Assembly (NCBI GenBank): GCA_964472415.1
Contig: CAYYLC010000004.1
Location: forward strand, 33,110-97,109
Length of the DNA: 64,000 bases
Source of the DNA: an uncultured Gammaproteobacteria bacterium
Lineage (GTDB): Bacteria > Patescibacteriota > Microgenomatia > Levybacterales > GWA1-39-11
Reading direction: 5' to 3'
Part shown: in pieces, positions 1 to 64,000 of the stretch
Layout of the letters: each line of letters opens with the position of its first letter
How positions within the stretch are numbered: the first letter of the stretch is position 1
Position numbers and translations under genes: made by a program
Notes under the pieces: model-generated
Seen by the model: only the letters and a program-made list of their open reading frames with translations
The model's database searches: none
Told to the model about the DNA's origin: nothing

Positions 1-206
1 CGATCTCAGAATTGATAAAAAAATCTATGAAAATCGAAAAGGGTTCTCAAAAACCTGGAAGAGAATCAGCGGGAAAAATTACGCTCCAGCAAGCAAAAGA
101 TATTGCGGAGATAAAACTCGATGATTTAAATACAAAGGACGTTGATCAAGCGGCAAAAATAGTGCTCGGAGTTGCGCGAAGCATGGGAATCCAATCAGAA
201 AACTAA
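1..206 (+). CDS. rplK: 50S ribosomal protein L11, C-terminal part (gene starts upstream of the window)
   Basis: The translation '...GKITLQQAKDIAEIKLDDLNTKDVDQAAKIVLGVARSMGIQSEN' matches the conserved L11 C-terminal domain. It lies directly upstream of rplA, as in the canonical rplK-rplA operon. Confidence 0.8.
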   Translation, partial: ISELIKKSMKIEKGSQKPGRESAGKITLQQAKDIAEIKLDDLNTKDVDQAAKIVLGVARSMGIQSEN

Positions 207-213
207 AAATACT

Positions 214-1083
214 ATGGGAAAAGTTAGAGTAAAAACATTTGACGAAACAGAAAATGCTGAAGCTTTAGCAAAGAAAAAAGCAAAGCGTGAGGCAAAAAAA
301 AATCAGAAAGAAGCCTTAAAAGCTGAAAAAAAGCCAACAGTGCAAGACGAAACAGAAACAGTTTCTACTCCTGAGGAGAAAATTAAAACTTCTAACGAGG
401 AAATTACTACGCCTGAAGAAAACATAACTACTGTGGAGACTCCTACAGAAAAAGAGGCTAAGAAAAGAAAGAAAAAGGAAAAATTCCAAACAAAAAAAAC
501 AGATTCTGACCGTGTTTCTGCAAATAAAAGAATGGTCTCATCTACGGAAAAATATCCGCTTGAAAAAGCAGTAAAGCTCCTCGCTCAGTTCAAAAAAAGT
601 AGCTTTGATGAAAGCGTGGAATTGCATGTGAATGTAAAAGAAAAGGGAATTTCAGGAACCCTCAAACTTCCTCATGGAACAGGAAAAACACTCAAGATTG
701 AAGTTGCTGATGACGCGATAATTGAATCAATCTCAAATGGCAAAATTGACTTTGATGTACTCATTGCAACTCCTGATATGATGCCAAAACTTGCAAAAAT
801 TGCTCGGATTCTCGGACCACGAGGCCTCATGCCAAACCCTAAAAATGGAACAGTAACAACAAATCCAGATGAGGCTATTAAAAAACTCTCAGGTGGTGAA
901 ATGAGATTTAAAACTGAGGCAAAGGCAGCGGTTATTCACCTTCTCATTGGAAAGCTTTCATTTGGCGAAGACAAACTAAAAGAAAATGCCACTACTGCAC
1001 TCGAAGCAATTGGAGAAGGCAAGATTAAATCTGCAACACTCACCTCAACCATGTCCCCAGGCATAAAGCTTGCGATACACTAA
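214..1083 (+). CDS. rplA: 50S ribosomal protein L1, with an unusual ~100-aa Lys/Glu-rich N-terminal extension (alternative internal start at 532)
   Basis: The C-terminal ~180 aa align to L1 (LPHGTGK..., GPRGLMPNPKNGTVT). The N-terminal part is a low-complexity K/E/T-rich sequence. The 172 start in the ORF table overlaps rplK, so the ATG at 214 after the rplK stop is more plausible. Confidence 0.8.
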   Translation: MGKVRVKTFDETENAEALAKKKAKREAKKNQKEALKAEKKPTVQDETETVSTPEEKIKTSNEEITTPEENITTVETPTEKEAKKRKKKEKFQTKKTDSDRVSANKRMVSSTEKYPLEKAVKLLAQFKKSSFDESVELHVNVKEKGISGTLKLPHGTGKTLKIEVADDAIIESISNGKIDFDVLIATPDMMPKLAKIARILGPRGLMPNPKNGTVTTNPDEAIKKLSGGEMRFKTEAKAAVIHLLIGKLSFGEDKLKENATTALEAIGEGKIKSATLTSTMSPGIKLAIH

Positions 1084-1105
1084 TCACTTCTCTACAATAA
1101 ATCCT

Positions 1106-1768
1106 ATGAAGCCGATTGTTGCTATCTTTGCGCATCCTGATGATGAAACATTTGGGCCTGGCGGATTTCTTGCACTTCAAGCACAAAAACGTGACGTATA
1201 TTTGATTTGTGTTACTGATGGAGCAGCAGGAAAAAATAGCTCACAAACAAATGAAAATAACCTCTCCCTGCTCCGCAAAAAAGAACTTACCAATGCATCA
1301 CGAATCTTAGGAATAAAAAAAGTCTTCTTTTTCAGTTATTCTGATGGCACACTCTCAAACAATTTATACCATGAAATAGCAAAGAATATTAAAGACACCA
1401 TCAGAAAAATTGAGCCTGAAATACTCGTTACATTCGAACCTCATGGGATCTCAGGACACATAGACCATATCGCAATTAGCCTTATTACAACATTTGTATT
1501 TGAAAAAATAGACTCAATCAAAAAACTCTTATATTTTTGTATGAGCAAAGCCGAAAGCAAGGAAATTGGGAAGAATTATTTTATCCATTTTCCTGAAGGA
1601 TACAGCAAGAATGAGATAGACTTGGTAGTAGATGTGTCATCTGTATGGGAAAAAAGAATCAATGCACTCCTTGCTCATGAATCACAAAAACACGACTCTA
1701 AAAAGCTCATACACTATCTCTCAAAAAAACCAAAAAATGAGTTTTTTCTCGTAAAGGAAAGGAAATGA
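1106..1768 (+). CDS. PIG-L/LmbE-family N-acetylglucosaminyl deacetylase
   Basis: N-terminal 'IFAHPDDETFGPGG...ICVTDG' with a later 'HGISGHIDH' is the LmbE/PIG-L metal-binding signature. Confidence 0.6.
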   Translation: MKPIVAIFAHPDDETFGPGGFLALQAQKRDVYLICVTDGAAGKNSSQTNENNLSLLRKKELTNASRILGIKKVFFFSYSDGTLSNNLYHEIAKNIKDTIRKIEPEILVTFEPHGISGHIDHIAISLITTFVFEKIDSIKKLLYFCMSKAESKEIGKNYFIHFPEGYSKNEIDLVVDVSSVWEKRINALLAHESQKHDSKKLIHYLSKKPKNEFFLVKERK

Positions 1769-1775
1769 TCTGCAA

Positions 1776-2951
1776 TCATTGAAGTGCTTCTATCCCTGGA
1801 AGTGTCCCTTTCTCAATAAACTCCAACATTGCGCCACCACCGGTTGAAATATGGGTAATCTTATCCAAATATTCTTTCTTCGATATTGCAGCTATAGTGT
1901 CTCCTCCGCCTACTACAGAAGTTGCTGATTCATTTTCTGCAATTACATAATACAAAAAGTCTGTCCCGCGTCGAAACTGATCATTTTCAATATACCCAAC
2001 AGGCCCATTCCATACAATGGTTTTCGCATTCATGATAACTTTTGCATATCCTGCCATCGTTTCAGGCCCAATGTCTAATATGACGTCATTCACTCGCACA
2101 TCCTCCACCTTCCTAATATCATCTCCAATATCTTCATTATCCTTATCCCCCACTGCAACGTCGTCGGGCAAAATTATTGCTGTCCCATGCTTTTTTGCAG
2201 TTTTTTCAAGCTCCGTAAGCTCTTTCTCCATTCCTTTTTCATATAAACTTTTCCCGACTGGAAAACCTTTTGCAGCTAAAAATGTATTTGCAATTCCTCC
2301 GCCCAGAATCAAATAGTCTGCGATTTTTGTAAGACGGGTGAGAAGGTTAAATTTTGTCGAAACTTTTGCACCGCCAATAATCGCTACCAATGGGTGTTTA
2401 GGTTTTTTAATAAGCCCTCCAATAACTTCAATTTCGCGCTGAAGCAGCAATCCCCCATATGCAGGCAAAAACTTCGTAACACCTACTACAGAAGCACTCG
2501 CTCTGTGAGAAACGCCAAATCCATCATTTACAAATACGTCTGCGATATGAGCTAGTTTCTCAGAAAATTCTGAATCATTTCTCTTTTCACCTTCATAAAA
2601 TCTGATATTTTCTAATACAATTATCTCACCAACTCCCTGACGTTCAAGCTTTTTTGCTCCTTCTTCAGATAAAAAATCGTCTACTAATGTTATTTTCCCA
2701 TCCGGCAAATACCTCTTCAATCTGTTTTTCACAATTTCCAAAGAATATTTCTTATCACGCCCTTTCGGCCTACCCAGATGAGATACAATAATAAGTTTAT
2801 TTTTTTTATACAATTTTTCTATAGTAGGGAGTGTCTGACGAATGCGCTCGTCATCTCCTATGGTAAACTTTGGGGTAAGCGTTACGTTAAAATCAACCCG
2901 TAATAAAATTCTCTTATCCTTTATTTCTGCCTTATCAATAAAGTGAATCAT
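1776..2951 (-). CDS. pgk: phosphoglycerate kinase
   Basis: Full-length PGK similarity (RVDFNV, the hinge region, the C-terminal GGGDT.A motif). Confidence 0.9.
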   Translation of the reverse strand: MIHFIDKAEIKDKRILLRVDFNVTLTPKFTIGDDERIRQTLPTIEKLYKKNKLIIVSHLGRPKGRDKKYSLEIVKNRLKRYLPDGKITLVDDFLSEEGAKKLERQGVGEIIVLENIRFYEGEKRNDSEFSEKLAHIADVFVNDGFGVSHRASASVVGVTKFLPAYGGLLLQREIEVIGGLIKKPKHPLVAIIGGAKVSTKFNLLTRLTKIADYLILGGGIANTFLAAKGFPVGKSLYEKGMEKELTELEKTAKKHGTAIILPDDVAVGDKDNEDIGDDIRKVEDVRVNDVILDIGPETMAGYAKVIMNAKTIVWNGPVGYIENDQFRRGTDFLYYVIAENESATSVVGGGDTIAAISKKEYLDKITHISTGGGAMLEFIEKGTLPGIEALQ

Positions 2952-2952
2952 C

Positions 2953-4290
2953 TTAAAACTCTACGTATTTTCGCACTGTATGAGAAGTTCCTGCGATATT
3001 AAAGGCATCAAATAAAAATCCCACTTCTTCACTTAAAGCTTTTTTTATCTTTTCTTTAAATTCCTCCGGTAATGTCCAGCAGTCCTTCTTAAACTTTCCT
3101 ACAGATTTTTTTCGTAGTTTATAAATAAACTGTGTATCATTCCATCCTTCTTCTCGTTGAGATTCTAAATTTTCAAGCGTCCATGCATGCATTTTTTCTC
3201 GCAGATCTTCTGGAATATTTTCCATTATAATATTCTGAAACTCTGTAGATAGATGAACTTCAACCGTATCGTGTTCAGGGAATTTAGAAAACTCTTCCCT
3301 CGGCAAAGTAGAAGCTCCATGTTGAACAGTGCCCGCAATCTTGTATTTATCACGAGAAACACAGCTTATATCTTTAAGAACTGAAAAATCAATCTCTGCT
3401 CTCTTTACATTTCCATCTTTATCTGGAATCCCGCCATGAGATGTTCCAGTCTGCACACTCACCTTCACAAGCCCTTCTCTGTCTCCGATACTATCTAAAT
3501 ACCCTTCCATAAACGCCGTAAAATCGTCGGAGGTGCTGTTTTTCCCACCAATATGGCCTATCTCTCCACCAATCGAAACTCTCACCCCTGGTGGCTGTAA
3601 ATTCCTGATATATTTTGTGATTTCTGCAGTCATGTCGTAATTGTCTCTTTGCTGTTCAGATAAATCTTCTTTTTCTAAGTCTACAAGCGTAGAGGCATCA
3701 ATATCTATGTTATAGATATGCGCCATAAGACTATCTTTTATGAGGAGCTCAATATTATCAATCTCCTCTTGGGGATTTTTCTCAAATATCTTTTTTGTAA
3801 ACTGATAATGATCTCCTTGAATAAACACTGGACCTTCAAATCTTGCTTTTATTGCGCCTGCAAGAACTGATGCGCTAAATTCTTCGGGACGCTGATCTGT
3901 ATAGTCCATTTCGTGTCGCGCAAGCTCAAGGATAAATGCACCAGCTTCTCGCTTTTTTGCCTCTTCAAAAATAACTTGAGAAAAATCATAATTCATCATA
4001 CGAATATTCATTGCTGGCACACTAAATCCGGTAACTTCTCCACGCCCAATTGCCTTATATAGCTCAAGGATTGAGGCAGATTTTACACCAACTAACGGCG
4101 CAATCTTACGAATTAGAACTTGTGCAGCAAATTTAACCGATGAATCCTCAGAAAGCGCTGATGTATACGCAAGCGTATCAATTCCCTCAGCATAGAGTTT
4201 TTCAATGTTAGTAATTTCTAAAACATCGTCTCCTCTTACAAACGTAGAAACATATGAAGAAAACTCTTCACTATTATTTATAACCATCAT
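2953..4290 (-). CDS. class II fructose-bisphosphate aldolase family protein (long form)
   Basis: 'VPAMNIRMMNYDFSQVIFEEAKK...' matches the class II aldolase N-terminal barrel. A 'GDH' zinc-ligand region is present, as are C-terminal 'GGEIGHIGG' and 'VQHGAS' motifs. It sits adjacent to pgk. Confidence 0.55.
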   Translation of the reverse strand: MMVINNSEEFSSYVSTFVRGDDVLEITNIEKLYAEGIDTLAYTSALSEDSSVKFAAQVLIRKIAPLVGVKSASILELYKAIGRGEVTGFSVPAMNIRMMNYDFSQVIFEEAKKREAGAFILELARHEMDYTDQRPEEFSASVLAGAIKARFEGPVFIQGDHYQFTKKIFEKNPQEEIDNIELLIKDSLMAHIYNIDIDASTLVDLEKEDLSEQQRDNYDMTAEITKYIRNLQPPGVRVSIGGEIGHIGGKNSTSDDFTAFMEGYLDSIGDREGLVKVSVQTGTSHGGIPDKDGNVKRAEIDFSVLKDISCVSRDKYKIAGTVQHGASTLPREEFSKFPEHDTVEVHLSTEFQNIIMENIPEDLREKMHAWTLENLESQREEGWNDTQFIYKLRKKSVGKFKKDCWTLPEEFKEKIKKALSEEVGFLFDAFNIAGTSHTVRKYVEF

Positions 4291-4355
4291 ATCTACGATA
4301 ATGCATTTTTCACCATAATGTCAACATGAATTAAAATATTTGATATCATAAATAC

Positions 4356-4703
4356 ATGAAAAAAAATAATCGATTTGGTGGGATCATATGGACGGATCAT
4401 GCACTCTCTCGTATGAATGAACGCGGAATTCCCCAAGATTATGCTATACAGACATTCAAAAACCCGGATAAATCATATCCAAATAATAACGGGTTTAAAT
4501 ATATAAAACATATTGAGAACAAAAAAATTACACTCCTCATTATAAAAAACGACCAATACGAATGGGTCGCAATTTCCATCTGGATGGATCCACCCATGGA
4601 AGGAACAAATGACTATAAAAAACAAAGGCGTTATCAAGAATACAAAAAAGCATCATTCGGAAAGAAGATCTGGATGAGCATCCTCAAGCAGCTCGGAATA
4701 TAA
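4356..4703 (+). CDS. hypothetical protein
   Basis: 115-aa ORF in an intergenic gap. No recognisable domain. Confidence 0.3.
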   Translation: MKKNNRFGGIIWTDHALSRMNERGIPQDYAIQTFKNPDKSYPNNNGFKYIKHIENKKITLLIIKNDQYEWVAISIWMDPPMEGTNDYKKQRRYQEYKKASFGKKIWMSILKQLGI

Positions 4704-4844
4704 TATCAAAAATATCTCTTGTGGAACCTCTCGCAGTCTCGCTTCTTCTTACACTACCGGCATGGAATACGTGAGATATACAAATGAGCACACAAAAAGA
4801 AAATAGGGAATAAGGAGCAATTTTACAATTCTTAGGAGAGGAAA

Positions 4845-5582
4845 TTAATATTCTATAAATTTCACAATATTTGCATCAGTTCGGAGCTTTTCCATCATAG
4901 AAGCATACTGAGTCTGAAGTTTCTGCTGCTTTAATTGTTCACGGATTTGATCTCGAGTTTGCTCCACATTCTCAGCATTCTCTACTAAATCCGGATTTGT
5001 TTCAAGAAATTGATCCAATTCCTCATCACTCACCGCAACTTCATCTCCAAGCATCTTTTCTGCAGCAATTTGGATCTTTAGCTCCTCATTGAACTCATCT
5101 ATCGTAAGGCCTTGGGCTGTGAGAATCTGTTCAAAATTCTCCTGATTTCCTCCACTCACCTGATCCATAACCTCCTTACGACGAGCATCGACTTCTTCGG
5201 TGGTCGCAGTGATACCCTTCCGCTCTGCCTCCTGAAGAATAAGTGCTTTATCAATAAGTCTACTTAATATAGTTGCTCCATACTGGTTTTCTAATTCTGA
5301 AACAATTGCGAGCCGGGAGATTGGCTGATTGTTTACGGTAGCAGCAACAAAAAGCCCCCGATTAATATAAGCAATGATCCCGATGAGAATAAGCAGTATC
5401 GCTCCCAATATAATAAGTTTATTTCGCTTTGAAAGCTTATCTAAACTGAATGGATTCAGATTTAATCTTGACTTATCAGATTCGACACTCACGTTGCTTT
5501 GTACTTCTTTTTTTACAACTGGCTTCTTTGCAGGTGTTTTACGAGAAGGAGATTTTGCTTGAGCCTTTTTTGCTGTTGCCAT
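4845..5582 (-). CDS. membrane-anchored SurA N-terminal-domain-like chaperone protein
   Basis: K-rich N-terminus, one TM helix, then a region resembling the SurA/PpiD N-terminal chaperone domain (VNNQPISRLAIVSELE...LIDKALILQEAERKGI). Confidence 0.4.
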   Translation of the reverse strand: MATAKKAQAKSPSRKTPAKKPVVKKEVQSNVSVESDKSRLNLNPFSLDKLSKRNKLIILGAILLILIGIIAYINRGLFVAATVNNQPISRLAIVSELENQYGATILSRLIDKALILQEAERKGITATTEEVDARRKEVMDQVSGGNQENFEQILTAQGLTIDEFNEELKIQIAAEKMLGDEVAVSDEELDQFLETNPDLVENAENVEQTRDQIREQLKQQKLQTQYASMMEKLRTDANIVKFIEY

Positions 5583-5659
5583 AAAGCCTAGTATAAAGAA
5601 TATTTTCTAAAAAAACAATAATCTATTTTTTTCACTTTTCCTATAATAACAAGATCTTT

Positions 5660-6331
5660 TTATTCACAGGATTCTACGATTGTTTCTCCCAGAAATATAA
5701 TTTCTTTCTCAGTTTTTTCTATCGCAATTATTTGATATGGATTTGTAAGTGCCAAAGGAACAACACAATTTTTTCCAGGAGCTTTTTCTTTCACCATAAA
5801 CTCTATTTTTTCATCAGTAACTTTTATTTGCTGTAAATTTATTGCATATCCGCCAGATGGTTTTTGCCCCATGACGACTGCGATAGCGGTCTGATTCTCA
5901 AAATCTACAGAAGGCTCTACTGCAGCATCTGAAAAGATCGTATCCCACTCAGACTGAGAATTTATTATATAATTCCCCCGTTCGAGCTGTAATGGTAACT
6001 CATGTACCCCTTTTTGTATCTGAATTATTTTAGGTGGTATAGATTGAAGTGTTTCATAGTATGTTTTTCCATTTAGCGTACATTCCCGTGGAGTCACATA
6101 GGCAACTACATGCCCTGAAGTAACGCACTCCTCAAAACTCATCCCTAGGCCCTCTTTCAGGTTTGTGAATCCGATATAAAGAACAAATAATCCTACAAGA
6201 AAAATTCCTAAGATAACACCATAACTCAAATGCTTTTTCTGTGAAGTTTTAATTCTCTTTGCGATTTTAGAAGACTTTTTCTTAGGCATTATATCCAGTG
6301 TAGCACAAGAGTTAAAAAATGAAAATTTCAA
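5660..6331 (-). CDS. hypothetical membrane-anchored protein
   Basis: 223-aa ORF with a basic N-terminus and one TM helix. Confidence 0.35.
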   Translation of the reverse strand: MKFSFFNSCATLDIMPKKKSSKIAKRIKTSQKKHLSYGVILGIFLVGLFVLYIGFTNLKEGLGMSFEECVTSGHVVAYVTPRECTLNGKTYYETLQSIPPKIIQIQKGVHELPLQLERGNYIINSQSEWDTIFSDAAVEPSVDFENQTAIAVVMGQKPSGGYAINLQQIKVTDEKIEFMVKEKAPGKNCVVPLALTNPYQIIAIEKTEKEIIFLGETIVESCE

Positions 6332-6376
6332 TAAAATTGTAATTTTAGGTTAATTATTGTATTGTTTTAATTTAAT

Positions 6377-7027
6377 ATGGAACTTATTGTAATTACTGCT
6401 GCATTCGCAATTACCCATCTCATTTTTATCATGTACTACATTTGTCAGGCTGGACTAATTTTTAACCTAAGCATTCTAAAATGGTTTAAAAATAAAGCCA
6501 AAAAGAATGAAAAAATTTCATTGATTGATCTCTTCCTTATTCCTCTTTCCGTCGTCATTTGCTACTTGACCACTGGAACATTCAACTATGGCGGCTTTGG
6601 GTTCGGCAATCCATATAATGAATTAACTATTAACACATATGCTATCTTTCATTTTTTTGGAGATCTAAGAAGTCAACTTCTATTGTTTATTATAATTTTT
6701 ATGTCAATCTCTCTCCCACTACACTTATCACAACGATTATCGAAAAGGGGCTCGATAATAGTATTACTTGCAAACATTGGAGTTACAATTCTAATATTTC
6801 ATGGAGCAACTACCTGCACTGCTGGGCTAGAATGTCTTGGGTATTATTTCCTAATAATACCCAATATTATTGCCAACATACTACTTGTTATAAACATTAT
6901 TACATCAAACATGGTGATTACCAGAATAGTTCTACTTCTTGTAAGCCTTATTCATATAGGAACGCTACTTTATATCGCCTATGGATTAAACATGGGCAGC
7001 GTGTATGGAATTGAAATAATAAAATAG
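6377..7027 (+). CDS. hypothetical polytopic membrane protein
   Basis: 216-aa ORF with several hydrophobic segments. Confidence 0.35.
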   Translation: MELIVITAAFAITHLIFIMYYICQAGLIFNLSILKWFKNKAKKNEKISLIDLFLIPLSVVICYLTTGTFNYGGFGFGNPYNELTINTYAIFHFFGDLRSQLLLFIIIFMSISLPLHLSQRLSKRGSIIVLLANIGVTILIFHGATTCTAGLECLGYYFLIIPNIIANILLVINIITSNMVITRIVLLLVSLIHIGTLLYIAYGLNMGSVYGIEIIK

Positions 7028-7043
7028 CTACGCTTGTGAGCAG

Positions 7044-7883
7044 CTATTCCTCCTCCACGGTTAATGCTAAATATATTTTTCGACCGGTTGCAATCTCTAA
7101 CTCTCGCCGGGCCATCATACCGATTTCTTTAATACGACTCCCATTCTGTCCAATAATCATTTTTTTATATCGTTTTGGTGCGATGATTCGCGCCTTGATA
7201 AACGCAATATCTTTCTTTTTTCGATTCTCTATTTCATCTACCACCACGCGTATCATATACGGCAATTCTCGCCGCAGCCGTAAAAATGCCTTCTCCCGAA
7301 TAAGCTCTTCAAGAAACAATCTAGAATTTAAATTCAGCGCTTTATTTGGCAATGCTGCAGATTCAAATAATTCTTCACCTTCGGGAAGATGTTCAAATAT
7401 CCAATCAAGAATATGATTTATATTTTCTCCTTTCAGTGCAGATACTCGGACCACTTCTTCAAATTCATCTTCTAAAAATCGATACTGCTCATAATATGTC
7501 GTCCCTCGCTTATCAATTTTATTTATTACGAGAAGCTTCGGAATTTTTGTTTTCCTGAGTGCCCCAAGGACTCTATTCTCCTCAAGTCCACGCTTCCGCG
7601 TATGATCAATCAAATACACTATTGCATCTACATCTTCTGATAAGATATGTTCGGCCTCATTATTTATCTCTTTGAGTTTCGGGTTTTTCGTTTTTGCAAA
7701 AATTCCTGGCGTATCGATAAATAAAATCTGGCCTCGTGAATCTTCATATGCTGCCTCAATCGCAAATTGCGTAGTCTGAGGCTTTGGAGAAGTTATCGCT
7801 ACTTTTTGCCCAATGATTCGATTTATAAGCGTAGATTTACCGGCATTCGGCCTTCCGATTAACGCTACTGTTCCTGATTTCAT
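7044..7883 (-). CDS. era: GTPase Era
   Basis: G1 'GRPNAGKST' and 'DTPG', plus a C-terminal KH domain. Confidence 0.9.
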   Translation of the reverse strand: MKSGTVALIGRPNAGKSTLINRIIGQKVAITSPKPQTTQFAIEAAYEDSRGQILFIDTPGIFAKTKNPKLKEINNEAEHILSEDVDAIVYLIDHTRKRGLEENRVLGALRKTKIPKLLVINKIDKRGTTYYEQYRFLEDEFEEVVRVSALKGENINHILDWIFEHLPEGEELFESAALPNKALNLNSRLFLEELIREKAFLRLRRELPYMIRVVVDEIENRKKKDIAFIKARIIAPKRYKKMIIGQNGSRIKEIGMMARRELEIATGRKIYLALTVEEE

Positions 7884-7930
7884 AAAGATTATTATACCAG
7901 AACCTTTGAGGGAAAAATAGTATTATAGGA

Positions 7931-8692
7931 TTATTTAGTAGCTATTGCTAACCGTCCACCAAATCGCCGCTCACGGCGGGTAAAGTCGATAATCGCATCA
8001 ACAATATCTTTTGAACCGGAATTTGGAAGTAATTTTTCGATAAAGTAGAGCTCGGAATTAGTAGAAAGCCAACCCAAGTCAGAGGTTCGCTTTTCCCCAC
8101 TTGTTCGAATCACAAGATCTGCAGGTGGAACAATTCCATCTCCATCCCGATACTTAACTAATAATTCAGGAGTAATTCGCTTCACATTATCCGCAAGCAT
8201 TCGCTTAAAAATACGTAATTCCTGATCAGCTCCCGCATAATCAACTGCCAAAGAGAACACTGTCCCTGTATTATTCTTCGTAAGGCTTTCTGCCTCCTCA
8301 AATTTTTTCCTCAAATACTGGGGAATTCTATCCTTGCGACCAATATGAATAATCCGCGAATTTTTCTCCATCGCATCAGGGATCATTTCAGAAAGTGTAC
8401 TATTGATTACTTTCATGATCCCATCTGCCTCTTCTTTTGTTCGCGACCAATTATCAGCTGAAAATCCCCAGATCGTCACAAATTTTATAGGAAGCTGCCA
8501 CAGATCACCATAGATTGCTTTCACTACTTCAGCACCTGCTCTGTGACCATCAGTAATATTTTTTCTCGCAAGCTTCGCCCATCGTCCATTCCCATCAGGA
8601 ATCAAAAGGACATGGTTTGGAAATTTCTCGTGGGGTATTTTTTTGAGCTCTGGAAACTTCTCCCAGACAGTTTTTTTAGATTTTCTGAACAT
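7931..8692 (-). CDS. uppS: undecaprenyl-diphosphate synthase (isoprenyl transferase)
   Basis: 'HVLLIPDGNGRWA', 'FS.DNW.R' and a C-terminal 'ERRFGG' are UppS signatures. Confidence 0.85.
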   Translation of the reverse strand: MFRKSKKTVWEKFPELKKIPHEKFPNHVLLIPDGNGRWAKLARKNITDGHRAGAEVVKAIYGDLWQLPIKFVTIWGFSADNWSRTKEEADGIMKVINSTLSEMIPDAMEKNSRIIHIGRKDRIPQYLRKKFEEAESLTKNNTGTVFSLAVDYAGADQELRIFKRMLADNVKRITPELLVKYRDGDGIVPPADLVIRTSGEKRTSDLGWLSTNSELYFIEKLLPNSGSKDIVDAIIDFTRRERRFGGRLAIATK

Positions 8693-8740
8693 AAATAATT
8701 CGATTGGTATATTTTACTAAAAGGGCCTTCAAACTACAAA

Positions 8741-9358
8741 TCACAGGTACTTTCTGATAAATTTAGTCCTATGATGAGCCGTCGCCCCGAAATATCCTAA
8801 TGCATTTCTATGATCTGCCGTTCCATATCCTTTATTCTTATCCCATCCATATTGTGAGTATTCTCGTGCAAGATGTTTCATGTGTCTATCCCGTGTAACC
8901 TTCGCAAGAATCGAAGCAGCTGCAATACTAACACTTACTCTGTCTCCCTTAACAATTGGCGTCTGTAAGGCATTACCTGGAATTGAAAACGCATCAATAA
9001 GCATATGCAAGTTCTGGAAATCCTCTGCAGCCTTTTCATAAACTCTTTGCATACCAAGCGTAGTTGCTCTTCCAATACCCATTGTATTTATACTAGAAAG
9101 ATCAATAAGCTCTACATGAGAGAAGAGTGCATGAGTAGTAATTTCCTGAAAAAGTAATTCTCGTTTTTTTTCAGAGAGTAACTTCGAATCATTAATCTCG
9201 AACGCCAATAATTTTTCAGCATGAATCTTATCAAATAAAACTCCTGCGACCGCAAGAGGCCCTGCAAATGCCCCACGCCCTGCCTCATCTATTCCTAAAA
9301 CCTGCAAACCTGCCTTCCATAATGGTATTTCGAATTTAAAATCAGAAAGAATATGCAT
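8741..9358 (-). CDS. rnhB: ribonuclease HII
   Basis: N-terminal 'GIDEAGRGAFAGPLAVA' motif and RNase HII length. Confidence 0.85.
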   Translation of the reverse strand: MHILSDFKFEIPLWKAGLQVLGIDEAGRGAFAGPLAVAGVLFDKIHAEKLLAFEINDSKLLSEKKRELLFQEITTHALFSHVELIDLSSINTMGIGRATTLGMQRVYEKAAEDFQNLHMLIDAFSIPGNALQTPIVKGDRVSVSIAAASILAKVTRDRHMKHLAREYSQYGWDKNKGYGTADHRNALGYFGATAHHRTKFIRKYL

Positions 9359-9435
9359 ACCTTTTTATAGCAGGAAAAAATAATTGCTTCAAATTATCTT
9401 GCTCGAAAAAATATCATCTGGTACAATTCAGCGTT

Positions 9436-10188
9436 ATGAGCGCAGAACTTTTTCTTGAATCAAATACTTCCCAAAATAAAGAACTCTTAGAATTATCGAA
9501 TGAAGCACGAAGAAATTATGAAACACGCTCTCCCATAATCTTTCTTACTGAAACACTGATCGATAAAGCACATCAGGGCATGCGCAGCTACTCACAAAAC
9601 TATGAGCGAGAGGATGATAAATTGGTTGACCTTGCACGAGGATACGTTTTCCGAGATGAAGCCCGGATTGAATATGCAGCAAGTGTGTTTGGAAATATTA
9701 TCCTCGAACTAGATAATATCATGGATAAAGGAATTTTTGATTTGGAATCCTTTATTGAGCGAACAAACCAAAGTCTTGTTGGAACTGCTATTCCAAATCT
9801 TCCTGCAGCAGATAGCACTAGAGAAAAAAAGTATTCTCTTTCTGAAAAAGAGCTACAAACATTTTACGAAACGTATAGAAATGATCCAAGCTATGCTTCA
9901 TTCTTTAATAGGCGTAACAGTAAATTTCCTGCCAATTTTCAAAAATATGCTCACGCAGATGAGCACCTACTTGGTCTTACCGGATATACCCTTCCTCTAG
10001 TAGCACGAGAATGGAAAAGTATGGCAAAACATTTTCTCTATTATTATGATTCTCTTTATGAAAGAAATCTTGGGGATCTCGAGCAAATATATGATATGAA
10101 ACGTCAAGGATTTACGAATGACCAACTCAATTATTATACGAATCTATCAACAAGAGATATTCCTTCTATACACGAACAGGAGCAATAG
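9436..10188 (+). CDS. hypothetical protein (paralog of 11435..12151)
   Basis: 250-aa ORF. Its N-terminal 'NEARRNYETRSP' parallels 'NEQERKRNFESP' of the paralog. Confidence 0.4.
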   Translation: MSAELFLESNTSQNKELLELSNEARRNYETRSPIIFLTETLIDKAHQGMRSYSQNYEREDDKLVDLARGYVFRDEARIEYAASVFGNIILELDNIMDKGIFDLESFIERTNQSLVGTAIPNLPAADSTREKKYSLSEKELQTFYETYRNDPSYASFFNRRNSKFPANFQKYAHADEHLLGLTGYTLPLVAREWKSMAKHFLYYYDSLYERNLGDLEQIYDMKRQGFTNDQLNYYTNLSTRDIPSIHEQEQ

Positions 10189-11191
10189 CTTTTCGTGACC
10201 GTTTCCAAACATACAAAAGCGCCAAAATGCTCCCAATAGAAAAAATAGTAAATGCAGGGGAGAGATACACATCTCGTATTGCGCTTACCCCTTCTGAGCT
10301 AATAAGTGAACTTGCAATATTGTTGAAATAAAATAACGTGAGCGGATGGAGTGCAAATAATACAAGAGAATACTTCCCAATTACTTCTAGTGCGTAATTC
10401 TTCTGAATTATCTTACTCATTGCAATAACTGCAAAAATCCCGCTCAAAGAAGCTCCATAAAACAATATATAATTATTCAAATTATTCATCCGCATATCAA
10501 TCTGCTTTCCATACAGCGCGAAGTGAACACTCCCGAGAATCACACAGAGCAGCAGTGATCCGATAAAAAATCGTACCCTTCTGCTATCTATCAGAGAGTC
10601 AAGAACTGCCGGAAACTTTGTAGTAATCACAGATCCAGCCCCAAAAAACACTACAGCAGAAAGCGCAGTCTCAACACCAAATGGAAGCATAAGATCTGGA
10701 AACATGAGTGATACCCCAAACCCCAAAACTGAAACCACAATAAGCGCAATAATAAGCAGAGAAGTTTTTCTCACATATCGCGTAAATGCGGCAAATCCTA
10801 CCTTCGTGATAAATAAACATGGCAAAAACCACAGCACGATATTAAAAAATATACTACTACTATTCCCATACAAAATTCCTGTCATGTGTTGAACTACTAG
10901 GGGAGGATTAAGATAAGTAATATTGTTATTTACGATCCACAGAACATATGTCAGAATTGCAAAACCGAAATAGGGCACCAAAATCGCTTTAATAGACTTT
11001 TGGATGACTCTCCCTACGTTGTCATTTTTTACATAGTTAAATACGAGTCCCGAAATAAAGAAAAAAAGCGGCATATGAAATGCATAAATAAGATGCCGAT
11101 AACTATCAGCGGATAGTGAATGTCCATGAATGACTAAAATAATCCCAATTCCACGCGCGATATCAATCCACGAAATTCTCTGGGACAACAT
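10166..11191 (-). CDS. acyltransferase family 3 (membrane O-acyltransferase)
   Basis: 'WIDIARGIGIILVIHGHS' N-terminus and ~10 TM segments are typical of Acyl_transf_3. Confidence 0.65.
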   Translation of the reverse strand: MLSQRISWIDIARGIGIILVIHGHSLSADSYRHLIYAFHMPLFFFISGLVFNYVKNDNVGRVIQKSIKAILVPYFGFAILTYVLWIVNNNITYLNPPLVVQHMTGILYGNSSSIFFNIVLWFLPCLFITKVGFAAFTRYVRKTSLLIIALIVVSVLGFGVSLMFPDLMLPFGVETALSAVVFFGAGSVITTKFPAVLDSLIDSRRVRFFIGSLLLCVILGSVHFALYGKQIDMRMNNLNNYILFYGASLSGIFAVIAMSKIIQKNYALEVIGKYSLVLFALHPLTLFYFNNIASSLISSEGVSAIRDVYLSPAFTIFSIGSILALLYVWKRSRKAIAPVRV

Positions 11192-11434
11192 TTTTGCAGT
11201 ATCACAAATTTAATAGATTTTGTCAAAATAAGAATATGATAATTAAAAAAACTAAAAAAAATATAATAAAAATAAAAAAGTATGCGATTCCTCTTACCTT
11301 ATTAAATCATTATTATGTAACGATATTGAGGATATCTTATAAACGATAGTTATCCACACTATTTAAAAAATCTGTGAAAATTAACTCCGTGAAAAGTCGT
11401 ATACAATCAGCGAGAATCCATCATAACCCTACCC

Positions 11435-12151
11435 TTGATGAAGGTGAGTTTTCATATTATAATACTTCTTATGAGCATCGAGAATTTTTACAATAACTAT
11501 CCCCCTCATGAGGACCTATATAGTCAAGTAGCAAACGAGCAGGAACGAAAGCGCAATTTTGAATCCCCTACTAAATTTCTTGCAGAAAGAATGACCCATT
11601 ATGCTTCTGAAGAAGTACGGAGAATTAATGATGAACTCATCCAAAAATTCGGCATGCCCACATCAAGAGAAAACGCACAGTCTTTTCGGCGAAAATTAAC
11701 CCATGAGGCCTCACGCGAAATGAACACCATTGCTATCGGGAACTCCATAATGAGTCTTGAAGAAACTTTGCAAGATAAACAATTCGACCTCAATACGCTC
11801 GTAGCACGCATGAATAACTCAGTCGAAGGAACACTCCTAGAAAAAACCCAACTCGATAACGAAATTAATCCAATTGAAATTCTCGATACGCAAACTTACA
11901 AACAGATGGAAACAACTGCAAATAATGATCAAACATATACTGCGTTCTTTAAAAAACAGGGCTCCTATATGCCAAAACTCATGCGAGGATACCTGAATCA
12001 TATCAAGGTTTTCAAAAGTCCTGATTTAGATGGAATATTATATTATTGGGAAAATCGCGCACAATATTTGCATAAAAAAATCGACAGCACCCCAACACTC
12101 AATGACCTTGCAATGAGTGAGATTGATGAAATACTTAAAAAATTCTCTTAG
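11435..12151 (+). CDS. hypothetical protein (paralog of 9436..10188)
   Basis: 238-aa ORF with a similar N-terminal motif and central aromatic-rich region to the 9436 ORF. Confidence 0.4.
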   Translation: MMKVSFHIIILLMSIENFYNNYPPHEDLYSQVANEQERKRNFESPTKFLAERMTHYASEEVRRINDELIQKFGMPTSRENAQSFRRKLTHEASREMNTIAIGNSIMSLEETLQDKQFDLNTLVARMNNSVEGTLLEKTQLDNEINPIEILDTQTYKQMETTANNDQTYTAFFKKQGSYMPKLMRGYLNHIKVFKSPDLDGILYYWENRAQYLHKKIDSTPTLNDLAMSEIDEILKKFS

Positions 12152-12193
12152 AATTTTTCGCTATAGAGAAAGGAGTCGAGCTAATTTTATATG

Positions 12194-12264
12194 CAGGGGC
12201 AGAAGGAATCGAACCCTCAATAGAGGTTTTGGAGACCTCCGTTATACCGTTTAACTATACCCCT
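12194..12264 (-). tRNA. tRNA-Trp (anticodon CCA)
   Basis: Cloverleaf folded by hand on the minus strand. Acceptor AGGGGUA/UGCCCCU, D stem GTTA/TAAC, anticodon stem GAGGT/ACCTC with loop CTCCAAA, T arm GAGGG-TTCGATT-CCTTC. No encoded CCA. Confidence 0.7.
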
Positions 12265-12315
12265 ATAGAGCTCCCATTATATGCTATAATTGGGCTCAAG
12301 TAAACCATAATCTCA

Positions 12316-12849
12316 ATGAAGGAATCGTACGTCTCCCACAACTTTAACCATCCCGAAAACGTGCCATTTAAAATGCTTACTCCCAGAGAGCAAGACGTTC
12401 TGCAATATGTAGCAGATGGATTTACCCATGAAGAACAGGCAGACGCATTAGGGATTTCTGAAAAAACTGTCGAGCATCATATTAGGGGAGTTGCAAAAAT
12501 CGGGATGGATAAAACGAGCGATCCCCAAATCTCATCTTCAGTAGTTTTGACTGCTCTTATTTATGATGGAATAATGAACAACTACATTAACCATGAATTA
12601 GATACTGAACTACAAACCCCCTTAACACTCACTGCGCGTCAAGATGAATACATGAAAGGGCTCCTTCAGGGAAAAAGAGTAAAAGGAATTGCAGACTCCC
12701 TACAAATTAGCACAAAAACTGTTGAGATACACAGTAGGAATGTTAGTAAAAGACTTGGCGCAAAATCCTTTTATCACAAAATCGCACGGTATGCATATCT
12801 TCAAAAACATGGACTTATTCAGGTCAAAAATCGAAAAGAAAACGCATAA
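12316..12849 (+). CDS. transcriptional regulator with two tandem LuxR/GerE-type HTH domains
   Basis: Two copies of the LuxR HTH: 'LTPREQDVLQYVADGFTHEEQADALGISEKTVEHHIRGV' and 'LTARQDEYMKGLLQGKRVKGIADSLQISTKTVEIHSRNV'. No receiver or ligand domain. Confidence 0.55.
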   Translation: MKESYVSHNFNHPENVPFKMLTPREQDVLQYVADGFTHEEQADALGISEKTVEHHIRGVAKIGMDKTSDPQISSSVVLTALIYDGIMNNYINHELDTELQTPLTLTARQDEYMKGLLQGKRVKGIADSLQISTKTVEIHSRNVSKRLGAKSFYHKIARYAYLQKHGLIQVKNRKENA

Positions 12850-12891
12850 TCACTCTCTTTGCCTCTATTTTAGATTCTGCTATGATAAATA

Positions 12892-13560
12892 GTGGACAAT
12901 TTTCTGAAACGATTCACGCAAAAACAAATCACTATTGATAAAAACTGGAAATGGTACCTAGCTGCTTCTATTTTTCTCTTTATGCTCTTCACTCTCTTCA
13001 CGTATCTTGTAAATAAAAATGTTTTTATTCCATTTGATTTCGATATCACGGTAAAGCTTCAAGACAGGATCCCGATACGACTAGATGGATTTTTCTCAGC
13101 ATTATCTGTTCTCGGACGGTTCGAATACACTATTGCAGCTCTCGTAGGAATCCTTATCTGGAGACGGCGAATTTTTGGAATTATCCCATTTCTTCTCTTT
13201 GCCCTCGCACATATTATAGAAATTATTTTTAAAACTATGATAGAGCACGCTGGCCCACCGCGAATGTTCCTGCGATCTCAATTCAGCGACTTCCCAGGGC
13301 TCCACGTATTTACCGAAGGATCCTACCCATCCGGGCATTCATTACGTGCAGTATTTCTCTCTATCATCATTACGTTTCTGGTGTTTAAGGTCCAGAAACT
13401 TCCCAGGATTTTTAAGGTGTTAATTTTTCTGGGAACGTGTGTGCTTTTATTTATTGTACTATTATCCCGTGTATCACTCGGTGAACACTGGACTACAGAT
13501 GTAATTGGCGGAAGCTTATTAGGAGCATCGTTCGCATTTTTTGCGCTGATATTTATCTAG
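12892..13560 (+). CDS. PAP2-family phosphatase (possible undecaprenyl/lipid phosphate phosphatase)
   Basis: PAP2 motifs 'PSGHS' and 'SRVSLGEHWTTDVIGG', in a multi-TM protein. Confidence 0.6.
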   Translation: MDNFLKRFTQKQITIDKNWKWYLAASIFLFMLFTLFTYLVNKNVFIPFDFDITVKLQDRIPIRLDGFFSALSVLGRFEYTIAALVGILIWRRRIFGIIPFLLFALAHIIEIIFKTMIEHAGPPRMFLRSQFSDFPGLHVFTEGSYPSGHSLRAVFLSIIITFLVFKVQKLPRIFKVLIFLGTCVLLFIVLLSRVSLGEHWTTDVIGGSLLGASFAFFALIFI

Positions 13561-13567
13561 GAGGATT

Positions 13568-13741
13568 TTACTTGAGCTTTTCTACTTCTTTGTGCTCAGT
13601 TTTTTTCTTGCAATTTGGACAGTATTTTACCAACGCCAATTTTTCAGGTGTATTTATCTTGTTTCTGCTCGTTATATAATTTCGTCTTTTACAGGTCTTA
13701 CAATCAAGCCCAATTTTAATCCGCGTACCTTTCTTTGCCAT
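13568..13741 (-). CDS. rpmG: 50S ribosomal protein L33
   Basis: The minus-strand translation 'MAKKGTRIKIGLDCKTCKRRNYITSRNKINTPEKLALVKYCPNCKKKTEHKEVEKLK' is L33 with its C4 zinc ribbon. At 57 aa it falls below the ORF-track cutoff. Confidence 0.85.
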   Translation of the reverse strand: MAKKGTRIKIGLDCKTCKRRNYITSRNKINTPEKLALVKYCPNCKKKTEHKEVEKLK

Positions 13742-13948
13742 GGAAGCAATTATAAATTAAAAATAGACAATTAGCAAGGTTATTTGAGGGTGTTCTCCAA
13801 CTTCCTTTTTCTGTATATTTCCAATCTCAAAATTAACCCTCTATCAGGAATAAAAAAAACTCCTTACCCACAACCTCTCCAAAAAAATATTACTTTTGAA
13901 AAGCAATCTCGAACCCATAAAATCTCTCAGATTTTGGGTAGAAACCTG

Positions 13949-14020
13949 AGCCGACAGTGGGAATCGAACCCACGACCTTGTTCTTACCAAGAACACGCTC
14001 TACCACTGAGCCATGTCGGC
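13949..14020 (-). tRNA. tRNA-Thr (anticodon GGU)
   Basis: Minus-strand cloverleaf. Acceptor GCCGACA/TGTCGGC, D arm GCTC-AGTGGTA-GAGC, anticodon loop TTGGTAA, T arm GTGGG-TTCGATT-CCCAC. Confidence 0.85.
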
Positions 14021-14137
14021 TAGAGTAAGCTATTTTAGCAAGAAGAAAATTGAAAAACCACCCTCACCCATTGATCTATTACTAGAATACATTTTTTTTC
14101 AATTCATTGAGCTTGAAAATTAACTCCTGTTTATGCT

Positions 14138-17100
14138 ATGCTTGAACTCGTGAGCAGAATTTATCGTTATAAAAAGAAATTATTTTTCGTGCTCCTTACG
14201 ACACTTCTAATAAATACACTTGCTCCTCTTATGCTCCCTCTTTCTATTAAGGCTGCTTCAAATCCAACCTCTCGTATTGGGTGGGTTTCTGATGAAATAT
14301 CAACTGATGCACCCAATAATCGTAGAATGGTTCGCACATCCGATGGGACATTGCATCTTTTTGGAGCCACGCTCACAGGAGCCATGAATGTGTGTGATGG
14401 CATTCTAACTGCTGGACCATCTTGGTTTATGTCTACTGATAACGGAAATACATGGACCTGTCAGGACATAATTGACACGAATAATAGCCGATATTATTAT
14501 GCTGCCGCTGTAACAGATAATAATGACAATATCTATCTTATCTATTCAGGAGAAAATATTGCCTATAGGAAATTTACAAAAGGATCTGGATCTACATGGG
14601 AAATGGAAAATGCACAAGTCATCGTAGAAGGAAATGGCTCTAATACACATTCTTACGCCGTTGTAGAAATCGAAGATGAAACTCGATTATGGTTTGCGTA
14701 TCGACACTTTGGAGAGAATAAATCTGTACGAGCATATTATTCAGACAATCTCAGTTCTTCACCAACATGGAATCTGAGTGCTGAGCTTGACACGCCAGAC
14801 GCAAGTAGTCTCACGCACCGCCCAGCAATCGTGCGCTATGGGCCCCATATCGGAGTTTTGTATACTGCATATGACGGTCAAAATAGCATTCAGTGGAGAC
14901 ATCGATCCGATGGTGATGATCTTAATTCTTGGAGTCCTGCCGAAACTATTACAACCACTACTTCTACAAGCTCTTCATTTGCCGTAACAGTAGATAATAA
15001 CGAACACATCCATCTCGTTTATGGCGCTGCTGGAACAAGCAACAATACGATTGTGACATACCGAAACTTTGATGGCTCTACATGGTCATCACCTCTCACG
15101 ATAAGTGGGGCCGGCCATGCAGGGGGACACTCCCCAAGCATCACCACAGATGGCACTAATATATGGATATTCTATCAAGGAAGACACAGAGCAGGTGTTG
15201 GTATTTCAACAGTAATTGGGAGGGTCGTATATAGAAAAGGAACCCCACCCTTTGAGTCGGCAGACTTCGAAAACGAAGTTGTACTCAATACCTCAGATCG
15301 CGCTTATAATAAAGTTTTTACTCATGCCAATGGTATATATACTGATGTGTCCGCTCTATCTAATGGCCCCGGAGGCGTACCCCTGGTAAGCGAAATAGAT
15401 GATGCCGTGTATTTCGGACTTACAGAAAAATATCGGTCTATCTCTGGTATCGTTAACTCGAGAGGTACTGAAGGAACTCTCACTTACGAATACTGGGACG
15501 GATCTGAATGGACTACCTTAACTACATTCAGCACATATAATCCAAACTTTGCTAATTTTGCACTAGATTATGAGATAAATTTTGCACCACCAACTGACTG
15601 GGCAGAAACAGAGCTCGACAACACAAATGCACCAGGAACATACTACTATACTCGTGCCAGAGTCACTACACCATACGCCACAACCCCAAATGCCGATGAC
15701 TTCTGGGCATACCCACGGACCGGACCCATCCAACTTCTCAAAAAATCTATCGGTGGCATTCTTCCCATCGCGTGGTATGAAACATCTCCGTTTACAGTAG
15801 GCGCTGGGCTCATCCAATTCAACTCATTTTCTATTAACAATAGTCCCCTTACCCCCTCCTCTTTAGAAGGTCAAATAAATGGAGATTACACGAATGACAA
15901 CTCGCCTACCTTCACCTTTACGCTCTCAGATCCTGATGAATCTGATACTGTTGGATATCGCATTCAAGTTGATGATTCATCCGACTTCTCTTCGCCCATT
16001 ACTGACTACACTTCAGCGTTAGAAAATCAAGGCGTGAACTCATTTACAGTGGGACAAATTGCCGGATCGGGAAATTATTCTACTGGATCTCAAGGCCAAA
16101 AACTTTCTGATGGAAGCTACTATTGGCGTGTTAAAACAATCGACAGCTCTTCTTCCGAATCAAGTTACACAACGGCAAATTCTGGCAATGTAGCTTTTAT
16201 CATTGATACAACTACCCCATCAATTCCCGGCACTCCCACTACCGCATCTCCAACAAATAACACGGCCCCAAAATGGACGTGGAATGCATCTACAGATACA
16301 GGGTCAGATCTTTCTGATATGCCGTATATACTTCAGTGGTCACAAGATCCTACATTTATAACTGATGTAAAGTCCGCTACGATAGAAGAAAACTCCTACA
16401 CCCACACAACTCCTCTACCTGGAGGAACTTGGAACTTAAGAGTAAAGGCAATTGATGCCGCAGGCAACGAATCTGCTTATTCTATGCATGGAACTGTGAT
16501 TATTAGCACCAGTGCACCAACTGGCTCTATTACAATAAATCTCGATGCTGTATATACAAATGATACATCTGCTACATTATCAATATTTGCATCAGACGAA
16601 TTTGATGATGATGCCGATCTCTCTATGATTTTATCTGAAAATAGTGATTTTAGTGGCGCAAATTATGAAGCATATACACCAAGCAAGATCTGGACGTTCT
16701 CGGATCTCTTAGATGGAATAAAAACAATCTATATTAAGTTCAGAAACTCACTGAATAATGAGTCACCCGTATATTCTGACTCTATTACGCTTGATCAGAC
16801 AGAACCTAATGCATTTAGCCTAGAAAACCCGCGAGATAATACGTATACTAATAATGAAAGGCCTACATTTCGCTGGAAAGTTGCCGACACGGAAGACAAA
16901 GCATCAAAACTCTCCAAATATAAGCTAAGAATTGATAACGGAGATAGCGGAGATTTCAGTATTGATAATATCCCCGTCTCTCGTACGACTGATCTTGAAA
17001 CTGACTCATACATTATTCGCTATGAGAACTTCTCCGATTCCGATACCTCTAATAACTATATCTCTGTTCATACCAAATCTTCTTCAAGCTGGAGTTCAGG

Positions 17101-17839
17101 AAAAAATAACGGGAAGCTAAAAGAAGGAAGAATAAACTGGTCAGTAAGCGCTATAGATAATGCAGGGAATATAAGGACTGAAACACATACAATATTTCTC
17201 GACCGAAAAGGGCCAGAAATCACACTTACACAGGTTGATAATTCACTTCAATCTCCCCCGCTCAGAACCACCTCAATAAGTCCTAGGATTTTTGGGACTA
17301 TTACTGACTCGCTGACCGGAGATATTGAAGAAAAAATGGTTGTATCCGGACCTTCACATGTTGAAGTAATCATCGAAAAAGAAAATGCTTCTGGCATCTA
17401 TATCCCCCATAGCACCCGAACCCTTATCATCAATGAAAATTATTGGGAGAATACACACGATAAAGCATCACGGGGTGAAAATTCTTCTGCAAAATGGTCT
17501 CCATTCTCTTTAGAGTTTCCTGAGCCGCTCGCAGCAGGAACCTACCGACTACAGCTTACCGGGAGAGATTTTGCAGGTAATACCGGACCCTATACAACAG
17601 CAACGCTCCTCGTTGCAAATACTTTCAATGAGACTACTACTCATACAAATCGTCATGAAAACGCAGAAATAACTCCAGTAAAATCTCTGATCTCACCGAC
17701 CCCCTCCCCAGCACAATCTTCAACACAACCGGGCCTTGCATTAGACAGAAAGCATGAAGAATCTTTTTCTCTTATCACGCAAGTCTTTAATGTATTCCGC
17801 TCAATTTGGGAAAGTATTCAAAATCTATTCTCCAGATAA
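14138..17839 (+). CDS. large secreted/cell-surface protein with Asp-box (BNR)-like motif and Ig/FN3-like repeats
   Basis: N-terminal TM/signal, 'STDNGNTW' Asp-box and S/T-rich beta-rich repeats. 1233 aa. Confidence 0.5.
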   Translation: MLELVSRIYRYKKKLFFVLLTTLLINTLAPLMLPLSIKAASNPTSRIGWVSDEISTDAPNNRRMVRTSDGTLHLFGATLTGAMNVCDGILTAGPSWFMSTDNGNTWTCQDIIDTNNSRYYYAAAVTDNNDNIYLIYSGENIAYRKFTKGSGSTWEMENAQVIVEGNGSNTHSYAVVEIEDETRLWFAYRHFGENKSVRAYYSDNLSSSPTWNLSAELDTPDASSLTHRPAIVRYGPHIGVLYTAYDGQNSIQWRHRSDGDDLNSWSPAETITTTTSTSSSFAVTVDNNEHIHLVYGAAGTSNNTIVTYRNFDGSTWSSPLTISGAGHAGGHSPSITTDGTNIWIFYQGRHRAGVGISTVIGRVVYRKGTPPFESADFENEVVLNTSDRAYNKVFTHANGIYTDVSALSNGPGGVPLVSEIDDAVYFGLTEKYRSISGIVNSRGTEGTLTYEYWDGSEWTTLTTFSTYNPNFANFALDYEINFAPPTDWAETELDNTNAPGTYYYTRARVTTPYATTPNADDFWAYPRTGPIQLLKKSIGGILPIAWYETSPFTVGAGLIQFNSFSINNSPLTPSSLEGQINGDYTNDNSPTFTFTLSDPDESDTVGYRIQVDDSSDFSSPITDYTSALENQGVNSFTVGQIAGSGNYSTGSQGQKLSDGSYYWRVKTIDSSSSESSYTTANSGNVAFIIDTTTPSIPGTPTTASPTNNTAPKWTWNASTDTGSDLSDMPYILQWSQDPTFITDVKSATIEENSYTHTTPLPGGTWNLRVKAIDAAGNESAYSMHGTVIISTSAPTGSITINLDAVYTNDTSATLSIFASDEFDDDADLSMILSENSDFSGANYEAYTPSKIWTFSDLLDGIKTIYIKFRNSLNNESPVYSDSITLDQTEPNAFSLENPRDNTYTNNERPTFRWKVADTEDKASKLSKYKLRIDNGDSGDFSIDNIPVSRTTDLETDSYIIRYENFSDSDTSNNYISVHTKSSSSWSSGKNNGKLKEGRINWSVSAIDNAGNIRTETHTIFLDRKGPEITLTQVDNSLQSPPLRTTSISPRIFGTITDSLTGDIEEKMVVSGPSHVEVIIEKENASGIYIPHSTRTLIINENYWENTHDKASRGENSSAKWSPFSLEFPEPLAAGTYRLQLTGRDFAGNTGPYTTATLLVANTFNETTTHTNRHENAEITPVKSLISPTPSPAQSSTQPGLALDRKHEESFSLITQVFNVFRSIWESIQNLFSR

Positions 17840-17849
17840 GAAACGAGAT

Positions 17850-18419
17850 CTACGAGGAGCTCTTCGCAAGATAAGTATTATAAAAATCCTGTATCTTTGC
17901 CTTATATTCTTTCAAGCTGGAATTATTTTCAATAATAACGTCTGCGCTCATACCAAAATCTGAAATGTGTGTTTCTGTAGGCTCATCATCCTCAGCTAAA
18001 AACCTTTCAAATGATATATTCTTTTCTCCAATTTTTTCTGAGCGTTTTTTAATCCGCTCATACCGGATTTTCTGATCTGCCACTATATATACTAGGTAAT
18101 TTTTCTTAAAGCTCCTCACAAATTCTACATCACTTTCCCATCGAACGCCTCCTAAAATCACTATATCCGCCTCTTTGCTCTCTATCCGCCTCTTTACTGC
18201 ATGAGTCAATACTCCTTCACCAAATTGCCTGCTCATTGTTATCGCTAAATATTGTAAATTATGGCGTGTTTGAGGTAGGTTCCATAAATCCAATGTCTCT
18301 TTCAATAAATCAGAAAAGCGCATTACGAGTATCTTTTTATCACCTGCAATTTCTGGCAAGTACTCAGAGAACAAATCTTTTCCACTTCCAATCCTACCTA
18401 AAATTCCTATTAGTATCAT
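17850..18419 (-). CDS. P-loop kinase, putative (deoxy)nucleotide kinase
   Basis: Walker A 'GILGRIGSGKD' at the N-terminus. At ~190 aa it resembles dNMP/CoaE-like kinases. Confidence 0.45.
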   Translation of the reverse strand: MILIGILGRIGSGKDLFSEYLPEIAGDKKILVMRFSDLLKETLDLWNLPQTRHNLQYLAITMSRQFGEGVLTHAVKRRIESKEADIVILGGVRWESDVEFVRSFKKNYLVYIVADQKIRYERIKKRSEKIGEKNISFERFLAEDDEPTETHISDFGMSADVIIENNSSLKEYKAKIQDFYNTYLAKSSS

Positions 18420-18483
18420 GTGCTCATTGTAGGATATTTCAAACCTTGAAGCAAAACCATATCTCCTGTAAAATAGAAGCCTT

Positions 18484-18568
18484 GCTGCGATGGCGGAGCG
18501 GTCAATCGCAACAGACTGTAAATCTGTCGCCCGTTTGGGCTACGTAGGTTCAAATCCTACTCGCAGCA
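18484..18568 (+). tRNA. tRNA-Tyr (anticodon GUA), long variable arm
   Basis: Acceptor GCTGCGA/TCGCAGC, anticodon stem ACAGA/TCTGT with loop CTGTAAA, long variable arm CGCCCGTTTGGGCTAC, T arm GTAGG-TTCAAAT-CCTAC. Confidence 0.85.
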
Positions 18569-18946
18569 CATCTCACCTCGCCAAAATACTACAGATTGCA
18601 AATCTCCATCCTTACTATACCTTCTAAAAAACATCACTCAATAATATAGTGACCTATAATAGAATGCCAAGCGTGAAAGAGAATTATCACCCTATTAACT
18701 ACAGGATACTAATAACTCGTGGATAAGTTTTATTATAAGATGGATATTAAATTATAGGCTATAGATAGCTTCTTAAACCTGATTTGACTCATTCTTACAC
18801 CCTTAAACTTGGATATCATCGTGTTTAAAATATCTTGTCATTTCTTGCGCTCTCAACAGAATGCGAAGGCATAATCCCCACTAACTCCTCAGAATTTCCT
18901 AAAAATGTGCAATACATTCTCCTTAGCCATTATGAATCTTATAGTG

Positions 18947-18975
18947 TTGACTTTATATGATAATCTCGGTACAAT
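18947..18975 (+). promoter_or_regulatory. sigma70-like promoter candidate (TTGACT-17 bp-TACAAT)
   Basis: A near-consensus -35/-10 with exact 17-bp spacing, ~150 bp upstream of the 19123 ORF. Confidence 0.3.
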
Positions 18976-19122
18976 CGCACCATCAGTTCCTTCAAAAAAT
19001 ATTCTTTTTGCATAAATATTTTTTGAAACGCTCTTTAATAATCGTATCGCACCAACTCAGATAGAAGACGAGAATCTCTCGGCTCAATCTACCAAAGAGA
19101 GACACCAGGACAAGAGGAAACT

Positions 19123-19410
19123 ATGATTGAAGCTACTCTTTTCATCGCAGCATGCATCTTTGGGTTTATCGGATCTATCATGGTCATTATTTGGCTTATT
19201 TCCTTGCTCATTCTTAATAGATTCGCATTCCCCAATTTTGCTATTTGTGCATTTTCGCTGTTAGGCATGGGGTTCATTCTGTATGGCAGCGTGTTATTCT
19301 CCGAAGGAATTCCCTGGGGCATCCAGTACATTTTCATGGGTGGTCTATTTATTCCCTTCTGCATCTACTGTAATTACCGGACTACTATAGAAGGAGAAGA
19401 TAAGGTCTAA
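19123..19410 (+). CDS. small hypothetical membrane protein
   Basis: 95 aa with three hydrophobic helices. Preceded by a promoter-like element. Confidence 0.35.
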   Translation: MIEATLFIAACIFGFIGSIMVIIWLISLLILNRFAFPNFAICAFSLLGMGFILYGSVLFSEGIPWGIQYIFMGGLFIPFCIYCNYRTTIEGEDKV

Positions 19411-19475
19411 AATCACTATCACTCTCCACCAATACACATTCTCAAAGCTCTTAATTCAGGCTCAAGGAGGCCATA

Positions 19476-19796
19476 ATGCAGAACCGAATCTCTCTCCAAA
19501 CATTTACGACGCTTGTCATCATGGCAAACAAAAAGGAGAAAAACGTCAAATTTATCAAGCAGCATGATGCAAAAGAACTCTCATATCCATCGAGAAGACA
19601 TAAAAATCATGCACTTATCGTTGCGTTTCAAAGCCATTGTTTCTGGAAAAAAGAAACAGAAGTTGACGGAATTAAGTACCTACTGAGCACACTCAAAGCA
19701 AAATACAGTACTAAATTTCCAAGGCCAGAACCACCTATTGTCATCCGTTGTCCAATTACGATATTGGAGGAGCTCAACACTTCATCTCCAAAATAG
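19476..19796 (+). CDS. hypothetical protein
   Basis: 106-aa ORF with an unusual composition. It may be non-coding. Confidence 0.2.
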   Translation: MQNRISLQTFTTLVIMANKKEKNVKFIKQHDAKELSYPSRRHKNHALIVAFQSHCFWKKETEVDGIKYLLSTLKAKYSTKFPRPEPPIVIRCPITILEELNTSSPK

Positions 19797-19899
19797 GCGA
19801 TACGATTAACCGAAAGGGTGGTAGATGTATCTACCACCCTTTTTCCCACCCAATACTGCAAATATCTCATTTTCATATTTTGTCTCATAGTCTTGAAGA

Positions 19900-20598
19900 T
19901 TGTTTCTATATTTGATAGAATCGAGTCCAGACTTAAGTTATAGGAGGTATCATAGCTCACAAAGCTATAGCGCAAACCAACTATTAAGACTAGGTCGTTC
20001 TTTTACAACCTGGTTCAGGTCACATAATTCAAATCTACTGGGGGAAAACGTGAACAAGAAAACAGAGGCTGAAACACTCGTAGAACTGCAAAAAATCTCA
20101 GCTGGAGAAAATGTTACAAGTGACTTCCGATTCTTCACATCCACTTCTAAAGATCTCTCTGAAAACAAAAGAATCCAATTCAAAGAGATAATCCAAATGC
20201 TTGCCATGGAGCAGGAACAAATGGATATAGATAAGGAAACAGAGGCTGAGACACTCGTTGTAGAACTGCAAGAAATCCCCATTTCGGAGAAGATCGCAGT
20301 CGACCTTAAGTTCTTTGTACCGATTGATTCGGATCTTTCCGAAAACGGAAGAATCCAGATAAAGGAGATGATCCGAATATTTGCGACAGAGCATATGGAA
20401 AAGATCTCACTAGATCAAAAGCCGTATTTTGTAGACTGGGATGAGAGGGGGGAAGACGAGGGATTCGTCCAAGCAGAAAGCATAAGTGCTTTGCTGAAAA
20501 AATACAACCTCACGAAGTACAATGTTACTGTGAAAATCCTTATTCGCAAGCTGGATTCCGCAGCCTTTCCAGTACTTACTGGTGAAGAGAATGGATAA
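19900..20598 (+). CDS. hypothetical protein with internal ~60-aa tandem duplication (true start likely near 20050)
   Basis: Two copies of 'KETEAETLV.ELQ.I...(F/K)FF....DLSEN.RIQ.KE.I..(L/F)A.E'. The first ~50 codons overlap an antisense ORF, so the GTG at ~20050 is a better start. Confidence 0.4.
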   Translation: MFLYLIESSPDLSYRRYHSSQSYSANQLLRLGRSFTTWFRSHNSNLLGENVNKKTEAETLVELQKISAGENVTSDFRFFTSTSKDLSENKRIQFKEIIQMLAMEQEQMDIDKETEAETLVVELQEIPISEKIAVDLKFFVPIDSDLSENGRIQIKEMIRIFATEHMEKISLDQKPYFVDWDERGEDEGFVQAESISALLKKYNLTKYNVTVKILIRKLDSAAFPVLTGEENG

Positions 20599-20773
20599 AC
20601 TTAATGATCCCAAAAAAGGGGGCCTTATATTCCTTGGATTCTTAGGGTTCTTTTTTGGGCAATCATTCCTTCTCACTGGATTACCTGATATAGACATGTT
20701 GATCATTCTAAGCGTAATCATTACGCTCGTAGGGATAGCATTCATAGGCTGCGCATCCCTACTCAAGGAGTAA
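20582..20773 (+). CDS. small hypothetical membrane protein
   Basis: 63 aa with two TM helices. Its start overlaps the stop of the preceding ORF. Confidence 0.25.
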   Translation: MKRMDKLNDPKKGGLIFLGFLGFFFGQSFLLTGLPDIDMLIILSVIITLVGIAFIGCASLLKE

Positions 20774-20982
20774 AACCTGTAATTTGATGAGTATCTACTC
20801 TACGCATCACAACAGAAAATCATTTTGTGATTCTTGTTGCATGAAGTAGAGAAATACTCAAGACCGAACCAGACCTGGAGGGAGTTTAAATATATGTGCC
20901 AAAAAGCACTCGTCGGTTTTCACGCCGTGCATTATTTATTCTCCCTCCTTATTCTCACTCATTGATATACTTGAAACAAAAA

Positions 20983-21708
20983 TCACTCAAGACTTTTCAC
21001 GAAATCATATCCGAGAATTATTACGATCCTACTCTCACTCGACTCTCCTTCTGGCAATTCAGAAACAATTTCCCCTCCAATAACTTCAGAAATTCGCTCT
21101 GCCTCATGCTCAAATTCTTTATCAGAAGTTACGATCATTGTCTTTTCATATGGTTTATCATTTGCATCCAACCTATCGTCCACTGTCACAAATTCCAGTT
21201 CTTCTAACTGTTCCGTCGCGTCCTGAGTAATTCCTACGGTATTTGTTCCGTTCAGGATCAGCACACCCACCTCCTGAAATTCTTCCGGCGTAGGTGTAAT
21301 ACGCGCACTTTCTCCAATACCCTCTGGGGAATAATGTCCAGCATGTACAACTTTTTTAATAGTAGGCCGATAGATTACGCCCAGTTGAGAGTTTCTATAA
21401 AGTAATATCCTATCCCCATTCTGTGCTTTGTGAAAAAAATTATCATCAGGAAGATTTTCACGATCATTAACTGTCGCGATTGTCGGCACTTCATCTGGCA
21501 AAAGGTATTTCTCCTCTACTTCCCGGAGAAGCACTTCAATATCCTCTGAAGAGCCGGCTTGTTGAATATTTTGAGATTTGAGATTGAATCGCTGAATAAT
21601 CTGAGGAGAAAAGAATACCACACCACCCAAGAAGAAAAAGAGAGGGATGGCAAGAACTATAAACATCAAGCGGACACTTATTTCAAACGTATGAGAGTTC
21701 TCTGTCAT
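20983..21708 (-). CDS. membrane-anchored LytR_C-domain-like protein
   Basis: N-terminal TM helix. C-terminal 'VGVLILNGTNTVGITQDATEQLEELEFV...TMIVTSDKEFEHEAERISEVIGGEIV' fits the LytR C-terminal domain pattern. Confidence 0.45.
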   Translation of the reverse strand: MTENSHTFEISVRLMFIVLAIPLFFFLGGVVFFSPQIIQRFNLKSQNIQQAGSSEDIEVLLREVEEKYLLPDEVPTIATVNDRENLPDDNFFHKAQNGDRILLYRNSQLGVIYRPTIKKVVHAGHYSPEGIGESARITPTPEEFQEVGVLILNGTNTVGITQDATEQLEELEFVTVDDRLDANDKPYEKTMIVTSDKEFEHEAERISEVIGGEIVSELPEGESSESRIVIILGYDFVKSLE

Positions 21709-22399
21709 TGATCCATATTATGGATTCTTAAAAATAAAGAGTCAAATTATCTGCTTATCATCTAAGCCGCCGCAGTCCATGAGAGGTAATCGAAATAAGA
21801 AGCAAGTTTTTTTATTCTGGGCAAGATTTTTTTAAAGGGGCTATGAAATCTTACTTCTCACGGACTGCACATGTAAAATCGGTTTAACCAACTACTTTGC
21901 GTAGCTTGCTAAAAAGAAATATACGAGTTGGCGGGCGTGTTTTTTTGCATTTTTTACAACAGCTGCCACTACACCTCACCCCCTTTCATAATTGCTTTAT
22001 AAGTAAATAGTTCCATAGCTATCTAATCAATCCTTTTAATTTCATTGTCAAATTTCGGCATAGATTCCAATCGATCATAGGAAAACTCCTCCATCATGAG
22101 ATCAAAGATTTCAATATTTTCTGAAACGACTACAATTTCAAACTTTTGCTTAATTTTCATCTCATTGAATCAGTGACTTGCTCAAGATATGCCACACTAG
22201 CCCCGTCGGCATGAACATGTGGTCCTTCTACAAGAAAAAATGATGCGAGAAGAAATGATGCGATAAAAAGAAATGCTATTCTTTTGGGATGTGTGAAAAA
22301 TTTTCTATTTTGCCTCAATGAGCCGATTATTACTTTCATAGTTTTCTAGAATATACCCATTCAATCAGGTTCAGTTGAAGGGGTCAAATATAGTTTTAT

Positions 22400-22439
22400 T
22401 TTGCATAATATTGTATATAATTGCATAATATTGTATAGT
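22400..22439. repeat. tandem 20-bp direct repeat (TTGCATAATATTGTATA-N3) x2, operator-like
   Basis: 'ttgcataatattgtatataa' is followed at once by 'ttgcataatattgtatagtt' (18/20 identical). It ends 8 bp before the HTH gene start. Confidence 0.6.
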
Positions 22440-22446
22440 TAAAATT

Positions 22447-22722
22447 ATGGATAATTTTTATAATGTAAATCAAGCAGCCTTTATCATGAAAGTCCACCCA
22501 CTTACAATTCGCCGATATATTCGCGAAGGTGTATTGAAGGCGGTACGTCTCGGTGGAAATGTTCGGATAAAAGAACAAGATCTTCAGCATTTCATGCGCG
22601 ACTTTGAACCACGAAGCAAAAAAGAGACCTCGCCATTCCGAAAAATCTCACAACAAAAAAAATTCACTACGGCTGACCCATTTTTGAGGTTAAAAGGACG
22701 AGCAGTAACCGTTGACATATAG
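22447..22722 (+). CDS. excisionase/MerR-type HTH DNA-binding protein (candidate antitoxin)
   Basis: 'AAFIMKVHPLTIRRYIREGVLKAVRLGGNVRIKEQDL' is the Xis-family HTH. It lies 5 bp upstream of the PIN-like ORF. Confidence 0.55.
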   Translation: MDNFYNVNQAAFIMKVHPLTIRRYIREGVLKAVRLGGNVRIKEQDLQHFMRDFEPRSKKETSPFRKISQQKKFTTADPFLRLKGRAVTVDI

Positions 22723-22727
22723 ACCAA

Positions 22728-23150
22728 ATGGCATTATCAAAAAAAGTTATTATAGCTCCGGATGCAATATATTCGTATATTGACAGAGCATCTGATAAAC
22801 ATCAGCAAGCTGTCGCATTTTTCCGCTATTTCTCAGAAGAACATTATCGCGTGTTTGTTGATATATTAAGTATTAATGATGTATACAATGATATATATAA
22901 ACGCATGAGCCAAGACCTAGCAAAAGACTTCCTCCGAATTGTCTCTCTCTCAGATATGAATCTTATATACCCTGATGAAGGGGAAATAAAAGCAGCAGTT
23001 AAAGCACTTATAAACTATCGCTCATTGGATCTTACTTTTTCTCAAGCAGCACTTTCAGTGGTAGCATCTCGAAGAAATATTAATCAAGTCGCAACTTTTC
23101 AAACACTTACTCCCCTTTTTGGACTCCAGACATTCTACCTTCCTATCTAA
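22728..23150 (+). CDS. PIN-domain-like protein (candidate VapC-type toxin)
   Basis: 140 aa. The N-terminal 'KVIIAPDAIYSYIDRASDKHQQA' beta-strand plus Asp, the conserved acidic positions and the size are all PIN-like. It is tightly coupled to the HTH gene. Confidence 0.4.
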   Translation: MALSKKVIIAPDAIYSYIDRASDKHQQAVAFFRYFSEEHYRVFVDILSINDVYNDIYKRMSQDLAKDFLRIVSLSDMNLIYPDEGEIKAAVKALINYRSLDLTFSQAALSVVASRRNINQVATFQTLTPLFGLQTFYLPI

Positions 23151-23256
23151 CTATAGTTAATTGTATAGCAATAATATTTAAAGTATAGCAATATATCTTA
23201 ATTTTATCCTCACGTTGGTTTGGAAAAGAGATTTTTTTTGCTATAATTACCCTATT

Positions 23257-23327
23257 GCCTCTGTAGCTCAACGGCAGAGCGGCGGTTTTGTAAACCGTTG
23301 ATACGGGTTCGATTCCTGTCAGGGGCT
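23257..23327 (+). tRNA. tRNA-Thr (anticodon UGU)
   Basis: Acceptor GCCTCTG/CAGGGGC, D arm GCTC-AACGGCA-GAGC, anticodon stem GCGGT/ACCGT with loop TTTGTAA, T arm ACGGG-TTCGATT-CCTGT. Confidence 0.85.
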
Positions 23328-23399
23328 CACATAATTCAAACTTTGAGATAGCCCCTTTGCTATTAACTCAATATTTTTACTTATATAAAAAGGGCACAT

Positions 23400-24038
23400 T
23401 TATTTCCCTGCTTTTAGCCAATTTGCGCCAGCATATACTATTGGAGAAGACATTACACCCCACATCATTTTAAAAATAAGATACGGAACAGTCATTTGAA
23501 TTATGAAAGCACCAGTAAACTCAGGGGTTAATTTATAAAATGCGAGGAACATGAACACAAATGAGTCAATAGTTAGCGAAAGAAGTGTTGAAGCGTTTGT
23601 TCGTAACCAAAGGAATTTTCCCTCGGTTTGTTTTTTCCAAAAATTAAACGACCATACATCATGAAACTGAGATATCAAAAATGCAACGATTGATGCGGCT
23701 ACTATTCTGGCAGATGTCCCAAATATCGCACTATACTCTGCATCCTGAGTAAATCGACTCGCAGGAGGGAGCCATACAAAAAATATAATGAATGCCAGAA
23801 ACACCGTAAGTGTTACAACTCCTGCAATAACTAACTCCTGAGCCTTTCTCTTACCATACACCTCTTCTACAATATCTGTCATAAGAAATGATAATGGTAC
23901 AATAAGAAACGCTACAGATACCGCAAACGGGCCGAAGGGGATAATTTTCGCACCCAATACATTCATCCCAATCATAAACCCGATAAAAAGCCCAAAGATA
24001 ATAGAAAATCGCATATCGCGTGAAAGAGATAATTTCAT
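23400..24038 (-). CDS. YhhQ/Vut-family (queuosine-precursor transporter-like) membrane protein
   Basis: 212 aa with 6 TM helices. 'GPFAVSVAFLIVPLSFLMTDIVEEVYG' resembles the conserved N-terminal region of YhhQ/DUF165. Confidence 0.5.
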   Translation of the reverse strand: MKLSLSRDMRFSIIFGLFIGFMIGMNVLGAKIIPFGPFAVSVAFLIVPLSFLMTDIVEEVYGKRKAQELVIAGVVTLTVFLAFIIFFVWLPPASRFTQDAEYSAIFGTSARIVAASIVAFLISQFHDVWSFNFWKKQTEGKFLWLRTNASTLLSLTIDSFVFMFLAFYKLTPEFTGAFIIQMTVPYLIFKMMWGVMSSPIVYAGANWLKAGK

Positions 24039-24099
24039 TGCTAGAATTCTAACAAATAGAAGTTAGCTCGACAAGAGAAGATATTTTCTAACTATATTC

Positions 24100-24142
24100 A
24101 AAGACAAAGAAAAAGCCCCGTGCGAAAATATATGCACGGGGC
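24100..24142 (-). terminator. rho-independent terminator (minus strand)
   Basis: A 9-bp GC stem (GCCCCGTGC...GCACGGGGC) with a 10-nt loop, followed on the minus strand by TTTTTCTTTGTCTTT. Confidence 0.55.
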
Positions 24143-24149
24143 TAAAAAT

Positions 24150-24500
24150 AAATTCTCCATGATAGAAATCCTTGATCCGACAGCAATTGTCGGAATAGTA
24201 TATTTCACACGGTTCGTTGGCAAAGAGCTACCTTCGCCTGATGAAGCCTTGCTTTCCCCCACAAGGCGTCGAGATAGCACGAATTGACGTGCTTCGCTCT
24301 GCTAACCTCACGCCTTTCCGGGCTGCGAAGCGATTTGCTTCGCGTTCCAGATATACAGCGCGCTGCTTTTCTGTCATCTGACTCGAGCTATCCTCGAGTC
24401 TCTGACTATACTCATCCCTGGGCGGCAACACACCCTCCTAGTGGTGTTTCTAGGCCAGAACTACTTCTGGCATTCTCAACGAACACAATAATTATATATA
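24150..24500 (-). ncRNA. GC-rich structured segment: candidate unidentified ncRNA or small basic-protein gene (67-aa GTG-start ORF 24228..24431)
   Basis: Local GC is ~52-55% against a ~35% background. There are several perfect hairpins (e.g. GCGAAGC-gattt-GCTTCGC). It is capped by the terminator at 24100..24142. The identity is not resolved. Confidence 0.25.
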
Positions 24501-24557
24501 ATATTATAGGTTTGTCAAGGGGTGAACTGCAGTATCAGAAGGGACACCTTAAGGGAT

Positions 24558-25154
24558 TTATTTATCAAACTCAAAAATACCATAAAAACTCCTTGCATCA
24601 TCAGATCCAGCATATGAATGCAACGGCTGAGGTCTTAGTGTTCGCGCTGGAAGAATGACCTCTTGTTCGGGCTCTATCATCTTCTCTCCAATAATTAACC
24701 CGTTCACTGTCTCGAGAAATTGCCAACTGCGCTCTGATGAGTCCTCATCTGGCAACGACAATCCTTGTTCATCTTTGACATCCAATATGCCATTTTCTTT
24801 CGTAGATATATCCACAAAATGATGCTCGCCATTTACCACCATCCCTATATAGAGCTCTTCGCCATACTTAGTCTTATTATAAGCTGCCTGCACCTCTCCC
24901 TCATCTTCGTTATTAAGCTGAAATTTAAATGTATTTTTATAAGAATTCTCATTTATCCATTCTCCACTTTCCTGAAGGGATTCTAAAAACGGAAGCGCAA
25001 GCGCATCATTCAATACTTTAGCTGCACGCCCTTGAATAGCTTCGCAACTCAATTGATGAGATTCCATGTTCGAATCTGGGGTTGTTTCTCTAGGAGACGA
25101 ATGATCCAAAGCATCGGGAGATACTCTGTATGATAAATCCTCAATTCTAGACAT
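24558..25154 (-). CDS. hypothetical protein (on GC-rich island)
   Basis: 198-aa acidic ORF with a codon composition unlike the surrounding genome. Confidence 0.35.
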   Translation of the reverse strand: MSRIEDLSYRVSPDALDHSSPRETTPDSNMESHQLSCEAIQGRAAKVLNDALALPFLESLQESGEWINENSYKNTFKFQLNNEDEGEVQAAYNKTKYGEELYIGMVVNGEHHFVDISTKENGILDVKDEQGLSLPDEDSSERSWQFLETVNGLIIGEKMIEPEQEVILPARTLRPQPLHSYAGSDDARSFYGIFEFDK

Positions 25155-25354
25155 CTACTTATAGAAAATCACACTCTTCTCCTCTCTGTCAAGAGCTTTT
25201 TCAAAAAAATTTAAACCGAAGACTCCGATTTTTAAGGGATTTAGGAAGAAATAGTGACGGGAAAGATATACAGAAAATTCTGCATAAAACGACTAACGTC
25301 GCACTCCTCCCGCCACTAAAAATGGCACCACCTCAATTCTTTTTGCTTATAGAC

Positions 25355-25789
25355 TCAGACTTTACAAGGTCTAAAACGAACACTCATCAGACAATTTCTA
25401 TCTGGCCGCAAATCACGACATTTAAAATGCCAGATATTTCGCCCTTCCTCTCGCTCACCATTCTGGAACTCACTATTCTGCAACTCAAGAATGGGCTGGA
25501 GAGAAACAGGAACTGGAAGACTATCACCCTCAAGGATGATTATGACTTCAGAAATATACCCCCTCTCATCGAAAACGTGAGGAGAGATCTGCACTGTGTA
25601 TGCTGCACAAGAAACTTGGAATCCTCTCTCAGAAGGCTTCTCATCAAGAAGATTGACAAGATCACCCCCATAAAAAACAGGGATGCTTAGAGACTCGATA
25701 AGAGCCATAGGCGGCTCCCATGGTTCTGTCTGAGGATGGTGCGATGATGATTGCATAGCCTCGGTTGAAATGACCTGCATCGAGTTCAT
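25355..25789 (-). CDS. hypothetical protein (on GC-rich island)
   Basis: 144-aa ORF. It is preferred over the overlapping plus-strand ORF because it is co-oriented with the rest of the island. Confidence 0.3.
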   Translation of the reverse strand: MNSMQVISTEAMQSSSHHPQTEPWEPPMALIESLSIPVFYGGDLVNLLDEKPSERGFQVSCAAYTVQISPHVFDERGYISEVIIILEGDSLPVPVSLQPILELQNSEFQNGEREEGRNIWHFKCRDLRPDRNCLMSVRFRPCKV

Positions 25790-25816
25790 TCTTCTATCCC
25801 TTCTCGCGACAATCGC

Positions 25817-26122
25817 TCATGTATGTCTTGAATCGTACTGATACGTACTAATTCGAAACCATACTCCATACTCTATCAAAGAATATGGTGGTTCAGAATC
25901 AGAGCGCAAGCTCAGCGCTAAATAGTGCTGGAATTGCAATCTTTCACTCTTCTTTATGAATTGTGGCGGGGTTGATTCCTGTTCTACACAGCAGAAAAAA
26001 GATCGTACTATTACCCGACCTCTTATCTTGATAAATTCCCTCCCAACATGTGATTCGTAAAGCAAAAAGTATTGCTCCACGAGAAAAAGACGAGAGATCC
26101 TCCTCCTCTTTTCATGGAGCAA
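25817..26122 (-). CDS. hypothetical protein (on GC-rich island)
   Basis: 101-aa ORF. Confidence 0.25.
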   Translation of the reverse strand: MLHEKRRRISRLFLVEQYFLLYESHVGREFIKIRGRVIVRSFFCCVEQESTPPQFIKKSERLQFQHYLALSLRSDSEPPYSLIEYGVWFRISTYQYDSRHT

Positions 26123-26420
26123 TTTGAAGTGATGTTAATGTACTCTTTCTGATTCGAAATTAATCTTGCAAATTAGAGATAATTTGAATCAAATCGAAAG
26201 TATATTATATACCTTCCTGCAAGATTTATTGCAAATAAGAAATGTGGTGGGAAATAAAAGATTATCTCCTACGAGAACAGCAGATAATAACTATCTCCCA
26301 CCACGAATTTTACCCTCTATGAGGGTACCGTATTTCCTCTGAAAATCGGTGTTATAATGCACCCTTATCTCTTTTTCTAAGAGATAATAAAATCCAGAGC
26401 AAGCTGAATTGTCGACATGT

Positions 26421-26819
26421 TCAGATAGATACGGCAAGGAAAAAGGAATAGCTCCTCCGAAAAAGTCCGGGGAACATTGCCATACCCTGGCTATCAAATC
26501 GTGTCACATATGGGTAGCCACGACCTGATTTTCTCACGAGAACTAACTGGACCTTCTCAAAGAAAAGGGCATGTTGTACCTGAAATTGACTCTGCACTAA
26601 CTGCAGACTGCAATGGATGTCAATCTCCCCTTTCTCCGTCTTGGTCGGCTGAATTGTAAAACTCAGCAGACACTGGGTGAAGGAATGGGATTGGTGAGAT
26701 TGATTTGTGTCTATGCGCAGGTCCCGCGCATAAACCTCTTGGACTATTTCCGAAACTTGCATCGCCTGAGTCTTGTACCGAATCACAACGCCTCCTCGGC
26801 AAACTTCCTTGCCAAACAT
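26421..26819 (-). CDS. hypothetical protein (on GC-rich island)
   Basis: 132-aa ORF. Confidence 0.25.
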   Translation of the reverse strand: MFGKEVCRGGVVIRYKTQAMQVSEIVQEVYARDLRIDTNQSHQSHSFTQCLLSFTIQPTKTEKGEIDIHCSLQLVQSQFQVQHALFFEKVQLVLVRKSGRGYPYVTRFDSQGMAMFPGLFRRSYSFFLAVSI

Positions 26820-27106
26820 TTTGAGACATGATCCCCACAGGCATTGCAGTACTCCTCCTGCATTTGTTGAAAATGATGTTCGTATTCTACGATTGCTCGT
26901 AGGTCACCTTGGACTTTTGTGCTCCATCCACAGGAGCACAAAATACTCCACTTGCCATCCTCAAGTTCTCTCACCTGCACCATTTCGTGTTGTGCAGGCA
27001 CTATGCGTCTTTGAGACACTGATCGACTCCTTTCATTGTAAATACGTGTGATTTCTGCCTCACGAGGAAAACGCATCTCTTGCGTCCTCTTCATGAGGCA
27101 GAACAT
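26783..27106 (-). CDS. hypothetical Cys-containing protein (on GC-rich island)
   Basis: 107 aa with 'CSCGWS' and 'CNACGDH', a possible zinc-binding pair. Confidence 0.3.
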   Translation of the reverse strand: MFCLMKRTQEMRFPREAEITRIYNERSRSVSQRRIVPAQHEMVQVRELEDGKWSILCSCGWSTKVQGDLRAIVEYEHHFQQMQEEYCNACGDHVSKCLARKFAEEAL

Positions 27107-27256
27107 AGAGGGCTGTTAAAGAGCAATTCCCCCAACTAATAACCCATGCAAAACGGATTTATATCGGGGAAATTCAGATGTAAAGTATATCAAATAATTA
27201 GTATTATGTCAATGACTATGGGATTATTTTTGAACGTAAGTCTATAAGATTTTATG

Positions 27257-27328
27257 AGCCGAAGGTGGGATTTGAACCCACGACTTACTCTTTACGAAAG
27301 AGTTACTCTACCTCTGAGTTACTTCGGC
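27257..27328 (-). tRNA. tRNA-Thr (anticodon CGU)
   Basis: Minus-strand cloverleaf. Acceptor GCCGAAG/CTTCGGC, anticodon stem ACTCT/AGAGT with loop TTCGTAA, T arm GTGGG-TTCAAAT-CCCAC. Confidence 0.85.
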
Positions 27329-27906
27329 ACAATAATTTTCAAATTATAACAAAAAATTATCCTTATCTCCTTCTCAAAGAATAATTATTTCTTCGCCTCA
27401 AATTATTGAAAAAGAGAGGAGGTACGTATATACATTCAGCCTCACGAATATATTATCAAATATAGTCAAATTACATCAATTTACAACCGATCTATATCAG
27501 AGACTTGAGGGAATTTTGTTATCAACTTAATTTGAGGTGAACAAAACAATACGAATCACATGTTGAGGAATAATATCTGGCTCCCAAGTCTTTATAACGC
27601 ATCGATTTCCCCTTATATCCAGGTGAGTAGGACTCATCCGCCAACCAAGGCTGACAGATATATGGCCCGTACACTCGAATAAACTGAGATTACTCGTATT
27701 GATTAGTCGTAGAGAAAAACAATTATGCGTTTTAAAGAGCTTTAGAGCCATAGCCAGAATACCCTAGAACCAGAATAAAGTCAAGCAAATATACTGAAAA
27801 TTTTATCTATCATTATTTATATAGAAATATAACTTACAGTATAGTAATAATTCATATTTTTCTATCACATTCTCACAAAAAATATCTATTTTTGCTAAAA
27901 TAACAT

Positions 27907-28686
27907 ATGGATCTTGTCTCTCTTACTATACTCTCGCTCATAGAGGGGGTCACTGAATTTCTCCCTATATCTTCAACTGGGCACCTTATCCTTGCTTCAA
28001 ATCTCTTGGCACTCCCAAATACTGACTTTCTCAAAACATTTCAAATCGTTATCCAGCTCGGCGCAGTACTTGCAGTAATACATCTATACTGGAAACAAAT
28101 ATATCAAAATCCTAGTCTCCTCAAAAAACTTGTCTTCGGCATGACTCCGACTATTATTGTAGGGACAACTCTCTATCCTATTCTCAAAAGTGTCTTATTA
28201 GAAAGCAGTCAAATTGTATCAATCAGCCTTATTATTGGAGGAATTCTCATTATTTTTATAGAACACAAGCTCAAAAAGTATGAAAGGGGCATACGAAAAT
28301 CTACACAAGAATTGCAAAATATCACTAACAGGCAGGCATTTATTACAGGTCTGACCCAAAGCATCGCAATAATTCCAGGAGTCAGTCGTTCTGGTGCCAG
28401 TATCTTTGGCGGAATGCTATTTGGGATGAATAGAAAAACTGCGACCGAATTCTCATTCCTTCTCGCACTTCCGACGATTGCTGCCGCGAGTGGATTTGAT
28501 CTTATTCAAACTGCGCCATCTTTCTCTCAGAAAGAAATACTATATCTGATAGCTGGAATCATGCTCTCGTTTATCGTAGCGCTATTCGCCATAAAATGGC
28601 TCCTCAAATATATAACCACGCATTCTTTTGTGGTATTTGGATGGTATCGAATTATTCTAGGGATAATCTTTCTTATAATCCTATAA
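27907..28686 (+). CDS. uppP: undecaprenyl-diphosphatase
   Basis: 'EGVTEFLPISSTGHLIL' N-terminus and overall UppP/BacA topology. Confidence 0.85.
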   Translation: MDLVSLTILSLIEGVTEFLPISSTGHLILASNLLALPNTDFLKTFQIVIQLGAVLAVIHLYWKQIYQNPSLLKKLVFGMTPTIIVGTTLYPILKSVLLESSQIVSISLIIGGILIIFIEHKLKKYERGIRKSTQELQNITNRQAFITGLTQSIAIIPGVSRSGASIFGGMLFGMNRKTATEFSFLLALPTIAAASGFDLIQTAPSFSQKEILYLIAGIMLSFIVALFAIKWLLKYITTHSFVVFGWYRIILGIIFLIIL

Positions 28687-28979
28687 TATTGACTTTAAGG
28701 TAAAATCTAGCATACTTGCGCCACATTATCGAGGCAAATATATTGCACTACTTACTCACGATGATCGCTTCCCCGTCTACTCGGCGAGATACAAATTCTT
28801 TAACAATTCTCTTACGCACTTGTCCCACGGAAAGATGGCACTCTTATATTATCGTCTGTTCGTGGAAAAAACAAAATCAAAGCCCTAAAAGAGGAAAGGG
28901 GCACCATGTGTAGAAGGAGAGAGCTTGTTTTTCCCTACACGCCAACCTATTTTATAGATTTCACCCATGCTAACGAGTA

Positions 28980-28988
28980 TGCTATAAT
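28980..28988 (+). promoter_or_regulatory. extended -10 element (TGcTATAAT) directly upstream of the transposase-like gene
   Basis: 'tatgctataat' lies 9-17 bp upstream of the ATG at 28997. No good -35 is present. Confidence 0.3.
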
Positions 28989-28996
28989 CCCCTCAA

Positions 28997-29641
28997 ATGC
29001 CATCAAAATACGTTTTACGAGACTTCAAGCAGGGTGAATACTACCACGTCGCAAATTATGGCGTAGACAAACGGAGTATATTTGAAGATGAAGAGGATTT
29101 TAGAACCTTTCTCTACTATCTAAAAGTATATCTACTTCCCAAAGAAACACTTGAAAAAATGCCCAATCTCCCCAAACGAATGCTCTCAAAAAATAGACAT
29201 TCAGAGGTAGAGCTTCTCTCATATAGCCTCATGCCAAACCATTTTCATTTATTACTGGGCGAAAAAGAGCTCGGCGGAATATCCTTAATCATGAAGCAAC
29301 TCTCAAATGCGTACACCAAGTATTTTAATGAGCGCCACAAACGCTCCGGTAGCTTATTTGAAGGCCCTTTTAAAGCCGCACATGTCAAAAGCGATGAAAT
29401 CATACAAGTCACCCGCTACATTCACCTAAACCCATTCCTTGCGGGACTCGTAGATGATCCTGATAAATACCGCTGGTCTGACTTTCCAACGTACACAAAT
29501 TCGCAAGAGGTGAATATCTCAAACACAAGCCCAGTACTTTCACAATTCAATACGCCAGCTGACTACAAACATTTTGTGCATAACTACATGGACTATGCTG
29601 AAAAAATAAAGGGACTCGACCACGTTTTAATAGATAATTAA
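28997..29641 (+). CDS. IS200/IS605-like Y1 (HUH) transposase family protein (PF01797-like, long form)
   Basis: HUH motif 'LMPNHFHLLL' and a downstream catalytic-Tyr region 'VTRYIHLNP...DPDKYRWSDF'. At 214 aa it is longer than canonical IS200 TnpA. Confidence 0.6.
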   Translation: MPSKYVLRDFKQGEYYHVANYGVDKRSIFEDEEDFRTFLYYLKVYLLPKETLEKMPNLPKRMLSKNRHSEVELLSYSLMPNHFHLLLGEKELGGISLIMKQLSNAYTKYFNERHKRSGSLFEGPFKAAHVKSDEIIQVTRYIHLNPFLAGLVDDPDKYRWSDFPTYTNSQEVNISNTSPVLSQFNTPADYKHFVHNYMDYAEKIKGLDHVLIDN

Positions 29642-29836
29642 AGCTATCTATATCAAACTTCTCTTTTCTTCTACCATCTCACTCAAACTACAGAAAAAAT
29701 TCTGTGAACATTTCATAAGAAAAAGCTCCACCGAAGCTCTCTCAACAAACAGATATCCAAATAAAATAAGAGGATATGCAACAATTCCGCTGCACATTTT
29801 AAAAAAAAGATTAGGAGGAAAGCAGCTTAGATGAAT

Positions 29837-30049
29837 TTACGAATCTGTTTTTTGCTGAATACCCAAAAGGTATAATACTGCTTCTTTTTTATACCGTCTA
29901 TCACCACGAGAATTGATACGAATCGCAGGGAGCTTGCCACGCTTACCCCATCGTTTAATTGTTAGTGGAGAGACTCGCAATAATTCGGCAACTTCACGGA
30001 CAGTGAGGAGATCTGGTAATTCTGCTATTGATATCTTTTGATTAGCCAT
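29837..30049 (-). CDS. excisionase/MerR-type HTH DNA-binding protein
   Basis: 'LLTVREVAELLRVSPLTIKRWGKRGKLPAIRINSRGDRRYKKEAV' is an Xis-family HTH, the same family as 22447..22722. Confidence 0.55.
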   Translation of the reverse strand: MANQKISIAELPDLLTVREVAELLRVSPLTIKRWGKRGKLPAIRINSRGDRRYKKEAVLYLLGIQQKTDS

Positions 30050-30470
30050 TTTCTAAATCTTAACTAAACCTACTGTATCTAATGTAGTAAAACAACCACA
30101 CATTGTCAAGGGCAAAAACAAAGTAAAAAGCAAAATGATATTATTTAATATATATTGATTCATATTGCTATATATTTGAGCGTAAGTACTATCAAACAAT
30201 ACTCTAATACTATATTTTATATCAATACACTACCAGGTCTCACCCATTTCCTCCATGAAAACTTGCTGCTTTTAAAACGTATTTACTTTTTACATCCACC
30301 AGAAAAAGACATTTTTTCAAAATAATATAATAAGAACAATAATCAGTATATTCAGAAATAAGCGAGGAGATCTCTCGATAAAACGAAACCTTCTCTATTA
30401 AAATATGAAAAAAGTATGACTTGAAAAACCATAATGTTCACTCTTCAATATATGTCTCTTTTTGAACTAA

Positions 30471-31232
30471 TTACTTTGAGGGAGAAAAACGCTCTTGAAG
30501 TACTTTGAATACAAACATCGGAAGTGCTTTTTGCCTTTTAAACCTCCACGGCTGAATAATAAGTCGAAACAGCCACTCAAGCCCAATACTCCTCATAATT
30601 TTTGGGGCACGCGGAACAGATCCACTTAAAAAATCAAATGCACCACCGACTCCCATCGCTGAGGTTACAGGAAGATTTGAGAGATTTTTCGCTATCCACT
30701 TCTCTTGCTTTGGCGATCCCAATGCCACAAACAACATGTCTATATGCTTCCCTTTCAGTTCTCTTATATCCCATTTATCATTTTCATATACAACTTTGAG
30801 ATTTGGATAGATTTTTTTTAAGCAGCTGGAAGTCTTCACTGCTACACCCGGGGCTGCACCAAAAAATCCCGTCGTTAAGCCCTGTTCTGCACATTTTGAT
30901 ACTAACTCTTGCATGAAATCTACTCCAGTAAGACGACTCTTGATGCCCAATCCGAGGAATCGTGCTGCCATGAGCACACCAATACCATCCGAAAGAGACC
31001 ATTGAGCCTGATTAAGGACAGATCTATACTCCTTATCCTTCAAAGCTATCATTATAAGTTCTGGGTTTGGGGTTACTATATAGAATTTATCCTTCCGATA
31101 CTTCAGTCCTTTAATGATTTCTAAAAGGATATAATCCTTTTTTTCCGTGGAAAGAGAAACTCCTAATAATGTAGTCACAGATAATCTCTTCATAATACTA
31201 AAAGACTTTATACATATCGCACAATTCACCAA
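30471..31232 (-). CDS. WecB/TagA/CpsF-family glycosyltransferase
   Basis: 'IVTPNPE', 'DG.G' and a C-terminal 'GLEWLFRL..QPWRFKRQ' are characteristic of Glyco_tran_WecB. Confidence 0.7.
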   Translation of the reverse strand: MVNCAICIKSFSIMKRLSVTTLLGVSLSTEKKDYILLEIIKGLKYRKDKFYIVTPNPELIMIALKDKEYRSVLNQAQWSLSDGIGVLMAARFLGLGIKSRLTGVDFMQELVSKCAEQGLTTGFFGAAPGVAVKTSSCLKKIYPNLKVVYENDKWDIRELKGKHIDMLFVALGSPKQEKWIAKNLSNLPVTSAMGVGGAFDFLSGSVPRAPKIMRSIGLEWLFRLIIQPWRFKRQKALPMFVFKVLQERFSPSK

Positions 31233-31485
31233 TTTTACTATAATTCGTTCACTTTTTATACTCTAGATTTATCTCAAAATATCAATATAATCTAAAATAG
31301 ACTGCAAATTTTAGATATTTTACATATATCAATATAATAATATCTATAAGTCATCTCAATTTGGAACAATTTAGGACCAGATTGTGAAAACTACCCTCTA
31401 TTTATTATGAAATGTACAAATTTTCCCAAAATATTCAAAATCAAATATAGATATAATATTTACTTATAAGATAAAATAGATTTTC

Positions 31486-32493
31486 CTACTTTTTATTGAT
31501 GCTTCTTTTATATAATTCTAAATTTTCTATAGCGACCCCTGTTCCACGCACCACACAATACAATGGGTCTTCAGCAACATATGCTGGAACTCCTGTTTCA
31601 CGAGTAATGTATTTATCTATATTTCTCAAAAGCATAGTGCCTCCGGTAAGAACTATCCCCTTCTCAATAATGTCAGATGACAACTCTGGAGGAGTCTTCT
31701 CAAAAACCTCACGTATAGCTGAGATAATTTTTTTCAGGATCGGCTCGATCCCTTCAAAGACTTGCCCTTCGGTAATCTCTTCTTGCCGCGGCAAACCAGA
31801 AACACTATCGCGGCCTCGAATCTCCATCTTTTTTTCAGAGCTTTCTGAAGGAATTGCATTTCCTAATTTTATTTTCATGTCCTCAGATGAACGCTCTCCA
31901 ATCAATATTCCGAATTTCTTCCTGACATAGTTCACCATTGCCTCCTGAAGTGCATCGCCACCAACGCGTACAGATGCGTGATTTACAATCCCACCCAAAG
32001 AAATCACCGCAACGTCTGTAGTTCCGCCTCCACTATCCAAAATCATATGCCCGCTCGCTTGAGCTATCGGAATTTTTGCACCAATTGCAGCTGCTAACGG
32101 CTCTTCTATTAAATACACCGCCCGAGCTCCCGCAGCATGAGTCGCATCAAGCACTGCCCGTTTTTCTACCTGAGTAATTCCTGAAGGAATACACACCATA
32201 ACTTCAGGTTTTATCAAACGAGATTTCCCTGACACTTTCTGGATAAAATACTCAAGCATCGATTGTGTCACCTGATAATCAGCGATCACTCCGTCTTTGA
32301 GCGGTCGAGATGCAACAATATTTCCTGGTGTTCTCCCAAGCATGTCTTTTGCCTCGAGCCCTACAGCAACAACTTGATTCGTGTCTGCGCGTACTGCAAC
32401 AACTGTCGGCTCATTCAACACAACACCCTGCCCACCGAGATACACGAGCATATTCGCCGTCCCTAAATCTATTCCTATTCGTTTACTAAACAT
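31486..32493 (-). CDS. mreB: rod shape-determining protein MreB
   Basis: 'IGIDLGTANMLVY' and actin-fold motifs throughout. 335 aa. Confidence 0.9.
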   Translation of the reverse strand: MFSKRIGIDLGTANMLVYLGGQGVVLNEPTVVAVRADTNQVVAVGLEAKDMLGRTPGNIVASRPLKDGVIADYQVTQSMLEYFIQKVSGKSRLIKPEVMVCIPSGITQVEKRAVLDATHAAGARAVYLIEEPLAAAIGAKIPIAQASGHMILDSGGGTTDVAVISLGGIVNHASVRVGGDALQEAMVNYVRKKFGILIGERSSEDMKIKLGNAIPSESSEKKMEIRGRDSVSGLPRQEEITEGQVFEGIEPILKKIISAIREVFEKTPPELSSDIIEKGIVLTGGTMLLRNIDKYITRETGVPAYVAEDPLYCVVRGTGVAIENLELYKRSINKK

Positions 32494-32721
32494 TGTGATA
32501 AAAATAATATGCGCGAAATGCTAAACGTAGAAATATATCTAAATACTACCTTTCTATATCATTCTTGCCTAGCTATTATTTACTATAACAGTACATAAAA
32601 TCCGTTGCAAGTATAGGTAATAAGAGTATATCCCAAAGAAAATATTTGATATGGTATAATACACTTTTATTACTCCCGAAGACTTGATTCCTGAAATTAT
32701 TTCCGAGATACTTATACAACT

Positions 32722-33936
32722 ATGGTAAAACACGTCAAAAGCCCGATGCTCAGGACTATTCTGATTGTTCTCGTAATATCTATTGTTGCGATTGGGGCAA
32801 TAGCATATGGAAAGGGCTACCGCATCACAAAAGACGAATCTGGGCGACAAATTGTTGCCGGAACTGGATTGCTCGTAATCACCTCTTCCCCTGATGGCGC
32901 CCGGACATTTATTGATGGCGAGCTTTCAACCGCAACAGATGACACAATAAATCTCAAACCTGGCAAATATACAGTAAAGATTGAAAAGGATGGATATTTT
33001 CCTTGGGAAAAAGAAATAGTAATAAAAAACGAACAGGTTACCGAAACAAATGCACTTCTTTTCCCAAAAGCTCCTCAACTTACCAATCTCACGACTACAG
33101 GAATCTCAAACCCCGTTTCAGATAGTAAGGGGCAAATACTTGCCTACACCGTAGCATCTGCTTCTGCAAATTTGAATGGCGTTTATATCATGAATCTTAA
33201 TCGAGGATTTCTGCCTATCGGAGATGCACACCGACAAATCAGTAGTAATCTCATTGATAACTTTTCAGAAGCGACACTCGAGTTTTCACCAGATAGCTCA
33301 GAGCTTCTCGCAACCATAACACCTACCGCAAGTGGTTCAGCAAGAAGCTACTTGTTGCGAACAAATGAATTCAATCCTTCACCACTACTCGTTACCGCAA
33401 GTGCAGATACTATTCGTGAAAACTGGAAACAAGATATGGAAGAAATTCTCGATGAACGACTTCGCTCGATGCCGAAAAATGCTAGAATTCTTGCAAAAGA
33501 GTATTTTGCAAATCCTCTCTTTTCACCAGAAGAAGACAATATTCTCTATACAGCATCAGCTTCCGGAACGCTCTCTATAGCAATCAACCCGCCCATCCCG
33601 AGCACAAACTCTACTCCTGAGGTACGAAACGTCGTAGAGGGAAATCTTTATGTTTACAATATTAAAGACGATAAAAATTATCTATTTCGTGAAAAAACTG
33701 AAGATACAGAATTTCCACAATTTATCTGGCATCCTGATAACAGACATCTCTACTATATAGAAAACAATAGGATTAACTCGGTAGAATATGACGGATTCAA
33801 TAAAACAACTGTGTACGCTGGACCATTTATCAATAATTTTCTTGTACCATGGCCGGATGGAGCTGGCATGGTCATTCTTACGAGTTTTAACGATTCATCC
33901 ATTCCCCCAAATCTTTATCGCATCATCTTTAAATAG
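32722..33936 (+). CDS. membrane-anchored PEGA-domain protein with beta-rich C-terminal region
   Basis: N-terminal TM helix. 'LLVITSSPDGARTFIDGELSTATDDTINLKPGKYTVKIEKDGYFPWEKEIVIK' is a PEGA domain. Confidence 0.45.
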   Translation: MVKHVKSPMLRTILIVLVISIVAIGAIAYGKGYRITKDESGRQIVAGTGLLVITSSPDGARTFIDGELSTATDDTINLKPGKYTVKIEKDGYFPWEKEIVIKNEQVTETNALLFPKAPQLTNLTTTGISNPVSDSKGQILAYTVASASANLNGVYIMNLNRGFLPIGDAHRQISSNLIDNFSEATLEFSPDSSELLATITPTASGSARSYLLRTNEFNPSPLLVTASADTIRENWKQDMEEILDERLRSMPKNARILAKEYFANPLFSPEEDNILYTASASGTLSIAINPPIPSTNSTPEVRNVVEGNLYVYNIKDDKNYLFREKTEDTEFPQFIWHPDNRHLYYIENNRINSVEYDGFNKTTVYAGPFINNFLVPWPDGAGMVILTSFNDSSIPPNLYRIIFK

Positions 33937-33981
33937 AAAATTCAACTTGCGACTTTCCCGAAAATACGAAATACTTATCGT

Positions 33982-34839
33982 ATGAGAAAAGCAGTATTTT
34001 TTTGTACGGTTCTACTATTCACTACTATCACGACTCCACTGCACGCCCAGACGATGACTTTTCCGGAAAAATCGCAATCAGGGAACACAACAGTAAACGC
34101 TACCGTAGGTGACAGATTTATAACAGTTACCGGCTATCAATCTCCCAATGCATCCGTAGTCATAGAAACGCTTCGGAGAATTTTTATGAGCTCAACTACT
34201 GCTGATGGGAATGGGCATTTTACAATCTCAGAACTCCTTATCACAGATGACTTTCCAGGATTCTGCTTTACCGCGATAGACTTTCGGAGAGTTGGAGAGT
34301 CCGAATCTTGTGTGGAAATAGAAAAAATTACCCGCGACGGCGAAACATACGAGGATATTTTCCTTCCACCGACTATTGGGCTTTCAAAAAAACTTATAAC
34401 AGTCGGAGAAAACGCGCAGATATTTGGATATTCTATGCCACATGCTCAAGTAAATATTCAGTTCAATAATGAAACAGTTACTATTCAATCAGATGAAACA
34501 GGATACTACGAATATATTTTCGAGAACCCTCCCGCCGGAACATATGCATTCTCATCTCGTGGAGTCCTTGGTGAAAAAACATCCCTAGATCCAGAAAATA
34601 AAGCTATCCTTGAGGTGATTACCCTTCCTGAAAAAATTCGTGATGATATAACCGGTTTTGCACAAGATATTGATGACCGATTCCCGGGAATTCTGTTTCT
34701 CGCACCACTTCTTCTGATTTTCATTGCACTGCTTATACTTCTCTTCTGGAAAACACAGCCGAAATTTCTTTTCATTATATTTGACAAATTCAAAAAGCGA
34801 CATCCAATGCACCACGATTACTTCCTATTCCAACACTAA
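33982..34839 (+). CDS. hypothetical surface protein (signal peptide plus C-terminal TM anchor)
   Basis: Signal peptide ending '...PLHA|QT', a beta-rich body and a C-terminal hydrophobic helix with a basic tail. Confidence 0.35.
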   Translation: MRKAVFFCTVLLFTTITTPLHAQTMTFPEKSQSGNTTVNATVGDRFITVTGYQSPNASVVIETLRRIFMSSTTADGNGHFTISELLITDDFPGFCFTAIDFRRVGESESCVEIEKITRDGETYEDIFLPPTIGLSKKLITVGENAQIFGYSMPHAQVNIQFNNETVTIQSDETGYYEYIFENPPAGTYAFSSRGVLGEKTSLDPENKAILEVITLPEKIRDDITGFAQDIDDRFPGILFLAPLLLIFIALLILLFWKTQPKFLFIIFDKFKKRHPMHHDYFLFQH

Positions 34840-35030
34840 TCTTGTATTCATTCTTTGGTGCAGATTTCTATAGACTCATATTTATATAAAAAATACGCGC
34901 TGCCAATACACTCTATGAAACTTTTCCAAAAAAAACCCAATTTATCCTAATATACTACGTGGGGTCATTTATCATGAATTTATATTTTTTCCTTGACAAG
35001 ACTATATAAATGTGTCTTAAATAATATTGT

Positions 35031-36542
35031 ATGATTTCTAGAATTTATCTTCTTCTGCCTTTGCTGGGCATAAGCATCGGTATTACAGGGCTCTTCCTTT
35101 TTGTTTTCACGAAAAATGCTCACGCAGCAACACTTATAAACGCAAGTAACACTATTACAACATCTCGCCCTTCAGCCGCTTCACCCTTTTCTTCAGATGT
35201 TTCTGGTACTGACACTACAGCAGCGATTCTGAATAATGGATCGTTCTATCTTGCATCAGATTCTGCACAAATCAGACAAGGGCAAAGTGGCGCACTTATT
35301 GATGCAGCAACAATTATCGCTTCACAATCTGCAGCACTCACTACTGTGTATTTTTCAGAGGCTGTCGGCGCTGGGGCTGGAGCTGACTCAGATGTTCTCA
35401 TTGTACCAATCACTGCTATGCATAGAATCCAATTTACTATACCTCAAACGATTCCTACCTCTGGAGACATTGTACTCACCTTCCCAATACTTGAGACTGG
35501 AGATGCAAATAATGAAGCTTCTCCTTCTGCCTCTACATTCCAGTTCAACGACCTCGATACGAACGCTGCCACACTCATTCACGTAGTAGATGATGGAACG
35601 GATATCACCGCAAATATTACTGCCGCTGCCACAAATCCTGCGAGCGCTGGGGACTCACCAGAGATCATCATTACCCTTAATAGTGGAAGCATTGTCTCAG
35701 GAAGCGTTGTAGATATATTTATCGGTTGCACAACTATTGCAGCTGGTGACTGCTCTGCCCAGACACCGACACTCATTAACCCGACAAAGACTGCATCAGC
35801 TGGGACTGCTGATGTCTGGAAAATAAATGCTCAGACTCGAGATGCATCTGATGTGAATCTCGATAACGCTACTATTGCTATCGGCACTATTGAATCTGTT
35901 ACCGTTCGGGCAACTGTAGATCCAACACTCTCCTTCACTATTTCTGGGATTGGAAATGGATCAGCAATTAATCTCGGAAACACGACCGGATGCTTGCAAA
36001 CGGAAACAACAAATGCTGGGATTGATTCTACTTCTACTGAGGTAAACCTTGGACTCCTCGCTAATACTCCATCAGGAACTGATGTAAAAGTAGGAAATAT
36101 TGCAGCACAAAGAATCAACATAACCACGAATGCTGCTGGAGGATATATTCTCGCTGCAACATCATCCGGACAACTCATCAACCCAGAAACCGGATTTTTC
36201 CTTAACTCCTCTACCACTCCGACTGCATTCCCTTCAAGTGGCGCTGACTGGTTCGGTATTCATCCGTGTGGACTTGATGTAACTACTGCCACGTGGAATT
36301 CTACTGCAAGTACTGCATGTAGCAGCTTTGTAAGTGGTTCAACAGATCCGATTTGTCTGTATGCGTGGCCTACACAGAGTGCACCACTTACTCTTGCATC
36401 AGATGCAGTAGGACCTATTGGTAACTCACTTGTTACTGGAAATGGAGTAATTTCTGTTGCGTACGCCGCGTCTGTAGATCCGGGAATCCCCCCAGGATCA
36501 TATAGAACAGTAATAACGTATGTGGCAACACCAGTATTCTAG
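35031..36542 (+). CDS. secreted S/T-rich surface protein with WxL-like C-terminal domain (CscB/C-like), paralog A
   Basis: Signal peptide (AHA|A) and a C-terminal ~180 aa with 'LSFTISGIGNGSAINLGN...' and a terminal 'YRTVITYVATPVF'. These parallel WxL domain features ('l.l.svP..inFG', a terminal 'Y.GTLTWTL...P'). Confidence 0.45.
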   Translation: MISRIYLLLPLLGISIGITGLFLFVFTKNAHAATLINASNTITTSRPSAASPFSSDVSGTDTTAAILNNGSFYLASDSAQIRQGQSGALIDAATIIASQSAALTTVYFSEAVGAGAGADSDVLIVPITAMHRIQFTIPQTIPTSGDIVLTFPILETGDANNEASPSASTFQFNDLDTNAATLIHVVDDGTDITANITAAATNPASAGDSPEIIITLNSGSIVSGSVVDIFIGCTTIAAGDCSAQTPTLINPTKTASAGTADVWKINAQTRDASDVNLDNATIAIGTIESVTVRATVDPTLSFTISGIGNGSAINLGNTTGCLQTETTNAGIDSTSTEVNLGLLANTPSGTDVKVGNIAAQRINITTNAAGGYILAATSSGQLINPETGFFLNSSTTPTAFPSSGADWFGIHPCGLDVTTATWNSTASTACSSFVSGSTDPICLYAWPTQSAPLTLASDAVGPIGNSLVTGNGVISVAYAASVDPGIPPGSYRTVITYVATPVF

Positions 36543-36579
36543 AGTTGAGATTATATAAAAATTAATAAATAATAAAAAT

Positions 36580-37563
36580 ATGAAACATCCTGCTCAAGCA
36601 AAATATTTTATAAAAATAACACTCCCCGCAATCCTTATTTCCTTCTTCTTCGTGGCTCTCGCTCAGATCGTATTCGCACAAGAAGCACCTCAAAGAAGCA
36701 TCACAATATCTCCGCCAACCATTGAGCATACTCTTATCCCAGGAGAACGTGCTGAAGGGGTTCTCAAAGTTACAAATGGAGGAAATACTGACCTCACATT
36801 CCAGGCAAATATTCATGACTTTATCGTAGAAGATAAGATTGGAACTCCAAATCTTCTTGCTGATGAAACCTTAACTGAAAAATATTCTGCTGCCACTTGG
36901 CTTGCAGTGACGCCAAATTCCTTCACTGTTCCAGCAGGAACTACGAAGGAGCTAAGCTATTTTCTTCAGGTGCCAGCTGATGCTGCACCAGGCGGAAGAT
37001 ACGCTGCAGTAGTCTATGAGCCAGTTAATATTCTAGATGTTGAAGGGACCGGTGCTGGAGTAAACACCCAATCACTTTCACTCTTTTACATAACTATTGA
37101 TGGACCAATCACAGAAGATGCTGAAGTTGTAAATTTTTCTATTCCAGGATTTTCTGAATATCCTCCTGTAACTGTTTCTACAGAAATTAAAAATAATGGT
37201 CCGCTTCATATTAAACCAAGCGGAAGTATTATTATCCGGAATATGTTTGGCAAAGAAATCGCACGACATGAATTCACTGGCGGAAACATCTTCCCAGAGG
37301 CAACACTCCTGTATGAAAATGAGTTTTTCTCAGATTCAAAGATTCGCGTTGGGCGCTATACGGCAGAACTTTCCACAGCATTTGGTCGCGATCTCAATAT
37401 CCCCCTTGAAGCAACCGCATCATTCATCATCTTCCCTTGGAAAATTGCAGCAGGAATCGCACTTCTTATCGCAATCCTCGTAGTCACAGTTGTGCTCATA
37501 AGAAATAAAAAAACACCTAAAAATCCTCGACCCGAAGCGACGCCTCAACCAACCATAAAATAG
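36580..37563 (+). CDS. DUF916/DUF3324-like cell-surface protein with C-terminal TM anchor (CscA-like)
   Basis: Signal peptide, 'ITISPPTIEHTLIPGERAEGVLKVTNGGNTDLTF' (DUF916-like pattern), a later 'IIIRNMFGKEIARHEF' (DUF3324-like), a C-terminal TM helix and a basic tail. Confidence 0.45.
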   Translation: MKHPAQAKYFIKITLPAILISFFFVALAQIVFAQEAPQRSITISPPTIEHTLIPGERAEGVLKVTNGGNTDLTFQANIHDFIVEDKIGTPNLLADETLTEKYSAATWLAVTPNSFTVPAGTTKELSYFLQVPADAAPGGRYAAVVYEPVNILDVEGTGAGVNTQSLSLFYITIDGPITEDAEVVNFSIPGFSEYPPVTVSTEIKNNGPLHIKPSGSIIIRNMFGKEIARHEFTGGNIFPEATLLYENEFFSDSKIRVGRYTAELSTAFGRDLNIPLEATASFIIFPWKIAAGIALLIAILVVTVVLIRNKKTPKNPRPEATPQPTIK

Positions 37564-37572
37564 GGAAATAGT

Positions 37573-39051
37573 TTGACAGAAGATTTTATTTCTGCGCACA
37601 ATAATACAATGAAGATAATTTTTGTACTTATGATATCCGCAATTCTCTTTTTTGTAAAAATCTCTCATGCGAATGCGGCAGACCTTATCAATACTCGTGA
37701 CACACTCTCAACTTCTCGCCCATCAGCAGCTTCTCCTTTTACCAGTAATGCAGCCTCTAATGACCGGACTATTACAATTTTGAATAACGGATCGTTCTAT
37801 CTTGCATCAGATTCTGCACAAATAATCCGACACTCAACAGGCACAATTCTCGCAACTGATATTCCTATATCTTCTCAATCTGCGGGGCTTTCTACTATCT
37901 ATCTCGGAGATGATATCGGTACGAATACAACTTCAGGAGATGATATATTGCTCGTTCCAATTACCTCAACTCATACCATACGATTTACTACTGCCTCAGA
38001 AATCCCCGCTGGTGGAGATATACTCCTTACATTTCCGGGAGCAGCGAATAACTCTGCTTCTCCTTCTGCAACTACGTTTGCCTTTAATGGGCTAAATAGC
38101 ACTGGTGGACTTCCAGGAGGAATTTCTAGTCATAACATTTCATGTAATACAAATTCCTTTGTTTTTTCTCCACAAATCATGTGTGAAACAACAGGCTCAG
38201 TTCCGGCTGGCACTACAATAACTATTCTTATTGGCTGCACTGCACAGTCCGGTGGAAATTGTACGACTCAATCTCCGACACTCATCAATCCAACAAAGAC
38301 TACAACCACTGGAACCGCAGATATCTGGAAAATATTTATCCAGACCCGAGATGCAACAGACATAGAACTCGACTCTGCAACCGTTGCAATCGGCACAATA
38401 GATTCTGTTACTGTTCGTGCGTCTATTGATCCCTCTCTTACCTTTGCAATTACAGGAATCGGAAATGGTTCAGCAGTTAACCTTGGAAACACGACCGGAT
38501 GCTTGCAAACGGAAATTACCAATTCGGGCCTCAATTCAACCGCAACTGAAATAAATCTTGGACTCCTTGCAGATACTCCATCAGGAATTGATGTAAGAGT
38601 AGGAAATATTGCAGCACAACGAATCAATATTAGCACCAATGCTGCGAATGGCTATACGCTATCAGCAACATCATCCGGTCAACTTATCAATCCTACCACT
38701 GGATTTTTCCTCGCATCTTCTACCACTCCAACCGCATTCCCTTCAAATAGTTCAGATTGGTTCGGTATCCATCCGTGTGGACTTGATGTAACTACTGCCA
38801 CGTGGAATTCTACTGCAAGTACTAGCTGCAATACGTATATTTCGGGTTCAACAGATCCGATTTGTCTGTATGCGTGGCCTACACAGAGTGCACCACTTAC
38901 TCTTGCATCAGATGCAGTAGGACCTATTGGTAACTCACTTGTTACTGGAAATGGAGTAATTTCTGTTGCGTACGCCGCGTCTACTGATGCAGGCGTTCCC
39001 CCAGGAAGTTATTCTACAGTTATCACCTATACTGCAACTCCAGTCTTCTAG
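37573..39051 (+). CDS. secreted S/T-rich surface protein with WxL-like C-terminal domain, paralog A'
   Basis: Same architecture as 35031..36542. The 3' region contains 138 identical nucleotides. Confidence 0.45.
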   Translation: MTEDFISAHNNTMKIIFVLMISAILFFVKISHANAADLINTRDTLSTSRPSAASPFTSNAASNDRTITILNNGSFYLASDSAQIIRHSTGTILATDIPISSQSAGLSTIYLGDDIGTNTTSGDDILLVPITSTHTIRFTTASEIPAGGDILLTFPGAANNSASPSATTFAFNGLNSTGGLPGGISSHNISCNTNSFVFSPQIMCETTGSVPAGTTITILIGCTAQSGGNCTTQSPTLINPTKTTTTGTADIWKIFIQTRDATDIELDSATVAIGTIDSVTVRASIDPSLTFAITGIGNGSAVNLGNTTGCLQTEITNSGLNSTATEINLGLLADTPSGIDVRVGNIAAQRINISTNAANGYTLSATSSGQLINPTTGFFLASSTTPTAFPSNSSDWFGIHPCGLDVTTATWNSTASTSCNTYISGSTDPICLYAWPTQSAPLTLASDAVGPIGNSLVTGNGVISVAYAASTDAGVPPGSYSTVITYTATPVF

Positions 39052-40757
39052 TTCAAATATATACCCTCGCGAGAAACAACGGGTTCTGATGAATTTTCTA
39101 CTCCTACAAGCGGAAGAGTAAATTCAATCGTTGTACCTTGTCCTTCTTGTGATTCCAAAGAGATAACCCCTCCATGCGCATCAACGACTGCTTTCGTAAT
39201 AAATAATCCAAGGCCTGTTCCGCTCCCGCGGTGCTGAATGCTCGTTTGATAAAACTTAGTAAACAGCTCCTTTTGAAGACTTTTTGGTATCCCTATACCA
39301 GTATCACTCACCACAATATGAATGTTCTTTTTATCGGTAAAGATGCGGATCAAAACTCTTCCATTTTCATGGTTATACTTAATCGCATTGGAAAGAAGAT
39401 TATTGAAAATTTGCTCGATTCTGAGCGGATCAAAATGAAAAATGGGTACATCCCCATCTTTTTCAAAATCTATCGTTATATGGCGCTTCTCGGCAAGAAT
39501 CTGAAACATTTTAACCCGATCCTCGATCAATTTTATGATGTCTGAAGGCTTTGGCTCTGTCTCAAATTTCCCTGACTGAATACGCGCAGCATCAAGCAGC
39601 TGATTGATATCATTGAGCATTCGCTCAGAAGAAGATTGGATTGTATCCATCATTTTTTTTCGATTCCCAGAAGACATCTCTCCAGAACTCAAAAGTTCTA
39701 TTCCGCCTTTTATGGATGTAAGCGGTGCACGAAGTTCGTGGACAATCATATTCGTAAAATTCTCCCGTAATCTCTCTGACTCATATTCCAACGTCACATC
39801 CTGCATAGTTATCGCAACACCAATTACTCGCAATGTCGCATTATCAAAAACAGGATTTATCGAAAGATTAAACTGCTTTCCAAATAACTCAATCCCCCGC
39901 AACACTTTCAGCTTTCTCTCTTTCATAACTGTTCTTACTTCTAACACAAAATTCCCTTCATACTGGAATTGAGAAAATACAATATCTGTATCAATTGGCC
40001 CGCTCAATCTCAAATAGCTTCGTGCAGCATTATTGATGGTTATCAGTTTGAGCTGTCCCTGCTCCATCATAAAAAGGATCGCACCAGAAGAAAGGCTATA
40101 AATAAGAGATTGAATCTTCCCCTTCTCAGTATCAATCACATTCTCAAGCCGACCTATCGCAAGCTGAGTCTGATTTACAATTTTATAGAGAAGACTCATA
40201 TCTTTATCCTGATAGATTCTTTTTTCCGGAGATGTGATAGAGATAATCCCCACAAATTTATTATTCAACACTAACGGAATATTAAAATATGAATTTGGAA
40301 CCACATCAAAAGATGTATCTTTATTTCGCAATGGTATTTTCTCACCTATCATTACTGCCGGATACTCAGATATTTTGAAATGCTCTAATGTATCATCAAG
40401 AGTAAAAAGCGCAGTCTGAATAATAGATTTTACCTCTTTCATGTACCCATCAGAAACGTGGTCTTTTATAAAACTCTCAAAGATAATTTCCCCATCAGAA
40501 ACAACTGCATACGAAGCGGTCTTAAGAGGAAAAAGACGCTCTGCAGTAACTGCAATAGTCCTTGCTATATCTTGCGTTTTGAGGCTGTATCCTATCTTAT
40601 CATTTACTTCATGTAAAATATTTAACTCATACAACTGCCTACCTAATTCTTTTTGGGTTTCAAAAAGTCTCTTTCGATTCTTTTCCCAGAGAAATGAAAA
40701 TACGACAGCAAGTGATCCGAACAATACTACCGAAGCAAACAAAAACGGAACAAGCAT
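39048..40757 (-). CDS. sensor histidine kinase (TM, GAF/PAS-like, HisKA, HATPase_c)
   Basis: H-box 'HELRAPLTSIKGG', N-box 'LLSNAIKYN', G1 'VSDTGIGI', G2 'GTGLGLFI'. Confidence 0.8.
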   Translation of the reverse strand: MLVPFLFASVVLFGSLAVVFSFLWEKNRKRLFETQKELGRQLYELNILHEVNDKIGYSLKTQDIARTIAVTAERLFPLKTASYAVVSDGEIIFESFIKDHVSDGYMKEVKSIIQTALFTLDDTLEHFKISEYPAVMIGEKIPLRNKDTSFDVVPNSYFNIPLVLNNKFVGIISITSPEKRIYQDKDMSLLYKIVNQTQLAIGRLENVIDTEKGKIQSLIYSLSSGAILFMMEQGQLKLITINNAARSYLRLSGPIDTDIVFSQFQYEGNFVLEVRTVMKERKLKVLRGIELFGKQFNLSINPVFDNATLRVIGVAITMQDVTLEYESERLRENFTNMIVHELRAPLTSIKGGIELLSSGEMSSGNRKKMMDTIQSSSERMLNDINQLLDAARIQSGKFETEPKPSDIIKLIEDRVKMFQILAEKRHITIDFEKDGDVPIFHFDPLRIEQIFNNLLSNAIKYNHENGRVLIRIFTDKKNIHIVVSDTGIGIPKSLQKELFTKFYQTSIQHRGSGTGLGLFITKAVVDAHGGVISLESQEGQGTTIEFTLPLVGVENSSEPVVSREGIYLN

Positions 40758-40949
40758 AAATTAAGAGTAGCACTCCGAGGAAATAAGAATCAAGATGATG
40801 GTGTCCCACCGCCTCAAAAGAAACGATGGGACGGGAATGTAGGCTATGATGGGATAGCGACGTTACTCCGCCTCCTCTCAAAGGAGAAACTTGCGCTCTT
40901 CGCCTAAAGATAAAATGGGCCGCTCTTTTGACTCCTTTTCGAGTTGAGC

Positions 40950-41276
40950 TTACACCTCCTGAAGAACTTCAGACATCCATCTCTGAATATAAACAGTAGC
41001 CTCAGGAAGAAGGCCCAGAAGCTCATCATGAAGAGACTCGAAATCCACCCCATCACGCTCAAACTCTTCTTGAACCTTCTGAAATTTTTCTCTTGCACTG
41101 TTGAGCGCGCTCTTTCCCTGCTCTATGGCATCCTTAATAATCTTGAATCTTTCTTGGACTGTCTTGAGCTCTACTTTTCGACAAACTACGTTCTCTGATA
41201 CTCCCTGGATTCTTCTAATCAATTTCCAATGAAGAATAGGAACTCTTGTTTTTTCTAGATCTTCAAGCTGCTCCAT
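40950..41276 (-). CDS. hypothetical protein
   Basis: 108-aa helical, charged ORF. Confidence 0.3.
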   Translation of the reverse strand: MEQLEDLEKTRVPILHWKLIRRIQGVSENVVCRKVELKTVQERFKIIKDAIEQGKSALNSAREKFQKVQEEFERDGVDFESLHDELLGLLPEATVYIQRWMSEVLQEV

Positions 41277-41289
41277 CCAGTCCTGGACG

Positions 41290-41650
41290 TACCAGATTGC
41301 TTCATACTTGAGCTATTTTAGTTGCAGATATTGTCTCGATAATTCCTAAAACTCCAGGATTCCTACTCGCCAAATACAAGACCGAACACGGGTAGCTCAA
41401 TCCAGCTGAACCAGGCGCTGACACGCCTAGTTTCGATTGAAGCACTTTGAGACGCCTTGCGGATATCCTCCGCGCAACACGAGCAACCATATGTGTCGCC
41501 TCTGGCCGTTCTGAGGCTCGTGAAAGCAAATCAAACCTCTCCTTCTTAATGGAACTCCTCATTGGCCATGAAGAACCCCTCCCTAACCTACATTGGTAAT
41601 GTGCGATTCCCAGAAAAACATCACACAGCATGTACGTAATGCTTCTGGAA
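41290..41650. other. GC-rich (~50%) segment without convincing coding potential; candidate structured RNA
   Basis: Composition shift. The only ORF (41302..41631, minus) is R/S-rich and of low complexity. The strand is not determined. Confidence 0.2.
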
Positions 41651-41702
41651 GTACAATGCGCAAATTATTTGAAATTAAAGAAGATTTGTCAAACTATAGA
41701 TT

Positions 41703-42047
41703 CTATTTCGTCAGATTTTCGAGCTTGTCTGCGGTTTTCTTACTGCCAATCACGATAATATACGTCCCGATCACAAAGCATGCACCCTTTATAAGAAAAA
41801 CTCCCACAGACGCGAGATCACTATACGTAATCTGCAGGTACGTATTCACGGCGTCGATAATAATCCCTAATGCAAGAAACAGTACGCCTGTTGCGATTGT
41901 CTTAAATCCATGTGCGAGAATCCCGCTCCCGAATTTTTTTGTAACCTGATACATAATCACTGCTGCAGCCATTGCAGCAAAGGCGGCGACAAATGAAACT
42001 CCCTGCACGAGGATGGTAAGAAATTGGAGGTTTTGCAATAAATCCAT
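41703..42047 (-). CDS. hypothetical small membrane protein
   Basis: 114 aa with 3-4 TM helices. Confidence 0.35.
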   Translation of the reverse strand: MDLLQNLQFLTILVQGVSFVAAFAAMAAAVIMYQVTKKFGSGILAHGFKTIATGVLFLALGIIIDAVNTYLQITYSDLASVGVFLIKGACFVIGTYIIVIGSKKTADKLENLTK

Positions 42048-42067
42048 GGCAGTTTTTTAATCTAATT

Positions 42068-42631
42068 TCATTGTGACACATCATTCGTTTTATTTTCAAG
42101 TCCTGGCGCTGGTGAGAAAGAAGAGCTTCCCAATTCTGACAATGCCTTATTAATACTCTCCATATCTTCTTTCGCAAGACCCACTGCAGGTGCAGTGGCC
42201 TCTATCGGAGCCTGCTCTGACTGTCTCGGATTTTGTGAAACTCCATCAGAAAAAGGATTCGCCCCCATAACAGGTGCTGGCAGAGGATTATTTTGAACCT
42301 GTTTTACAGGTTCAACCTGTGAAGGCCCTGTGGAAATATGAGGAGTCAAATTATTACTCGAGATAGTCATCACACCGGGATATGTTGTCAGAATAGACTC
42401 CATAGTCTTTTTCACAATTGTTCCGGAAAGCTCTACGAACTGATTTATAAGGAGTTGGAGAATCGCTTGCGCATCACCATTTATATTTGTCACTTCTCCA
42501 CTTGTATTTATTTCTATCCCTTGGACATTTTTTACCTTCGCAAGTGTTATATCAGGACCGAGTACGATCATCTGCTTTTTTATAAGTTCTGTGAAGATTT
42601 TTTTATAGTCTCCGTCTGTCTGTGGCTGCAT
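42068..42631 (-). CDS. hypothetical protein with Pro-rich C-terminal tail
   Basis: 187-aa ORF immediately downstream of the receiver gene (operon-like). Confidence 0.35.
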   Translation of the reverse strand: MQPQTDGDYKKIFTELIKKQMIVLGPDITLAKVKNVQGIEINTSGEVTNINGDAQAILQLLINQFVELSGTIVKKTMESILTTYPGVMTISSNNLTPHISTGPSQVEPVKQVQNNPLPAPVMGANPFSDGVSQNPRQSEQAPIEATAPAVGLAKEDMESINKALSELGSSSFSPAPGLENKTNDVSQ

Positions 42632-42673
42632 AATAAATGAAATTTTTACTTTCTAACGTATATCATTCTCATC

Positions 42674-43045
42674 TTATTCTCCTAAAATCGTCTTTACTTT
42701 CGCTACCAAATCATCTGCTGAAACTTGATATTTAAGAATATAATCTTGTGCGCCAAAATTCAGTGCCTCTTTTACCATATCGTCATGCCCAAAATTCGTA
42801 AGCATAGAAACATGGATTTGGGCACTTGCTGGATTCGCCTTAATAGCTTTCAACGCTTCATTACCACTCATATTCGGCATCATCTGATCAAGCAAAATCA
42901 AATCAAACTGTTGTGACGCAGAAAGATCTACTGCTTCTTTTCCATTCCCCGCAATCACAACTTCATACCCCGCAGCTTGTAACGCCACGTAGTATACATT
43001 TCGTATCTCCTCCTCATCATCCACGAGGAGGATCCTTTTTGCCAT
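42674..43045 (-). CDS. single-domain response regulator (CheY-like receiver)
   Basis: 'ILLVDDEEEIR', 'DLILLDQMMPNMSG' and a conserved K region in 'DYILKY'. No output domain. Confidence 0.8.
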   Translation of the reverse strand: MAKRILLVDDEEEIRNVYYVALQAAGYEVVIAGNGKEAVDLSASQQFDLILLDQMMPNMSGNEALKAIKANPASAQIHVSMLTNFGHDDMVKEALNFGAQDYILKYQVSADDLVAKVKTILGE

Positions 43046-43225
43046 ATCTTAACCGTAGCACTCTGAAAAATAAAAATCAAGGATTTGAAGAAATCACAAA
43101 ATATAAGTATAAACCACCCCTAGAGAAGATCTACTACCAATCCCTTTTTTTTCAGATCATCGATAGAACTACTCCCAAGACCTTACGAGAAACCTACAGA
43201 GAGTATCAAAAAATCAATCAGATGT

Positions 43226-44059
43226 TCACTGAACCACGTTAAACCCTTGACCATTACTGGTAATTACGATATCACCTTCAAAAGTTGTTTTATATTGTAA
43301 GTCAGCATTTTTCAACGCCTCTATAACCTCCTTATGCGGATGGTCAAAACGGTTGTCTTTTCCGGCGGAAATAATGGATAGTTCTGGACGAAAATTCTCA
43401 AAGGTTTTTTCATCAGTTCCCGTTCGTGATCCGTGATGCGAGAGCTTAAAAATATCGATATGATTTAAATCAGGTAATAGGATATTGAGATATTCTTTAT
43501 CAACATCACCTGGCAAAATAGCCTCAAAATCCTGATAGTCCAGAAGCATTACCAGCGAACTATTATTCCTATCATCATCTACGTCGGTAAATGCTTTCGG
43601 CGGCCAGAGAATGTCGAGCTGTAACTGCTCATTCACTTTTATACTCTCCCCCTGCTCAAGCCTACGAATGGGAACGTTGAGCTTTTCTAGCTTCTGAAGA
43701 AGCGCCTGATACCCCAAAACGTCACTATCCCCGTGACTCGTCGCAAAATGGGTGACCGTGTAGCTATCCAAAACATCCAGAAACCCTGCGTAATGATCAC
43801 TATCAGCATGCGTTACCACCATAAGCTCAATATTCCGGTCAAATAAACTCATATGACGATTTAAACACTCCACAATACTTCCATCAGGTCCGCCATCTAT
43901 CACTATATCTTCGGAAAATGCTCTCATATAAATCCCATCTCCCTGCCCTACGTTACAAAACACCATAAAAAATGGACTCTTTGAAGCGACATAGAACTGT
44001 GAAATTAAAATCCCCACTATGATAATAAATGAGGCTATTAAAAATCCTACAAGTTTCAT
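43226..44059 (-). CDS. comEC: ComEC/Rec2 C-terminal metallo-beta-lactamase domain protein (separate ORF)
   Basis: N-terminal TM helix, then an MBL fold ('VGQGDG', 'HADSDH'). Its start overlaps the stop of the upstream ORF (ATGA). Confidence 0.7.
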   Translation of the reverse strand: MKLVGFLIASFIIIVGILISQFYVASKSPFFMVFCNVGQGDGIYMRAFSEDIVIDGGPDGSIVECLNRHMSLFDRNIELMVVTHADSDHYAGFLDVLDSYTVTHFATSHGDSDVLGYQALLQKLEKLNVPIRRLEQGESIKVNEQLQLDILWPPKAFTDVDDDRNNSSLVMLLDYQDFEAILPGDVDKEYLNILLPDLNHIDIFKLSHHGSRTGTDEKTFENFRPELSIISAGKDNRFDHPHKEVIEALKNADLQYKTTFEGDIVITSNGQGFNVVQ

Positions 44060-45285
44060 TTAATTTTCTTTCTCCGCACTAAAAACCATACCAAAAGTAC
44101 ATAATAAACTACCGCCACAGGAAACGCTAGGCTTGTAATACTCAAGGGAATATAGAATTTTGAACCAAATCCTACCACAATCGTAAAATATTTAAGCAAT
44201 GGATACAAAAGAAGCAAGAATGGGGCTGCGAGTGCCGAATGAATAAGTCCCACTATGCCACTAATGAGTCCAAATACCATAATAATCGGGATCGTCCAAA
44301 GTAGCAACATATTCATAAAAATTGAAAGGAGATTTACTTCACCAAAGGCAAATAGTAAAAATGGCAAGGCCCCGATCTGTGCTGATATCGTCGTCGCAAA
44401 ATCCTCCTTGACAATTCGCGGTATGAAATACGAAACAGCGCGAATGATCTTTTGAAAAAGGACTATTCCCAACGTCGCACTAAATGAAAGCTGAAAAGAA
44501 ATTTCTGATAGGAGTTTTGGGCTCATCATAAGCATTAGCCACCCGGAAAGAATAAGAGATAAAAATGCAACGCGCTGTCTCCCTAAGACCATTCCAACAA
44601 ATGCAAATGACGCCATAATGCTTGCTCTCACAATTGGACTATTAAATCCTGTCAAAAGTGCGTAGAAGAATAAAAGCGTAATCGTTATAAAAACTGCATA
44701 CTTCTTTCGCATAATTCTTCCTAATACTAAAAACACCACACCAGAAACAAGTGCTATATTTGAACCTGACGCAACTACTACATGTAACATGCCGGAACGG
44801 ATCAATTCTTCACGAAACGTTTCACGAAGTCCATCCTCCACTCCCAAAACAATTCCAGCAATTAGTCCTGCTTCTTGCGAAGGTAGATGTAATTTATAGG
44901 CTAGTAAAACTTTTTGGCGGATAAATCCAATAATTGCTAATCTTCTATCAGGGGAATATTTGAGCTCAGGATCTTTCAGGATCAATTGCTCTGGCGCACG
45001 AAGATCATGACTGCTAGAACGACTTTCTATAATGCCCTCCATGAGTATATTCTCACCATAATTAAACTCGGGATACCGTGGCAAACTAACAAGAAGATTT
45101 TCCTTGTAAAAATATTGGTTAAATTCAGTTTTTTGCGGAAGTTCAAGAAATGTATGCTCTACTTTCACATGCTGCCCAGCCTGAAACTTACTCTCTGGAG
45201 AAAAAAACACCACTAAGCGAACACAGAGAGCAAAAATGAGTACAAGAACCACGAGAAAAAGCGTCTCATATTGCCTTAATTTCAT
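44056..45285 (-). CDS. comEC: ComEC/Rec2 competence channel domain protein (N-terminal part)
   Basis: Polytopic membrane protein with Competence-domain topology. Directly followed by the MBL ORF. Confidence 0.7.
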   Translation of the reverse strand: MKLRQYETLFLVVLVLIFALCVRLVVFFSPESKFQAGQHVKVEHTFLELPQKTEFNQYFYKENLLVSLPRYPEFNYGENILMEGIIESRSSSHDLRAPEQLILKDPELKYSPDRRLAIIGFIRQKVLLAYKLHLPSQEAGLIAGIVLGVEDGLRETFREELIRSGMLHVVVASGSNIALVSGVVFLVLGRIMRKKYAVFITITLLFFYALLTGFNSPIVRASIMASFAFVGMVLGRQRVAFLSLILSGWLMLMMSPKLLSEISFQLSFSATLGIVLFQKIIRAVSYFIPRIVKEDFATTISAQIGALPFLLFAFGEVNLLSIFMNMLLLWTIPIIMVFGLISGIVGLIHSALAAPFLLLLYPLLKYFTIVVGFGSKFYIPLSITSLAFPVAVVYYVLLVWFLVRRKKIK

Positions 45286-45287
45286 AG

Positions 45288-46025
45288 CTATGGGGCTACA
45301 ACTAAATCTTTTATCGCCTCAAAGACACTGACTCCCACGACTTTTCTCACAATCAAATCATTCACACTCTCATAAGGCCTACCAGAAATAATTTTCTCAG
45401 CAGTCACTGAGCCTATTCTTGGAAGTTCTTCGAGCTTACTTTTCGAGGCCGAATTGAGATTTATCAATCCATCTGAAGTTGAAACGTCCCCCAAAACTTC
45501 TGTAACTTCTTCGCCCTGAAATGGGATATATAGCTTCATTCCATCGACAAGAAGTTGTGCTTGATTAAGATTTTTACTGAGATATTCTTCATTCACATCA
45601 TCAATAAAATCTCCGGCAGATTGTATCGCATCACTAATTCGAGCACCTTGTGAAAATTCATATACACCAGGGTTATTTACCGCACCTGAGATATCGATAA
45701 AAATTGATTTCGCTTCATTTTCTACTTCATCAGATACAAATTCTATTCCCGAATTCTGCTGTTCTGAAAAAAACTGCAGCCCGCCCACAATAAGCATAAG
45801 CACCCCTCCAAGAACCAAGATAACAAGTAAAATATTTTTCTTAAAAAGACTAGCAGTACTATTTAGCGAGAATAATTCACTTTTCTCGTCCATGAAAATA
45901 GTATAGAGGATAGAAATGGCAAATGATATATGATGAACAGAGAAAAAACTGGGGCGGGAGTCGGATAGAACCGACCAACCCGCCCATATTGACAAACAGA
46001 CCCTATACAAGCAAAACCTCTTCAA
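45288..46025 (-). CDS. comEA: competence protein ComEA (TM, SLBB, helix-hairpin-helix)
   Basis: C-terminal 'LNSASKSKLEELPRIGSVTAEKIISGRP' HhH pair. An N-terminal TM helix. Confidence 0.7.
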   Translation of the reverse strand: MKRFCLYRVCLSIWAGWSVLSDSRPSFFSVHHISFAISILYTIFMDEKSELFSLNSTASLFKKNILLVILVLGGVLMLIVGGLQFFSEQQNSGIEFVSDEVENEAKSIFIDISGAVNNPGVYEFSQGARISDAIQSAGDFIDDVNEEYLSKNLNQAQLLVDGMKLYIPFQGEEVTEVLGDVSTSDGLINLNSASKSKLEELPRIGSVTAEKIISGRPYESVNDLIVRKVVGVSVFEAIKDLVVAP

Positions 46026-46537
46026 GAATGAAGCTGAACAGCCTTCCTAAATTTCTTAAGAACCCTGTCTGGCATAAGCTGCTTCGGGTACAACAAAACA
46101 GCAGACCTAGATCCATCATCTAAATAATGTCCGAAGACAATGAAGGCGATGGGAAGACTTCTAGTCAAAGCATTCTGGATTGTTAAATCCCATATATCTT
46201 TTTCTCCTTGAGAACCTGAACTGAAATCTGAAAGAATGAACTCCTCAAGAATCCTCCTTTGTTTTGCAAGATACTCCTCTCTAATCCTGAACTTATGGAT
46301 TTGCCCTCTAACTCTCTGGGGATCTGGCGAAGAGGAGCTTATCGAAATATAAATATATGATGGATCGATCGGAAGCAGCAGAGCAAATGCTTCCGGAAAA
46401 AACGGTGCGTCTCGGAATTCGTCTAATCCAACATTGGAGTATCCTGCATCTTGAATGTCACCAGTACGCCAAACGTTGATAAAGTTGTTGAACATCCGCT
46501 GAACCTGATGTGCTTGATCTTGGCTAATACTTGCCAT
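46022..46537 (-). CDS. hypothetical protein (co-operonic with comEA)
   Basis: 171-aa ORF with a 4-bp overlap with the comEA start. Confidence 0.35.
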   Translation of the reverse strand: MASISQDQAHQVQRMFNNFINVWRTGDIQDAGYSNVGLDEFRDAPFFPEAFALLLPIDPSYIYISISSSSPDPQRVRGQIHKFRIREEYLAKQRRILEEFILSDFSSGSQGEKDIWDLTIQNALTRSLPIAFIVFGHYLDDGSRSAVLLYPKQLMPDRVLKKFRKAVQLHS

Positions 46538-46728
46538 AATAAAGCCTTTTTTCCTTTCTGCTTATCCCGACTCTTCAGCCGGAATAGTGTCAATGTACGT
46601 ATGTCCCGATTAACGGAACTCGACGGAATCAAGCCTAAAAAAACACTGCTCCGCAAAACGGCTATGCTTTCGGCTGAAAACCTCAGCGCAATTATATACT
46701 TCCTTTTGGAAGAAATCAAACTATGGGT

Positions 46729-49341
46729 CTAGATTACGAAGTTGACTATTTTTCCACGGACATAAATTGTCTTTTTAATTTCTTTTCCCTCAAGATATTT
46801 ATTGGCAGTCTCTTTTGCCATCTTTTCAATTTCACTTTGATTTTCTCTCTTTTCCTTGTTCACTTCTAGCTCAAACTCTCCCCTTCTCTTGCCGTTAATT
46901 TGAACTACGATAGTTACACTTGAGCTCAAAATCTTATTTTCATCATACTGAGGCCATTCTGACGTGTGAATTGAATTTGAATTTCCCATCCTGCTCCATA
47001 ATTCTTCAGTCAAGTGAACTGCAAATGGAGATAAGAGCTTTAGATAGACCTCTTTTTCTTCTCTTGAGACGAATTCTGTCTTTGTAAGCTCGTTATGCCA
47101 TTCCATAAGTGACGCTATGGCTGTGTTATACTTCAAACTAGCTATATCCTCTGTCACCTTTTTTATCGTCTTATTCATCATAATAATCCTTTCATCATTT
47201 AAGTCACCATCCTCAGACAAGCTAAAAAGCCTCCAAACTCTTTTTAGATATCTAAATATGCCCTCTATTCCACTATCCTTAAAATCTCCACCATCACTAT
47301 ATGGACCTAGAAACATCAAATAAGTTCTTAAACTATCTGCTCCATATTTATTGATATATTCATCCGGCACAACAACATTTCCTTTGGATTTACTCATCTT
47401 CGCTCCGTCTTTAATAATAAGACCATGAGCGTAAAATCGTGAAAATGGCTCTTCAAAGCTCAAAAGCTTCAAATCGGATAGCACCATCGTGACAAAACGC
47501 GAATAGAGAAGGTGTAGCACACTATGCTCTGCACCGCCAATATACATATCGACAGGAAGCCATTTACTAACTCTATCTATATCGAAAGCTTCATTTTCTA
47601 TATCAGTATTTGGGTATCTCAAGAAATACCACGCGCTATCCAAAAATGTATCTGATACATCAGTTTCACGAGTAGCAGGACTGCCGCACTCGGGACACGT
47701 AGTCTCATAAAATTCCGGATGATTCGCGAGTGGCGCCTTACCAGTCCCCATAGGTTTCCAGTCTTCTACCTCAGGAAGCTTTACGGGCAATTCGTCATCG
47801 GAAACCGGATACCATCCAGCCATATTATCAAAAGTATGGGAACCTTCTCCTTCTTCTTGGCTTTTGATTTTTAGTGAAATCTCTTTCCTATCTGTAGTGG
47901 TAAACCAAGATTTTCCTCCATGGGCACATTTCTCACAATAAATCATCGGGATTGGTGGCCCCCAATATCTTTGCCGTGAGATGAGCCAATCCCTCAAATG
48001 AAACTGCACGTTCTTTGTACCTATTCCCCGCGACTCTAAGTCGGTAATTACTTTCTGCATATCGTGTGGTACGTGAAAACCGTCCCAATTATCTGAACCT
48101 ATAATAATTCCTTGACCGAGATAGGCATTTTCCATTTTCACGTTGTCTTCATTTTCAACTTTCCCTTGTATTACTGGGATTATCTCAAGATTATACTTCT
48201 TAGCAAACTCGAAGTCTCTCTGATCATGAGCTGGGACTGCCATAATCGCACCCGTCCCATAGGATCCTAAAACGTAATCTGCCACCCATATCGGGATCTG
48301 CTTCCCATTCACTGGGTTTATTGCATACAATCCGGTAAACACTCCTGTTTTTTCTTTCCCTTCTGCAGTTCGCTCTATTTCTGAGACGCTCTTCGCCTCA
48401 GCAATATATTTTTTTACCTCATCTGACTTAATTTGTGAAAGAATTCTGTGCTCTGGTGCCACAACCAAAAATGTCGCTCCATAAAGAGTATCCGGGCGTG
48501 TAGTAAAAACCTTAATAGTACTTTCCGATGAAAATTGAGCGTCGTCAGAACGAATATCCGCATCAATTACTTCAAACTCTACTTCCGCACCTTCGGACCT
48601 CCCAATCCAATTCCGCTGCGCTATTTTAACTCGTTCAGTCCAATCAAGGTCATCCAAATTATCCAGAAGCCTCTGAGCATACTTCGTTATACGGAAGAAC
48701 CATTGCTCCAGATCTTTCTTTTGGACCTTGCTACCACACCGCTCACATAATCCTGCTATCACCTGCTCATCAGAAAGGACTGTCATGCACGAAGGACACC
48801 AGTTCACTTCTGCTTTCTTACGATACGCAAGGCCATTTTTAAACATCTGGATAAATAACCACTGGGTCCACTGATAATAATCTGGATTATAGGTCTCAAC
48901 AGTCCGAGTAAAGTCAAAGCTATTTCCAATAGAGCGCAATTGTCGATAAAAATTTTTCTCAGAAATTTCAGCCTGAGCAGCCGGATGGCGACCCACCTTT
49001 AATGCATAGTTTTCACTATGAATCCCAAACCCATCAAGTCCAATCGGCTCAAACACCTCATTTCCTTGCATTCTCTTAAAACGCCCGTATATATCTGCAC
49101 CAGTAAACGCATACATATTACCTACATGAAGCCCTTCTGCTGATGGATACGGGAACATCATCAGATTATAAAAAGGCATAGATCTTTTTCCTACCGTAGA
49201 CGAAGTTGAAGCATCTTGACTCAGCACTTCTGATACGCTTTTGCTAACAGCCTCAATATCAGGAGAATAAACCCTGTCACTCTCCCATTTCTTCTGCCAT
49301 TTCGGTTCGATTTCGTTTGGTTTGTACTTATTATCTTTCAT
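46729..49341 (-). CDS. leuS: leucine--tRNA ligase
   Basis: HIGH-region 'PYPSAEGLHVGN', 'KMSKSKGN', editing domain. 870 aa. Confidence 0.9.
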   Translation of the reverse strand: MKDNKYKPNEIEPKWQKKWESDRVYSPDIEAVSKSVSEVLSQDASTSSTVGKRSMPFYNLMMFPYPSAEGLHVGNMYAFTGADIYGRFKRMQGNEVFEPIGLDGFGIHSENYALKVGRHPAAQAEISEKNFYRQLRSIGNSFDFTRTVETYNPDYYQWTQWLFIQMFKNGLAYRKKAEVNWCPSCMTVLSDEQVIAGLCERCGSKVQKKDLEQWFFRITKYAQRLLDNLDDLDWTERVKIAQRNWIGRSEGAEVEFEVIDADIRSDDAQFSSESTIKVFTTRPDTLYGATFLVVAPEHRILSQIKSDEVKKYIAEAKSVSEIERTAEGKEKTGVFTGLYAINPVNGKQIPIWVADYVLGSYGTGAIMAVPAHDQRDFEFAKKYNLEIIPVIQGKVENEDNVKMENAYLGQGIIIGSDNWDGFHVPHDMQKVITDLESRGIGTKNVQFHLRDWLISRQRYWGPPIPMIYCEKCAHGGKSWFTTTDRKEISLKIKSQEEGEGSHTFDNMAGWYPVSDDELPVKLPEVEDWKPMGTGKAPLANHPEFYETTCPECGSPATRETDVSDTFLDSAWYFLRYPNTDIENEAFDIDRVSKWLPVDMYIGGAEHSVLHLLYSRFVTMVLSDLKLLSFEEPFSRFYAHGLIIKDGAKMSKSKGNVVVPDEYINKYGADSLRTYLMFLGPYSDGGDFKDSGIEGIFRYLKRVWRLFSLSEDGDLNDERIIMMNKTIKKVTEDIASLKYNTAIASLMEWHNELTKTEFVSREEKEVYLKLLSPFAVHLTEELWSRMGNSNSIHTSEWPQYDENKILSSSVTIVVQINGKRRGEFELEVNKEKRENQSEIEKMAKETANKYLEGKEIKKTIYVRGKIVNFVI

Positions 49342-49526
49342 AGCAATACTGTCTTTAACCTGCTATAAGTATATTCCAGTATTAAAGACTATTTCGCCTC
49401 AATTCTAGAAATACTCACTCTCTATTTCCTATAGATCATTTTACCAAAAGAACCTATATATTTATAGCGTATTGAGAAAATAGTATGCAAACTGAAAGAA
49501 AAGGGCATTTTATACAAGAATTATAC

Positions 49527-49925
49527 TTATTTTCGCTTCTTTTTAGTGCCAAGCGTTATCGTAACATGATCTATGGTCGCCTCAAATCTTCCAAGAAATT
49601 GCGCCCACTGCGGATCTTTTTCAAGCCTACCAAAAAACATCTTGACCCCACTCCCTTTAGCTTTTAACTTTTCATTCATTCGCCACACGGTGGGCGTAGA
49701 TACATTGAGAACTTTCGCGATTGTCCGTTGATCATAACCTTTCAAAAGCATGAATGCTACAGTAAGCCGCTTTGAAATAATAGTTCGCTCCGTACTACTC
49801 AGAATATCTTGGAAAAAAAAGGCAGACTCTGTTTGCCCACTAAGCTCACTCACTCCTTTCAAGAATAAATCAGATACTCCTTCCTCAATACTCTTTTCAA
49901 GTTTCCGTTTAGAAGTTTGAGCCAT
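49527..49925 (-). CDS. TrpR/YerC/YecD-family HTH protein
   Basis: 'ERTIISKRLTVAFMLLKGYDQRTIAKVLNVSTPTVWR' matches the TrpR-like YerC/YecD family. Confidence 0.6.
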   Translation of the reverse strand: MAQTSKRKLEKSIEEGVSDLFLKGVSELSGQTESAFFFQDILSSTERTIISKRLTVAFMLLKGYDQRTIAKVLNVSTPTVWRMNEKLKAKGSGVKMFFGRLEKDPQWAQFLGRFEATIDHVTITLGTKKKRK

Positions 49926-50019
49926 AAATATAGATTACACGATTTAAGTCGATGTTGCAATACTTTTATTTTTTCACCCCCAACTCCAACTCTAAGATCT
50001 TTTATGATATTATTAGGAG

Positions 50020-50622
50020 ATGAGCTATCTCACCAAATATATAGCGGTTATTCTCTCCTTCCTTTTCACCGGGATCATAAAAAGTAGCCCACTCGAATCC
50101 CAAATGGGTTTTATCCTCGCTGCGCTCATTATCTTTGCCATCATATACATAATAAGCCAACGAAGAAATCCTACATTTAACAAACTCTTCTCTGGCAACC
50201 CCCCTGAAATATTTTTTATTAGTAGCATCGTAATTCTTATGATAGAAGTATCGGGAGGAGCGAACTCATCACTCTACTTTTTGAGCTATTTTCTCTTGTT
50301 TGGCCTCCCCTTAATTAGCACACCTTATATGTCTCTCGCAGTGACGCTCTGCTTTATAGCATTCTATATGCCAGATCTCCTCCGAAGCTTTAACACTGAT
50401 ATAATCCTCAAGATAGGCTCATTTCTCCTCCTCCTCCCTTTATCGTATTTTCTTTCAAATGAGCTCATGAAACGCTCTCGTGAAAATGAAGACCTCAAAG
50501 ATCTTGCAGAAAAAATTGAACTCGAGGCAACAGAGTTGGAAGCAAATGAAGCTGATATGCATGAGAGGGAAAAGCTCGACGAGATCATAGAATCCGCTGA
50601 AAAAATAAAGGATCAATCATGA
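50020..50622 (+). CDS. hypothetical membrane protein with acidic coiled-coil tail
   Basis: 4 TM helices and a C-terminal E/D-rich helix. Its stop overlaps the start of the next gene (ATGA). Confidence 0.4.
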   Translation: MSYLTKYIAVILSFLFTGIIKSSPLESQMGFILAALIIFAIIYIISQRRNPTFNKLFSGNPPEIFFISSIVILMIEVSGGANSSLYFLSYFLLFGLPLISTPYMSLAVTLCFIAFYMPDLLRSFNTDIILKIGSFLLLLPLSYFLSNELMKRSRENEDLKDLAEKIELEATELEANEADMHEREKLDEIIESAEKIKDQS

Positions 50623-51377
50623 ATAGCTTATCTCGCCTTCTTATAGCCTCAGGAATTACCATTAGCAGTCTCTCTATTCTTATGATAGGAACACAAGTTT
50701 ACGCCCAACAAGGTGGTGGCAGACTCTCTAATGATCAATACATCTTACATGAGGGGAACTTCAACTATACTTCTGGAAAAGGAGCAAATGATGAATTTGA
50801 CCTCACATTTACAGGTGGCGAGATCGCTCAAGGTCAATTTTCTGGAGATAATTATACGGTATATTCAGGTTTCCAATACTATTACACGATTATCCCTTTT
50901 GAGTTTTCTGTTTCGAGTCAATTCATAGATTTTGGCCCTCTAATTCCAGGAACTCCGGTAACACGCACAAATCGCCTTACACTGTCAAATGGATCAGCAT
51001 TTGGGTATGAAGTACTTGCATATGAGAATCATGCTCTGAGAATAGACTCTACAGGCGTAGATATACCCGACACCACTTGCGACTCAGGAACGTGCTCGGA
51101 AACCACAAGCGATGAATGGGTCACAAATACTACATATGGATTCGGGTATCGATGTGAGAACATTACCGGCTCTGAATGTAATGCAGCCTTTACTCCTAAT
51201 TCTTATAAGCAATTTTCAAATCTTGAGCAAAATGAAACACCTGAGGCTGTTATGAGCGGTGATGATGTCGGAGAAGGATTTGAGGTAGAAATGATTTACA
51301 AAGTCAATGTATCTTCCACACAGCCTGCAGGGCTCTATCAAAACCACATTACCTATATCGCAACGCCAAGCATATAA
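50619..51377 (+). CDS. secreted protein with WxL-like domain (short paralog of 35031/37573 C-terminal domain)
   Basis: Signal peptide (VYA|QQ), 'FEFSVSSQFIDFGPLIPG' and a terminal 'YQNHITYIATPSI', the same C-terminal signature as the 35-39 kb paralogs. Confidence 0.4.
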   Translation: MNSLSRLLIASGITISSLSILMIGTQVYAQQGGGRLSNDQYILHEGNFNYTSGKGANDEFDLTFTGGEIAQGQFSGDNYTVYSGFQYYYTIIPFEFSVSSQFIDFGPLIPGTPVTRTNRLTLSNGSAFGYEVLAYENHALRIDSTGVDIPDTTCDSGTCSETTSDEWVTNTTYGFGYRCENITGSECNAAFTPNSYKQFSNLEQNETPEAVMSGDDVGEGFEVEMIYKVNVSSTQPAGLYQNHITYIATPSI

Positions 51378-51692
51378 CATCCTCCATTTCACGGATAAAT
51401 CACCTACAATTGCATACTTTCATGAGTAAACAAGATTGTAAGAATTAAGTAAATTTAATTTATACTGATATATCAATCTAAAGTAAAATTGTGAATTGTT
51501 ATCATCATACTATGTATTCTGCTAAATTCTTATCATGTGGAAAATACCCATTATAAGAATCTGTTGATACTTTTTGATATATTAAATGAAATGTGAAATT
51601 TGAGCTCATGAAAATCGTGGATATATACCGAATTATTCCAATATGATGAAAATTACTAGAAACTTGAAGCTATTCTGGAATGAAAATATTTC

Positions 51693-52745
51693 GTGGAATA
51701 TCATAAACAATCCCACGTTTTTTTCTTTGAATTACCGTACGCAATATACGATAATATCTATATGCAAAAACATTTCCTGGTAGCATTGTTCTTATTGCTT
51801 GCTATAGCACCCACTGCAAATGCACAACAATTTCATGTTGGAATAGAGCCTACGAGTATCTATATTGACGCCACTCCACCCTCAAATGTACAAGCACCCT
51901 TCCTCCTTAAAAATCTTTCAGGGAGAAACGTCGAACTGAAGCCAAAGCTCATCCCTTTTGAACCAGACATGAATGGGAAGGTAAAACTTCTTATTAACGA
52001 AGGGCAAAACCTTGACTCAATTATCCGTGAAAGACTTACAATTATTGATGAAAATGAAGCTATTGGCTCGATACACCTTACCCCTGGAGAGACCAAACAA
52101 CTTCGCCTCTTTCTCGAACTGAAGCCGGGAGATCCTGTAGGTGACTATTATTTCAGCCTCGTTTTTATGGCTGAAGGAAATGAGCTCGACCAAACCAGCA
52201 CATCTTCAATTCCTGCTGGAATCACTACGAACGTAATGCTCTCCATTGGCCCAAAAGAGCCACCTTCAGCTTCAATACAAGAGTTTTCTACAAACTCATT
52301 CACAACCAAAGGTCCAGTCGCATTCAGCCTCAAAGTAGAAAATAATGGCAACCATCTCATCCAGCCAAAAGGCACCATTGCTATTAAAAATATGCTTGGA
52401 AAAGAAGTAGGGAGGCTCGAAATATTGCCCCAATATCTTCTTGCAAACTCAAGCCGACTCCTCATTGATTCAAATCAAGCCTCTCCTTCGGCTCAAATAG
52501 ACTCATTCATACAAGACCTAGAACTCACTCAACCTGCAGCTATATGGGGAGAGAAATTCCTTTTCGGATTCTATACTGCTGAGGCGAGACTCACATTTGA
52601 TAATAGCAATGAACCTATCTCACAAAAAACGCAGTTTCTCGCGATTCCCCTTCAAGTAATCTTTTTCCTATCGGGAGTTATTTTTATAACTTTAGGCATT
52701 CTCCTCCGCGTAAAGCTTCGAATAAGAAGAAAAAATACTCCATAA
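51693..52745 (+). CDS. DUF916/DUF3324-like cell-surface protein with C-terminal TM anchor (paralog of 36580..37563)
   Basis: 'IAIKNMLGKEVGRLEI' parallels 'IIIRNMFGKEIARHEF'. It has a signal peptide and a C-terminal TM helix plus an RIRRKNTP tail. The true start is probably the internal Met 'MQKHFLVALFLLL'. Confidence 0.4.
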   Translation: MEYHKQSHVFFFELPYAIYDNIYMQKHFLVALFLLLAIAPTANAQQFHVGIEPTSIYIDATPPSNVQAPFLLKNLSGRNVELKPKLIPFEPDMNGKVKLLINEGQNLDSIIRERLTIIDENEAIGSIHLTPGETKQLRLFLELKPGDPVGDYYFSLVFMAEGNELDQTSTSSIPAGITTNVMLSIGPKEPPSASIQEFSTNSFTTKGPVAFSLKVENNGNHLIQPKGTIAIKNMLGKEVGRLEILPQYLLANSSRLLIDSNQASPSAQIDSFIQDLELTQPAAIWGEKFLFGFYTAEARLTFDNSNEPISQKTQFLAIPLQVIFFLSGVIFITLGILLRVKLRIRRKNTP

Positions 52746-53451
52746 TATCTTAGAATAAAAATATATTCTCCCATATATTAAGAACTCTATTATAAAAATA
52801 AAGGACTATATTTTTTTTCTATATGCCACAATAAAATACGCAATAATTACCAATAGTACTCAAATACCATATCAAGAAAAGATAAATTAGTATATGATAT
52901 ATTTATCACTCTATATTCTCATTTGACAATCAATATCTTATATTATTAATTTCCCCATATTATTTCTAATTTTCATTTATAATTAGAACGTCATTATAAC
53001 TTCCAGAGTTTAAAACTGTGCGGTAATTACGTGAAAAAATTGCAAGAGGCTCAGCCGTTCCATGAAATTTCACAGCCTCTACTGTCTTTCCCCGCATAAT
53101 TGAGGCTAAAGACATGATACATGATTCTATTTGATATTGTTTGATATTATTTTTTTTCACATGCGGTAAATCGTTTGTTTACGTGCAAAGAGCGTGGAAG
53201 TCTCCTTATTTAATTTTTACGGAGTTTTCATCAGTCTCTTACCAAGTAAATGAATATATCAAAATAGATAAAACTATAAACTACAAAATAGGGTCCTGTT
53301 GACAGCTATCATGCACACATACTAACCTAGTATTAGTCCTATGTATAATCGATATAATCAGTATAATCTTCACCTCAAACAGCGGATATGCGGTAATCTT
53401 TTTGTTTTTTCAAAAAAAGATTTAATTTCCTAATTTCACACGAATTTATTT

Positions 53452-56400
53452 ATGGAATTTATTGCACTTTTCAAAGACTATCTTTCAAAGAAGAAAATAA
53501 CAAACAAGACGACTGTCAAAAACTATCTCTCTGATATTCGTCATTTTGTGAATTGGTATGAGAAATCATTTGGTATCGCCTTTTCTCCAACAGAATTTAC
53601 CGATGATATTATAAAGCTCTATGAAGGATCTTCTGGTGCTCCGATCCTGGGTGGAAATATTTCAACAGAGAACAAGCTCTCACACTCCTCCCTGAAGCGC
53701 CATCTTTCCTCATTGAGAAAGTTTGCACTATTTCTGACAGAAAATAAACAAGTAGAGAAGAATCCATTTCATCAAGGAAAGGTTAATGGACAGGACTCGA
53801 CACCTGTCGATATTTGGCATATTCAGGAATTCAAAGATTACCTGAAATTTAAGAAAGCATCCCCTCTAACAATAAAGAACTATCTCACAGATATACATTC
53901 TTTCCGGAGATGGTATGAGAACTCTCTCGGGGAGAATTCTGAAGATTTAAGCTTTCCTCGTATCAATAATACGATCGTTTCTGAATACAAAACCCGCCTC
54001 CACGAATATAAAGGTGCTGCACCACGCACAATTAACCGAAAGCTTTCTTCTCTAAGAAAATATGTTGAATTTGCCATCGGCGCATACTACATGAGTGAAA
54101 ACACACTCCATGAAACGACTGCCACAAAACCATTCCTCATCTCCGAAAATGAGGCCAAAGAAGAGAATAAGCTATCACTTACTGAGATAAAATCCCACAA
54201 AATCAATCTAAACTATTCCTCCTTTCCCCCTATCAGACTTATCCAAACTCTGATAATTCTGCCCTATCTCTTCCTTGAAGGATTTCTCGCAGCAAAAATT
54301 GCAGAACTTCTCGGAACAGTAGCACCCCTCACTCTTGCTGCACAGAAACTTACTCCAGCTCCAAAAATATCCTCAATTCCCACCAAACCTTCTGAACTTT
54401 TAAAGGTAAAAGGATATGAGAAAAAGTTCTACGCTCCCCAAGATATTTCCACGAGCAATCTCTCGTCTCCTGAAAAAATCTGGCATAAACTAAAACACAA
54501 TAGACCGAAATGGTATAAAAAATATCATAATACTCCAATAGTTCACTATATTCATTTTGCGATTCTTATCATTTTTGCTGCAGGGGTCGGAGTTGCGCTC
54601 TATAGAAACTTAGTAACTGATACAAAAAGCCCACTCTTTGCAGCCCCCACCTCTCCACCTCGAGTACTCTCCTTCCAAGGTCGGCTTACTGATAATTTGA
54701 ATAATCCCATAACCACTGCGACTGATATTCGCTTCGCGATATATGATGATATTGCAGCATCCGGGTCTGCACTGCTCTGGCAAGAAGTCCATCACGCAAC
54801 AAATCCTGACCAAGATGGAATTTTTTCTGTTTTACTCGGAACTCAAACTGCGATTCCTGATAGTGTATTTTTAGAAAATAATGACATCTATTTAGGAGTA
54901 ACGATCGAACAAACAGAAGAATTAGCACCTCGGAGAAGAATTGCATCAGTTCCCTATGCCGCAAATTCAGAAAGCCTCCAAGGAATGCGCCCCATCACTG
55001 ACACAAGCGCTGGAACCACAAACGTTGTTCTTGCACTCGATTCTTCTGGAGATCTCACAATAGGCGGAGCCGCAAATCCAACATTTTCCGCAACAGGAGG
55101 CCAATTCTCTCTTTCCGGCGATATTTTACTCCTGACAACCGAAACCGGCACAGATTCAAACATAGTACTCTCTCCTGATGGAATCGGTCAGATTGATTTG
55201 CAGAAAACGCTTGTAAATACTTCAACTAACGGAAATCTTGTCCCTGGGGGAGTAGAAGTTAATGATAAATTTGGTGTACTTGCTACAGAATCTGCAGTTG
55301 CCGCATTTATCGTGAATAATGACGGGCTTTCAGATATTTTCACTGCATCCGCATCAGGTGCAACCCGTTTTACTATAGAAAGTGATGGAACATTGATTGC
55401 TCCTAACTACAATACTGCCGGAGGAGTACTCTGGGCAAATGGAAGCGGAGAGATTAACCAATCAACAGGTGGCCTCTCTGGACAATGCCTCCAATCTACT
55501 GGGGGAACTGCTCCCACGTGGGGAGCATGTGACAGCTCGGCTGGTGGTATGTTCCAAGAGCTTGCTGGTGCGATCATACCAAACAATACAACACTTGATT
55601 TTCTCCTCGGTGGAACCGCTACCTCATCCGCCAAATTCTCGGTTCTTAACATGAATTCGGGAACACCAATCGCATCAATATCGGCAAATTTTGGTAACAA
55701 CGCAACCTACCTAACTGGAGATGGAACTCTTGCAACTACAAACCGTCGTGATCTTATCCTCGGAAACTCCTCCTCCTATAATACAACGGGGAATGTTCTT
55801 ATAAACACGAACGGAACAGGGAGAGTCGGGATTGGTACAGGAGCACCATCAACCAAACTTGATGTAAATGGATCAGGAGGCGTAGCGCTATTTGGAACTG
55901 CAAGTCTTGTTGATCAATATATCTCCCTAAGAAGTCCCTCAACGGGAGTATCATTTGGTATTGATGCAAATCTCAATGGAGGAAGCGGCGCGGGACTCAT
56001 ACAAGCAGGGACCAGCAAAGCCCTCGCGTTTGATGCAAACAATGGAACATTCGGCTCTGCCACCACGCCAGATTTATATATTGATACTACAGGGTATGTT
56101 GGGATTGGTGATGCATCACCTACTGCTCTTTTCACGGTAGGAAATGGTGACCTTTTCCAAGTTAACGCAAGCGGCGCAATTGCAGCCGCAACGGGAATAA
56201 CTTCATCTGGCACTATCACCCTTTCAAATCTTAATACAAATGGAGGAATACTATACGCAAACGGATCAGGAGTACTTACCCAAACCGGAGCTGGTACCTC
56301 TTCTCAATGTCTTCTCGGTGGCACTACTCCTACATGGGGAACATGCGCTGATGGAGCTGGCGCATTTACGATCGATGCAGCAAATGGACTAACTGTCCAG

Positions 56401-59400
56401 AATAACACAACCACAGACTTTCTGATCGGAGGGACAGCAACAAGTAGTGCGAAATTTGCATTAACAAATGTGGATTCTGGTCCTCCTACATTTACTGTAG
56501 GGAGTGGGGATCCGATATTGAAAGGGACGTATAATACGAGCGGAGGTGTTGAGGACATCTATGTATCTGGAAAATATGTGTATGTAGCGGATGGCAGCTC
56601 TGGCCTACAGATAATAGACGCATCGGATCCTTCATCTCCAACACTTGTTGGAACATACGATACAAGTGGGAATGCACTCGGGGTTCATGTATCGGGTAAA
56701 TATGCATACATCGCAGACGATACTGTAGGACTTCGAATCATCGACATCTCGGATCCTTCATCTCCAACACTTGTTGGAACATACAATACAAGTGGGAATG
56801 CTCGGAGCATTTATGTCTCAGGAAAATATGCGTATGTAGCAGACGGATTTTCTGGCCTACATATCATTGACATCTCGGATCCTTCGTCACCAACTCTTAC
56901 GGGAACATATGACACAAGTGGATACAGCTACGATGTCTATGTCTCAGGAAAATATGCGTATGTAGCAGATGATAGTGACTTGAAGATCATCGACATCTCG
57001 GATCCTTCATCTCCAACACTTGTTGGAACATACAATACAAGTGGGAATGCTCGGAGCATTTATGTCTCAGGAAAATATGCGTATGTAGGAGATCTAAGCT
57101 CTGGGATTCAGATTGTAAACATCTCGGATCCTTCGTCACCAACTCTTACAGCAGATGGTCCTGGAGGAGCTCATGATGTCTATGTCTCAGGAAAATATGC
57201 ATATGTGCCAAATGGAACGGGCGACTTTCAGCTTATTGACATCTCGGATCCTTCGTCACCAACTCTTACGGGAACATATGACACAAGTGGAGACGCTCGG
57301 AGCATTTATGTCTCAGGAAAATATGCGTATGTAGGAGATCTAAGCTCTGGTCTTCAAATTCTCGAACTCCCCGGCATAGACACTCCGACACTACATACAG
57401 GGAATATTGAAACAGGAAGTATTACCATAACTGAAAATGCAGATATAGGAAACAACCTATATGTACATAATGGACTGAATGTAGGAAATGGTGGTATTTA
57501 TTCACAGGGAGCACTCGGTATATTTTCAGGAACTTCTGGGACAAATCTTATCCAAGGAAATCCTACTGGAAAAGCACTTCTTACCTTGAATAATACCGGT
57601 GGATCTGATATCTTCACCGCCTCTGCTTCCGGTACTACTCTCTTTACCATAACGAATGCTGGAGGATTACGGCTTGGAACAGATGAAGGGACTTCTGGTG
57701 AGTGCCTGCTTTCAGGTGGTGTTGGAGCAGGTGCAAGCTGGGGATCGTGTGGCGCATCTTCCCAATGGACTACCACTGGATCTGATATTTACTACAATAC
57801 CGGGAATGTGGGAATCGGAACATCTGACATAACTGCAAAATTTGAAATATTATCCAACCTTGGCACTGGACATGCAGCATCAATTTCTGCTATAACTGCC
57901 AAATCATCACTTCTCGTCACCAATGATGGAACCGGAGATCTTATCACCGCATCTGCCTCTGGTAGCACAAAGTTCACTGTAGATAATGAGGGAAATATTT
58001 ACCTTTATGGGCAGATTATCGGTATGGGGGCTGACTTTGCTGAATATTATGAAAAAGAAGATTCTGATGAAGAATTTCTTGCAGGAAGTTTAGTATGTCT
58101 TGCAATAAACGGTACTGTTACAAATTGCAAAAATTCAGATACTACTCAGAAATTACTCGGCGTCGTATCAGACAATGCAATTATTGCAGGTAATGGAGAT
58201 AAAAAGGACGACAATAACTATGTCCTTGTAGGGCTTTTAGGACAGCTCCATGTACGGGTCACAGGAGATATACAAGCTGGAGATCCACTCACGATGTCTA
58301 ATCTTTCTGGCGTCGCAGAAAAAGCAACACAAGAAGGATTTATCATCGGATATGCCATGGAATCAAGTTCAAACACCAAAGATCGAATTATTACATCAAT
58401 TAAGTCGACGTACTACAATCCAAATCTCGCGCTCAATATCGCAGGTGACAATGCAGAAGAATTTGCTGCATCGCTCAATATAAAAAATACTGATGGAACA
58501 ATTGCTATTACTGATGTATCAGGAGCTATCATAAAACGTGCAGAGGCATTCTCACACGTCATCTCAGCAAATATAAATGCCGGAATTGTAAACGCACAAA
58601 AAGTTACGGGAAATGTTATAACAGGTACTACTGGTGCATTCCAAAGCCTTACTGCAACAACTGCAAACATCACCTCTGCCTCATTCAATTCGATTAGTAT
58701 TGGTTCAGAAAATGTTCTTATAGCAGGAACTTCTCTTCGCGACTATATCGCAGAGATCGTTGCAGAAAACATTGAAAATGTAAACTTTTCAAATGGTGAG
58801 GAAATCATTTCCCCGCTTGCCTCAATCGACCAGATAAATACGAATATTATCTCCCCACTTGCTGATGACAGTAGTGTGGAGATCGAACTGAAAAAAGATA
58901 GTATTGCGATACATAATACTGAAACTCAAGAAACCGTAGCTGAAATTGATCATGAGGGGAATGCTCGTTTTATCGGAGACATTGAAGCAAATGATGCAAC
59001 ATTTTCAGGGACACTATCAGCTGATAGAATAATCGCAGGAAATATCGATGGACTTGACGAGAAAATCTCTTCTATCGCAGGAAGCCTTGCACAGAACCAT
59101 CCTACTCCATCCTCACCTTCAGCAGATATCACTTCTACAGACGAATTTCAGGTGGGGAATCTCTATGCAGATCTTGGGATTTATTCGGAAGGATTAACGA
59201 TCCTGGGCACTACTACCACAAGTCAACTTACTGCAATGGATAGTATTGCAGTAGGGACTGGATTCGTGATAAACGAAAATTCAATCAATACATTGGGGAA
59301 AACACTTGAAATTCAACCGCTCCGTCAAGGAGCCATCAGCTTCATGGCTGGAAAAGTAATTATTGATACCGACGGAAACATGAATATCAATGGGAATCTT

Positions 59401-59934
59401 AATATTGCAGGAATTTTAAATGCTACAGAAGGAATCTTCTCAAGTATCCAAACGCATAGCCTCGCAACGAACATTATCTCTCCACTTCCAGACTCAGACT
59501 TGGTAATCCAGCTCGGAAATGATAGTAGCGCATCTACTTCGGGGAATGTACGATTCGCAAACACAAAAGGAGAAGAAGTCCTCAAAATTTCCGGTGAAGG
59601 GGACATCGTCTCATCAGGATCTGCGACATTTGAGAAGCTCAGCTTTAACTTAGTCGGTGAAGCAATTGCTAGCTCAGACACCACAGCTATCGCCACAAGC
59701 TCCGCCGGATTCGCAACTATCCAAAAAAATAGACCAGAGCTTACTATCTATAATGAAAAGATCACAAAAGATTCATTGATTTACATAACTCCGATAGGAA
59801 ACATTCAGGACAAATCCATACATCTTCTACGCCAAGTCCCTCATACAGAGGGAAGTGATGGCAGCTTTACCGTAGGAGCATCAGGAACCCCTGCAACTCA
59901 AGATATCCAATTCAACTGGCTGATTGTGAATTAA
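53452..59934 (+). CDS. giant (2160 aa) membrane protein: tandem tyrosine-recombinase core-binding-like (SAM-like) N-terminal domains, one TM helix, extracellular LVIVD-repeat beta-propeller and fibre-like C-terminal region
   Basis: Residues ~1-100 and ~120-230 each match the integrase N-terminal core-binding pattern (KNYLSDIRHFVNWY...; TIKNYLTDIHSFRRWY...TINRKLSSLRKYVEF). A TM helix 'IVHYIHFAILIIFAAGVGVALY' follows. There are at least 9 LVIVD repeats ('SGKYAYVAD...L.IIDISDPSSPTL.GTY.TSG'). Confidence 0.6.
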   Translation: MEFIALFKDYLSKKKITNKTTVKNYLSDIRHFVNWYEKSFGIAFSPTEFTDDIIKLYEGSSGAPILGGNISTENKLSHSSLKRHLSSLRKFALFLTENKQVEKNPFHQGKVNGQDSTPVDIWHIQEFKDYLKFKKASPLTIKNYLTDIHSFRRWYENSLGENSEDLSFPRINNTIVSEYKTRLHEYKGAAPRTINRKLSSLRKYVEFAIGAYYMSENTLHETTATKPFLISENEAKEENKLSLTEIKSHKINLNYSSFPPIRLIQTLIILPYLFLEGFLAAKIAELLGTVAPLTLAAQKLTPAPKISSIPTKPSELLKVKGYEKKFYAPQDISTSNLSSPEKIWHKLKHNRPKWYKKYHNTPIVHYIHFAILIIFAAGVGVALYRNLVTDTKSPLFAAPTSPPRVLSFQGRLTDNLNNPITTATDIRFAIYDDIAASGSALLWQEVHHATNPDQDGIFSVLLGTQTAIPDSVFLENNDIYLGVTIEQTEELAPRRRIASVPYAANSESLQGMRPITDTSAGTTNVVLALDSSGDLTIGGAANPTFSATGGQFSLSGDILLLTTETGTDSNIVLSPDGIGQIDLQKTLVNTSTNGNLVPGGVEVNDKFGVLATESAVAAFIVNNDGLSDIFTASASGATRFTIESDGTLIAPNYNTAGGVLWANGSGEINQSTGGLSGQCLQSTGGTAPTWGACDSSAGGMFQELAGAIIPNNTTLDFLLGGTATSSAKFSVLNMNSGTPIASISANFGNNATYLTGDGTLATTNRRDLILGNSSSYNTTGNVLINTNGTGRVGIGTGAPSTKLDVNGSGGVALFGTASLVDQYISLRSPSTGVSFGIDANLNGGSGAGLIQAGTSKALAFDANNGTFGSATTPDLYIDTTGYVGIGDASPTALFTVGNGDLFQVNASGAIAAATGITSSGTITLSNLNTNGGILYANGSGVLTQTGAGTSSQCLLGGTTPTWGTCADGAGAFTIDAANGLTVQNNTTTDFLIGGTATSSAKFALTNVDSGPPTFTVGSGDPILKGTYNTSGGVEDIYVSGKYVYVADGSSGLQIIDASDPSSPTLVGTYDTSGNALGVHVSGKYAYIADDTVGLRIIDISDPSSPTLVGTYNTSGNARSIYVSGKYAYVADGFSGLHIIDISDPSSPTLTGTYDTSGYSYDVYVSGKYAYVADDSDLKIIDISDPSSPTLVGTYNTSGNARSIYVSGKYAYVGDLSSGIQIVNISDPSSPTLTADGPGGAHDVYVSGKYAYVPNGTGDFQLIDISDPSSPTLTGTYDTSGDARSIYVSGKYAYVGDLSSGLQILELPGIDTPTLHTGNIETGSITITENADIGNNLYVHNGLNVGNGGIYSQGALGIFSGTSGTNLIQGNPTGKALLTLNNTGGSDIFTASASGTTLFTITNAGGLRLGTDEGTSGECLLSGGVGAGASWGSCGASSQWTTTGSDIYYNTGNVGIGTSDITAKFEILSNLGTGHAASISAITAKSSLLVTNDGTGDLITASASGSTKFTVDNEGNIYLYGQIIGMGADFAEYYEKEDSDEEFLAGSLVCLAINGTVTNCKNSDTTQKLLGVVSDNAIIAGNGDKKDDNNYVLVGLLGQLHVRVTGDIQAGDPLTMSNLSGVAEKATQEGFIIGYAMESSSNTKDRIITSIKSTYYNPNLALNIAGDNAEEFAASLNIKNTDGTIAITDVSGAIIKRAEAFSHVISANINAGIVNAQKVTGNVITGTTGAFQSLTATTANITSASFNSISIGSENVLIAGTSLRDYIAEIVAENIENVNFSNGEEIISPLASIDQINTNIISPLADDSSVEIELKKDSIAIHNTETQETVAEIDHEGNARFIGDIEANDATFSGTLSADRIIAGNIDGLDEKISSIAGSLAQNHPTPSSPSADITSTDEFQVGNLYADLGIYSEGLTILGTTTTSQLTAMDSIAVGTGFVINENSINTLGKTLEIQPLRQGAISFMAGKVIIDTDGNMNINGNLNIAGILNATEGIFSSIQTHSLATNIISPLPDSDLVIQLGNDSSASTSGNVRFANTKGEEVLKISGEGDIVSSGSATFEKLSFNLVGEAIASSDTTAIATSSAGFATIQKNRPELTIYNEKITKDSLIYITPIGNIQDKSIHLLRQVPHTEGSDGSFTVGASGTPATQDIQFNWLIVN

Positions 59935-60037
59935 AAATACACATATAATAAAGCTCTCTTCTAAAATAGATACTACCCATAATAAAATATTACAGATATG
60001 GAGAATTTGAGGCTAAGATAGAAAACACTCTGACAGA

Positions 60038-61042
60038 CTAATAATATGTTTCATCATCTTCAAACCCTATTGCTCGTCTTCCATATTTTTCAGGATTTTT
60101 ATCTTCTAACTCTTTCATCGCATCATACAGTTGCCCCACATTGAGAAATCGCTCTGGGTATTTTTCCAAATAAGCTTCTGTAACCCTCAGAGCATCCTGT
60201 AATTCCATAAGATTAATTCGTGTCTCAGCATCAAAAGTATTGAGCTGTTTGTTATGGAGATGCCGGATAAAATTATATACTCTCCCAACCTCACTAGGAA
60301 TCTCCATGCGAGCCCACGATACCTCATCAATCCGTGCACCAGTAGGATTGATATTTATTTGCTCATGGACTTTTTGGATCTGATCTTTTACTGTATCTGT
60401 CTGAATTCTCCCGAGCTCTTTTTCAAGATTAAACTTTTCCGTCAAACTCCCTGCTTGTTTTTCCTTCACAGATTCATCCCACTGCTTTGCATACCGTTCA
60501 TTCGTACGCTCTTCTTGCTCTAATTCTATTTTTTTACAAGCATCCATAAACTTCTCGCCCCTCTCACTCCCTTCCCATAATTGCGCTGCTGCGTAAATCA
60601 CTTTTTTATTAGGAACCCTCCGAATATTTCCAGATTCATGCTTCACCAACGTATGTGCGTACATAATGCTCAAAAAATCATACATACCATCGCGATCAGT
60701 TGTATAAATCTGAAGCCTTGAGCTCCCTTTATTCGATGCTTTTGCATCAAACAGCTCGTAATCCTCAAACTTCCTAATCAAATGCCGCATCAAAGATTCA
60801 GATCCTCTCTGAGATTCTGGGAGAACATTGAAATTACTATACAGATCATCCTCTAACTCTTTCACTGTAGGAATCATACAAACAACGTCTGGTGAAGCAT
60901 ATTGGAACTTTTCCTCAGCACCCTGTATAAAATCTCGAAAATTCTTATCTTGAACAGTATCAAATTCATTTGATCCCTGCTCTCCACCCTGCTGCAGCTC
61001 TGTTTGAAAATTTTTATCTTGAAATGATCGTTCGCGCTCCAT
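60038..61042 (-). CDS. hypothetical cytoplasmic protein
   Basis: 334-aa charged ORF with no recognised motif. Confidence 0.4.
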   Translation of the reverse strand: MERERSFQDKNFQTELQQGGEQGSNEFDTVQDKNFRDFIQGAEEKFQYASPDVVCMIPTVKELEDDLYSNFNVLPESQRGSESLMRHLIRKFEDYELFDAKASNKGSSRLQIYTTDRDGMYDFLSIMYAHTLVKHESGNIRRVPNKKVIYAAAQLWEGSERGEKFMDACKKIELEQEERTNERYAKQWDESVKEKQAGSLTEKFNLEKELGRIQTDTVKDQIQKVHEQININPTGARIDEVSWARMEIPSEVGRVYNFIRHLHNKQLNTFDAETRINLMELQDALRVTEAYLEKYPERFLNVGQLYDAMKELEDKNPEKYGRRAIGFEDDETYY

Positions 61043-61261
61043 AGGTACGTATTATACAAAATTAAAGCAGTATGGAAAAGTCACGACGTCACCCTCTATA
61101 TATCATCTCACAAATTTGTTATAATATAGGATAACTTTTGTGTGGGCAAGAATTTGCTTTTTTGCTATTCACGAGAGGAAACATTCGATCTAGTTCTTTA
61201 AAAAGGAGGAAAAACGATTTAAATCAAATCGGTCCGAATAAGGTTCAAAAGGAGAAGAGAG

Positions 61262-62572
61262 ATGGAGCAACTTAAATCCATCAAACAAGAACTTATCATT
61301 GTCGGAATCGGAATCTTAGGAATATTTGCCATAATTATTGGTACTATCCCTACAAACATCAGCGCACAAGGGGAAACGAATCTCCGGGTCCCGAAAGAAC
61401 TCGTGGTTACTCCAGGAGAACATGATACTGTCTATGTTTATGAGCTCTCATTCAGGTGGAATCTTTTCACCTGGTATGGGATTGACCAAACACCAGACGA
61501 GGCGCTTGCGACAAGCACAATGGAGAACGGGACAGATCCTGAATCTGTCATCACTGCTATCTATAGCTTTGATGCAGCAACACAAAGTTGGAAAGGGTAT
61601 TTTCCCCGGATGGATCACATCCCTGGGGCAAATGATCTCGAACTCCTCGAGAAGGGAAAAGGATACTTTATCGCTATTCATGAAGTATTCGATACAAAAA
61701 ACGATACAGATATCCTCTGGGGAGTTTGGTCAAATCCAATTGAGAAAACTCCTACACCCACAGAAACCATAGCGGAAACCCCGAGTGCAACAATCACAGA
61801 AACAGTTACTCAGGAGCCGACTTCAACACCAACACCGACACCGACAAGAACAGTTACGAATACACCAACCGTAACGCCAACAATGACAGCAACAATAACG
61901 GCAACCACAACACCGACACCAAGCCCTACAAACACCGTAACACCAACACCAACACCAACACCAACACCAACACCAACTCATACTCAGGAGCCGACTTCAA
62001 CACCAACACCAACACCGACAAGAACAGTTACGAATACACCAACCGTAACGCCAACAATGACAGCAACAATAACGGCAACCACAACACCGACACCAAGCCC
62101 TACAAACACCGTAACACCAACACCAACTAATACTCAGGAGCCGACTTCAACACCAACACCGAACTGTGAACGACTTGGGGGATCTACGTATACGGGTAAC
62201 TTCATCAATGAGCCACCGGATGCGCAAGATGTTTTCGTAACTCACCGACGCCCTTGCCAAGGGGATATAGTAACAGTGCGTGCGACGTTCAGCCCCGACT
62301 CACCAATTTCCGGTATGTATTTCAGATTTGCATTGGGAGATGAGTCTGAGGGACGATCAATGTCATGCATGGGAAAATATCCTATGCAAAACGTCGGGAA
62401 TAATGTATGGGAAGCAACGGTAGCCTATACGCAAACTGCACGCTATGCATTCGGCTATCAAATAGTAGCTGCAAATCCAGAGGGCAATATTGCCTTTACA
62501 GAACTTTCAACAGGAGGTAGCGGGGGATATTTCAATTACTCTAGCTGCAAGAATCCACCGGACGCACCATAA
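61262..62572 (+). CDS. membrane-anchored secreted protein with Thr/Pro-rich tandem repeats and Cys-containing C-terminal domain
   Basis: N-terminal TM helix, then a (TPTP)n linker carrying a perfect ~49-aa duplication. The C-terminal domain has 6 Cys. Confidence 0.45.
61806..62165. repeat. intragenic tandem repeat (~150-170 bp unit, ~2.2 copies) encoding the TP-rich linker
   Basis: 'actcaggagccgacttcaacaccaacacc...caaacaccgtaacaccaacaccaac' is repeated near-identically. A third partial copy starts at ~62133. Confidence 0.7.
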
Positions 62573-62805
62573 ATAATCGTGCCTAGATCGAAACCTTTTG
62601 TGCTGGATGGGAGTCTTCCTCCCCTCCAGCACACTACTCTACCAAAATCTCAATAAAAATATCCATTAAAACAAGACTCCAAATAGAATGTTAAAAATCT
62701 TAATCGAAAGGGGCGCTCTATATCTGAAATCCACATGAAGCATCCCCCATATATAGCCAGAAGATGCAAAAATATCACTACTTATACGGATAATTTCAAA
62801 AACTA

Positions 62806-64000
62806 CTACAAACCACTAATGCCCAATATAGTTAAGGAGTCTGAAAATATTGCTGCCACATACGCATAGCCACCTGAAACATGTACAACTTGAGGCCCAT
62901 TCATATTTGTACTGTCAGTATATGAGTCCTTAACTACTGGACTAGCAGGATTTGTAATATCTATAAGGATGAGGCTATCCGAACTGCTACTGGCTATGTA
63001 TGCATAATTTCCAGAGGTATATATTGAAGTTACACCGCCACCAGAGCCAAAATTTGAAGAAGGGATTTCAGATACTTTTACAGGACTTGTAGGGTTTGAG
63101 ATGTCTGCAATGATAAAGTCCCCAACAAGATATTCTCCTAAATACAAATAGTTCCCATCTATATGAAGATTTTGAAATCCAAGACCAATTGAAGGCATGG
63201 CATCTGCTGACACAATACTTGGTGATGCTGGATTTGAAATATCGATAATTGAAAGATTGCTACTATTCATGCTTATTACATACGCATAATTCCCTGAAAC
63301 AACTACATTGCTGGGTGCATTAAGATTTGTAGAGTCAATTACTGATCCAACAATGGTAGGATTTGCTGGGTTTGAGATGTCAATAACTACGAGAGAATCG
63401 CTGCCTTGAGCCGTCATATACGCATAATTCCCTGAAACATATACAGAATTAGCAAAATCCAAGCGTGTAGAATCGGCAACTGATCCAACAATGGTAGGAT
63501 TTGCTGGGTTTGAGATGTTAATAACTGAAAGAGAATCACTCGTTCTCCCCGCAACATACGCATAATTCCCTGAAACAGCTAAACCGTCAGGCCACAGCGT
63601 AGGGTCAGTCATTGATCCAACAATGGTAGGATTTGCTGGGTTTGAGATGTCAATAACTGAAAGAGACTGGCTATTTAAACTCGTAACATACGCATAACTC
63701 CCTGAGGCTACTACGTCATTGGCTCCATCAAGATTTGTAGAGTCGATTAATGATCCTGCAAGTACTATTTCAGCGCAGGAATTTGTAAGAGAATACGCAT
63801 TATCATCACAATCAAGCACTGGATTATTTACTATTCGAGAATAATAATTATAGTTCGTACTTATTGTATTCCGCCTTGCACCACCCTCAGGCTGTGCACC
63901 CACATACTGCTCACTGTTTGCAATATATCCATCACCGTCAGCATCAATAACCCAAATAGCGCCAGATCGCAAAGAACCTGCAGGAGACACCGTGATATAG
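62806..64000 (-). CDS. LVIVD-repeat surface protein, C-terminal part (N-terminus beyond window end)
   Basis: Repeats 'SGNYAYV...SDSL.VIDISNPANPTIVGS' (at least 7 copies). The ORF runs to the window edge. Confidence 0.5.
   Translation of the reverse strand, partial: YITVSPAGSLRSGAIWVIDADGDGYIANSEQYVGAQPEGGARRNTISTNYNYYSRIVNNPVLDCDDNAYSLTNSCAEIVLAGSLIDSTNLDGANDVVASGSYAYVTSLNSQSLSVIDISNPANPTIVGSMTDPTLWPDGLAVSGNYAYVAGRTSDSLSVINISNPANPTIVGSVADSTRLDFANSVYVSGNYAYMTAQGSDSLVVIDISNPANPTIVGSVIDSTNLNAPSNVVVSGNYAYVISMNSSNLSIIDISNPASPSIVSADAMPSIGLGFQNLHIDGNYLYLGEYLVGDFIIADISNPTSPVKVSEIPSSNFGSGGGVTSIYTSGNYAYIASSSSDSLILIDITNPASPVVKDSYTDSTNMNGPQVVHVSGGYAYVAAIFSDSLTILGISGL

What the first reader, a model, noticed from the sequence alone, without database searches (positions are those of the whole stretch)
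22396..23150. Candidate Xis-HTH/PIN toxin-antitoxin operon with a tandem operator-like repeat
A 91-aa excisionase-family HTH gene is followed 5 bp later by a 140-aa ORF. That ORF has a PIN-like N-terminal strand ending in Asp (KVIIAPDAIYSYID) and acidic residues at PIN-typical spacing.

Immediately upstream (22400..22439) is a perfect-register tandem direct repeat 'TTGCATAATATTGTATA(t/g)' x2 ending 8 bp before the start codon. This arrangement is typical of autoregulated TA operators.

Similar 'GTATAGCAATA' motifs recur at 23171 and 23193, downstream of the pair. The module sits next to tRNA-Thr(UGU) in a region of small orphan genes.
Basis: partly seen in the sequence, partly recalled or inferred. 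Interest (0 to 1): 0.55.

Follow-up and report, generated by a model that had tools for sequence, protein, structure and literature searches.

The report
Conserved HTH plus dead-PIN regulatory pair
A small DNA-binding protein and a nuclease-shaped partner that has lost its catalytic residues form a two-gene unit conserved across one group of ultra-small (CPR) bacteria, always preceded by four evenly spaced 10-bp repeats, so it looks more like a retired toxin-antitoxin pair now used for gene regulation than like a working toxin.

Summary
A 91-aa excisionase/MerR-type HTH gene (22447-22722) sits 5 bp before a 140-aa gene (22728-23150). A perfect repeat at 22401-22438 ends 8 bp before the ATG.

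The repeat is really four 10-bp phased units, TTG(C/T)ATAnnA. It is unique in the 64-kb window. It recurs once per locus, same strand, upstream of the HTH gene in 53 of 59 related species genomes (Levybacteria and allies, one copy each). It contains sigma-70-like promoter hexamers.

The HTH domain is closest to BldC and Xis, which bind direct repeats head to tail. Ancestrally the pair lies between a divergent large surface-protein gene and secreted-protein paralogues; the window holds a rearranged remnant.

Best reading: a vertically inherited, TA-derived autoregulatory pair with a non-catalytic PIN partner. DNA binding and non-toxicity are inferred, not shown.

The parts
22157..22339 (-). Remnant 60-aa ORF: the truncated N-terminus (signal-peptide region) of the large divergent surface-protein gene that flanks the module in relatives.
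   Evidence: A 38-aa alignment to the N-terminus of the 2690-aa protein upstream of the HTH in L072 (MKVIIGSLRQNRKFFTHPKR... vs MRIFVSSLKQNRQFFTHPKR..., score 126). Family 3 lies upstream on the minus strand in 35 loci.
22383..22387 (-). GTCAA (TTGAC on the minus strand), 14-18 bp upstream of the array. Probably the -35 of the divergent promoter.
   Evidence: Present at this offset in at least 70% of 54 aligned loci. In several relatives it forms GTCAA-N4-6-TTGACA back to back with the first array unit. Its function is inferred.
22401..22440 (+). Array of four 10-bp phased direct repeats (TTGCATAATA TTGTATATAA TTGCATAATA TTGTATAGTT). Proposed composite promoter and operator of the operon.
   Evidence: Scores 24/24 against 4x TTGNATA. 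It is the only array of at least 19/24 on either strand of the 64 kb (three overlapping registers of it, 21, 24 and 20, at 22391, 22401 and 22411); in 20 shuffles the maximum was usually 17-18, once 20. An array scoring at least 20/24 sits on the + strand upstream of the HTH in 53 of 59 related genome loci and nowhere else in them. It contains -10-like hexamers TATAAT 22416-22421, CATAAT 22424-22429 and TATAGT 22434-22439. In L055 and L057, units 1 and 3 form TTGACA-N17-TATAAT/TATATT.
22447..22722 (+). HTH gene. The 91-aa protein has a BldC/Xis-type winged HTH (residues 1-52), a variable linker, and a conserved C-terminal motif K.FT..DPFLRLKGRAxTV.
   Evidence: HTH_17 1.2e-10 and TIGR01764 1.6e-10. 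Alignment A2 shows an almost invariant wHTH and invariant F73, D77, P78, G84 and R85 in the tail. The AF2 model has pLDDT above 90 for residues 1-50 and 57-70 for the tail. The best PDB matches are BldC-DNA complexes, Pukovnik Xis and RdfS. It is found upstream of the PIN gene in all 58 of the 59 tabulated loci where the upstream sequence is present.
22728..23150 (+). PIN-fold gene (140 aa) of the VapC structural type, with the catalytic acidic quartet lost (A10, D51, Q106, Q125).
23163..23193 (.). GTATAGCAATA x2 at 20-bp spacing, between the PIN stop codon and the tRNA-Thr promoter. Whether it belongs to the module is uncertain.
   Evidence: An exact 11-mer repeat. Identical in same-species contigs L001 and L002; one degenerate copy in L073; absent in L010, L072 and L074. 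It shares the 9-mer ATTGTATAG with array unit 4. In one search's scan of the window, which lists every 4-unit register scoring at least 19/24, it does not appear; my own hand count for it is about 14/24.

Best explanation
This is a conserved two-gene operon of Levybacteria-type CPR bacteria. It descends from a MerR/Xis-HTH plus PIN (VapBC-like) toxin-antitoxin module but no longer encodes a canonical ribonuclease toxin.

Proposed mechanism:
1. The HTH protein is a monomeric BldC/Xis-type winged helix.
2. Up to four copies bind head to tail, one per helical turn, to the four phased TTG(C/T)ATAnnA units.
3. Those units make up the operon's own promoter, so binding represses the operon. It probably also influences the back-to-back divergent promoter.
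4. The conserved C-terminal tail of the HTH (DPFLRLKGR) binds the PIN-fold partner.
5. The partner has lost the Asp/Glu quartet needed for metal-dependent RNA cleavage. It acts as a non-catalytic subunit: a co-repressor or oligomerisation scaffold, or possibly an RNA- or ligand-binding sensor.

Shown here: the fold, the loss of catalytic residues, conservation of the pair, conservation, orientation and phasing of the array, and the ancestral synteny with surface or secreted-protein genes.

Inferred: that the HTH binds the array, that the tail binds the PIN protein, and that the PIN protein is non-toxic.
For: - **Loss of catalytic residues:** the profile alignment to VapC26 puts its D4/E42/D97/D116 on positions 10/51/106/125, which are A/D/Q/Q in the window. 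In 120 homologues position 10 is A79/S21/T9/E7/D2, and none has four acidic residues. In the same hmmalign, 74 of 83 distant PIN proteins have all four acidic and 79 of 83 are acidic at position 10, which validates the mapping. Matelska et al. [quoted passage not shown]
- **Array:** unique in the window. It is present once, on the + strand, upstream of the HTH in 53 of 59 related genome loci. T2 is 100% conserved and spacing is exactly 10 bp. It stays at the head of the operon even where another gene is inserted before the HTH (L010).
- **HTH:** nearest structures are BldC on direct repeats, Xis and RdfS. BldC binds 2-4 direct repeats head to tail at 4:1 stoichiometry (PMC5859096), with one DNA turn between protomers (as summarised in PMC11963761).
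- **Antitoxin-like layout:** a near-invariant wHTH, a variable linker and a conserved C-terminal motif.
- **Vertical inheritance:** 62 loci in 62 different species genomes. Neighbours are conserved: a roughly 366-aa secreted-protein family directly downstream in 39 loci, a large surface protein divergently upstream in 35. A remnant of that upstream gene is still present in the window.
Against: - No experiment or transcript data exist. DNA binding, complex formation and lack of toxicity are all inferences.
- The window protein keeps D51, and many family members keep 2-3 of the 4 acidic positions. Other near-invariant acidic residues exist (D19, D67, D/E101) whose 3D positions I could not inspect, so a non-canonical active site or a non-enzymatic toxic mode is not excluded.
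- The array could be only a reiterated promoter, or the site of another regulator.
- In the window the pair is detached from the surface-gene cluster and no second array exists in the 64 kb. A regulatory role beyond autoregulation therefore has no support in this genome.
- How completely the pair covers the lineage is unknown, because the genomes are incomplete MAGs.
Confidence: 0.5

Rival explanations
1. It is a functional type II VapBC-like toxin-antitoxin system of the known PIN-MerR class. The PIN protein is still toxic, through a non-canonical active site or by stoichiometric binding of an RNA or ribosomal target. The HTH neutralises it and autoregulates through the repeats.
For: The gene order, sizes, 5-bp spacing and HTH architecture (DNA-binding domain plus conserved tail) are those of type II TA modules. 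The PIN fold is closest to bona fide VapC toxins. A PIN plus truncated-MerR TA class was predicted by Makarova et al. 2009 (PMC2701414). A sister clade (for example P0254 in L075), paired with the same kind of HTH, keeps an acidic residue at position 10 and passes Pfam PIN. Many members keep 2-3 acidic positions.
Against: The first and most invariant catalytic Asp is A/S/T in 91% of the family, and no member has the full quartet. The pair is single-copy per genome with conserved synteny, unlike the plasmid-enriched PIN-MerR class. Both proteins are strongly conserved, with new family-specific invariant residues (R33, Y53, K66, D67, R70, N78, K88, K92). Other genes are inserted between the HTH and PIN genes in several species, which would upset toxin-antitoxin coupling.
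Confidence: 0.22
2. The four repeats are only a reiterated sigma-70 promoter (TTG... resembling -35, ...TATAAT resembling -10), or the binding site of an unrelated regulator. In that case the HTH protein does not bind them.
For: Units 1 and 3 form a consensus TTGACA-N17-TATAAT in L055 and related loci. The window array contains a perfect TATAAT at 22416-22421. Phased TTGYATA units also occur in unrelated metagenomic contigs.
Against: A promoter needs two elements, not four units conserved in register, with T2 at 100% and A5/T6/A7 above 90% in all four units. The array co-occurs with this HTH gene and nothing else in about 6.4 kb of each locus, and nowhere else in the 64-kb window. Direct repeats one helical turn apart are exactly what the closest structural relatives of the HTH bind.
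Confidence: 0.18
3. The HTH is a true excisionase (recombination directionality factor) of a mobile element integrated at tRNA-Thr, and the PIN gene is cargo.
For: It matches the TIGR01764 excisionase family. It is structurally similar to Xis and RdfS. A tRNA-Thr gene lies 107 bp downstream and an IS200-type Y1 transposase about 6 kb away.
Against: No integrase appears in the flanks of the window or of any related locus examined. The tRNA is adjacent only in the window and L073, whereas the HTH-PIN-array unit is constant. The locus is a rearranged chromosomal site that still holds a remnant of the ancestral neighbour.
Confidence: 0.03

Closest known systems
PIN-MerR (truncated MerR / HTH_17) predicted type II TA class, within VapBC (Makarova, Wolf & Koonin 2009, PMC2701414)
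   Same: A small MerR-like HTH that lacks the dimerisation helix is encoded next to a VapC-type PIN protein. The order is HTH first and the genes are tightly spaced. The HTH has an extra short region that could contact the PIN domain.
   Different: Here the PIN protein lacks the catalytic acidic quartet. The pair is single-copy and syntenic in one CPR lineage instead of plasmid-enriched and patchy. The extra region of the HTH is C-terminal, whereas Makarova et al. describe an N-terminal one. A conserved four-unit direct-repeat array accompanies it.
BldC (Streptomyces) and the wHTH excisionases Xis and RdfS
   Same: The same small winged-HTH fold (best PDB matches). Those proteins bind 2-4 direct repeats head to tail, about one helical turn apart, forming short filaments on promoters. 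This matches the 4 x 10-bp array.
   Different: The repeat sequence differs (BldC: AATTxxxx(C), 9-bp repeats). The protein falls below the NCBIfam BldC cutoff (19.8 vs 77 bits). BldC has no PIN partner and no conserved C-terminal tail. No recombinase is nearby, unlike Xis and RdfS.
FitAB / VapBC operator complexes (for example 2bsq, 3zvk)
   Same: A PIN protein bound to the tail of a DNA-binding partner assembles a higher-order repressor on the operon's own promoter. The PIN subunit strengthens DNA binding by bridging the DNA-binding modules.
   Different: FitA and VapB use dimeric RHH or AbrB domains on inverted repeats. FitB and VapC keep their catalytic residues, which the antitoxin masks. 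Here the DNA-binding domain is monomeric, the sites are direct repeats, and the catalytic site is gone.
Non-catalytic PIN domains (Utp23, SMG5, Nmd4)

Membership tests
PIN domain / VapC (PF01850) | Alpha/beta/alpha Rossmann-like fold with a central parallel sheet, VapC-type | tested here: met
PIN domain / VapC (PF01850) | Sequence match to the Pfam PIN model above the gathering score | tested here: inconclusive
   The window protein has no PIN hit even at E up to 10. Homologues P0092, P0062, P0069, P0006, P0087 and P0091 pass (25.7-40.8 bits against a cutoff of 23.6), and P0047 is just below.
PIN domain / VapC (PF01850) | Four conserved acidic residues: Asp after strand 1, Glu after strand 2, Asp at the helix N-terminus, Asp after strand 4 | tested here: not met
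   The window has A10/D51/Q106/Q125. 0 of 120 family members have all four, against 74 of 83 distant PINs in the same alignment.
Type II toxin-antitoxin system (VapBC-like) | Two small adjacent co-oriented genes, with the DNA-binding antitoxin first | tested here: met
   A 91-aa HTH, a 5-bp gap, then a 140-aa PIN-fold protein. The pairing is conserved in all 58 of the 59 tabulated loci where the upstream sequence is present.
Type II toxin-antitoxin system (VapBC-like) | The toxin inhibits growth and the antitoxin neutralises it by direct binding | not testable with these tools
   This needs expression and rescue assays. The conserved C-terminal motif of the HTH is compatible with binding.
Type II toxin-antitoxin system (VapBC-like) | Autoregulatory operator at the promoter | tested here: inconclusive
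   A conserved phased repeat array overlaps promoter-like hexamers. Binding by the HTH was not tested.
Type II toxin-antitoxin system (VapBC-like) | Mobile, patchy, often multi-copy distribution | tested here: not met
   62 loci in 62 different genome assemblies, including one each in two complete chromosomes. Flanking gene families are conserved.
Excisionase / recombination directionality factor | HTH_17 / TIGR01764 winged-helix domain | tested here: met
Excisionase / recombination directionality factor | Partner integrase and att site of a mobile element nearby | tested here: not met
   No integrase family appears in the called genes of the window-equivalent contig or of related loci. The conserved neighbours are surface or secreted proteins.
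BldC-family regulators | Small MerR-like wHTH without a coiled-coil dimerisation helix | tested here: met
   The top Foldseek hits are BldC chains (TM about 0.8 on the target). The model has no long helix after residue 52.
BldC-family regulators | NCBIfam NF033787 HTH_BldC score above the cutoff | tested here: not met
   19.8 bits against a cutoff of 77.
BldC-family regulators | Cooperative head-to-tail binding to direct repeats | not testable with these tools
   The cis-element has the expected geometry (4 direct units, 10-bp phase). Binding needs EMSA or footprinting.

The most novel reading that the evidence does not exclude
A toxin-antitoxin module has been domesticated in a CPR lineage. 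A VapC-type PIN protein that lost its nuclease site has become an obligatory, conserved subunit of a BldC/Xis-like filament-forming repressor. That repressor sits on a four-turn phased direct-repeat promoter and controls a divergent pair of surface or secreted-protein operons, genes likely to matter for the episymbiotic lifestyle. The family-specific invariant basic and polar residues (R33, K66, R70, N78, K88, K92) would form a new functional surface.
Probability: 0.35. Interest if true: 0.6.

Novelty: new variant of a known kind. Interest (0 to 1): 0.45.

Why it matters
If the reading is right, this is a clean natural example of a VapBC-type module losing its toxin chemistry while being kept for tens of species-level divergences together with its operator. 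That bears on a long-running question: what chromosomal TA loci are for, and how they are co-opted.

It also supplies a ready-made, comparatively defined operator (4 x TTGYATAnnA) and regulator for Candidate Phyla Radiation bacteria, where almost no transcription factor-site pairs are known. It points to a set of secreted and surface proteins that may be under its control.

Practically, it warns that automated 'PIN toxin' calls in CPR genomes can be wrong when the catalytic residues are not checked.

Tried and rejected
- **Complex prediction.** I tried to predict the HTH-PIN complex as a linker fusion.
- **Metagenome scan for the array.** I scanned for three phased TTGYATA units to look for further targets (a regulon). 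Only 2 of 120 loci carried the HTH-PIN pair, so it says nothing about a regulon.
- **PDB sequence search with the family profile.** This gave only a marginal VapC26 hit (E 0.38). It was useful for residue mapping but not as evidence of homology. Fold comparison was needed.
- **Defence-system models.** PADLOC gave only a generic HTH_17-type hit (mad1) for the HTH and nothing meaningful for the PIN protein.
- **Pfam on the neighbour genes.** The conserved downstream secreted proteins and the window's 35-39 kb cluster gave nothing.
- **Rfam.** Only tRNAs were found in 18-30 kb.
- **Downstream GTATAGCAATA pair as a second operator.** I considered this and rejected it as unsupported. It does not appear's scan of the window for 4-unit registers scoring at least 19/24 (my own hand count for it is about 14/24). 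It is absent from L010, L072 and L074.
- **D12 as the catalytic Asp.** Rejected. D12 aligns with the S/G position two residues after the canonical Asp and is D or S about 50:50 in the family.
- **Mobile element at tRNA-Thr.** Rejected: there is no integrase, and the context is a rearranged chromosomal locus.
- **TTTCAC and GTGAAA motifs.** These flank the array in a subset of loci and are enriched (16/54 and 21/54 against about 1% background), but they remain unexplained.

Full report
**What is in the sequence**

The window holds two co-oriented ORFs exactly as described. One is a 91-aa gene at 22447-22722. The other is a 140-aa gene at 22728-23150, 5 bp downstream.

The first protein matches Pfam HTH_17 (1.2e-10) and the TIGR01764 excisionase-family domain (1.6e-10). 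It has weaker similarity to MerR, HspR and BldC-type HTHs.

Upstream, TTGCATAATATTGTATA occurs twice (22401 and 22421), and the second copy ends 8 bp before the ATG. Tandem Repeats Finder shows the basic period is 10 bp. The element is therefore four units: TTGCATAATA, TTGTATATAA, TTGCATAATA, TTGTATAGTT.

This is not chance:
- Only five exact direct repeats of at least 11 nt within 30 bp exist in the 64 kb, against 0.48 expected.
- The two-unit pattern occurs only here, even with one mismatch allowed (0.12 expected).

The downstream GTATAGCAATA pair is real, but it starts at 23163 and 23183. tRNA-Thr(UGU) follows at 23257-23328 behind a good TTGGAA-16-TATAAT promoter.

**The 140-aa protein has a PIN fold but no PIN active site**

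The window protein has no Pfam hit of its own. It has more than 120 homologues of 139-141 aa (45-81% identity), several of which pass PF01850.

A profile alignment to VapC26 puts that protein's catalytic D4/E42/D97/D116 on family positions 10/51/106/125. In the window protein these are A, D, Q and Q.

Frequencies across 120 homologues:

| Position | Residues |
|---|---|
| 10 | A79, S21, T9, E7, D2 |
| 51 | acidic in 69% |
| 106 | acidic in 34% |
| 125 | acidic in 66% |

No sequence has all four acidic.

The mapping has an internal control. I searched 1.84 billion representative proteins with the family profile and aligned the hits to it.
- Distant PIN proteins: 74 of 83 carry acidic residues at all four positions, and 79 of 83 at position 10.
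- The family proper: 0 of 9 have all four.
- An intermediate clade keeps only position 10 and mostly 106.

Matelska et al. [quoted passage not shown]

It is D or S about equally in the family.

In place of the quartet, the family has its own invariant or near-invariant residues: R33, Y53, K66, D67, R70, N78, K88 and K92.

The family is narrow. Only 35 representative clusters score at E of 1e-10 or better in the whole library.

**The HTH partner**

Alignment of 31 homologues shows three parts:
- an almost invariant winged HTH (residues 1-52);
- a variable linker (about 55-70);
- a conserved C-terminal motif K.FT..DPFLRLKGRAxTV, with F73, D77, P78, G84 and R85 invariant.

The model is confident for the wHTH and low-confidence for the tail. 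That is the usual picture for an antitoxin-like tail that folds on its partner.

The closest solved structures are BldC bound to its direct-repeat operators (6ama, 6amk), mycobacteriophage Pukovnik Xis, and RdfS. BldC lacks the MerR dimerisation helix. It binds two to four direct repeats head to tail with 4:1 stoichiometry (PMC5859096), and about one DNA turn separates protomers on the longer site (as summarised in PMC11963761).

**Comparative evidence**

A scan of one genome per species found 62 loci in 62 different assemblies. They are Levybacteria or Levyibacteriota, Gottesmanbacteria, and MAGs with placeholder names, including two complete chromosomes. Each assembly has one locus.

In every locus with upstream sequence, the same HTH gene precedes the PIN gene. 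The HTH is more conserved than the PIN protein in 45 of 57 loci.

An array of four phased TTGNATA units scoring at least 20/24 occurs upstream of the HTH in 53 of 59 related genome loci. It is always on the coding strand and never elsewhere in the roughly 6.4-kb loci.

The pooled consensus is TTG(C/T)ATAnnA:

| Unit position | Base | Frequency |
|---|---|---|
| 1 | T | 85% |
| 2 | T | 100% |
| 3 | G | 85% |
| 5 | A | 92% |
| 6 | T | 94% |
| 7 | A | 96% |

The distance from the array to the ATG varies from about -6 to -166. In some genomes another small gene lies between the array and the HTH (L010). The array therefore marks the head of the operon rather than a fixed leader.

In L055, units 1 and 3 form a consensus TTGACA-N17-TATAAT; L057, L034, L021 and L065 also start with a TTGAC unit but have weaker -10 hexamers. 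The window array contains TATAAT (22416-22421), CATAAT and TATAGT. The array is therefore the promoter, and anything bound to all four units would occlude it.

A GTCAA 14-18 bp upstream of the array is conserved in at least 70% of loci. On the other strand it reads TTGAC and is probably the -35 of a back-to-back divergent promoter.

**Ancestral context**

Clustering the flanking ORFs of the 59 related loci plus the window gave these conserved neighbours:
- a family of roughly 366-aa secreted proteins, often in tandem copies, in 39 loci; it starts within about 100 bp after the PIN gene in 31 of the 35 loci where that distance could be measured;
- a large surface protein of more than 800 aa, divergently upstream, in 35 loci;
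- a WxLIP_PGBD-like protein further downstream in 31 loci.

Close relatives of the window (L072, L074) keep this arrangement. The window and L073 do not.

In the window, the 60-aa minus-strand ORF at 22157-22339 is a truncated remnant of the N-terminus of that large upstream gene. Homologues of the downstream cluster lie about 12 kb away, at 35-39 kb.

The 'tRNA plus orphan genes' setting is thus a local rearrangement of a chromosomal locus. No integrase is nearby in any locus. The pair and its array survived the rearrangement intact.

**Interpretation**

The architecture is that of the PIN plus truncated-MerR class of predicted type II TA modules (Makarova et al. 2009, PMC2701414). A sister clade still carries an acidic residue at position 10 with the same HTH partner and a degenerate array. 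Descent from a VapBC-like module is therefore well supported.

Three observations argue that it is no longer a ribonuclease toxin system: the loss of the catalytic quartet, the single-copy syntenic distribution, and the strong conservation of both proteins and of a four-unit operator.

I commit to the following mechanism, with about 0.5 confidence overall. HTH monomers bind head to tail to the four units, in the manner of BldC and Xis, and repress the promoter. The conserved tail recruits the PIN-fold protein, which serves as a non-catalytic co-repressor, scaffold or sensor.

The rivals, with their confidences, are given in the rival explanations:
- a still-toxic PIN acting through a non-canonical mechanism;
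- an array that is only a promoter or another factor's site;
- a true excisionase of a mobile element.

**What stays unexplained**

- The GTATAGCAATA x2 element is strain-conserved, has one degenerate copy in L073, and is absent from other relatives.
- The TTTCAC and GTGAAA motifs flank the array in a subset of loci.
- Small 23S-rRNA-IVP-family genes are repeatedly inserted within the operon in relatives.

**Verdict**

This is a new variant of a known kind, of moderate interest.

Noticed in passing
window 22157-22339 (-), with tandem repeat 22233-22269: The 60-aa ORF is a truncated remnant of the N-terminus of the large surface protein that lies divergently upstream of the HTH gene in relatives (38 aa align to the L072 2690-aa protein). 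It contains a 15-bp tandem repeat in its signal-peptide-like region.
   Followed up: partly
L004 3556-3927; L010 1770-2180 and 2573-2962; L075 1824-2180; L008 5702-5995: Small 23S_rRNA_IVP (PF05635) four-helix-bundle genes are inserted at different positions in or next to the HTH-PIN operon in several species: before the HTH, between the HTH and PIN genes, or downstream. This suggests a small mobile gene that repeatedly lands in this locus.
   Followed up: partly
window 23163-23193: GTATAGCAATA occurs twice at 20-bp spacing upstream of the tRNA-Thr promoter. Its reverse complement reads TTGCTATAC, which resembles the tRNA promoter's TTGCTATAAT. It shares ATTGTATAG with array unit 4. It is conserved only in the same species, with one degenerate copy in L073.
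   Followed up: partly
window 23220-23247 and L073 about 3670-3690: The tRNA-Thr(UGU) promoter TTGGAA-16-TATAAT has TG before the -10. The TTTTGCTATAATTAC stretch is conserved upstream of the same tRNA in L073.
   Followed up: no
related loci, flanks of the array (for example L061, L063, L060): TTTCAC(AA) just upstream and (TT)GTGAAA(A) just downstream of the array are enriched (16/54 and 21/54 loci against about 1% background). In some loci they form an inverted repeat bracketing the array. No explanation was found.
   Followed up: partly
window about 35031-39051 (+) and 54500-57900: Homologues of the secreted-protein cluster and of the large surface protein that flank the HTH-PIN pair in most species lie elsewhere in this window. 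They have no Pfam annotation. Family members in the related loci (for example L033, L036) end in a conserved ...DYSDxLTVxATGSF.
   Followed up: partly
L004 3205-3245; L010 3430-3545: Relatives carry unrelated short tandem repeats next to the module: GATTGAG x about 5 just before the HTH ATG in L004, and a CTTCATACTTCATGCTTCCTGATTCATG-like array after the PIN gene in L010.
   Followed up: no
Genome-contig loci L011-L071 (record titles): Many of the species-representative MAGs carrying this Levybacteria-type module are titled 'uncultured Gammaproteobacteria bacterium'. This looks like a placeholder or erroneous taxonomic label.
   Followed up: no
metagenome loci L076-L195: Three or more phased TTGYATAnnn units occur widely as 10-bp satellites or sites in unrelated contigs, including high-GC ones. 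Only L164 and L194 carry the HTH-PIN pair.
   Followed up: partly
window 28997-29641 (+): An IS200/IS605-type Y1 transposase gene lies about 6 kb downstream of the module (Pfam Y1_Tnp on the identical contig L001). It may be related to the local rearrangements.
   Followed up: no

What the first reader, a model, noticed from the sequence alone, without database searches (positions are those of the whole stretch)
24100..27200. Compositionally foreign (~48-52% GC) island between tRNA-Thr(UGU) and tRNA-Thr(CGU)
The background is ~35% GC. From ~24.1 to ~27.2 kb the GC rises sharply; for example 26461..26520 is 48%.

All plausible ORFs (198, 144, 101, 132 and 107 aa) are on the minus strand, have no recognisable domains and use a different codon style.

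The island is bracketed by two tRNA-Thr genes (23257..23327 and 27257..27328) and a YhhQ-like transporter gene. No integrase, transposase or phage structural gene is visible. It may be a decayed integrative element or a horizontally acquired cassette of unknown function.
Basis: seen in the sequence. Interest (0 to 1): 0.6.

Follow-up and report, generated by a model that had tools for sequence, protein, structure and literature searches.

The report
Hypervariable tRNA-adjacent slot with folded RNAs
The supposed foreign island is this bacterium's version of a fast-changing slot found after the same tRNA gene in all recovered relatives, holding one inherited fast-evolving gene, several orphan reading frames and two very strongly folded transcripts of unknown role.

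Summary
The composition claim is overstated. The window is 39.4% GC, not 35%. The block is 42.5%, with only local 46-51% peaks, and its tetranucleotide usage is ordinary.

Seven related Levybacteria-like genomes all have a 1.7-2.7 kb slot between tRNA-Thr(CGU) and yhhQ. Each carries a GC-rich section, but the content differs. The window's version is a mosaic:
- The 198-aa ORF is a vertically inherited, fast-evolving, apparently leaderless gene.
- The 144-aa ORF is probably a real orphan gene.
- The 107/97-, 132- and 101-aa ORFs have no homologues and no codon periodicity. They lie in the most thermodynamically folded 1.2 kb of the 64 kb, behind a near-perfect promoter.
- A 385-nt promoter-to-terminator unit (24100-24484) is probably a small structured RNA.

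There is no integrase, no att repeat and no phage or plasmid similarity.

Best reading: a flexible, recombination-remodelled slot, not a decayed integrative element. Whether the folded parts are non-coding RNAs or hairpin-gated small-protein mRNAs is unresolved, because no close relative has been sampled.

Alongside it I found a covariation-supported, 6S-like RNA with no Rfam match (27576-27749).

The parts
27256..27328 (-). tRNA-Thr(CGU). Its 3' end is the fixed right-hand border of the variable slot.
   Evidence: ARAGORN and Rfam. Similarity to all sisters stops at the tRNA.
27184..27212 (-). Sigma-70-type promoter (TTGACA-17-TATACT with a TG extension, 11 of 12) that heads region B.
   Evidence: Promoter scan, second-best site of the 5-kb region.
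25950..27177 (-). Region B: about 1.2 kb of exceptionally folded minus-strand RNA, 43% GC overall with 46-48% peaks at 26400-27150.
   Evidence: Mean z of 150-nt windows is -3.4 on the minus strand and -2.3 on the plus strand. 64% of its windows reach z<=-3, against 2% in the rest of the window. It is the lowest 1.2-kb running mean of the whole 64 kb.
27053..27103 (-). A 23-pair hairpin that encloses a GAGGA Shine-Dalgarno-like motif and the AUG at 27076.
   Evidence: dG is -34.6 kcal/mol with z -8.4; the plus-strand version gives -30.7. Gene callers start a 97-aa product at this AUG (P0002).
26783..27106 (-). ORF of 107 aa (97 aa from the AUG at 27076), with a CxC...CxxC motif. Coding status is uncertain.
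   Evidence: Only itself in 5.8 billion clustered proteins. No viral relative. Codon-periodicity chi2 is 3.7/5.3, within the null range. AF2 pLDDT is 53.
26421..26819 (-). ORF of 132 aa (open frame of 160 codons) that overlaps the previous ORF by 37 nt. Coding status is uncertain.
   Evidence: No gene on record with this product. No viral or PDB relative. Chi2 is 8.7. The open frames of region B are longer than in shuffles (P=0.003 for the top two).
26071..26123 (-). Second, paralogous hairpin with the same core (CAUGAA/CUCGUG, same U.G wobble and A.C mismatch) and a GAGGAGGAGGA run, but no start codon at the matching place.
   Evidence: dG is -30.8 on the minus strand against -20.2 on the plus strand, z -7.3. 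There are only two copies of the motif in the window and none in the other 100 loci. A -10-region repeat lies 985 nt from the first promoter (D4).
25817..26122 (-). ORF of 101 aa with a TTG start. Doubtful; probably not a gene.
   Evidence: Markov score is -0.17 and chi2 is 5.3, in the null range. No homologue found.
25355..25789 (-). ORF of 144 aa (141 aa as called). Probably a real orphan gene.
   Evidence: Codon periodicity chi2 is 17.1 (P=0.02 against null open frames). Folding z is about 0. Only itself among 1.84 billion representatives, plus a spurious repeat protein.
25157..25192 (-). Promoter TTGACAGA...TTTTCTATAAGTA, which ends 2 nt before the ATG of the 198-aa gene. This implies a leaderless mRNA.
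   Evidence: The same promoter with the same spacing stands before the first slot gene of L013.
24558..25154 (-). The 198-aa acidic protein (pI 4.4): the clade-conserved, fast-evolving first gene of the slot.
   Evidence: blastp to the L101 slot ORF gives E=1.3e-11 (32% over 142 aa) and to L097 gives 2e-4. A profile of three sister proteins hits it at E=8.8e-13. GC is host-like at 40% with GC3 0.34. Chi2 is 21.8.
24491..24518 (-). Perfect sigma-70 promoter (TTGACA-16-TATAAT, 12 of 12) that heads region A.
   Evidence: Best site of the promoter scan.
24100..24484 (-). Region A: a promoter-to-terminator unit of about 385 nt, 49% GC, multi-branched with an 8-bp closing helix. It is a candidate small structured RNA and may carry a 49-aa basic ORF. 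The intrinsic terminator lies at 24100-24150.
   Evidence: MFE is -154.5 kcal/mol with z -5.9; the plus strand is 20 kcal/mol weaker. Mean window z is -3.9. Its open frames are no longer than chance (P=0.33). Chi2 of the 67-aa ORF is 1.9. No Rfam family matches at E<=10 beyond terminator-like noise.
23400..24038 (-). yhhQ (Vut_1, queuosine-precursor transporter): the fixed left-hand border of the slot.
   Evidence: Pfam E=7e-45. 65-79% identical proteins in many Microgenomates assemblies, one named Candidatus Levybacteria.

Best explanation
The 3.1-kb stretch is not one foreign insertion. It is this genome's version of a hypervariable slot that lies between the 3' end of tRNA-Thr(CGU) and the start of yhhQ in every related Levybacteria-like (Microgenomates, Patescibacteria) genome I could recover.

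Shown:
- The two borders are fixed.
- The content differs from genome to genome.
- In every genome the slot's first gene, and in the window all its likely units, read in the same direction as the tRNA and yhhQ. Four sisters also carry one divergent TrpR-like gene.
- Every version has a GC-enriched section.

In the window the slot is a mosaic of minus-strand units:
1. Region B: a near-consensus promoter drives about 1.2 kb of extremely folded RNA. It holds two overlapping orphan frames (97/107 and 132 aa). A 23-pair hairpin locks up the ribosome-binding site and start codon of the first frame.
2. A degenerate second copy of the same promoter-and-hairpin module, followed by a doubtful 101-aa frame.
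3. A probable orphan gene of 144 aa.
4. The 198-aa gene, which is vertically inherited, fast-evolving and leaderless.
5. Region A: a 385-nt unit with a perfect promoter and an intrinsic terminator, very folded and without a meaningful ORF. It is most likely a small structured RNA.

Inferred:
- The slot is remodelled by recombination between its conserved flanks, which adds and replaces cassettes next to the tRNA. The 2.06 kb from 25193 to 27255 is the window-specific addition.
- The mild GC excess comes from selection for RNA structure rather than from a foreign donor.
- Where small proteins are made, their translation is gated by the hairpins.

The cellular role is unknown. Fast-evolving acidic and basic small products in a variable slot fit an interaction or conflict function (host, phage or toxin-antitoxin-like) better than housekeeping.
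For: Synteny and variable content:
- Seven sisters keep the order Y1_Tnp-like, BacA, (CAP protein), tRNA-Thr(CGU), slot, yhhQ (L013, L092/93, L096, L097/98, L100, L101, L102).
- Their slots are 1.7-2.7 kb and 41-46% GC, with inner blocks of 50-59% GC.
- Similarity to the window stops at the tRNA and resumes inside yhhQ. No DNA similarity to regions A or B, or to 25200-25950, was found in 100 loci.

Vertical inheritance:
- The 198-aa gene has sister homologues and a shared promoter.
- L013 and L096 share their GC-rich block at 72-82% identity, similar to their flanking genes at 75-77%. The high GC is therefore retained over time.

Native k-mer signature.

Transcription units: a 12/12 promoter, an 11/12 promoter and an intrinsic terminator, all on the minus strand and at the borders of the folded regions.

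Folding excess and strand asymmetry.

Coding status: clear periodicity for the 198- and 144-aa ORFs and none for the 107-, 132-, 101- and 67-aa ORFs. Open frames in region B are longer than chance.

No mobile-element markers.
Against: - No relative closer than 79% YhhQ identity exists in the collections. For regions A and B there is therefore no alignment, no covariation and no dN/dS, and their function as RNA or protein is untested.
- The codon-periodicity test is not decisive. Genuine TrpR-like genes in the sisters score only 6-9.7.
- The long open frames of region B (P=0.003) argue for present or recent coding, which conflicts with the periodicity and Markov results.
- Recombination between the flanks is inferred from the pattern alone.
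- High GC3 (0.40-0.52) in the orphan frames is also what recent horizontal transfer would give.
- Promoters are consensus matches only; there are no expression data.
Confidence: 0.6

Rival explanations
1. Region B, and perhaps the 101-aa stretch, is a large non-coding structured RNA of 1.2-1.4 kb. Together with region A it would form an RNA-gene cluster with the neighbouring tRNA and 6S-like RNA. On this reading the ORFs are accidental.
For: - It is the most folded 1.2 kb of the window, with minus-strand asymmetry from G.U pairs.
- It has its own strong promoter.
- The 107/97-, 132- and 101-aa ORFs show no codon periodicity and have negative host-trained coding scores.
- The two ORFs that were searched (107 and 198 aa) match only themselves in 5.8 billion protein clusters.
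- Its k-mer signature is native, so the poor coding score is not explained by foreign origin.
- It is GC-enriched in an AT-rich genome and lies next to two RNA genes.
Against: - Its open frames of 160 and 110 codons on the transcribed strand are longer than in 99.7% of dinucleotide shuffles.
- A Shine-Dalgarno-like motif stands 8 nt before an AUG.
- The two frames overlap by 37 nt, as in coupled genes.
- Its helices are long and nearly perfect, unlike the junction-rich architecture of known large RNAs.
- No Rfam family matches at E<=10.
- No homologue exists, so there is no covariation evidence.
- The GC-rich blocks of the sisters are at least partly protein-coding: in-frame indels, third-position changes and AGGAGG sites.
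Confidence: 0.3
2. Region B is a small-protein operon, for example toxin-antitoxin-like or another conflict module. It would make a 97-aa zinc-ribbon-like protein and a 132-aa basic protein, with translation gated by a hairpin that sequesters the ribosome-binding site. The second module would be a decayed duplicate.
For: - The frames are long and overlapping.
- A GAGGA motif and an AUG sit inside the 23-pair hairpin, and gene callers choose that start.
- The first frame has a CxC...CxxC motif.
- The sisters' slots hold small genes of similar sizes (about 108 plus 119-155 aa; 93-aa CSD-like; 70-aa zinc-ribbon) that are conserved at protein level.
- The second hairpin lacks a start codon and its frame lacks coding signal, as expected of a decayed copy.
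Against: - No toxin, antitoxin or defence domain is found.
- No codon periodicity.
- AF2 confidence is low.
- The two frames have no homologue in any sister, the 107-aa frame matches only itself among 5.8 billion clustered proteins, and neither has a relative in viral contigs.
- A -34.6 kcal/mol hairpin would block translation almost completely unless it is processed.
Confidence: 0.3
3. One reading: a horizontally acquired cassette or a decayed integrative element inserted at a tRNA gene.
For: - The window-specific 2.06 kb (25193-27255) abuts the 3' end of tRNA-Thr(CGU), the classical integration site.
- Its frames are orphans with GC3 of 0.40-0.52, against 0.33 in host genes.
- The slot content differs among the sisters.
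Against: - No integrase or recombinase in any of six frames.
- No repeat of the tRNA 3' end.
- No match to 50,697 phage or 72,556 plasmid records, and the two ORFs searched against viral contigs found no relative.
- Tetranucleotide usage is native, and GC is only 3 points above the window.
- The slot is occupied in all relatives, and part of the window's content is vertically inherited.
Confidence: 0.15
4. The orphan stretches are non-functional debris: pseudogene remnants of earlier cassettes that are being eroded.
For: - The 101-aa and 144-aa frames are in the same frame, separated by a single stop.
- The second promoter-and-hairpin module looks degenerate.
- L013 carries a truncated copy of a gene that is intact in L096, so decay does occur in this slot.
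- The frames lack codon periodicity.
Against: - Debris is not expected to be the most stably folded RNA of 64 kb with strand-specific G.U pairing.
- Debris is not expected to keep 12/12 and 11/12 promoters and a canonical terminator at the exact borders.
- No remnant similarity to any sister gene was found. The one lead, a TrpR-like fragment, failed the profile test.
Confidence: 0.12

Closest known systems
Flexible (additive or replacement) genomic islands and hypervariable regions next to tRNA genes, as described in comparative genomics of free-living bacteria (from my own knowledge of the literature, e.g. work of Rodriguez-Valera and colleagues)
   Same: Fixed conserved flanks with one at a tRNA 3' end. 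The content differs between related genomes and is enriched in orphan genes. One lineage shows an extra block added right next to the tRNA.
   Different: - No integrase, transposase or other mobility gene, and no att repeats.
- The comparison here is between species or genera (YhhQ 65-79% identical), not between strains.
- The content is GC-enriched and unusually rich in RNA secondary structure.
- One gene of the slot is conserved throughout.
Structured non-coding RNAs found as GC-rich 'intergenic' stretches in AT-rich genomes (the discovery logic used by the Breaker laboratory), including large RNAs that often sit next to tRNA genes such as GOLLD and ROOL (from my own knowledge)
   Same: GC enrichment over an AT-rich background. 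No convincing ORF in region A. Own promoter and terminator. A strong folding excess. A tRNA neighbour.
   Different: - No Rfam family, including GOLLD and ROOL, matches at E<=10.
- No homologues, hence no covariation.
- Region B has long open frames, and its helices are long and near-perfect rather than ornate multi-junction folds.
Translational operator hairpins that enclose a ribosome-binding site and start codon (for example the MS2 replicase operator, RNA thermometers and type I toxin mRNAs; from my own knowledge)
   Same: The GAGGA motif and the AUG of the first region B frame lie inside a stable hairpin. A second, paralogous hairpin keeps the same core with compensatory outer-stem changes.
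   Different: At 23 pairs and -34.6 kcal/mol it is far more stable than known thermometers or operators. No binding protein or antisense RNA has been identified. Only two copies are known, and both are in this genome.
tRNA-targeting integrative elements and prophage remnants
   Same: Position at a tRNA 3' end, and orphan content.
   Different: The recombinase, the att repeats, the foreign k-mer signature and similarity to any mobile element were all tested and found absent.

Membership tests
tRNA-targeting integrative element / genomic island | Tyrosine or serine recombinase (integrase), or its remnant, next to the tRNA | tested here: not met
   No Pfam family at E<=0.1 in any of six frames of 24040-27255. 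The ORFs have no Pfam, PHROG or NCBIfam hit.
tRNA-targeting integrative element / genomic island | Direct repeat of the tRNA 3' end (attL/attR) at the far border | tested here: not met
   The 22-nt 3' part of tRNA-Thr(CGU) occurs once in the window, even with up to 3 mismatches. No flanking direct repeat was reported.
tRNA-targeting integrative element / genomic island | Atypical composition relative to the host | tested here: inconclusive
   GC is 3.1 points above the window (about 1.5 SD), and GC3 of the orphan frames is 0.40-0.52 against 0.33. Tetranucleotide usage, however, falls at percentiles 15-88.
tRNA-targeting integrative element / genomic island | Empty site in some relatives | tested here: not met
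   All seven sisters have the site occupied by 1.7-2.7 kb of other content.
Flexible genomic island / hypervariable slot | Conserved flanking genes with non-homologous content between related genomes | tested here: met
   The tRNA-Thr(CGU) and yhhQ flanks align at 70-87% identity. Content is shared only within subsets of sisters, and only the 198-aa gene is shared with the window.
Flexible genomic island / hypervariable slot | Variation between strains of one species | not testable with these tools
   The only other records of this genome are 100% identical (L001, L002). The next relative has 79% YhhQ identity.
Known structured RNA families (Rfam 15) | A match to a covariance model | tested here: not met
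   Only tRNAs reach gathering scores. At E<=10 there are only sub-threshold hits, all far below their gathering scores; those at the left end overlap the terminator hairpin.
Functional structured RNA (generic) | Folding energy beyond dinucleotide shuffles, on the transcribed strand | tested here: met
   Region A has z -5.9. Region B has a mean window z of -3.4 and is the lowest 1.2 kb in the 64 kb. The hairpins have z -7 to -8 with a minus-strand advantage.
Functional structured RNA (generic) | Covariation in an alignment of homologues | not testable with these tools
   No homologue of regions A or B was found in 100 loci, in phage records or in plasmid records.
Type II toxin-antitoxin module | Two small adjacent or overlapping genes | tested here: met
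   The 107/97-aa and 132-aa frames overlap by 37 nt.
Type II toxin-antitoxin module | A recognisable toxin or antitoxin domain | tested here: not met
   No Pfam, PADLOC or NCBIfam hit.

The most novel reading that the evidence does not exclude
The GC-enriched, hairpin-dense units of this slot are a new kind of rapidly diversifying structured RNA or RNA-gated micro-gene cassette. This covers regions A and B in the window and the modular leader with lineage-specific hairpin inserts in the sisters. Selection would keep the cassettes GC-rich in an AT-rich genome. They sit beside an RNA-gene cluster (tRNA-Thr and a 6S-like RNA) in Levybacteria-like CPR bacteria. At least region A would be a new structured non-coding RNA class.
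Probability: 0.25. Interest if true: 0.6.

Novelty: new member of a known kind. Interest (0 to 1): 0.4.

Why it matters
CPR/Patescibacteria genomes are tiny and are thought to be streamlined. A slot that is rebuilt in every lineage yet always kept, always transcribed in one direction and always GC-rich points to a function under diversifying pressure. That pressure could come from host attachment, phage conflict or regulation, in organisms where almost nothing is known about regulation.

If regions A and B are RNAs, they add to the very short list of non-coding RNAs known in CPR bacteria. If they encode proteins, they are examples of very young or very fast-evolving micro-genes with unusual translational gating.

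In practical terms, the case shows that a local GC rise in an AT-rich genome should not be read as horizontal transfer without a k-mer test and a synteny test.

Tried and rejected
1. rRNA, intron, RNase P, tmRNA, SRP, GOLLD, ROOL or any other Rfam family in the block: no match at E<=10. ARAGORN finds no tmRNA.
2. A pseudogene of a known protein: six-frame Pfam is empty.
3. A remnant of the sisters' TrpR-like gene at 26139-26339 (+). A pairwise hit (E=1e-4 in a small database) was not reproduced by a four-sequence profile. Rejected.
4. By-eye homology of the 144-aa ORF to the sisters' 108-115-aa proteins, and of region A's small ORF to their CSD-like proteins: no support from blastp or profiles.
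5. Internal duplication of the island: only the two hairpins and a 23-nt promoter-region repeat are shared.
6. The hairpins as dispersed repeats (REP or MITE-like) linked to the nearby IS200-like Y1 gene. There are no further copies in the window or in the other 100 loci, and the Y1-like gene is syntenic in all sisters.
7. Integron cassettes. The block holds no integron integrase, and by reading the sequence the hairpins lack the AAC/GTT attC ends and sit at ORF starts rather than ends.
8. Protein structure. Single-sequence AF2 gave pLDDT 36 (198 aa) and 53 (97 aa), too low for fold search.
9. PDB sequence search for the 132-aa and 107-aa ORFs and for a profile of the 198-aa family: nothing.
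10. Species-representative genomes (GTDB) searched with YhhQ: no close relative, at most 47% identity.
11. GC of paired against unpaired positions in the MFE folds does not separate regions A and B from ordinary genes. Uninformative.
12. An MAFFT alignment of the two hairpins was not structurally consistent, so no covariance model was built.

Full report
**Observation**

The annotation-level facts hold.
- tRNA-Thr(UGU) lies at 23257-23328 (+) and tRNA-Thr(CGU) at 27256-27328 (-).
- A Vut_1/YhhQ gene lies at 23400-24038 (-).
- None has a Pfam, PHROG, PADLOC or NCBIfam hit, and no Pfam family is found in any of the six frames.

The compositional claim is overstated.
- The window is 39.4% GC and the block is 42.5%. 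That is about 1.5 SD above the mean of 3.1-kb windows, and 6% of such windows are at least as GC-rich. The richest region lies elsewhere.
- Only 300-bp sub-windows reach 46-51% (24150-24449; 26400-27150). They are separated by host-like or AT-rich stretches.
- Tetranucleotide usage across the block is ordinary, at percentiles 15-88.
- A host-trained 3-periodic Markov model does score four of the five ORFs negatively. The 'different codon style' is therefore real.

**Provenance and relatives**

The window is identical to an ENA contig and a Logan contig (L001, L002), so no population variation is available.

YhhQ has many 65-79% identical relatives in Microgenomates assemblies, one of them named Candidatus Levybacteria. 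Species-representative genomes hold nothing close.

I recovered seven sister loci through BacA and YhhQ: L013, L092/L093, L096, L097/L098, L100, L101 and L102.
- All keep the order Y1_Tnp-like, BacA, (CAP-domain protein), tRNA-Thr(CGU), slot, yhhQ.
- In all of them the stretch from the tRNA 3' end to the yhhQ start is 1.7-2.7 kb and 41-46% GC overall, with an inner block of 50-59% GC. It is filled with small ORFs, none with a Pfam hit except a divergent TrpR-like gene in four sisters.
- Similarity to the window stops at the tRNA and resumes inside yhhQ. nhmmer finds nothing similar to the window's content in 100 loci.

**What is shared**

The 198-aa ORF is the exception.
- It matches the first slot ORF of L101 (E=1.3e-11, 32% over 142 aa) and of L097 (2e-4).
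- A profile of three sister proteins hits it at E=8.8e-13.
- Its promoter (TTGACAGA...TTTTCTATAAGTA) ends 2 nt before the ATG, which implies a leaderless mRNA. The same promoter is conserved in L013.
- Its GC (40%, GC3 0.34) and its codon periodicity are host-like.

It is therefore a vertically inherited, fast-evolving gene. Relative to the sisters, the window carries an extra 2.06 kb (25193-27255) between the tRNA and this gene. It also has a short GC-rich unit where the sisters have 0.8-1.3 kb of small genes.

**What the sisters' blocks are**

L013 and L096 align through their GC-rich block at 72-82% identity, comparable with their flanking genes.
- Parts of the block are clearly coding. A roughly 70-aa zinc-ribbon ORF has an AGGAGG site, an in-frame 3-nt indel and third-position changes. 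A 93-aa CSD-like ORF is intact in L096 and truncated in L013.
- Parts look like a modular leader RNA, with conserved blocks interrupted by unrelated, lineage-specific hairpins.
- GC3 of these genes is 0.50-0.60, against 0.17-0.32 for the first slot gene.

High GC is thus kept over evolutionary time within the slot. This argues against reading it as a fresh import.

**Anatomy of the window's slot (minus strand)**

The two best promoter matches of the 5-kb region sit exactly at the heads of the two GC-rich parts: 27212-27184 (11/12 with TG) and 24518-24491 (12/12). An intrinsic terminator closes the block at 24150-24100.

A sliding MFE scan of the whole window shows the following.
- Region B (25950-27150) is the most stably folded 1.2 kb of the 64 kb. 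Its mean z is -3.4 on the minus strand and -2.3 on the plus strand. 64% of its windows reach z<=-3, against 2% elsewhere.
- Region A (24100-24484) has a mean window z of -3.9. As a whole it has z -5.9 and is 20 kcal/mol more stable than its complement.
- The stretch holding the 198- and 144-aa ORFs is unremarkable.

Two paralogous hairpins of 23-24 pairs (27053-27103 and 26071-26123) share a core (CAUGAA/CUCGUG), the same U.G wobble and the same A.C mismatch, and they differ compensatorily in the outer stem.
- Both are more stable as minus-strand RNA: -34.6 and -30.8 kcal/mol, against -30.7 and -20.2 on the plus strand.
- There are no other copies in the window or in the other 100 loci.
- The first encloses a GAGGA motif and the AUG at 27076 that gene callers use (P0002).
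- The second has the purine run but no start codon at the matching place.

**Coding or not**

The evidence conflicts.

For coding:
- The open frames in region B (160 and 110 codons) exceed 99.7% of dinucleotide shuffles, and those of the 198/144 stretch exceed all shuffles.
- The two region B frames overlap by 37 nt.

Against coding:
- A nucleotide-by-codon-position chi-square gives 21.8 (198 aa) and 17.1 (144 aa), within the range of real genes.
- The same test gives only 3.7/5.3 (107/97 aa), 8.7 (132 aa), 5.3 (101 aa) and 1.9 (67 aa in region A). These fall within the range of accidental open frames and below 95% of pieces of native genes.
- The caveat is that genuine TrpR-like genes of the sisters score only 6-9.7.

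Other observations:
- Region A's frames are no longer than chance (P=0.33).
- The 198- and 107-aa ORFs match only themselves among 5.8 billion clustered proteins. The 144-aa ORF matches only itself, plus a spurious repeat protein, among 1.84 billion representatives.
- The 132-aa ORF is not on record as a called gene.
- Viral contigs, phage and plasmid records and PDB sequences give nothing.
- Single-sequence AF2 models are of low confidence.

**Interpretation**

The best-supported reading is a hypervariable, tRNA-adjacent slot that has been maintained throughout this clade. It is not a decayed integrative element: there is no recombinase, no att repeat, no foreign k-mer signature and no empty site in any relative.

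Within it I judge the units as follows.
- The 198-aa gene is native.
- The 144-aa ORF is probably a real orphan gene.
- Region A is most likely a small structured RNA gene, at about 60%.
- Region B is either a hairpin-gated small-protein operon or a large non-coding RNA, about equally likely. A lesser chance is that it is eroding debris.
- The 101-aa ORF is probably not a gene.

Remodelling by recombination between the conserved flanks is inferred from the pattern, not shown. Function is unknown. Fast-evolving acidic (pI 4.4-4.9) and basic (pI 9.3-11.7) small products in a slot that every lineage rebuilds suggest an interaction or conflict role.

**Side finding**

Between the tRNA and BacA, at 27576-27749 (-), lies a roughly 175-nt element with its own promoter. 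It is conserved at 75-83% identity in all seven sisters, more than the neighbouring genes.
- RNAalifold gives 52 pairs, of which 96.6% are paired.
- 12 pairs carry compensatory double changes, against 3.6 in shuffles (0 of 500 shuffles reach the observed value) and at most 3 in the slid controls.
- The fold is a long closing rod, a large internal loop and two apical hairpins, which is 6S-RNA-like.
- No Rfam family matches at E<=10, even in a 241-nt search.
- A full-text search found no paper that links 6S RNA with CPR bacteria.

**Verdict**

- The thing is a new member of a known kind, a flexible tRNA-adjacent slot. It has an unusual, unexplained excess of RNA structure and two candidate new RNA or micro-gene units.
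- Interest is moderate. It would rise if closer relatives or expression data showed that regions A or B are functional RNAs.

Noticed in passing
window 27576-27749 (-), promoter about 27756-27784: A conserved structured RNA of about 175 nt with its own promoter, found in all seven sister genomes as well (8 in all). It has 52 pairs, 96.6% paired, and 12 pairs with compensatory double changes (0 of 500 shuffles reach this; slid controls give at most 3). The fold is 6S-RNA-like: a long closing rod, a central internal loop and two apical hairpins. No Rfam family matches at E<=10.
   Followed up: partly
L013:6800-7080 (-), with the matching parts of L096, L100 and L101 (alignment columns 880-1460): After the first slot gene the sisters share a promoter (TGTGATAGAAT) and a leader. 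The leader has conserved blocks (GTTCTTTAAAAACTTGCGA; GCAGGTGGC...GCCATCTGCAAAGATGAG) interrupted by unrelated lineage-specific hairpin inserts. One helix keeps pairing through a G.U to A-U change. It looks like a modular structured leader RNA upstream of small CSD-like and zinc-ribbon genes.
   Followed up: partly
window 27053-27103 and 26071-26123 (-): Two paralogous hairpins of 23-24 pairs, 985 nt apart. They share a core, a wobble and a mismatch, and their outer stems differ compensatorily. Each follows a similar -10 region (TATACTTT). There are only these two copies in the window and none in the other 100 loci.
   Followed up: yes
window 27329-27575 compared with sisters, e.g. L092:4902-6110 and L013:7748-9373: Six of the seven sisters carry a CAP-domain (cysteine-rich secretory protein family) gene of 391-541 aa between tRNA-Thr(CGU) and the 6S-like RNA. 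The window and L102 lack it. This is a second variable point of the neighbourhood.
   Followed up: no
window 28997-29641 (+) and 29837-30049 (-): An IS200-like Y1_Tnp-domain gene (214 aa) and an HTH_17/MerR-like gene (70 aa) sit next to BacA. The pair is found in the window and in five of the seven sisters at about 74% DNA identity; in the other two the gene or its HTH_17 partner lies beyond the contig end. They are therefore resident (domesticated or RAYT-like) genes and not a mobile IS.
   Followed up: no
window 22447-23328: Downstream of yhhQ the window has tRNA-Thr(UGU) and a two-gene HTH_17 plus 140-aa module (toxin-antitoxin-like in layout, with no toxin domain found). Most sisters have instead a beta-lactamase-like gene and a giant Kelch/fn3 protein of about 2,390 aa. 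This is a synteny break at the other side of yhhQ.
   Followed up: no
L002 and L093 (both from run SRR8449813): The same sequencing run holds both the window's genome and the L092-type sister (YhhQ 79% identical). Two related Levybacteria-like populations with different slot contents therefore coexist in one sample.
   Followed up: no
window 25790-26122 (-): The 101-aa and 144-aa ORFs lie in the same reading frame, separated by a single TGA stop about 25 nt upstream of the 144-aa ATG. The window's long ORFs show that the standard genetic code is in use, so this is not UGA recoding. It could mark a decayed longer gene.
   Followed up: no

What the first reader, a model, noticed from the sequence alone, without database searches (positions are those of the whole stretch)
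24100..24500. Terminator-capped GC-rich structured segment: unidentified ncRNA or tiny basic protein
Immediately upstream (on the minus strand) of a strong intrinsic terminator (GCCCCGTGC-N10-GCACGGGGC plus a T-run) lies ~350 nt of ~53% GC sequence. It contains multiple perfect hairpins (GCGAAGC-GATTT-GCTTCGC; GTGCTTCGCTCTGC...).

The only ORF is 67 aa, GTG-initiated and Arg/Lys-rich. The segment is too long to be a 3' UTR of the upstream gene.

I could not match it by eye to RNase P, tmRNA, SRP or 6S consensus motifs. It may be a lineage-specific structured RNA or a small nucleic-acid-binding protein gene.
Basis: seen in the sequence. Interest (0 to 1): 0.5.

Follow-up and report, generated by a model that had tools for sequence, protein, structure and literature searches.

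The report
Orphan structured RNA gene candidate
A 380-base stretch, bracketed by the best promoter and best terminator in the window, most likely makes a tightly folded non-coding RNA; it matches no known RNA family and no relatives were found, so it is a well-delimited candidate of unknown role.

Summary
On the minus strand, the only perfect TTGACA-N16-TATAAT promoter in the 64 kb (24518-24491) and the only long GC-rich hairpin with a U-tail (24143-24105) enclose about 380 nt.

This segment has the highest GC content of any non-repetitive stretch in the window. It holds 7 perfect hairpins against 0.6 expected, and it folds into a well-defined 273-nt closed multi-helix domain (z about -6).

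Tests for protein coding are negative:
- GC content is flat across codon positions.
- Coding scores are near zero.
- All six frames have open stretches of 60-71 aa.
- The 67-aa ORF has no homologue among 1.84 billion representative proteins.

Rfam 15 and ARAGORN find no RNase P, tmRNA, SRP, 6S, intron or riboswitch. The downstream yhhQ gene has its own conserved leaderless promoter, so the segment is not its leader.

No homologue turned up in relatives' syntenic loci, phage, plasmid, viral or metagenome collections. The segment lies in a hypervariable island of orphan genes in a Levybacteria-like CPR (candidate phyla radiation) genome.

Best reading: a stand-alone, strongly expressed orphan ncRNA gene (about 0.55). 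Function is not established, and neither covariation nor expression could be tested. Interest is moderate.

The parts
24491..24518 (-). Sigma-70 promoter TTGACA-N16-TATAAT (12 of 12). The predicted transcription start is at G24486 or G24484.
   Evidence: the only perfect match in 64 kb on both strands, with 0.06 expected from shuffles. It sits exactly at the 5' edge of the GC-rich structured segment.
24212..24484 (-). A 273-nt closed multi-helix domain. P1 (GUUCGUU 24484-24478 with AACGAAC 24218-24212) encloses three 5' hairpins, a long arm (GAUGAG 24416-24411 with UUCAUC 24245-24240) carrying four branches, and a 3' hairpin stacked on P1.
   Evidence: MFE -114.1 kcal/mol, z = -5.97, and 0 of 200 shuffles fold as well; 72 of 87 MFE pairs have probability above 0.9, against 44 of 88 on the plus strand, and there are 9 G-U pairs. 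GC is 53.5%.
24454..24471 (-). Perfect hairpin GCCAGAA-GUAG-UUCUGGC.
24380..24400 (-). Perfect hairpin GACUCGAG-GAUAG-CUCGAGUC. It is preceded by UCAGAGACU, which resembles the group I intron R element.
   Evidence: The resemblance was recalled from memory and is not backed by any RF00028 match.
24325..24343 (-). A third GCGAAGC copy at 24297-24291 offers an alternative partner.
24276..24293 (-). Perfect hairpin AGCACG-UCAAUU-CGUGCU.
24246..24267 (-). Hairpin GCCUUG-UGGGGGAAAG-CAAGGC with a 10-nt G-rich loop.
24219..24238 (-). Hairpin GGCGAAGG-UAGC-UCUUUGCC, directly abutting the 3' strand of P1.
24144..24211 (-). AU-rich 3' region holding the perfect hairpin UCCGACA-AUUGC-UGUCGGA (24194-24176), flanked by single-stranded linkers.
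   Evidence: hairpin -9.9 kcal/mol.
24105..24143 (-). Intrinsic terminator: 10-bp perfect stem, 10-nt loop, UUUUUCUUU tail.
   Evidence: -20.5 kcal/mol and the only such site in the window. It works in one direction only, because the plus strand has no T-run after the stem.
24228..24431 (-). The 67-codon GTG ORF, judged not to be translated. AGGAGG at 24439-24434 lies 2 nt before the GTG and 5 nt before a TTG.

Best explanation
The segment is a stand-alone gene for a non-coding RNA of about 375-380 nt, transcribed from the minus strand.

Shown directly by the sequence:
- A perfect consensus sigma-70 promoter fires at about 24486/24484.
- The transcript can fold into a 273-nt closed multi-helix domain (24484-24212).
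- An AU-rich tail with one more hairpin follows.
- Transcription ends at a strong intrinsic terminator (about 24105), some 65 nt before the separate, leaderless promoter of yhhQ.

Inferred:
- The RNA is abundant, because both its promoter and its terminator are the best in the 64 kb.
- It acts in trans through its folded body, as a protein-binding or sequestering scaffold in the manner of 6S/Ms1 or CsrB-type RNAs, rather than as an antisense regulator or an mRNA.
- It is lineage-restricted cargo of a hypervariable island of orphan genes next to tRNA-Thr and yhhQ in a Levybacteria-like CPR bacterium.

The partner and the cellular role are unknown.
For: - Promoter: the only 12/12 TTGACA-N16-18-TATAAT in the window, with 0.06 expected.
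- Terminator: the only hairpin in the window with a perfect GC-rich stem of at least 8 bp and a T-run, -20.5 kcal/mol, minus strand only.
- GC content 53.5% against 39.4% background.
- 7 perfect hairpins against 0.6 expected; 0 of 1000 shuffles reach this; densest site in the window.
- Folding z = -6.8 for the whole unit and -5.97 for the domain alone.
- The transcribed strand is 17 kcal/mol more stable than its complement. 72 of 87 pairs have probability above 0.9, against 44 of 88 on the complement, and there are 9 G-U pairs.
- No coding signal. GC1/2/3 is .54/.53/.56, whereas real genes here and in relatives' islands are strongly periodic. The coding score is -0.07 with host codon usage and 0.00 with island codon usage, against 0.13-0.39 for real genes. 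All six frames are open for 60-71 aa.
- No homologue of the ORF, and no gene was called there by three independent annotations.
- yhhQ has its own extended -10 box (TGTTAGAAT) 7 nt before its ATG. Equivalent -10 boxes precede yhhQ in relatives L013, L015 and L024, so the RNA is not its leader.
Against: - No homologue was found by any route, so there is no covariation support and no evidence of purifying selection. The routes were nhmmer and a covariance model against 18 loci from relatives, phage and plasmid BLAST, viral pattern scans and two metagenome scans.
- Expression is untested.
- The stems are nearly all perfect Watson-Crick, and the loops include no GNRA or UNCG tetraloops. This looks evolutionarily young or DNA-symmetric rather than like an old tertiary-folded RNA. 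The plus strand also scores z = -5.3.
- The flanking genes are orphans, so the island may be recently acquired and only loosely functional.
- An AGGAGG lies just upstream of GTG/TTG. GC-rich, SD-led (Shine-Dalgarno-led), GTG-initiated small genes do occur at the equivalent position in relatives.
- The protein-scaffold mechanism is pure inference. There is no repeated loop motif: 9 GGA against 7.8 +/- 2.3 expected.
Confidence: 0.55

Rival explanations
1. It is the mRNA of a small basic protein: the 67-aa GTG ORF, or 66 aa from the TTG. An AGGAGG Shine-Dalgarno would drive translation, with a structured 50-nt 5' UTR and a 120-nt 3' UTR.
For: - AGGAGG at 24439-24434 lies 2 nt before the GTG and 5 nt before the TTG.
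- Relatives carry GC-rich small genes with strong SD sequences and GTG/ATG starts immediately upstream of yhhQ, some not called by annotation.
- The product is basic with an RRR tail.
- AlphaFold2 gives one fairly confident helix, residues 21-39.
Against: - GC is flat across codon positions, and coding scores are near zero under both host and island codon usage. The relatives' small genes score 0.13-0.29 and are strongly periodic.
- The ORF is no longer than the open stretches in the other five frames.
- Zero hits at E<=0.001 among 1.84 billion representatives, and none in the metagenome scan.
- pTM is 0.29 and mean pLDDT 68.
- The structure and hairpin excess extend beyond the ORF on both sides.
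- The coding regions of the relatives' small genes are unstructured, with z between 0.2 and -1.5.
Confidence: 0.12
2. It is non-functional or barely functional DNA: a recently acquired or decaying GC-rich fragment of a mobile element. It happens to be transcribed, and its hairpins are not under selection as an RNA.
For: - It sits in a hypervariable island whose neighbouring genes (198 aa and 144 aa) have no homologue among 5.8 billion proteins.
- Relatives have completely different content at the same place.
- No homologue of the segment was found anywhere.
- The perfect stems show little sign of long evolutionary wear.
Against: - Chance does not give 7 perfect hairpins, a domain closed by a long-range helix, the only consensus promoter and the only strong terminator of the window all in register.
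- No translated similarity to any island protein, so it is not a recognisable pseudogene.
- The sequence is identical in independent assemblies, so it is not an assembly artefact.
Confidence: 0.15
3. It is a cis-acting part of a neighbouring mRNA: either a long structured 3' UTR of the upstream 198-aa gene, or a leader or riboswitch with a terminator platform controlling yhhQ.
For: - No terminator lies between the stop of the 198-aa gene (24558) and the segment, so read-through transcripts would carry it.
- The terminator lies 65 nt upstream of yhhQ, a queuosine-precursor transporter gene of a type often placed under riboswitch control (established knowledge).
Against: - The segment has its own consensus promoter.
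- yhhQ has its own extended -10 box 7 nt before the ATG (a leaderless arrangement), with equivalents in relatives L013, L015 and L024 that lack the segment.
- No riboswitch or leader model matches beyond the terminator hairpin.
- No related element lies upstream of yhhQ in 15 other loci.
Confidence: 0.08
4. It is a highly divergent version of a housekeeping RNA (6S/Ms1-like, RNase P, SRP or tmRNA) that current models miss in this CPR lineage.
For: - The size, the strong promoter and terminator, the 5'-3' closing stem and the high GC in an AT-rich genome are all typical of stable housekeeping RNAs.
- None of these RNAs is present elsewhere in the window.
- 6S RNAs are notoriously hard to detect by sequence (established knowledge).
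Against: - No Rfam match even at E<=10 on an 800-nt query, and ARAGORN is negative.
- No P4/CR-I motif, no T-arm or tRNA-like domain, no SRP domain IV motif, and a branched rather than rod-like fold.
- A housekeeping RNA should not sit in a hypervariable orphan island.
Confidence: 0.05
5. It is a DNA-level element, in which hairpins form in single-stranded DNA or palindromes bind proteins. Examples would be a single-strand replication origin or a recombination site of an integrated element.
For: - The stems are almost all perfect Watson-Crick, and both strands score strongly (z = -5.3 and -5.97).
- GCGAAGC, a motif known to form very stable DNA mini-hairpins (own knowledge), occurs repeatedly.
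Against: - The long-range and secondary helices use 9 G-U pairs. The ensemble is well defined only on the transcribed strand.
- The promoter and terminator bracket the segment in the same orientation.
- No replication, relaxase or integrase gene is nearby.
- No repeat of the segment occurs elsewhere in the window.
Confidence: 0.04

Closest known systems
6S RNA / Ms1-type abundant RNA-polymerase-binding RNAs
   Same: A stand-alone gene with a strong promoter and intrinsic terminator. The 5' and 3' ends are closed by a helix. The RNA is heavily structured and is presumed abundant and to act as a folded body.
   Different: No match to any 6S model. The predicted fold is a 7-way branched domain, not a rod with a central bubble. 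Binding to RNA polymerase is untested. The segment sits in a variable island rather than being conserved.
CsrB/RsmZ-type multi-hairpin protein-sponge RNAs
   Same: About 350-nt RNA made of many short hairpins and ending in a terminator. Sequestration of a protein is a plausible mode of action.
   Different: There is no repeated loop motif: 9 GGA against 7.8 +/- 2.3 expected. Every hairpin has a different sequence. No csrA context was seen.
GC-rich intergenic 'orphan' structured RNAs found by GC/IGR screens in AT-rich genomes (raiA, ROOL, OLE, HEARO and similar classes in Rfam)
   Same: The same signature: an unusually GC-rich, long, gene-free segment in an AT-rich genome with strong predicted structure.
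   Different: None of those families matches. Those classes are defined by covariation across many genomes. Here only one genotype is known.
Group I intron catalytic core (R element, P7)
   Same: UCAGAGACU followed by a GACU...AGUC pairing resembles the R/S elements of P7 (recalled from memory). Group I introns are common in Patescibacteria (PMC13011429).
   Different: There is no RF00028 hit at E<=10. The two would-be P7 strands are separated only by a 5-nt loop, leaving no room for P3' and P8. The motif lies 80 nt from the 5' end, too early for P1-P6. A promoter, not an exon, lies upstream, and there are no tRNA halves.
Type I toxin mRNAs (long structured 5' UTR plus a tiny hydrophobic ORF)
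   Same: A structured RNA of about 380 nt with a 20-codon hydrophobic ORF (MENLFLAPCIYFRTGLFLCL) near the 3' end, preceded by AAGGA. A palindromic -10 box could drive an antisense RNA.
   Different: The ORF runs through the terminator stem. Its stop codon (24100-24098) lies beyond the expected termination point, so the terminated RNA would lack a stop. U-rich terminator sequence encodes Phe and Leu by default.

Membership tests
Bacterial RNase P RNA | Match to the Rfam RNase P covariance models, with P4 and the CR-I GGAAAGUCC and CR-V ACAGAAnnnGGCUUA motifs. | tested here: not met
   No hit at gathering score or at E<=10. The motifs are absent from the sequence.
tmRNA | A tRNA-like domain (acceptor stem with G-U, T-arm) and a tag reading frame. 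| tested here: not met
   ARAGORN finds only 5 tRNAs. There is no Rfam tmRNA hit. P1 has no G-U pair and no T-loop is present.
SRP RNA (small or Bacillus-type) | Domain IV: a GNAR tetraloop with conserved symmetric and asymmetric loops, and a match to the Rfam models. | tested here: not met
   CCCGGAAAGG does not give the closing pairs or the adjacent AGCA motif.
6S RNA | A rod-like fold of about 180-200 nt with a large central bubble, and a match to the Rfam 6S models. | tested here: not met
   No hit. The MFE and centroid structures are a branched 273-nt domain.
6S RNA | Binds the RNA polymerase holoenzyme and templates pRNA. | not testable with these tools
   This needs biochemistry.
Group I intron | A P3-P9 core with P7, P3' and P8 in order, flanking exons, and a match to RF00028. 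| tested here: not met
   No RF00028 hit at E<=10. The architecture is impossible. A promoter lies immediately upstream. No split tRNA is present.
Riboswitch or leader of yhhQ (for example preQ1) | A known aptamer, with the terminator acting as expression platform on the only transcript that reaches the gene. | tested here: not met
   No aptamer model matches; only terminator-level noise is seen. yhhQ has its own leaderless promoter between the terminator and the ATG, with equivalents in relatives. The element is absent upstream of yhhQ in 15 other loci.
Small protein-coding gene | Codon-position periodicity and codon usage better in frame than out of frame. | tested here: not met
   GC1/2/3 is .54/.53/.56. 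Coding scores are -0.07 (host usage) and 0.00 (island usage), against 0.13-0.39 for real genes.
Small protein-coding gene | Homologous proteins exist. | tested here: not met
   No hits in 1.84 billion representatives. No relative in the metagenome scan. No Pfam, PHROG or PADLOC hit.
Small protein-coding gene | A credible translation start. | tested here: inconclusive
   AGGAGG is present, but 2 nt from the GTG and 5 nt from the TTG. Most genes in this genome are leaderless and start with ATG.
Type I toxin-antitoxin | A small hydrophobic ORF lying wholly within the transcript, plus an antisense RNA. | tested here: not met
   The stop codon of the 20-aa ORF lies beyond the terminator's U-tract. 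An antisense promoter is only a palindromic -10 guess.
CsrB/Rsm-type sponge RNA | Many repeated GGA motifs in hairpin loops. | tested here: not met
   9 GGA against 7.8 +/- 2.3 in shuffles. The loops are all different.
Stand-alone bacterial ncRNA gene (generic kind) | Its own promoter and intrinsic terminator enclosing a non-coding segment. | tested here: met
Stand-alone bacterial ncRNA gene (generic kind) | Structure beyond chance on the transcribed strand. | tested here: met
   z = -5.97 and -6.8. Hairpin excess. Strand asymmetry.
Stand-alone bacterial ncRNA gene (generic kind) | Conservation with compensatory base changes. | tested here: inconclusive
   No homologue was retrieved. The whole genomes of relatives could not be searched.
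Stand-alone bacterial ncRNA gene (generic kind) | A detectable transcript of the predicted size. | not testable with these tools
   No transcriptome data were available.

The most novel reading that the evidence does not exclude
The segment is the founding member of a new class of abundant structured RNA, with a roughly 270-nt multi-helix core, in an uncultivated Microgenomates/Levybacteria-like lineage. It would be carried on a hypervariable tRNA-adjacent island and act as a protein-binding or decoy RNA, for example in conflict with mobile elements or phages or in control of the transcription or translation machinery. On this reading its relatives were missed only because they diverge fast and the genomes of the lineage could not be searched in full.
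Probability: 0.3. Interest if true: 0.55.

Novelty: new member of a known kind. Interest (0 to 1): 0.35.

Why it matters
Non-coding RNAs of candidate-phyla-radiation bacteria are almost unexplored. These organisms have tiny genomes, so an RNA gene of about 380 nt with the strongest expression signals in 64 kb is unlikely to be idle.

If it is real, it offers a cleanly delimited construct with a defined start, end and fold for structure probing and partner pull-downs. It would also show that the variable islands next to tRNA genes in these genomes carry RNA cargo as well as orphan proteins.

If it is not conserved and not expressed, it is a useful caution: GC-rich, hairpin-dense islands with perfect signals can arise in young acquired DNA.

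Tried and rejected
Known families, none matching:
- Rfam 15 on the whole window at gathering score, and on 23900-24700 and 24500-27420 at permissive E-values. Only terminator-level noise appeared.
- ARAGORN for tmRNA.

The 67-aa ORF, no support:
- phmmer against 1.84 billion representatives: nothing.
- Pfam, PHROGs and PADLOC: nothing.
- AlphaFold2 on the single sequence: pLDDT 68, pTM 0.29.

Searches for homologues, all empty:
- Exact-protein contig look-ups returned only the same genotype.
- yhhQ-based loci from GTDB genomes.
- Six contig look-ups of yhhQ relatives at 74-79% identity.
- nhmmer and blastn against these loci.
- tblastx and tblastn.
- A single-sequence covariance model, R1, with filters on and off. 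The best hit was 10 bits and covered hairpins only.
- Phage and plasmid BLAST.
- Four viral k-mer scans, which gave only random 17-mer hits.
- A metagenome scan with peptide patterns, and one with a 22-base gapped DNA pattern. Neither scan recovered even the source sequence, so that collection probably does not hold this organism.
- The neighbouring 198-aa and 144-aa proteins, used as anchors, are orphans.

Other ideas rejected:
- DGR template/variable repeat or any paralogue in the window: none.
- Antisense targets among 50 gene starts in the window: no better than shuffled controls.
- Group I intron (the idea came from PMC13011429), type I toxin, CsrB-like sponge and yhhQ riboswitch readings. 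Each was rejected on defining features; see the membership table.
Full report
THE OBSERVATION

- The terminator is AGCCCCGUGC-N10-GCACGGGGCU followed by UUUUUCUUU (24143-24105), with a stem of -20.5 kcal/mol. The built-in scanner missed it only because it allows loops of at most 8 nt.
- With a relaxed scan (perfect GC-rich stem of at least 8 bp, loop of 3-10 nt, T-run), it is the only such site on either strand of the 64-kb window.
- Upstream of it, 24212-24484 is 53.5% GC in a window that averages 39.4%. It ranks in the top 1% of 300-nt windows. Its only rival is a Thr/Pro repeat inside a gene.
- The quoted hairpin GCGAAGC-AAAUC-GCUUCGC is real. In all there are seven perfect hairpins with stems of 6-10 bp in 387 nt.
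- Dinucleotide shuffles give 0.6 +/- 0.75, and never more than 4 in 1000. No other 387-nt stretch of the window has as many.

Two details are wrong.
- The 67-aa ORF is not the only ORF. ORFs of 60, 55, 54 and 124 aa overlap the segment, and all six frames are open for 60-71 codons.

A perfect TTGACA-N16-TATAAT promoter lies at 24518-24491, at the exact 5' edge of the GC-rich block. It is the only 12/12 match in the window, where 0.06 is expected.

The best promoter and the best terminator of the 64 kb therefore enclose about 380 nt in the same orientation. The predicted start is G24486 or G24484 and the predicted end is about 24105.

STRUCTURE

- The whole unit folds at -153 kcal/mol (z = -6.8). 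The inner 273 nt fold at -114 kcal/mol (z = -5.97, with 0 of 200 shuffles as good).
- The fold is a closed domain. P1 (GUUCGUU with AACGAAC, 266 nt apart, pair probabilities 0.86-1.0) encloses three 5' hairpins, a long arm (GAUGAG with UUCAUC) carrying four branches, and a hairpin stacked on the 3' strand of P1.
- An AU-rich tail follows, holding one more perfect hairpin (UCCGACA-AUUGC-UGUCGGA), and then the terminator.
- The transcribed strand is 17 kcal/mol more stable than its complement. It uses 9 G-U pairs, and 72 of its 87 pairs have probability above 0.9, against 44 of 88 for the complement. This fits an RNA read from the minus strand.
- Caveats: the short stems are almost all perfect Watson-Crick pairs, none of the loops is a GNRA or UNCG tetraloop, and the complement still scores z = -5.3.

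IS IT CODING?

- The 67-codon ORF has flat GC across codon positions (.54/.53/.56).
- Host genes give .49/.40/.33. The small GC-rich genes found at the same place in relatives give, for example.62/.34/.62.
- Its frame-specific codon score is -0.07 with host usage and 0.00 with island usage. That is no better than other frames of the segment, while real genes score 0.13-0.39.
- phmmer against 1.84 billion representative proteins finds nothing. Pfam, PHROGs and PADLOC find nothing.
- None of the source annotations calls a gene there.
- AlphaFold2 predicts only two helices, the longer spanning residues 21-39 (pLDDT 68, pTM 0.29).
- The one point in favour is an AGGAGG lying 2 nt before the GTG and 5 nt before a TTG. 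But genes in this genome are mostly leaderless, with an extended -10 box (TGnTAnAAT) 5-8 nt before an ATG.
- A 20-codon hydrophobic ORF across the terminator has its stop codon beyond the termination point. A 24-codon ORF opens at the 5'-terminal GUG. Both look incidental.

KNOWN RNA FAMILIES

- Rfam 15 at gathering score finds only five tRNAs in the window.
- At E<=10 on an 800-nt query, only models that align to the terminator hairpin appear, such as L10_leader and anti-hemB, all far below threshold.
- ARAGORN finds no tmRNA.
- By eye there is no RNase P P4/CR-I motif, no T-arm, and no SRP domain IV motif. The fold is branched rather than 6S-like.
- UCAGAGACU plus a GACU...AGUC pairing recalls the R and S elements of group I introns, which are frequent in Patescibacteria (PMC13011429). 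Against that reading, RF00028 does not match. The two strands are separated only by a pentaloop, leaving no room for P3' and P8. The motif is too close to the 5' end. A promoter, not an exon, lies upstream.

CONTEXT

The genome is bacterial and CPR-like. It encodes LeuRS, ComEC, PEGA and LytR_C proteins and has a leaderless gene style. The closest named yhhQ homologue is from Candidatus Levybacteria, at 68% identity.

The gene downstream is yhhQ (Vut_1, a queuosine-precursor transporter; 24038-23400). It has its own promoter, TTGTCG-N17-TAGAAT with a TG extension, ending 7 nt before the ATG. Equivalent -10 boxes (TGCTAGAAT, TGCTACAAT) precede yhhQ in relatives L013, L015 and L024. The structured segment is therefore not a yhhQ leader.

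The gene upstream is a 198-aa orphan. It has no terminator of its own, so its read-through transcripts would also carry the segment.

The stretch from yhhQ to tRNA-Thr(CGU) (24.0-27.3 kb) is richer in GC and full of orphans. The 198-aa and 144-aa proteins have no homologue among 5.8 billion proteins.

In relatives whose yhhQ is 74-79% identical, the syntenic slot (BacA, CAP, tRNA, [island], yhhQ, beta-lactamase, giant Kelch protein) is also GC-rich. It holds unrelated content there: small SD-led genes, some GTG-initiated and unannotated, including cold-shock-like proteins with basic tails, preceded by a conserved structured leader of their own. None of this is similar to the window segment at DNA, translated or structural level.

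SEARCH FOR HOMOLOGUES

Every route came back empty.
- Identical copies only, in Logan, ENA, JGI and NCBI assemblies of the same genotype.
- No paralogue in the window.
- No hit in phage or plasmid collections.
- Only random 17-mers in viral contigs.
- Nothing in two metagenome scans.
- The metagenome scans did not recover even the source sequence, and the whole genomes of relatives could not be searched. Absence of homologues is therefore weak evidence.

HOW IT MOST LIKELY WORKS

Shown: an autonomous transcription unit on the minus strand; a non-coding character; and a well-defined 273-nt multi-helix fold plus a 3' hairpin and terminator.

Inferred:
- High abundance, from the consensus promoter.
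- Action in trans as a folded RNA, meaning a protein-binding or sequestering scaffold, rather than by antisense pairing. No gene start in the window pairs with it better than with shuffled controls.
- Status as lineage-restricted island cargo.

I put 0.55 on 'functional stand-alone ncRNA gene'. The specific scaffold mechanism deserves much less.

Rivals and their weights:
- Young or decaying acquired DNA with no real function: 0.15.
- Small-protein mRNA: 0.12.
- cis-acting 3' UTR or leader: 0.08.
- Divergent housekeeping RNA: 0.05.
- DNA-level hairpin element: 0.04.

VERDICT

It belongs to a known kind of feature (a stand-alone bacterial ncRNA gene) but to no known family.

Without homologues or expression data it remains an orphan candidate. 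Interest is moderate (0.35). It would rise to about 0.55 if conservation with covariation or an abundant transcript were shown.

Noticed in passing
window, many gene starts (e.g. 7883, 9436, 24038, 27907, 28997, 61042): Most genes lack a Shine-Dalgarno sequence. Instead they have an extended -10 box (TGnTAnAAT) 5-8 nt before the ATG, which suggests mostly leaderless mRNAs in this CPR genome.
   Followed up: partly
L018:2230-2700, L026:3002-3340, L028:3620-3960 (partly L024:3917-4110): Relatives share a conserved promoter and a long structured 5' leader upstream of small cold-shock-like genes in the island next to yhhQ. Its elements are the hairpins CCCCGAUAUUAUCGGGG and GGUCCGAUGUnACAUCGGACC, and a long stem with a variable apex. 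In L018 it scores z = -7.4. It has no Rfam match and is unrelated to the window RNA.
   Followed up: partly
L024:4107-4890 and L013:3106-3900: A conserved two-gene GC-rich cassette: a protein of about 108 aa, then a cold-shock-like protein of about 120 aa with a basic tail. Both have strong SD sequences. In L024 both genes start with GTG and neither is called by the source annotation.
   Followed up: partly
window 24040-27330: The stretch between yhhQ and tRNA-Thr(CGU) is a GC-richer island of same-strand orphan genes (198, 144, 132 and 107 aa). The 198-aa and 144-aa proteins have no homologue among 5.8 billion proteins. The 132-aa and 107-aa ORFs have high GC3 and poor host-type coding scores.
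   Followed up: partly
window 26130-26420 and 27000-27250, minus strand: The 200-nt folding z-scores here are even stronger than in the finding (-7.3 to -8.6). By eye these are long AT-rich terminator-like hairpins and a promoter between the island operons, not a GC-rich RNA. No Rfam match.
   Followed up: partly
window 24039-24051: TGCTAGAATTCTAACA is palindromic around the yhhQ -10 box. The plus strand therefore also carries a perfect extended -10 (TGCTAGAAT), which could drive a transcript antisense to the structured RNA.
   Followed up: no
window 24403-24395, minus strand: UCAGAGACU matches the group I intron R-element core as recalled from memory. The architecture and Rfam both argue against an intron.
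   Followed up: partly
window 22447-23150, plus strand: An HTH_17/excisionase-like 91-aa gene is followed 5 nt later by a 140-aa gene with no family match. This looks like a toxin-antitoxin-like pair next to tRNA-Thr(UGU).
   Followed up: no
window 35031-36542 vs 37573-39051; 56485-57395; 61751-62162; 63212-63761: Tandem paralogous genes lie 2509 nt apart (72-96% identical segments). Three large surface-protein-like genes contain internal repeat arrays of 126, 48 and 138 nt.
   Followed up: no
window 18570-19900: A long stretch with no ORF of 120 aa or more lies after tRNA-Tyr. It contains small ORFs, one with an AGGAGG SD at 19465, and a terminator-like hairpin at about 19815-19840. It is hairpin-dense but AT-rich.
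   Followed up: no
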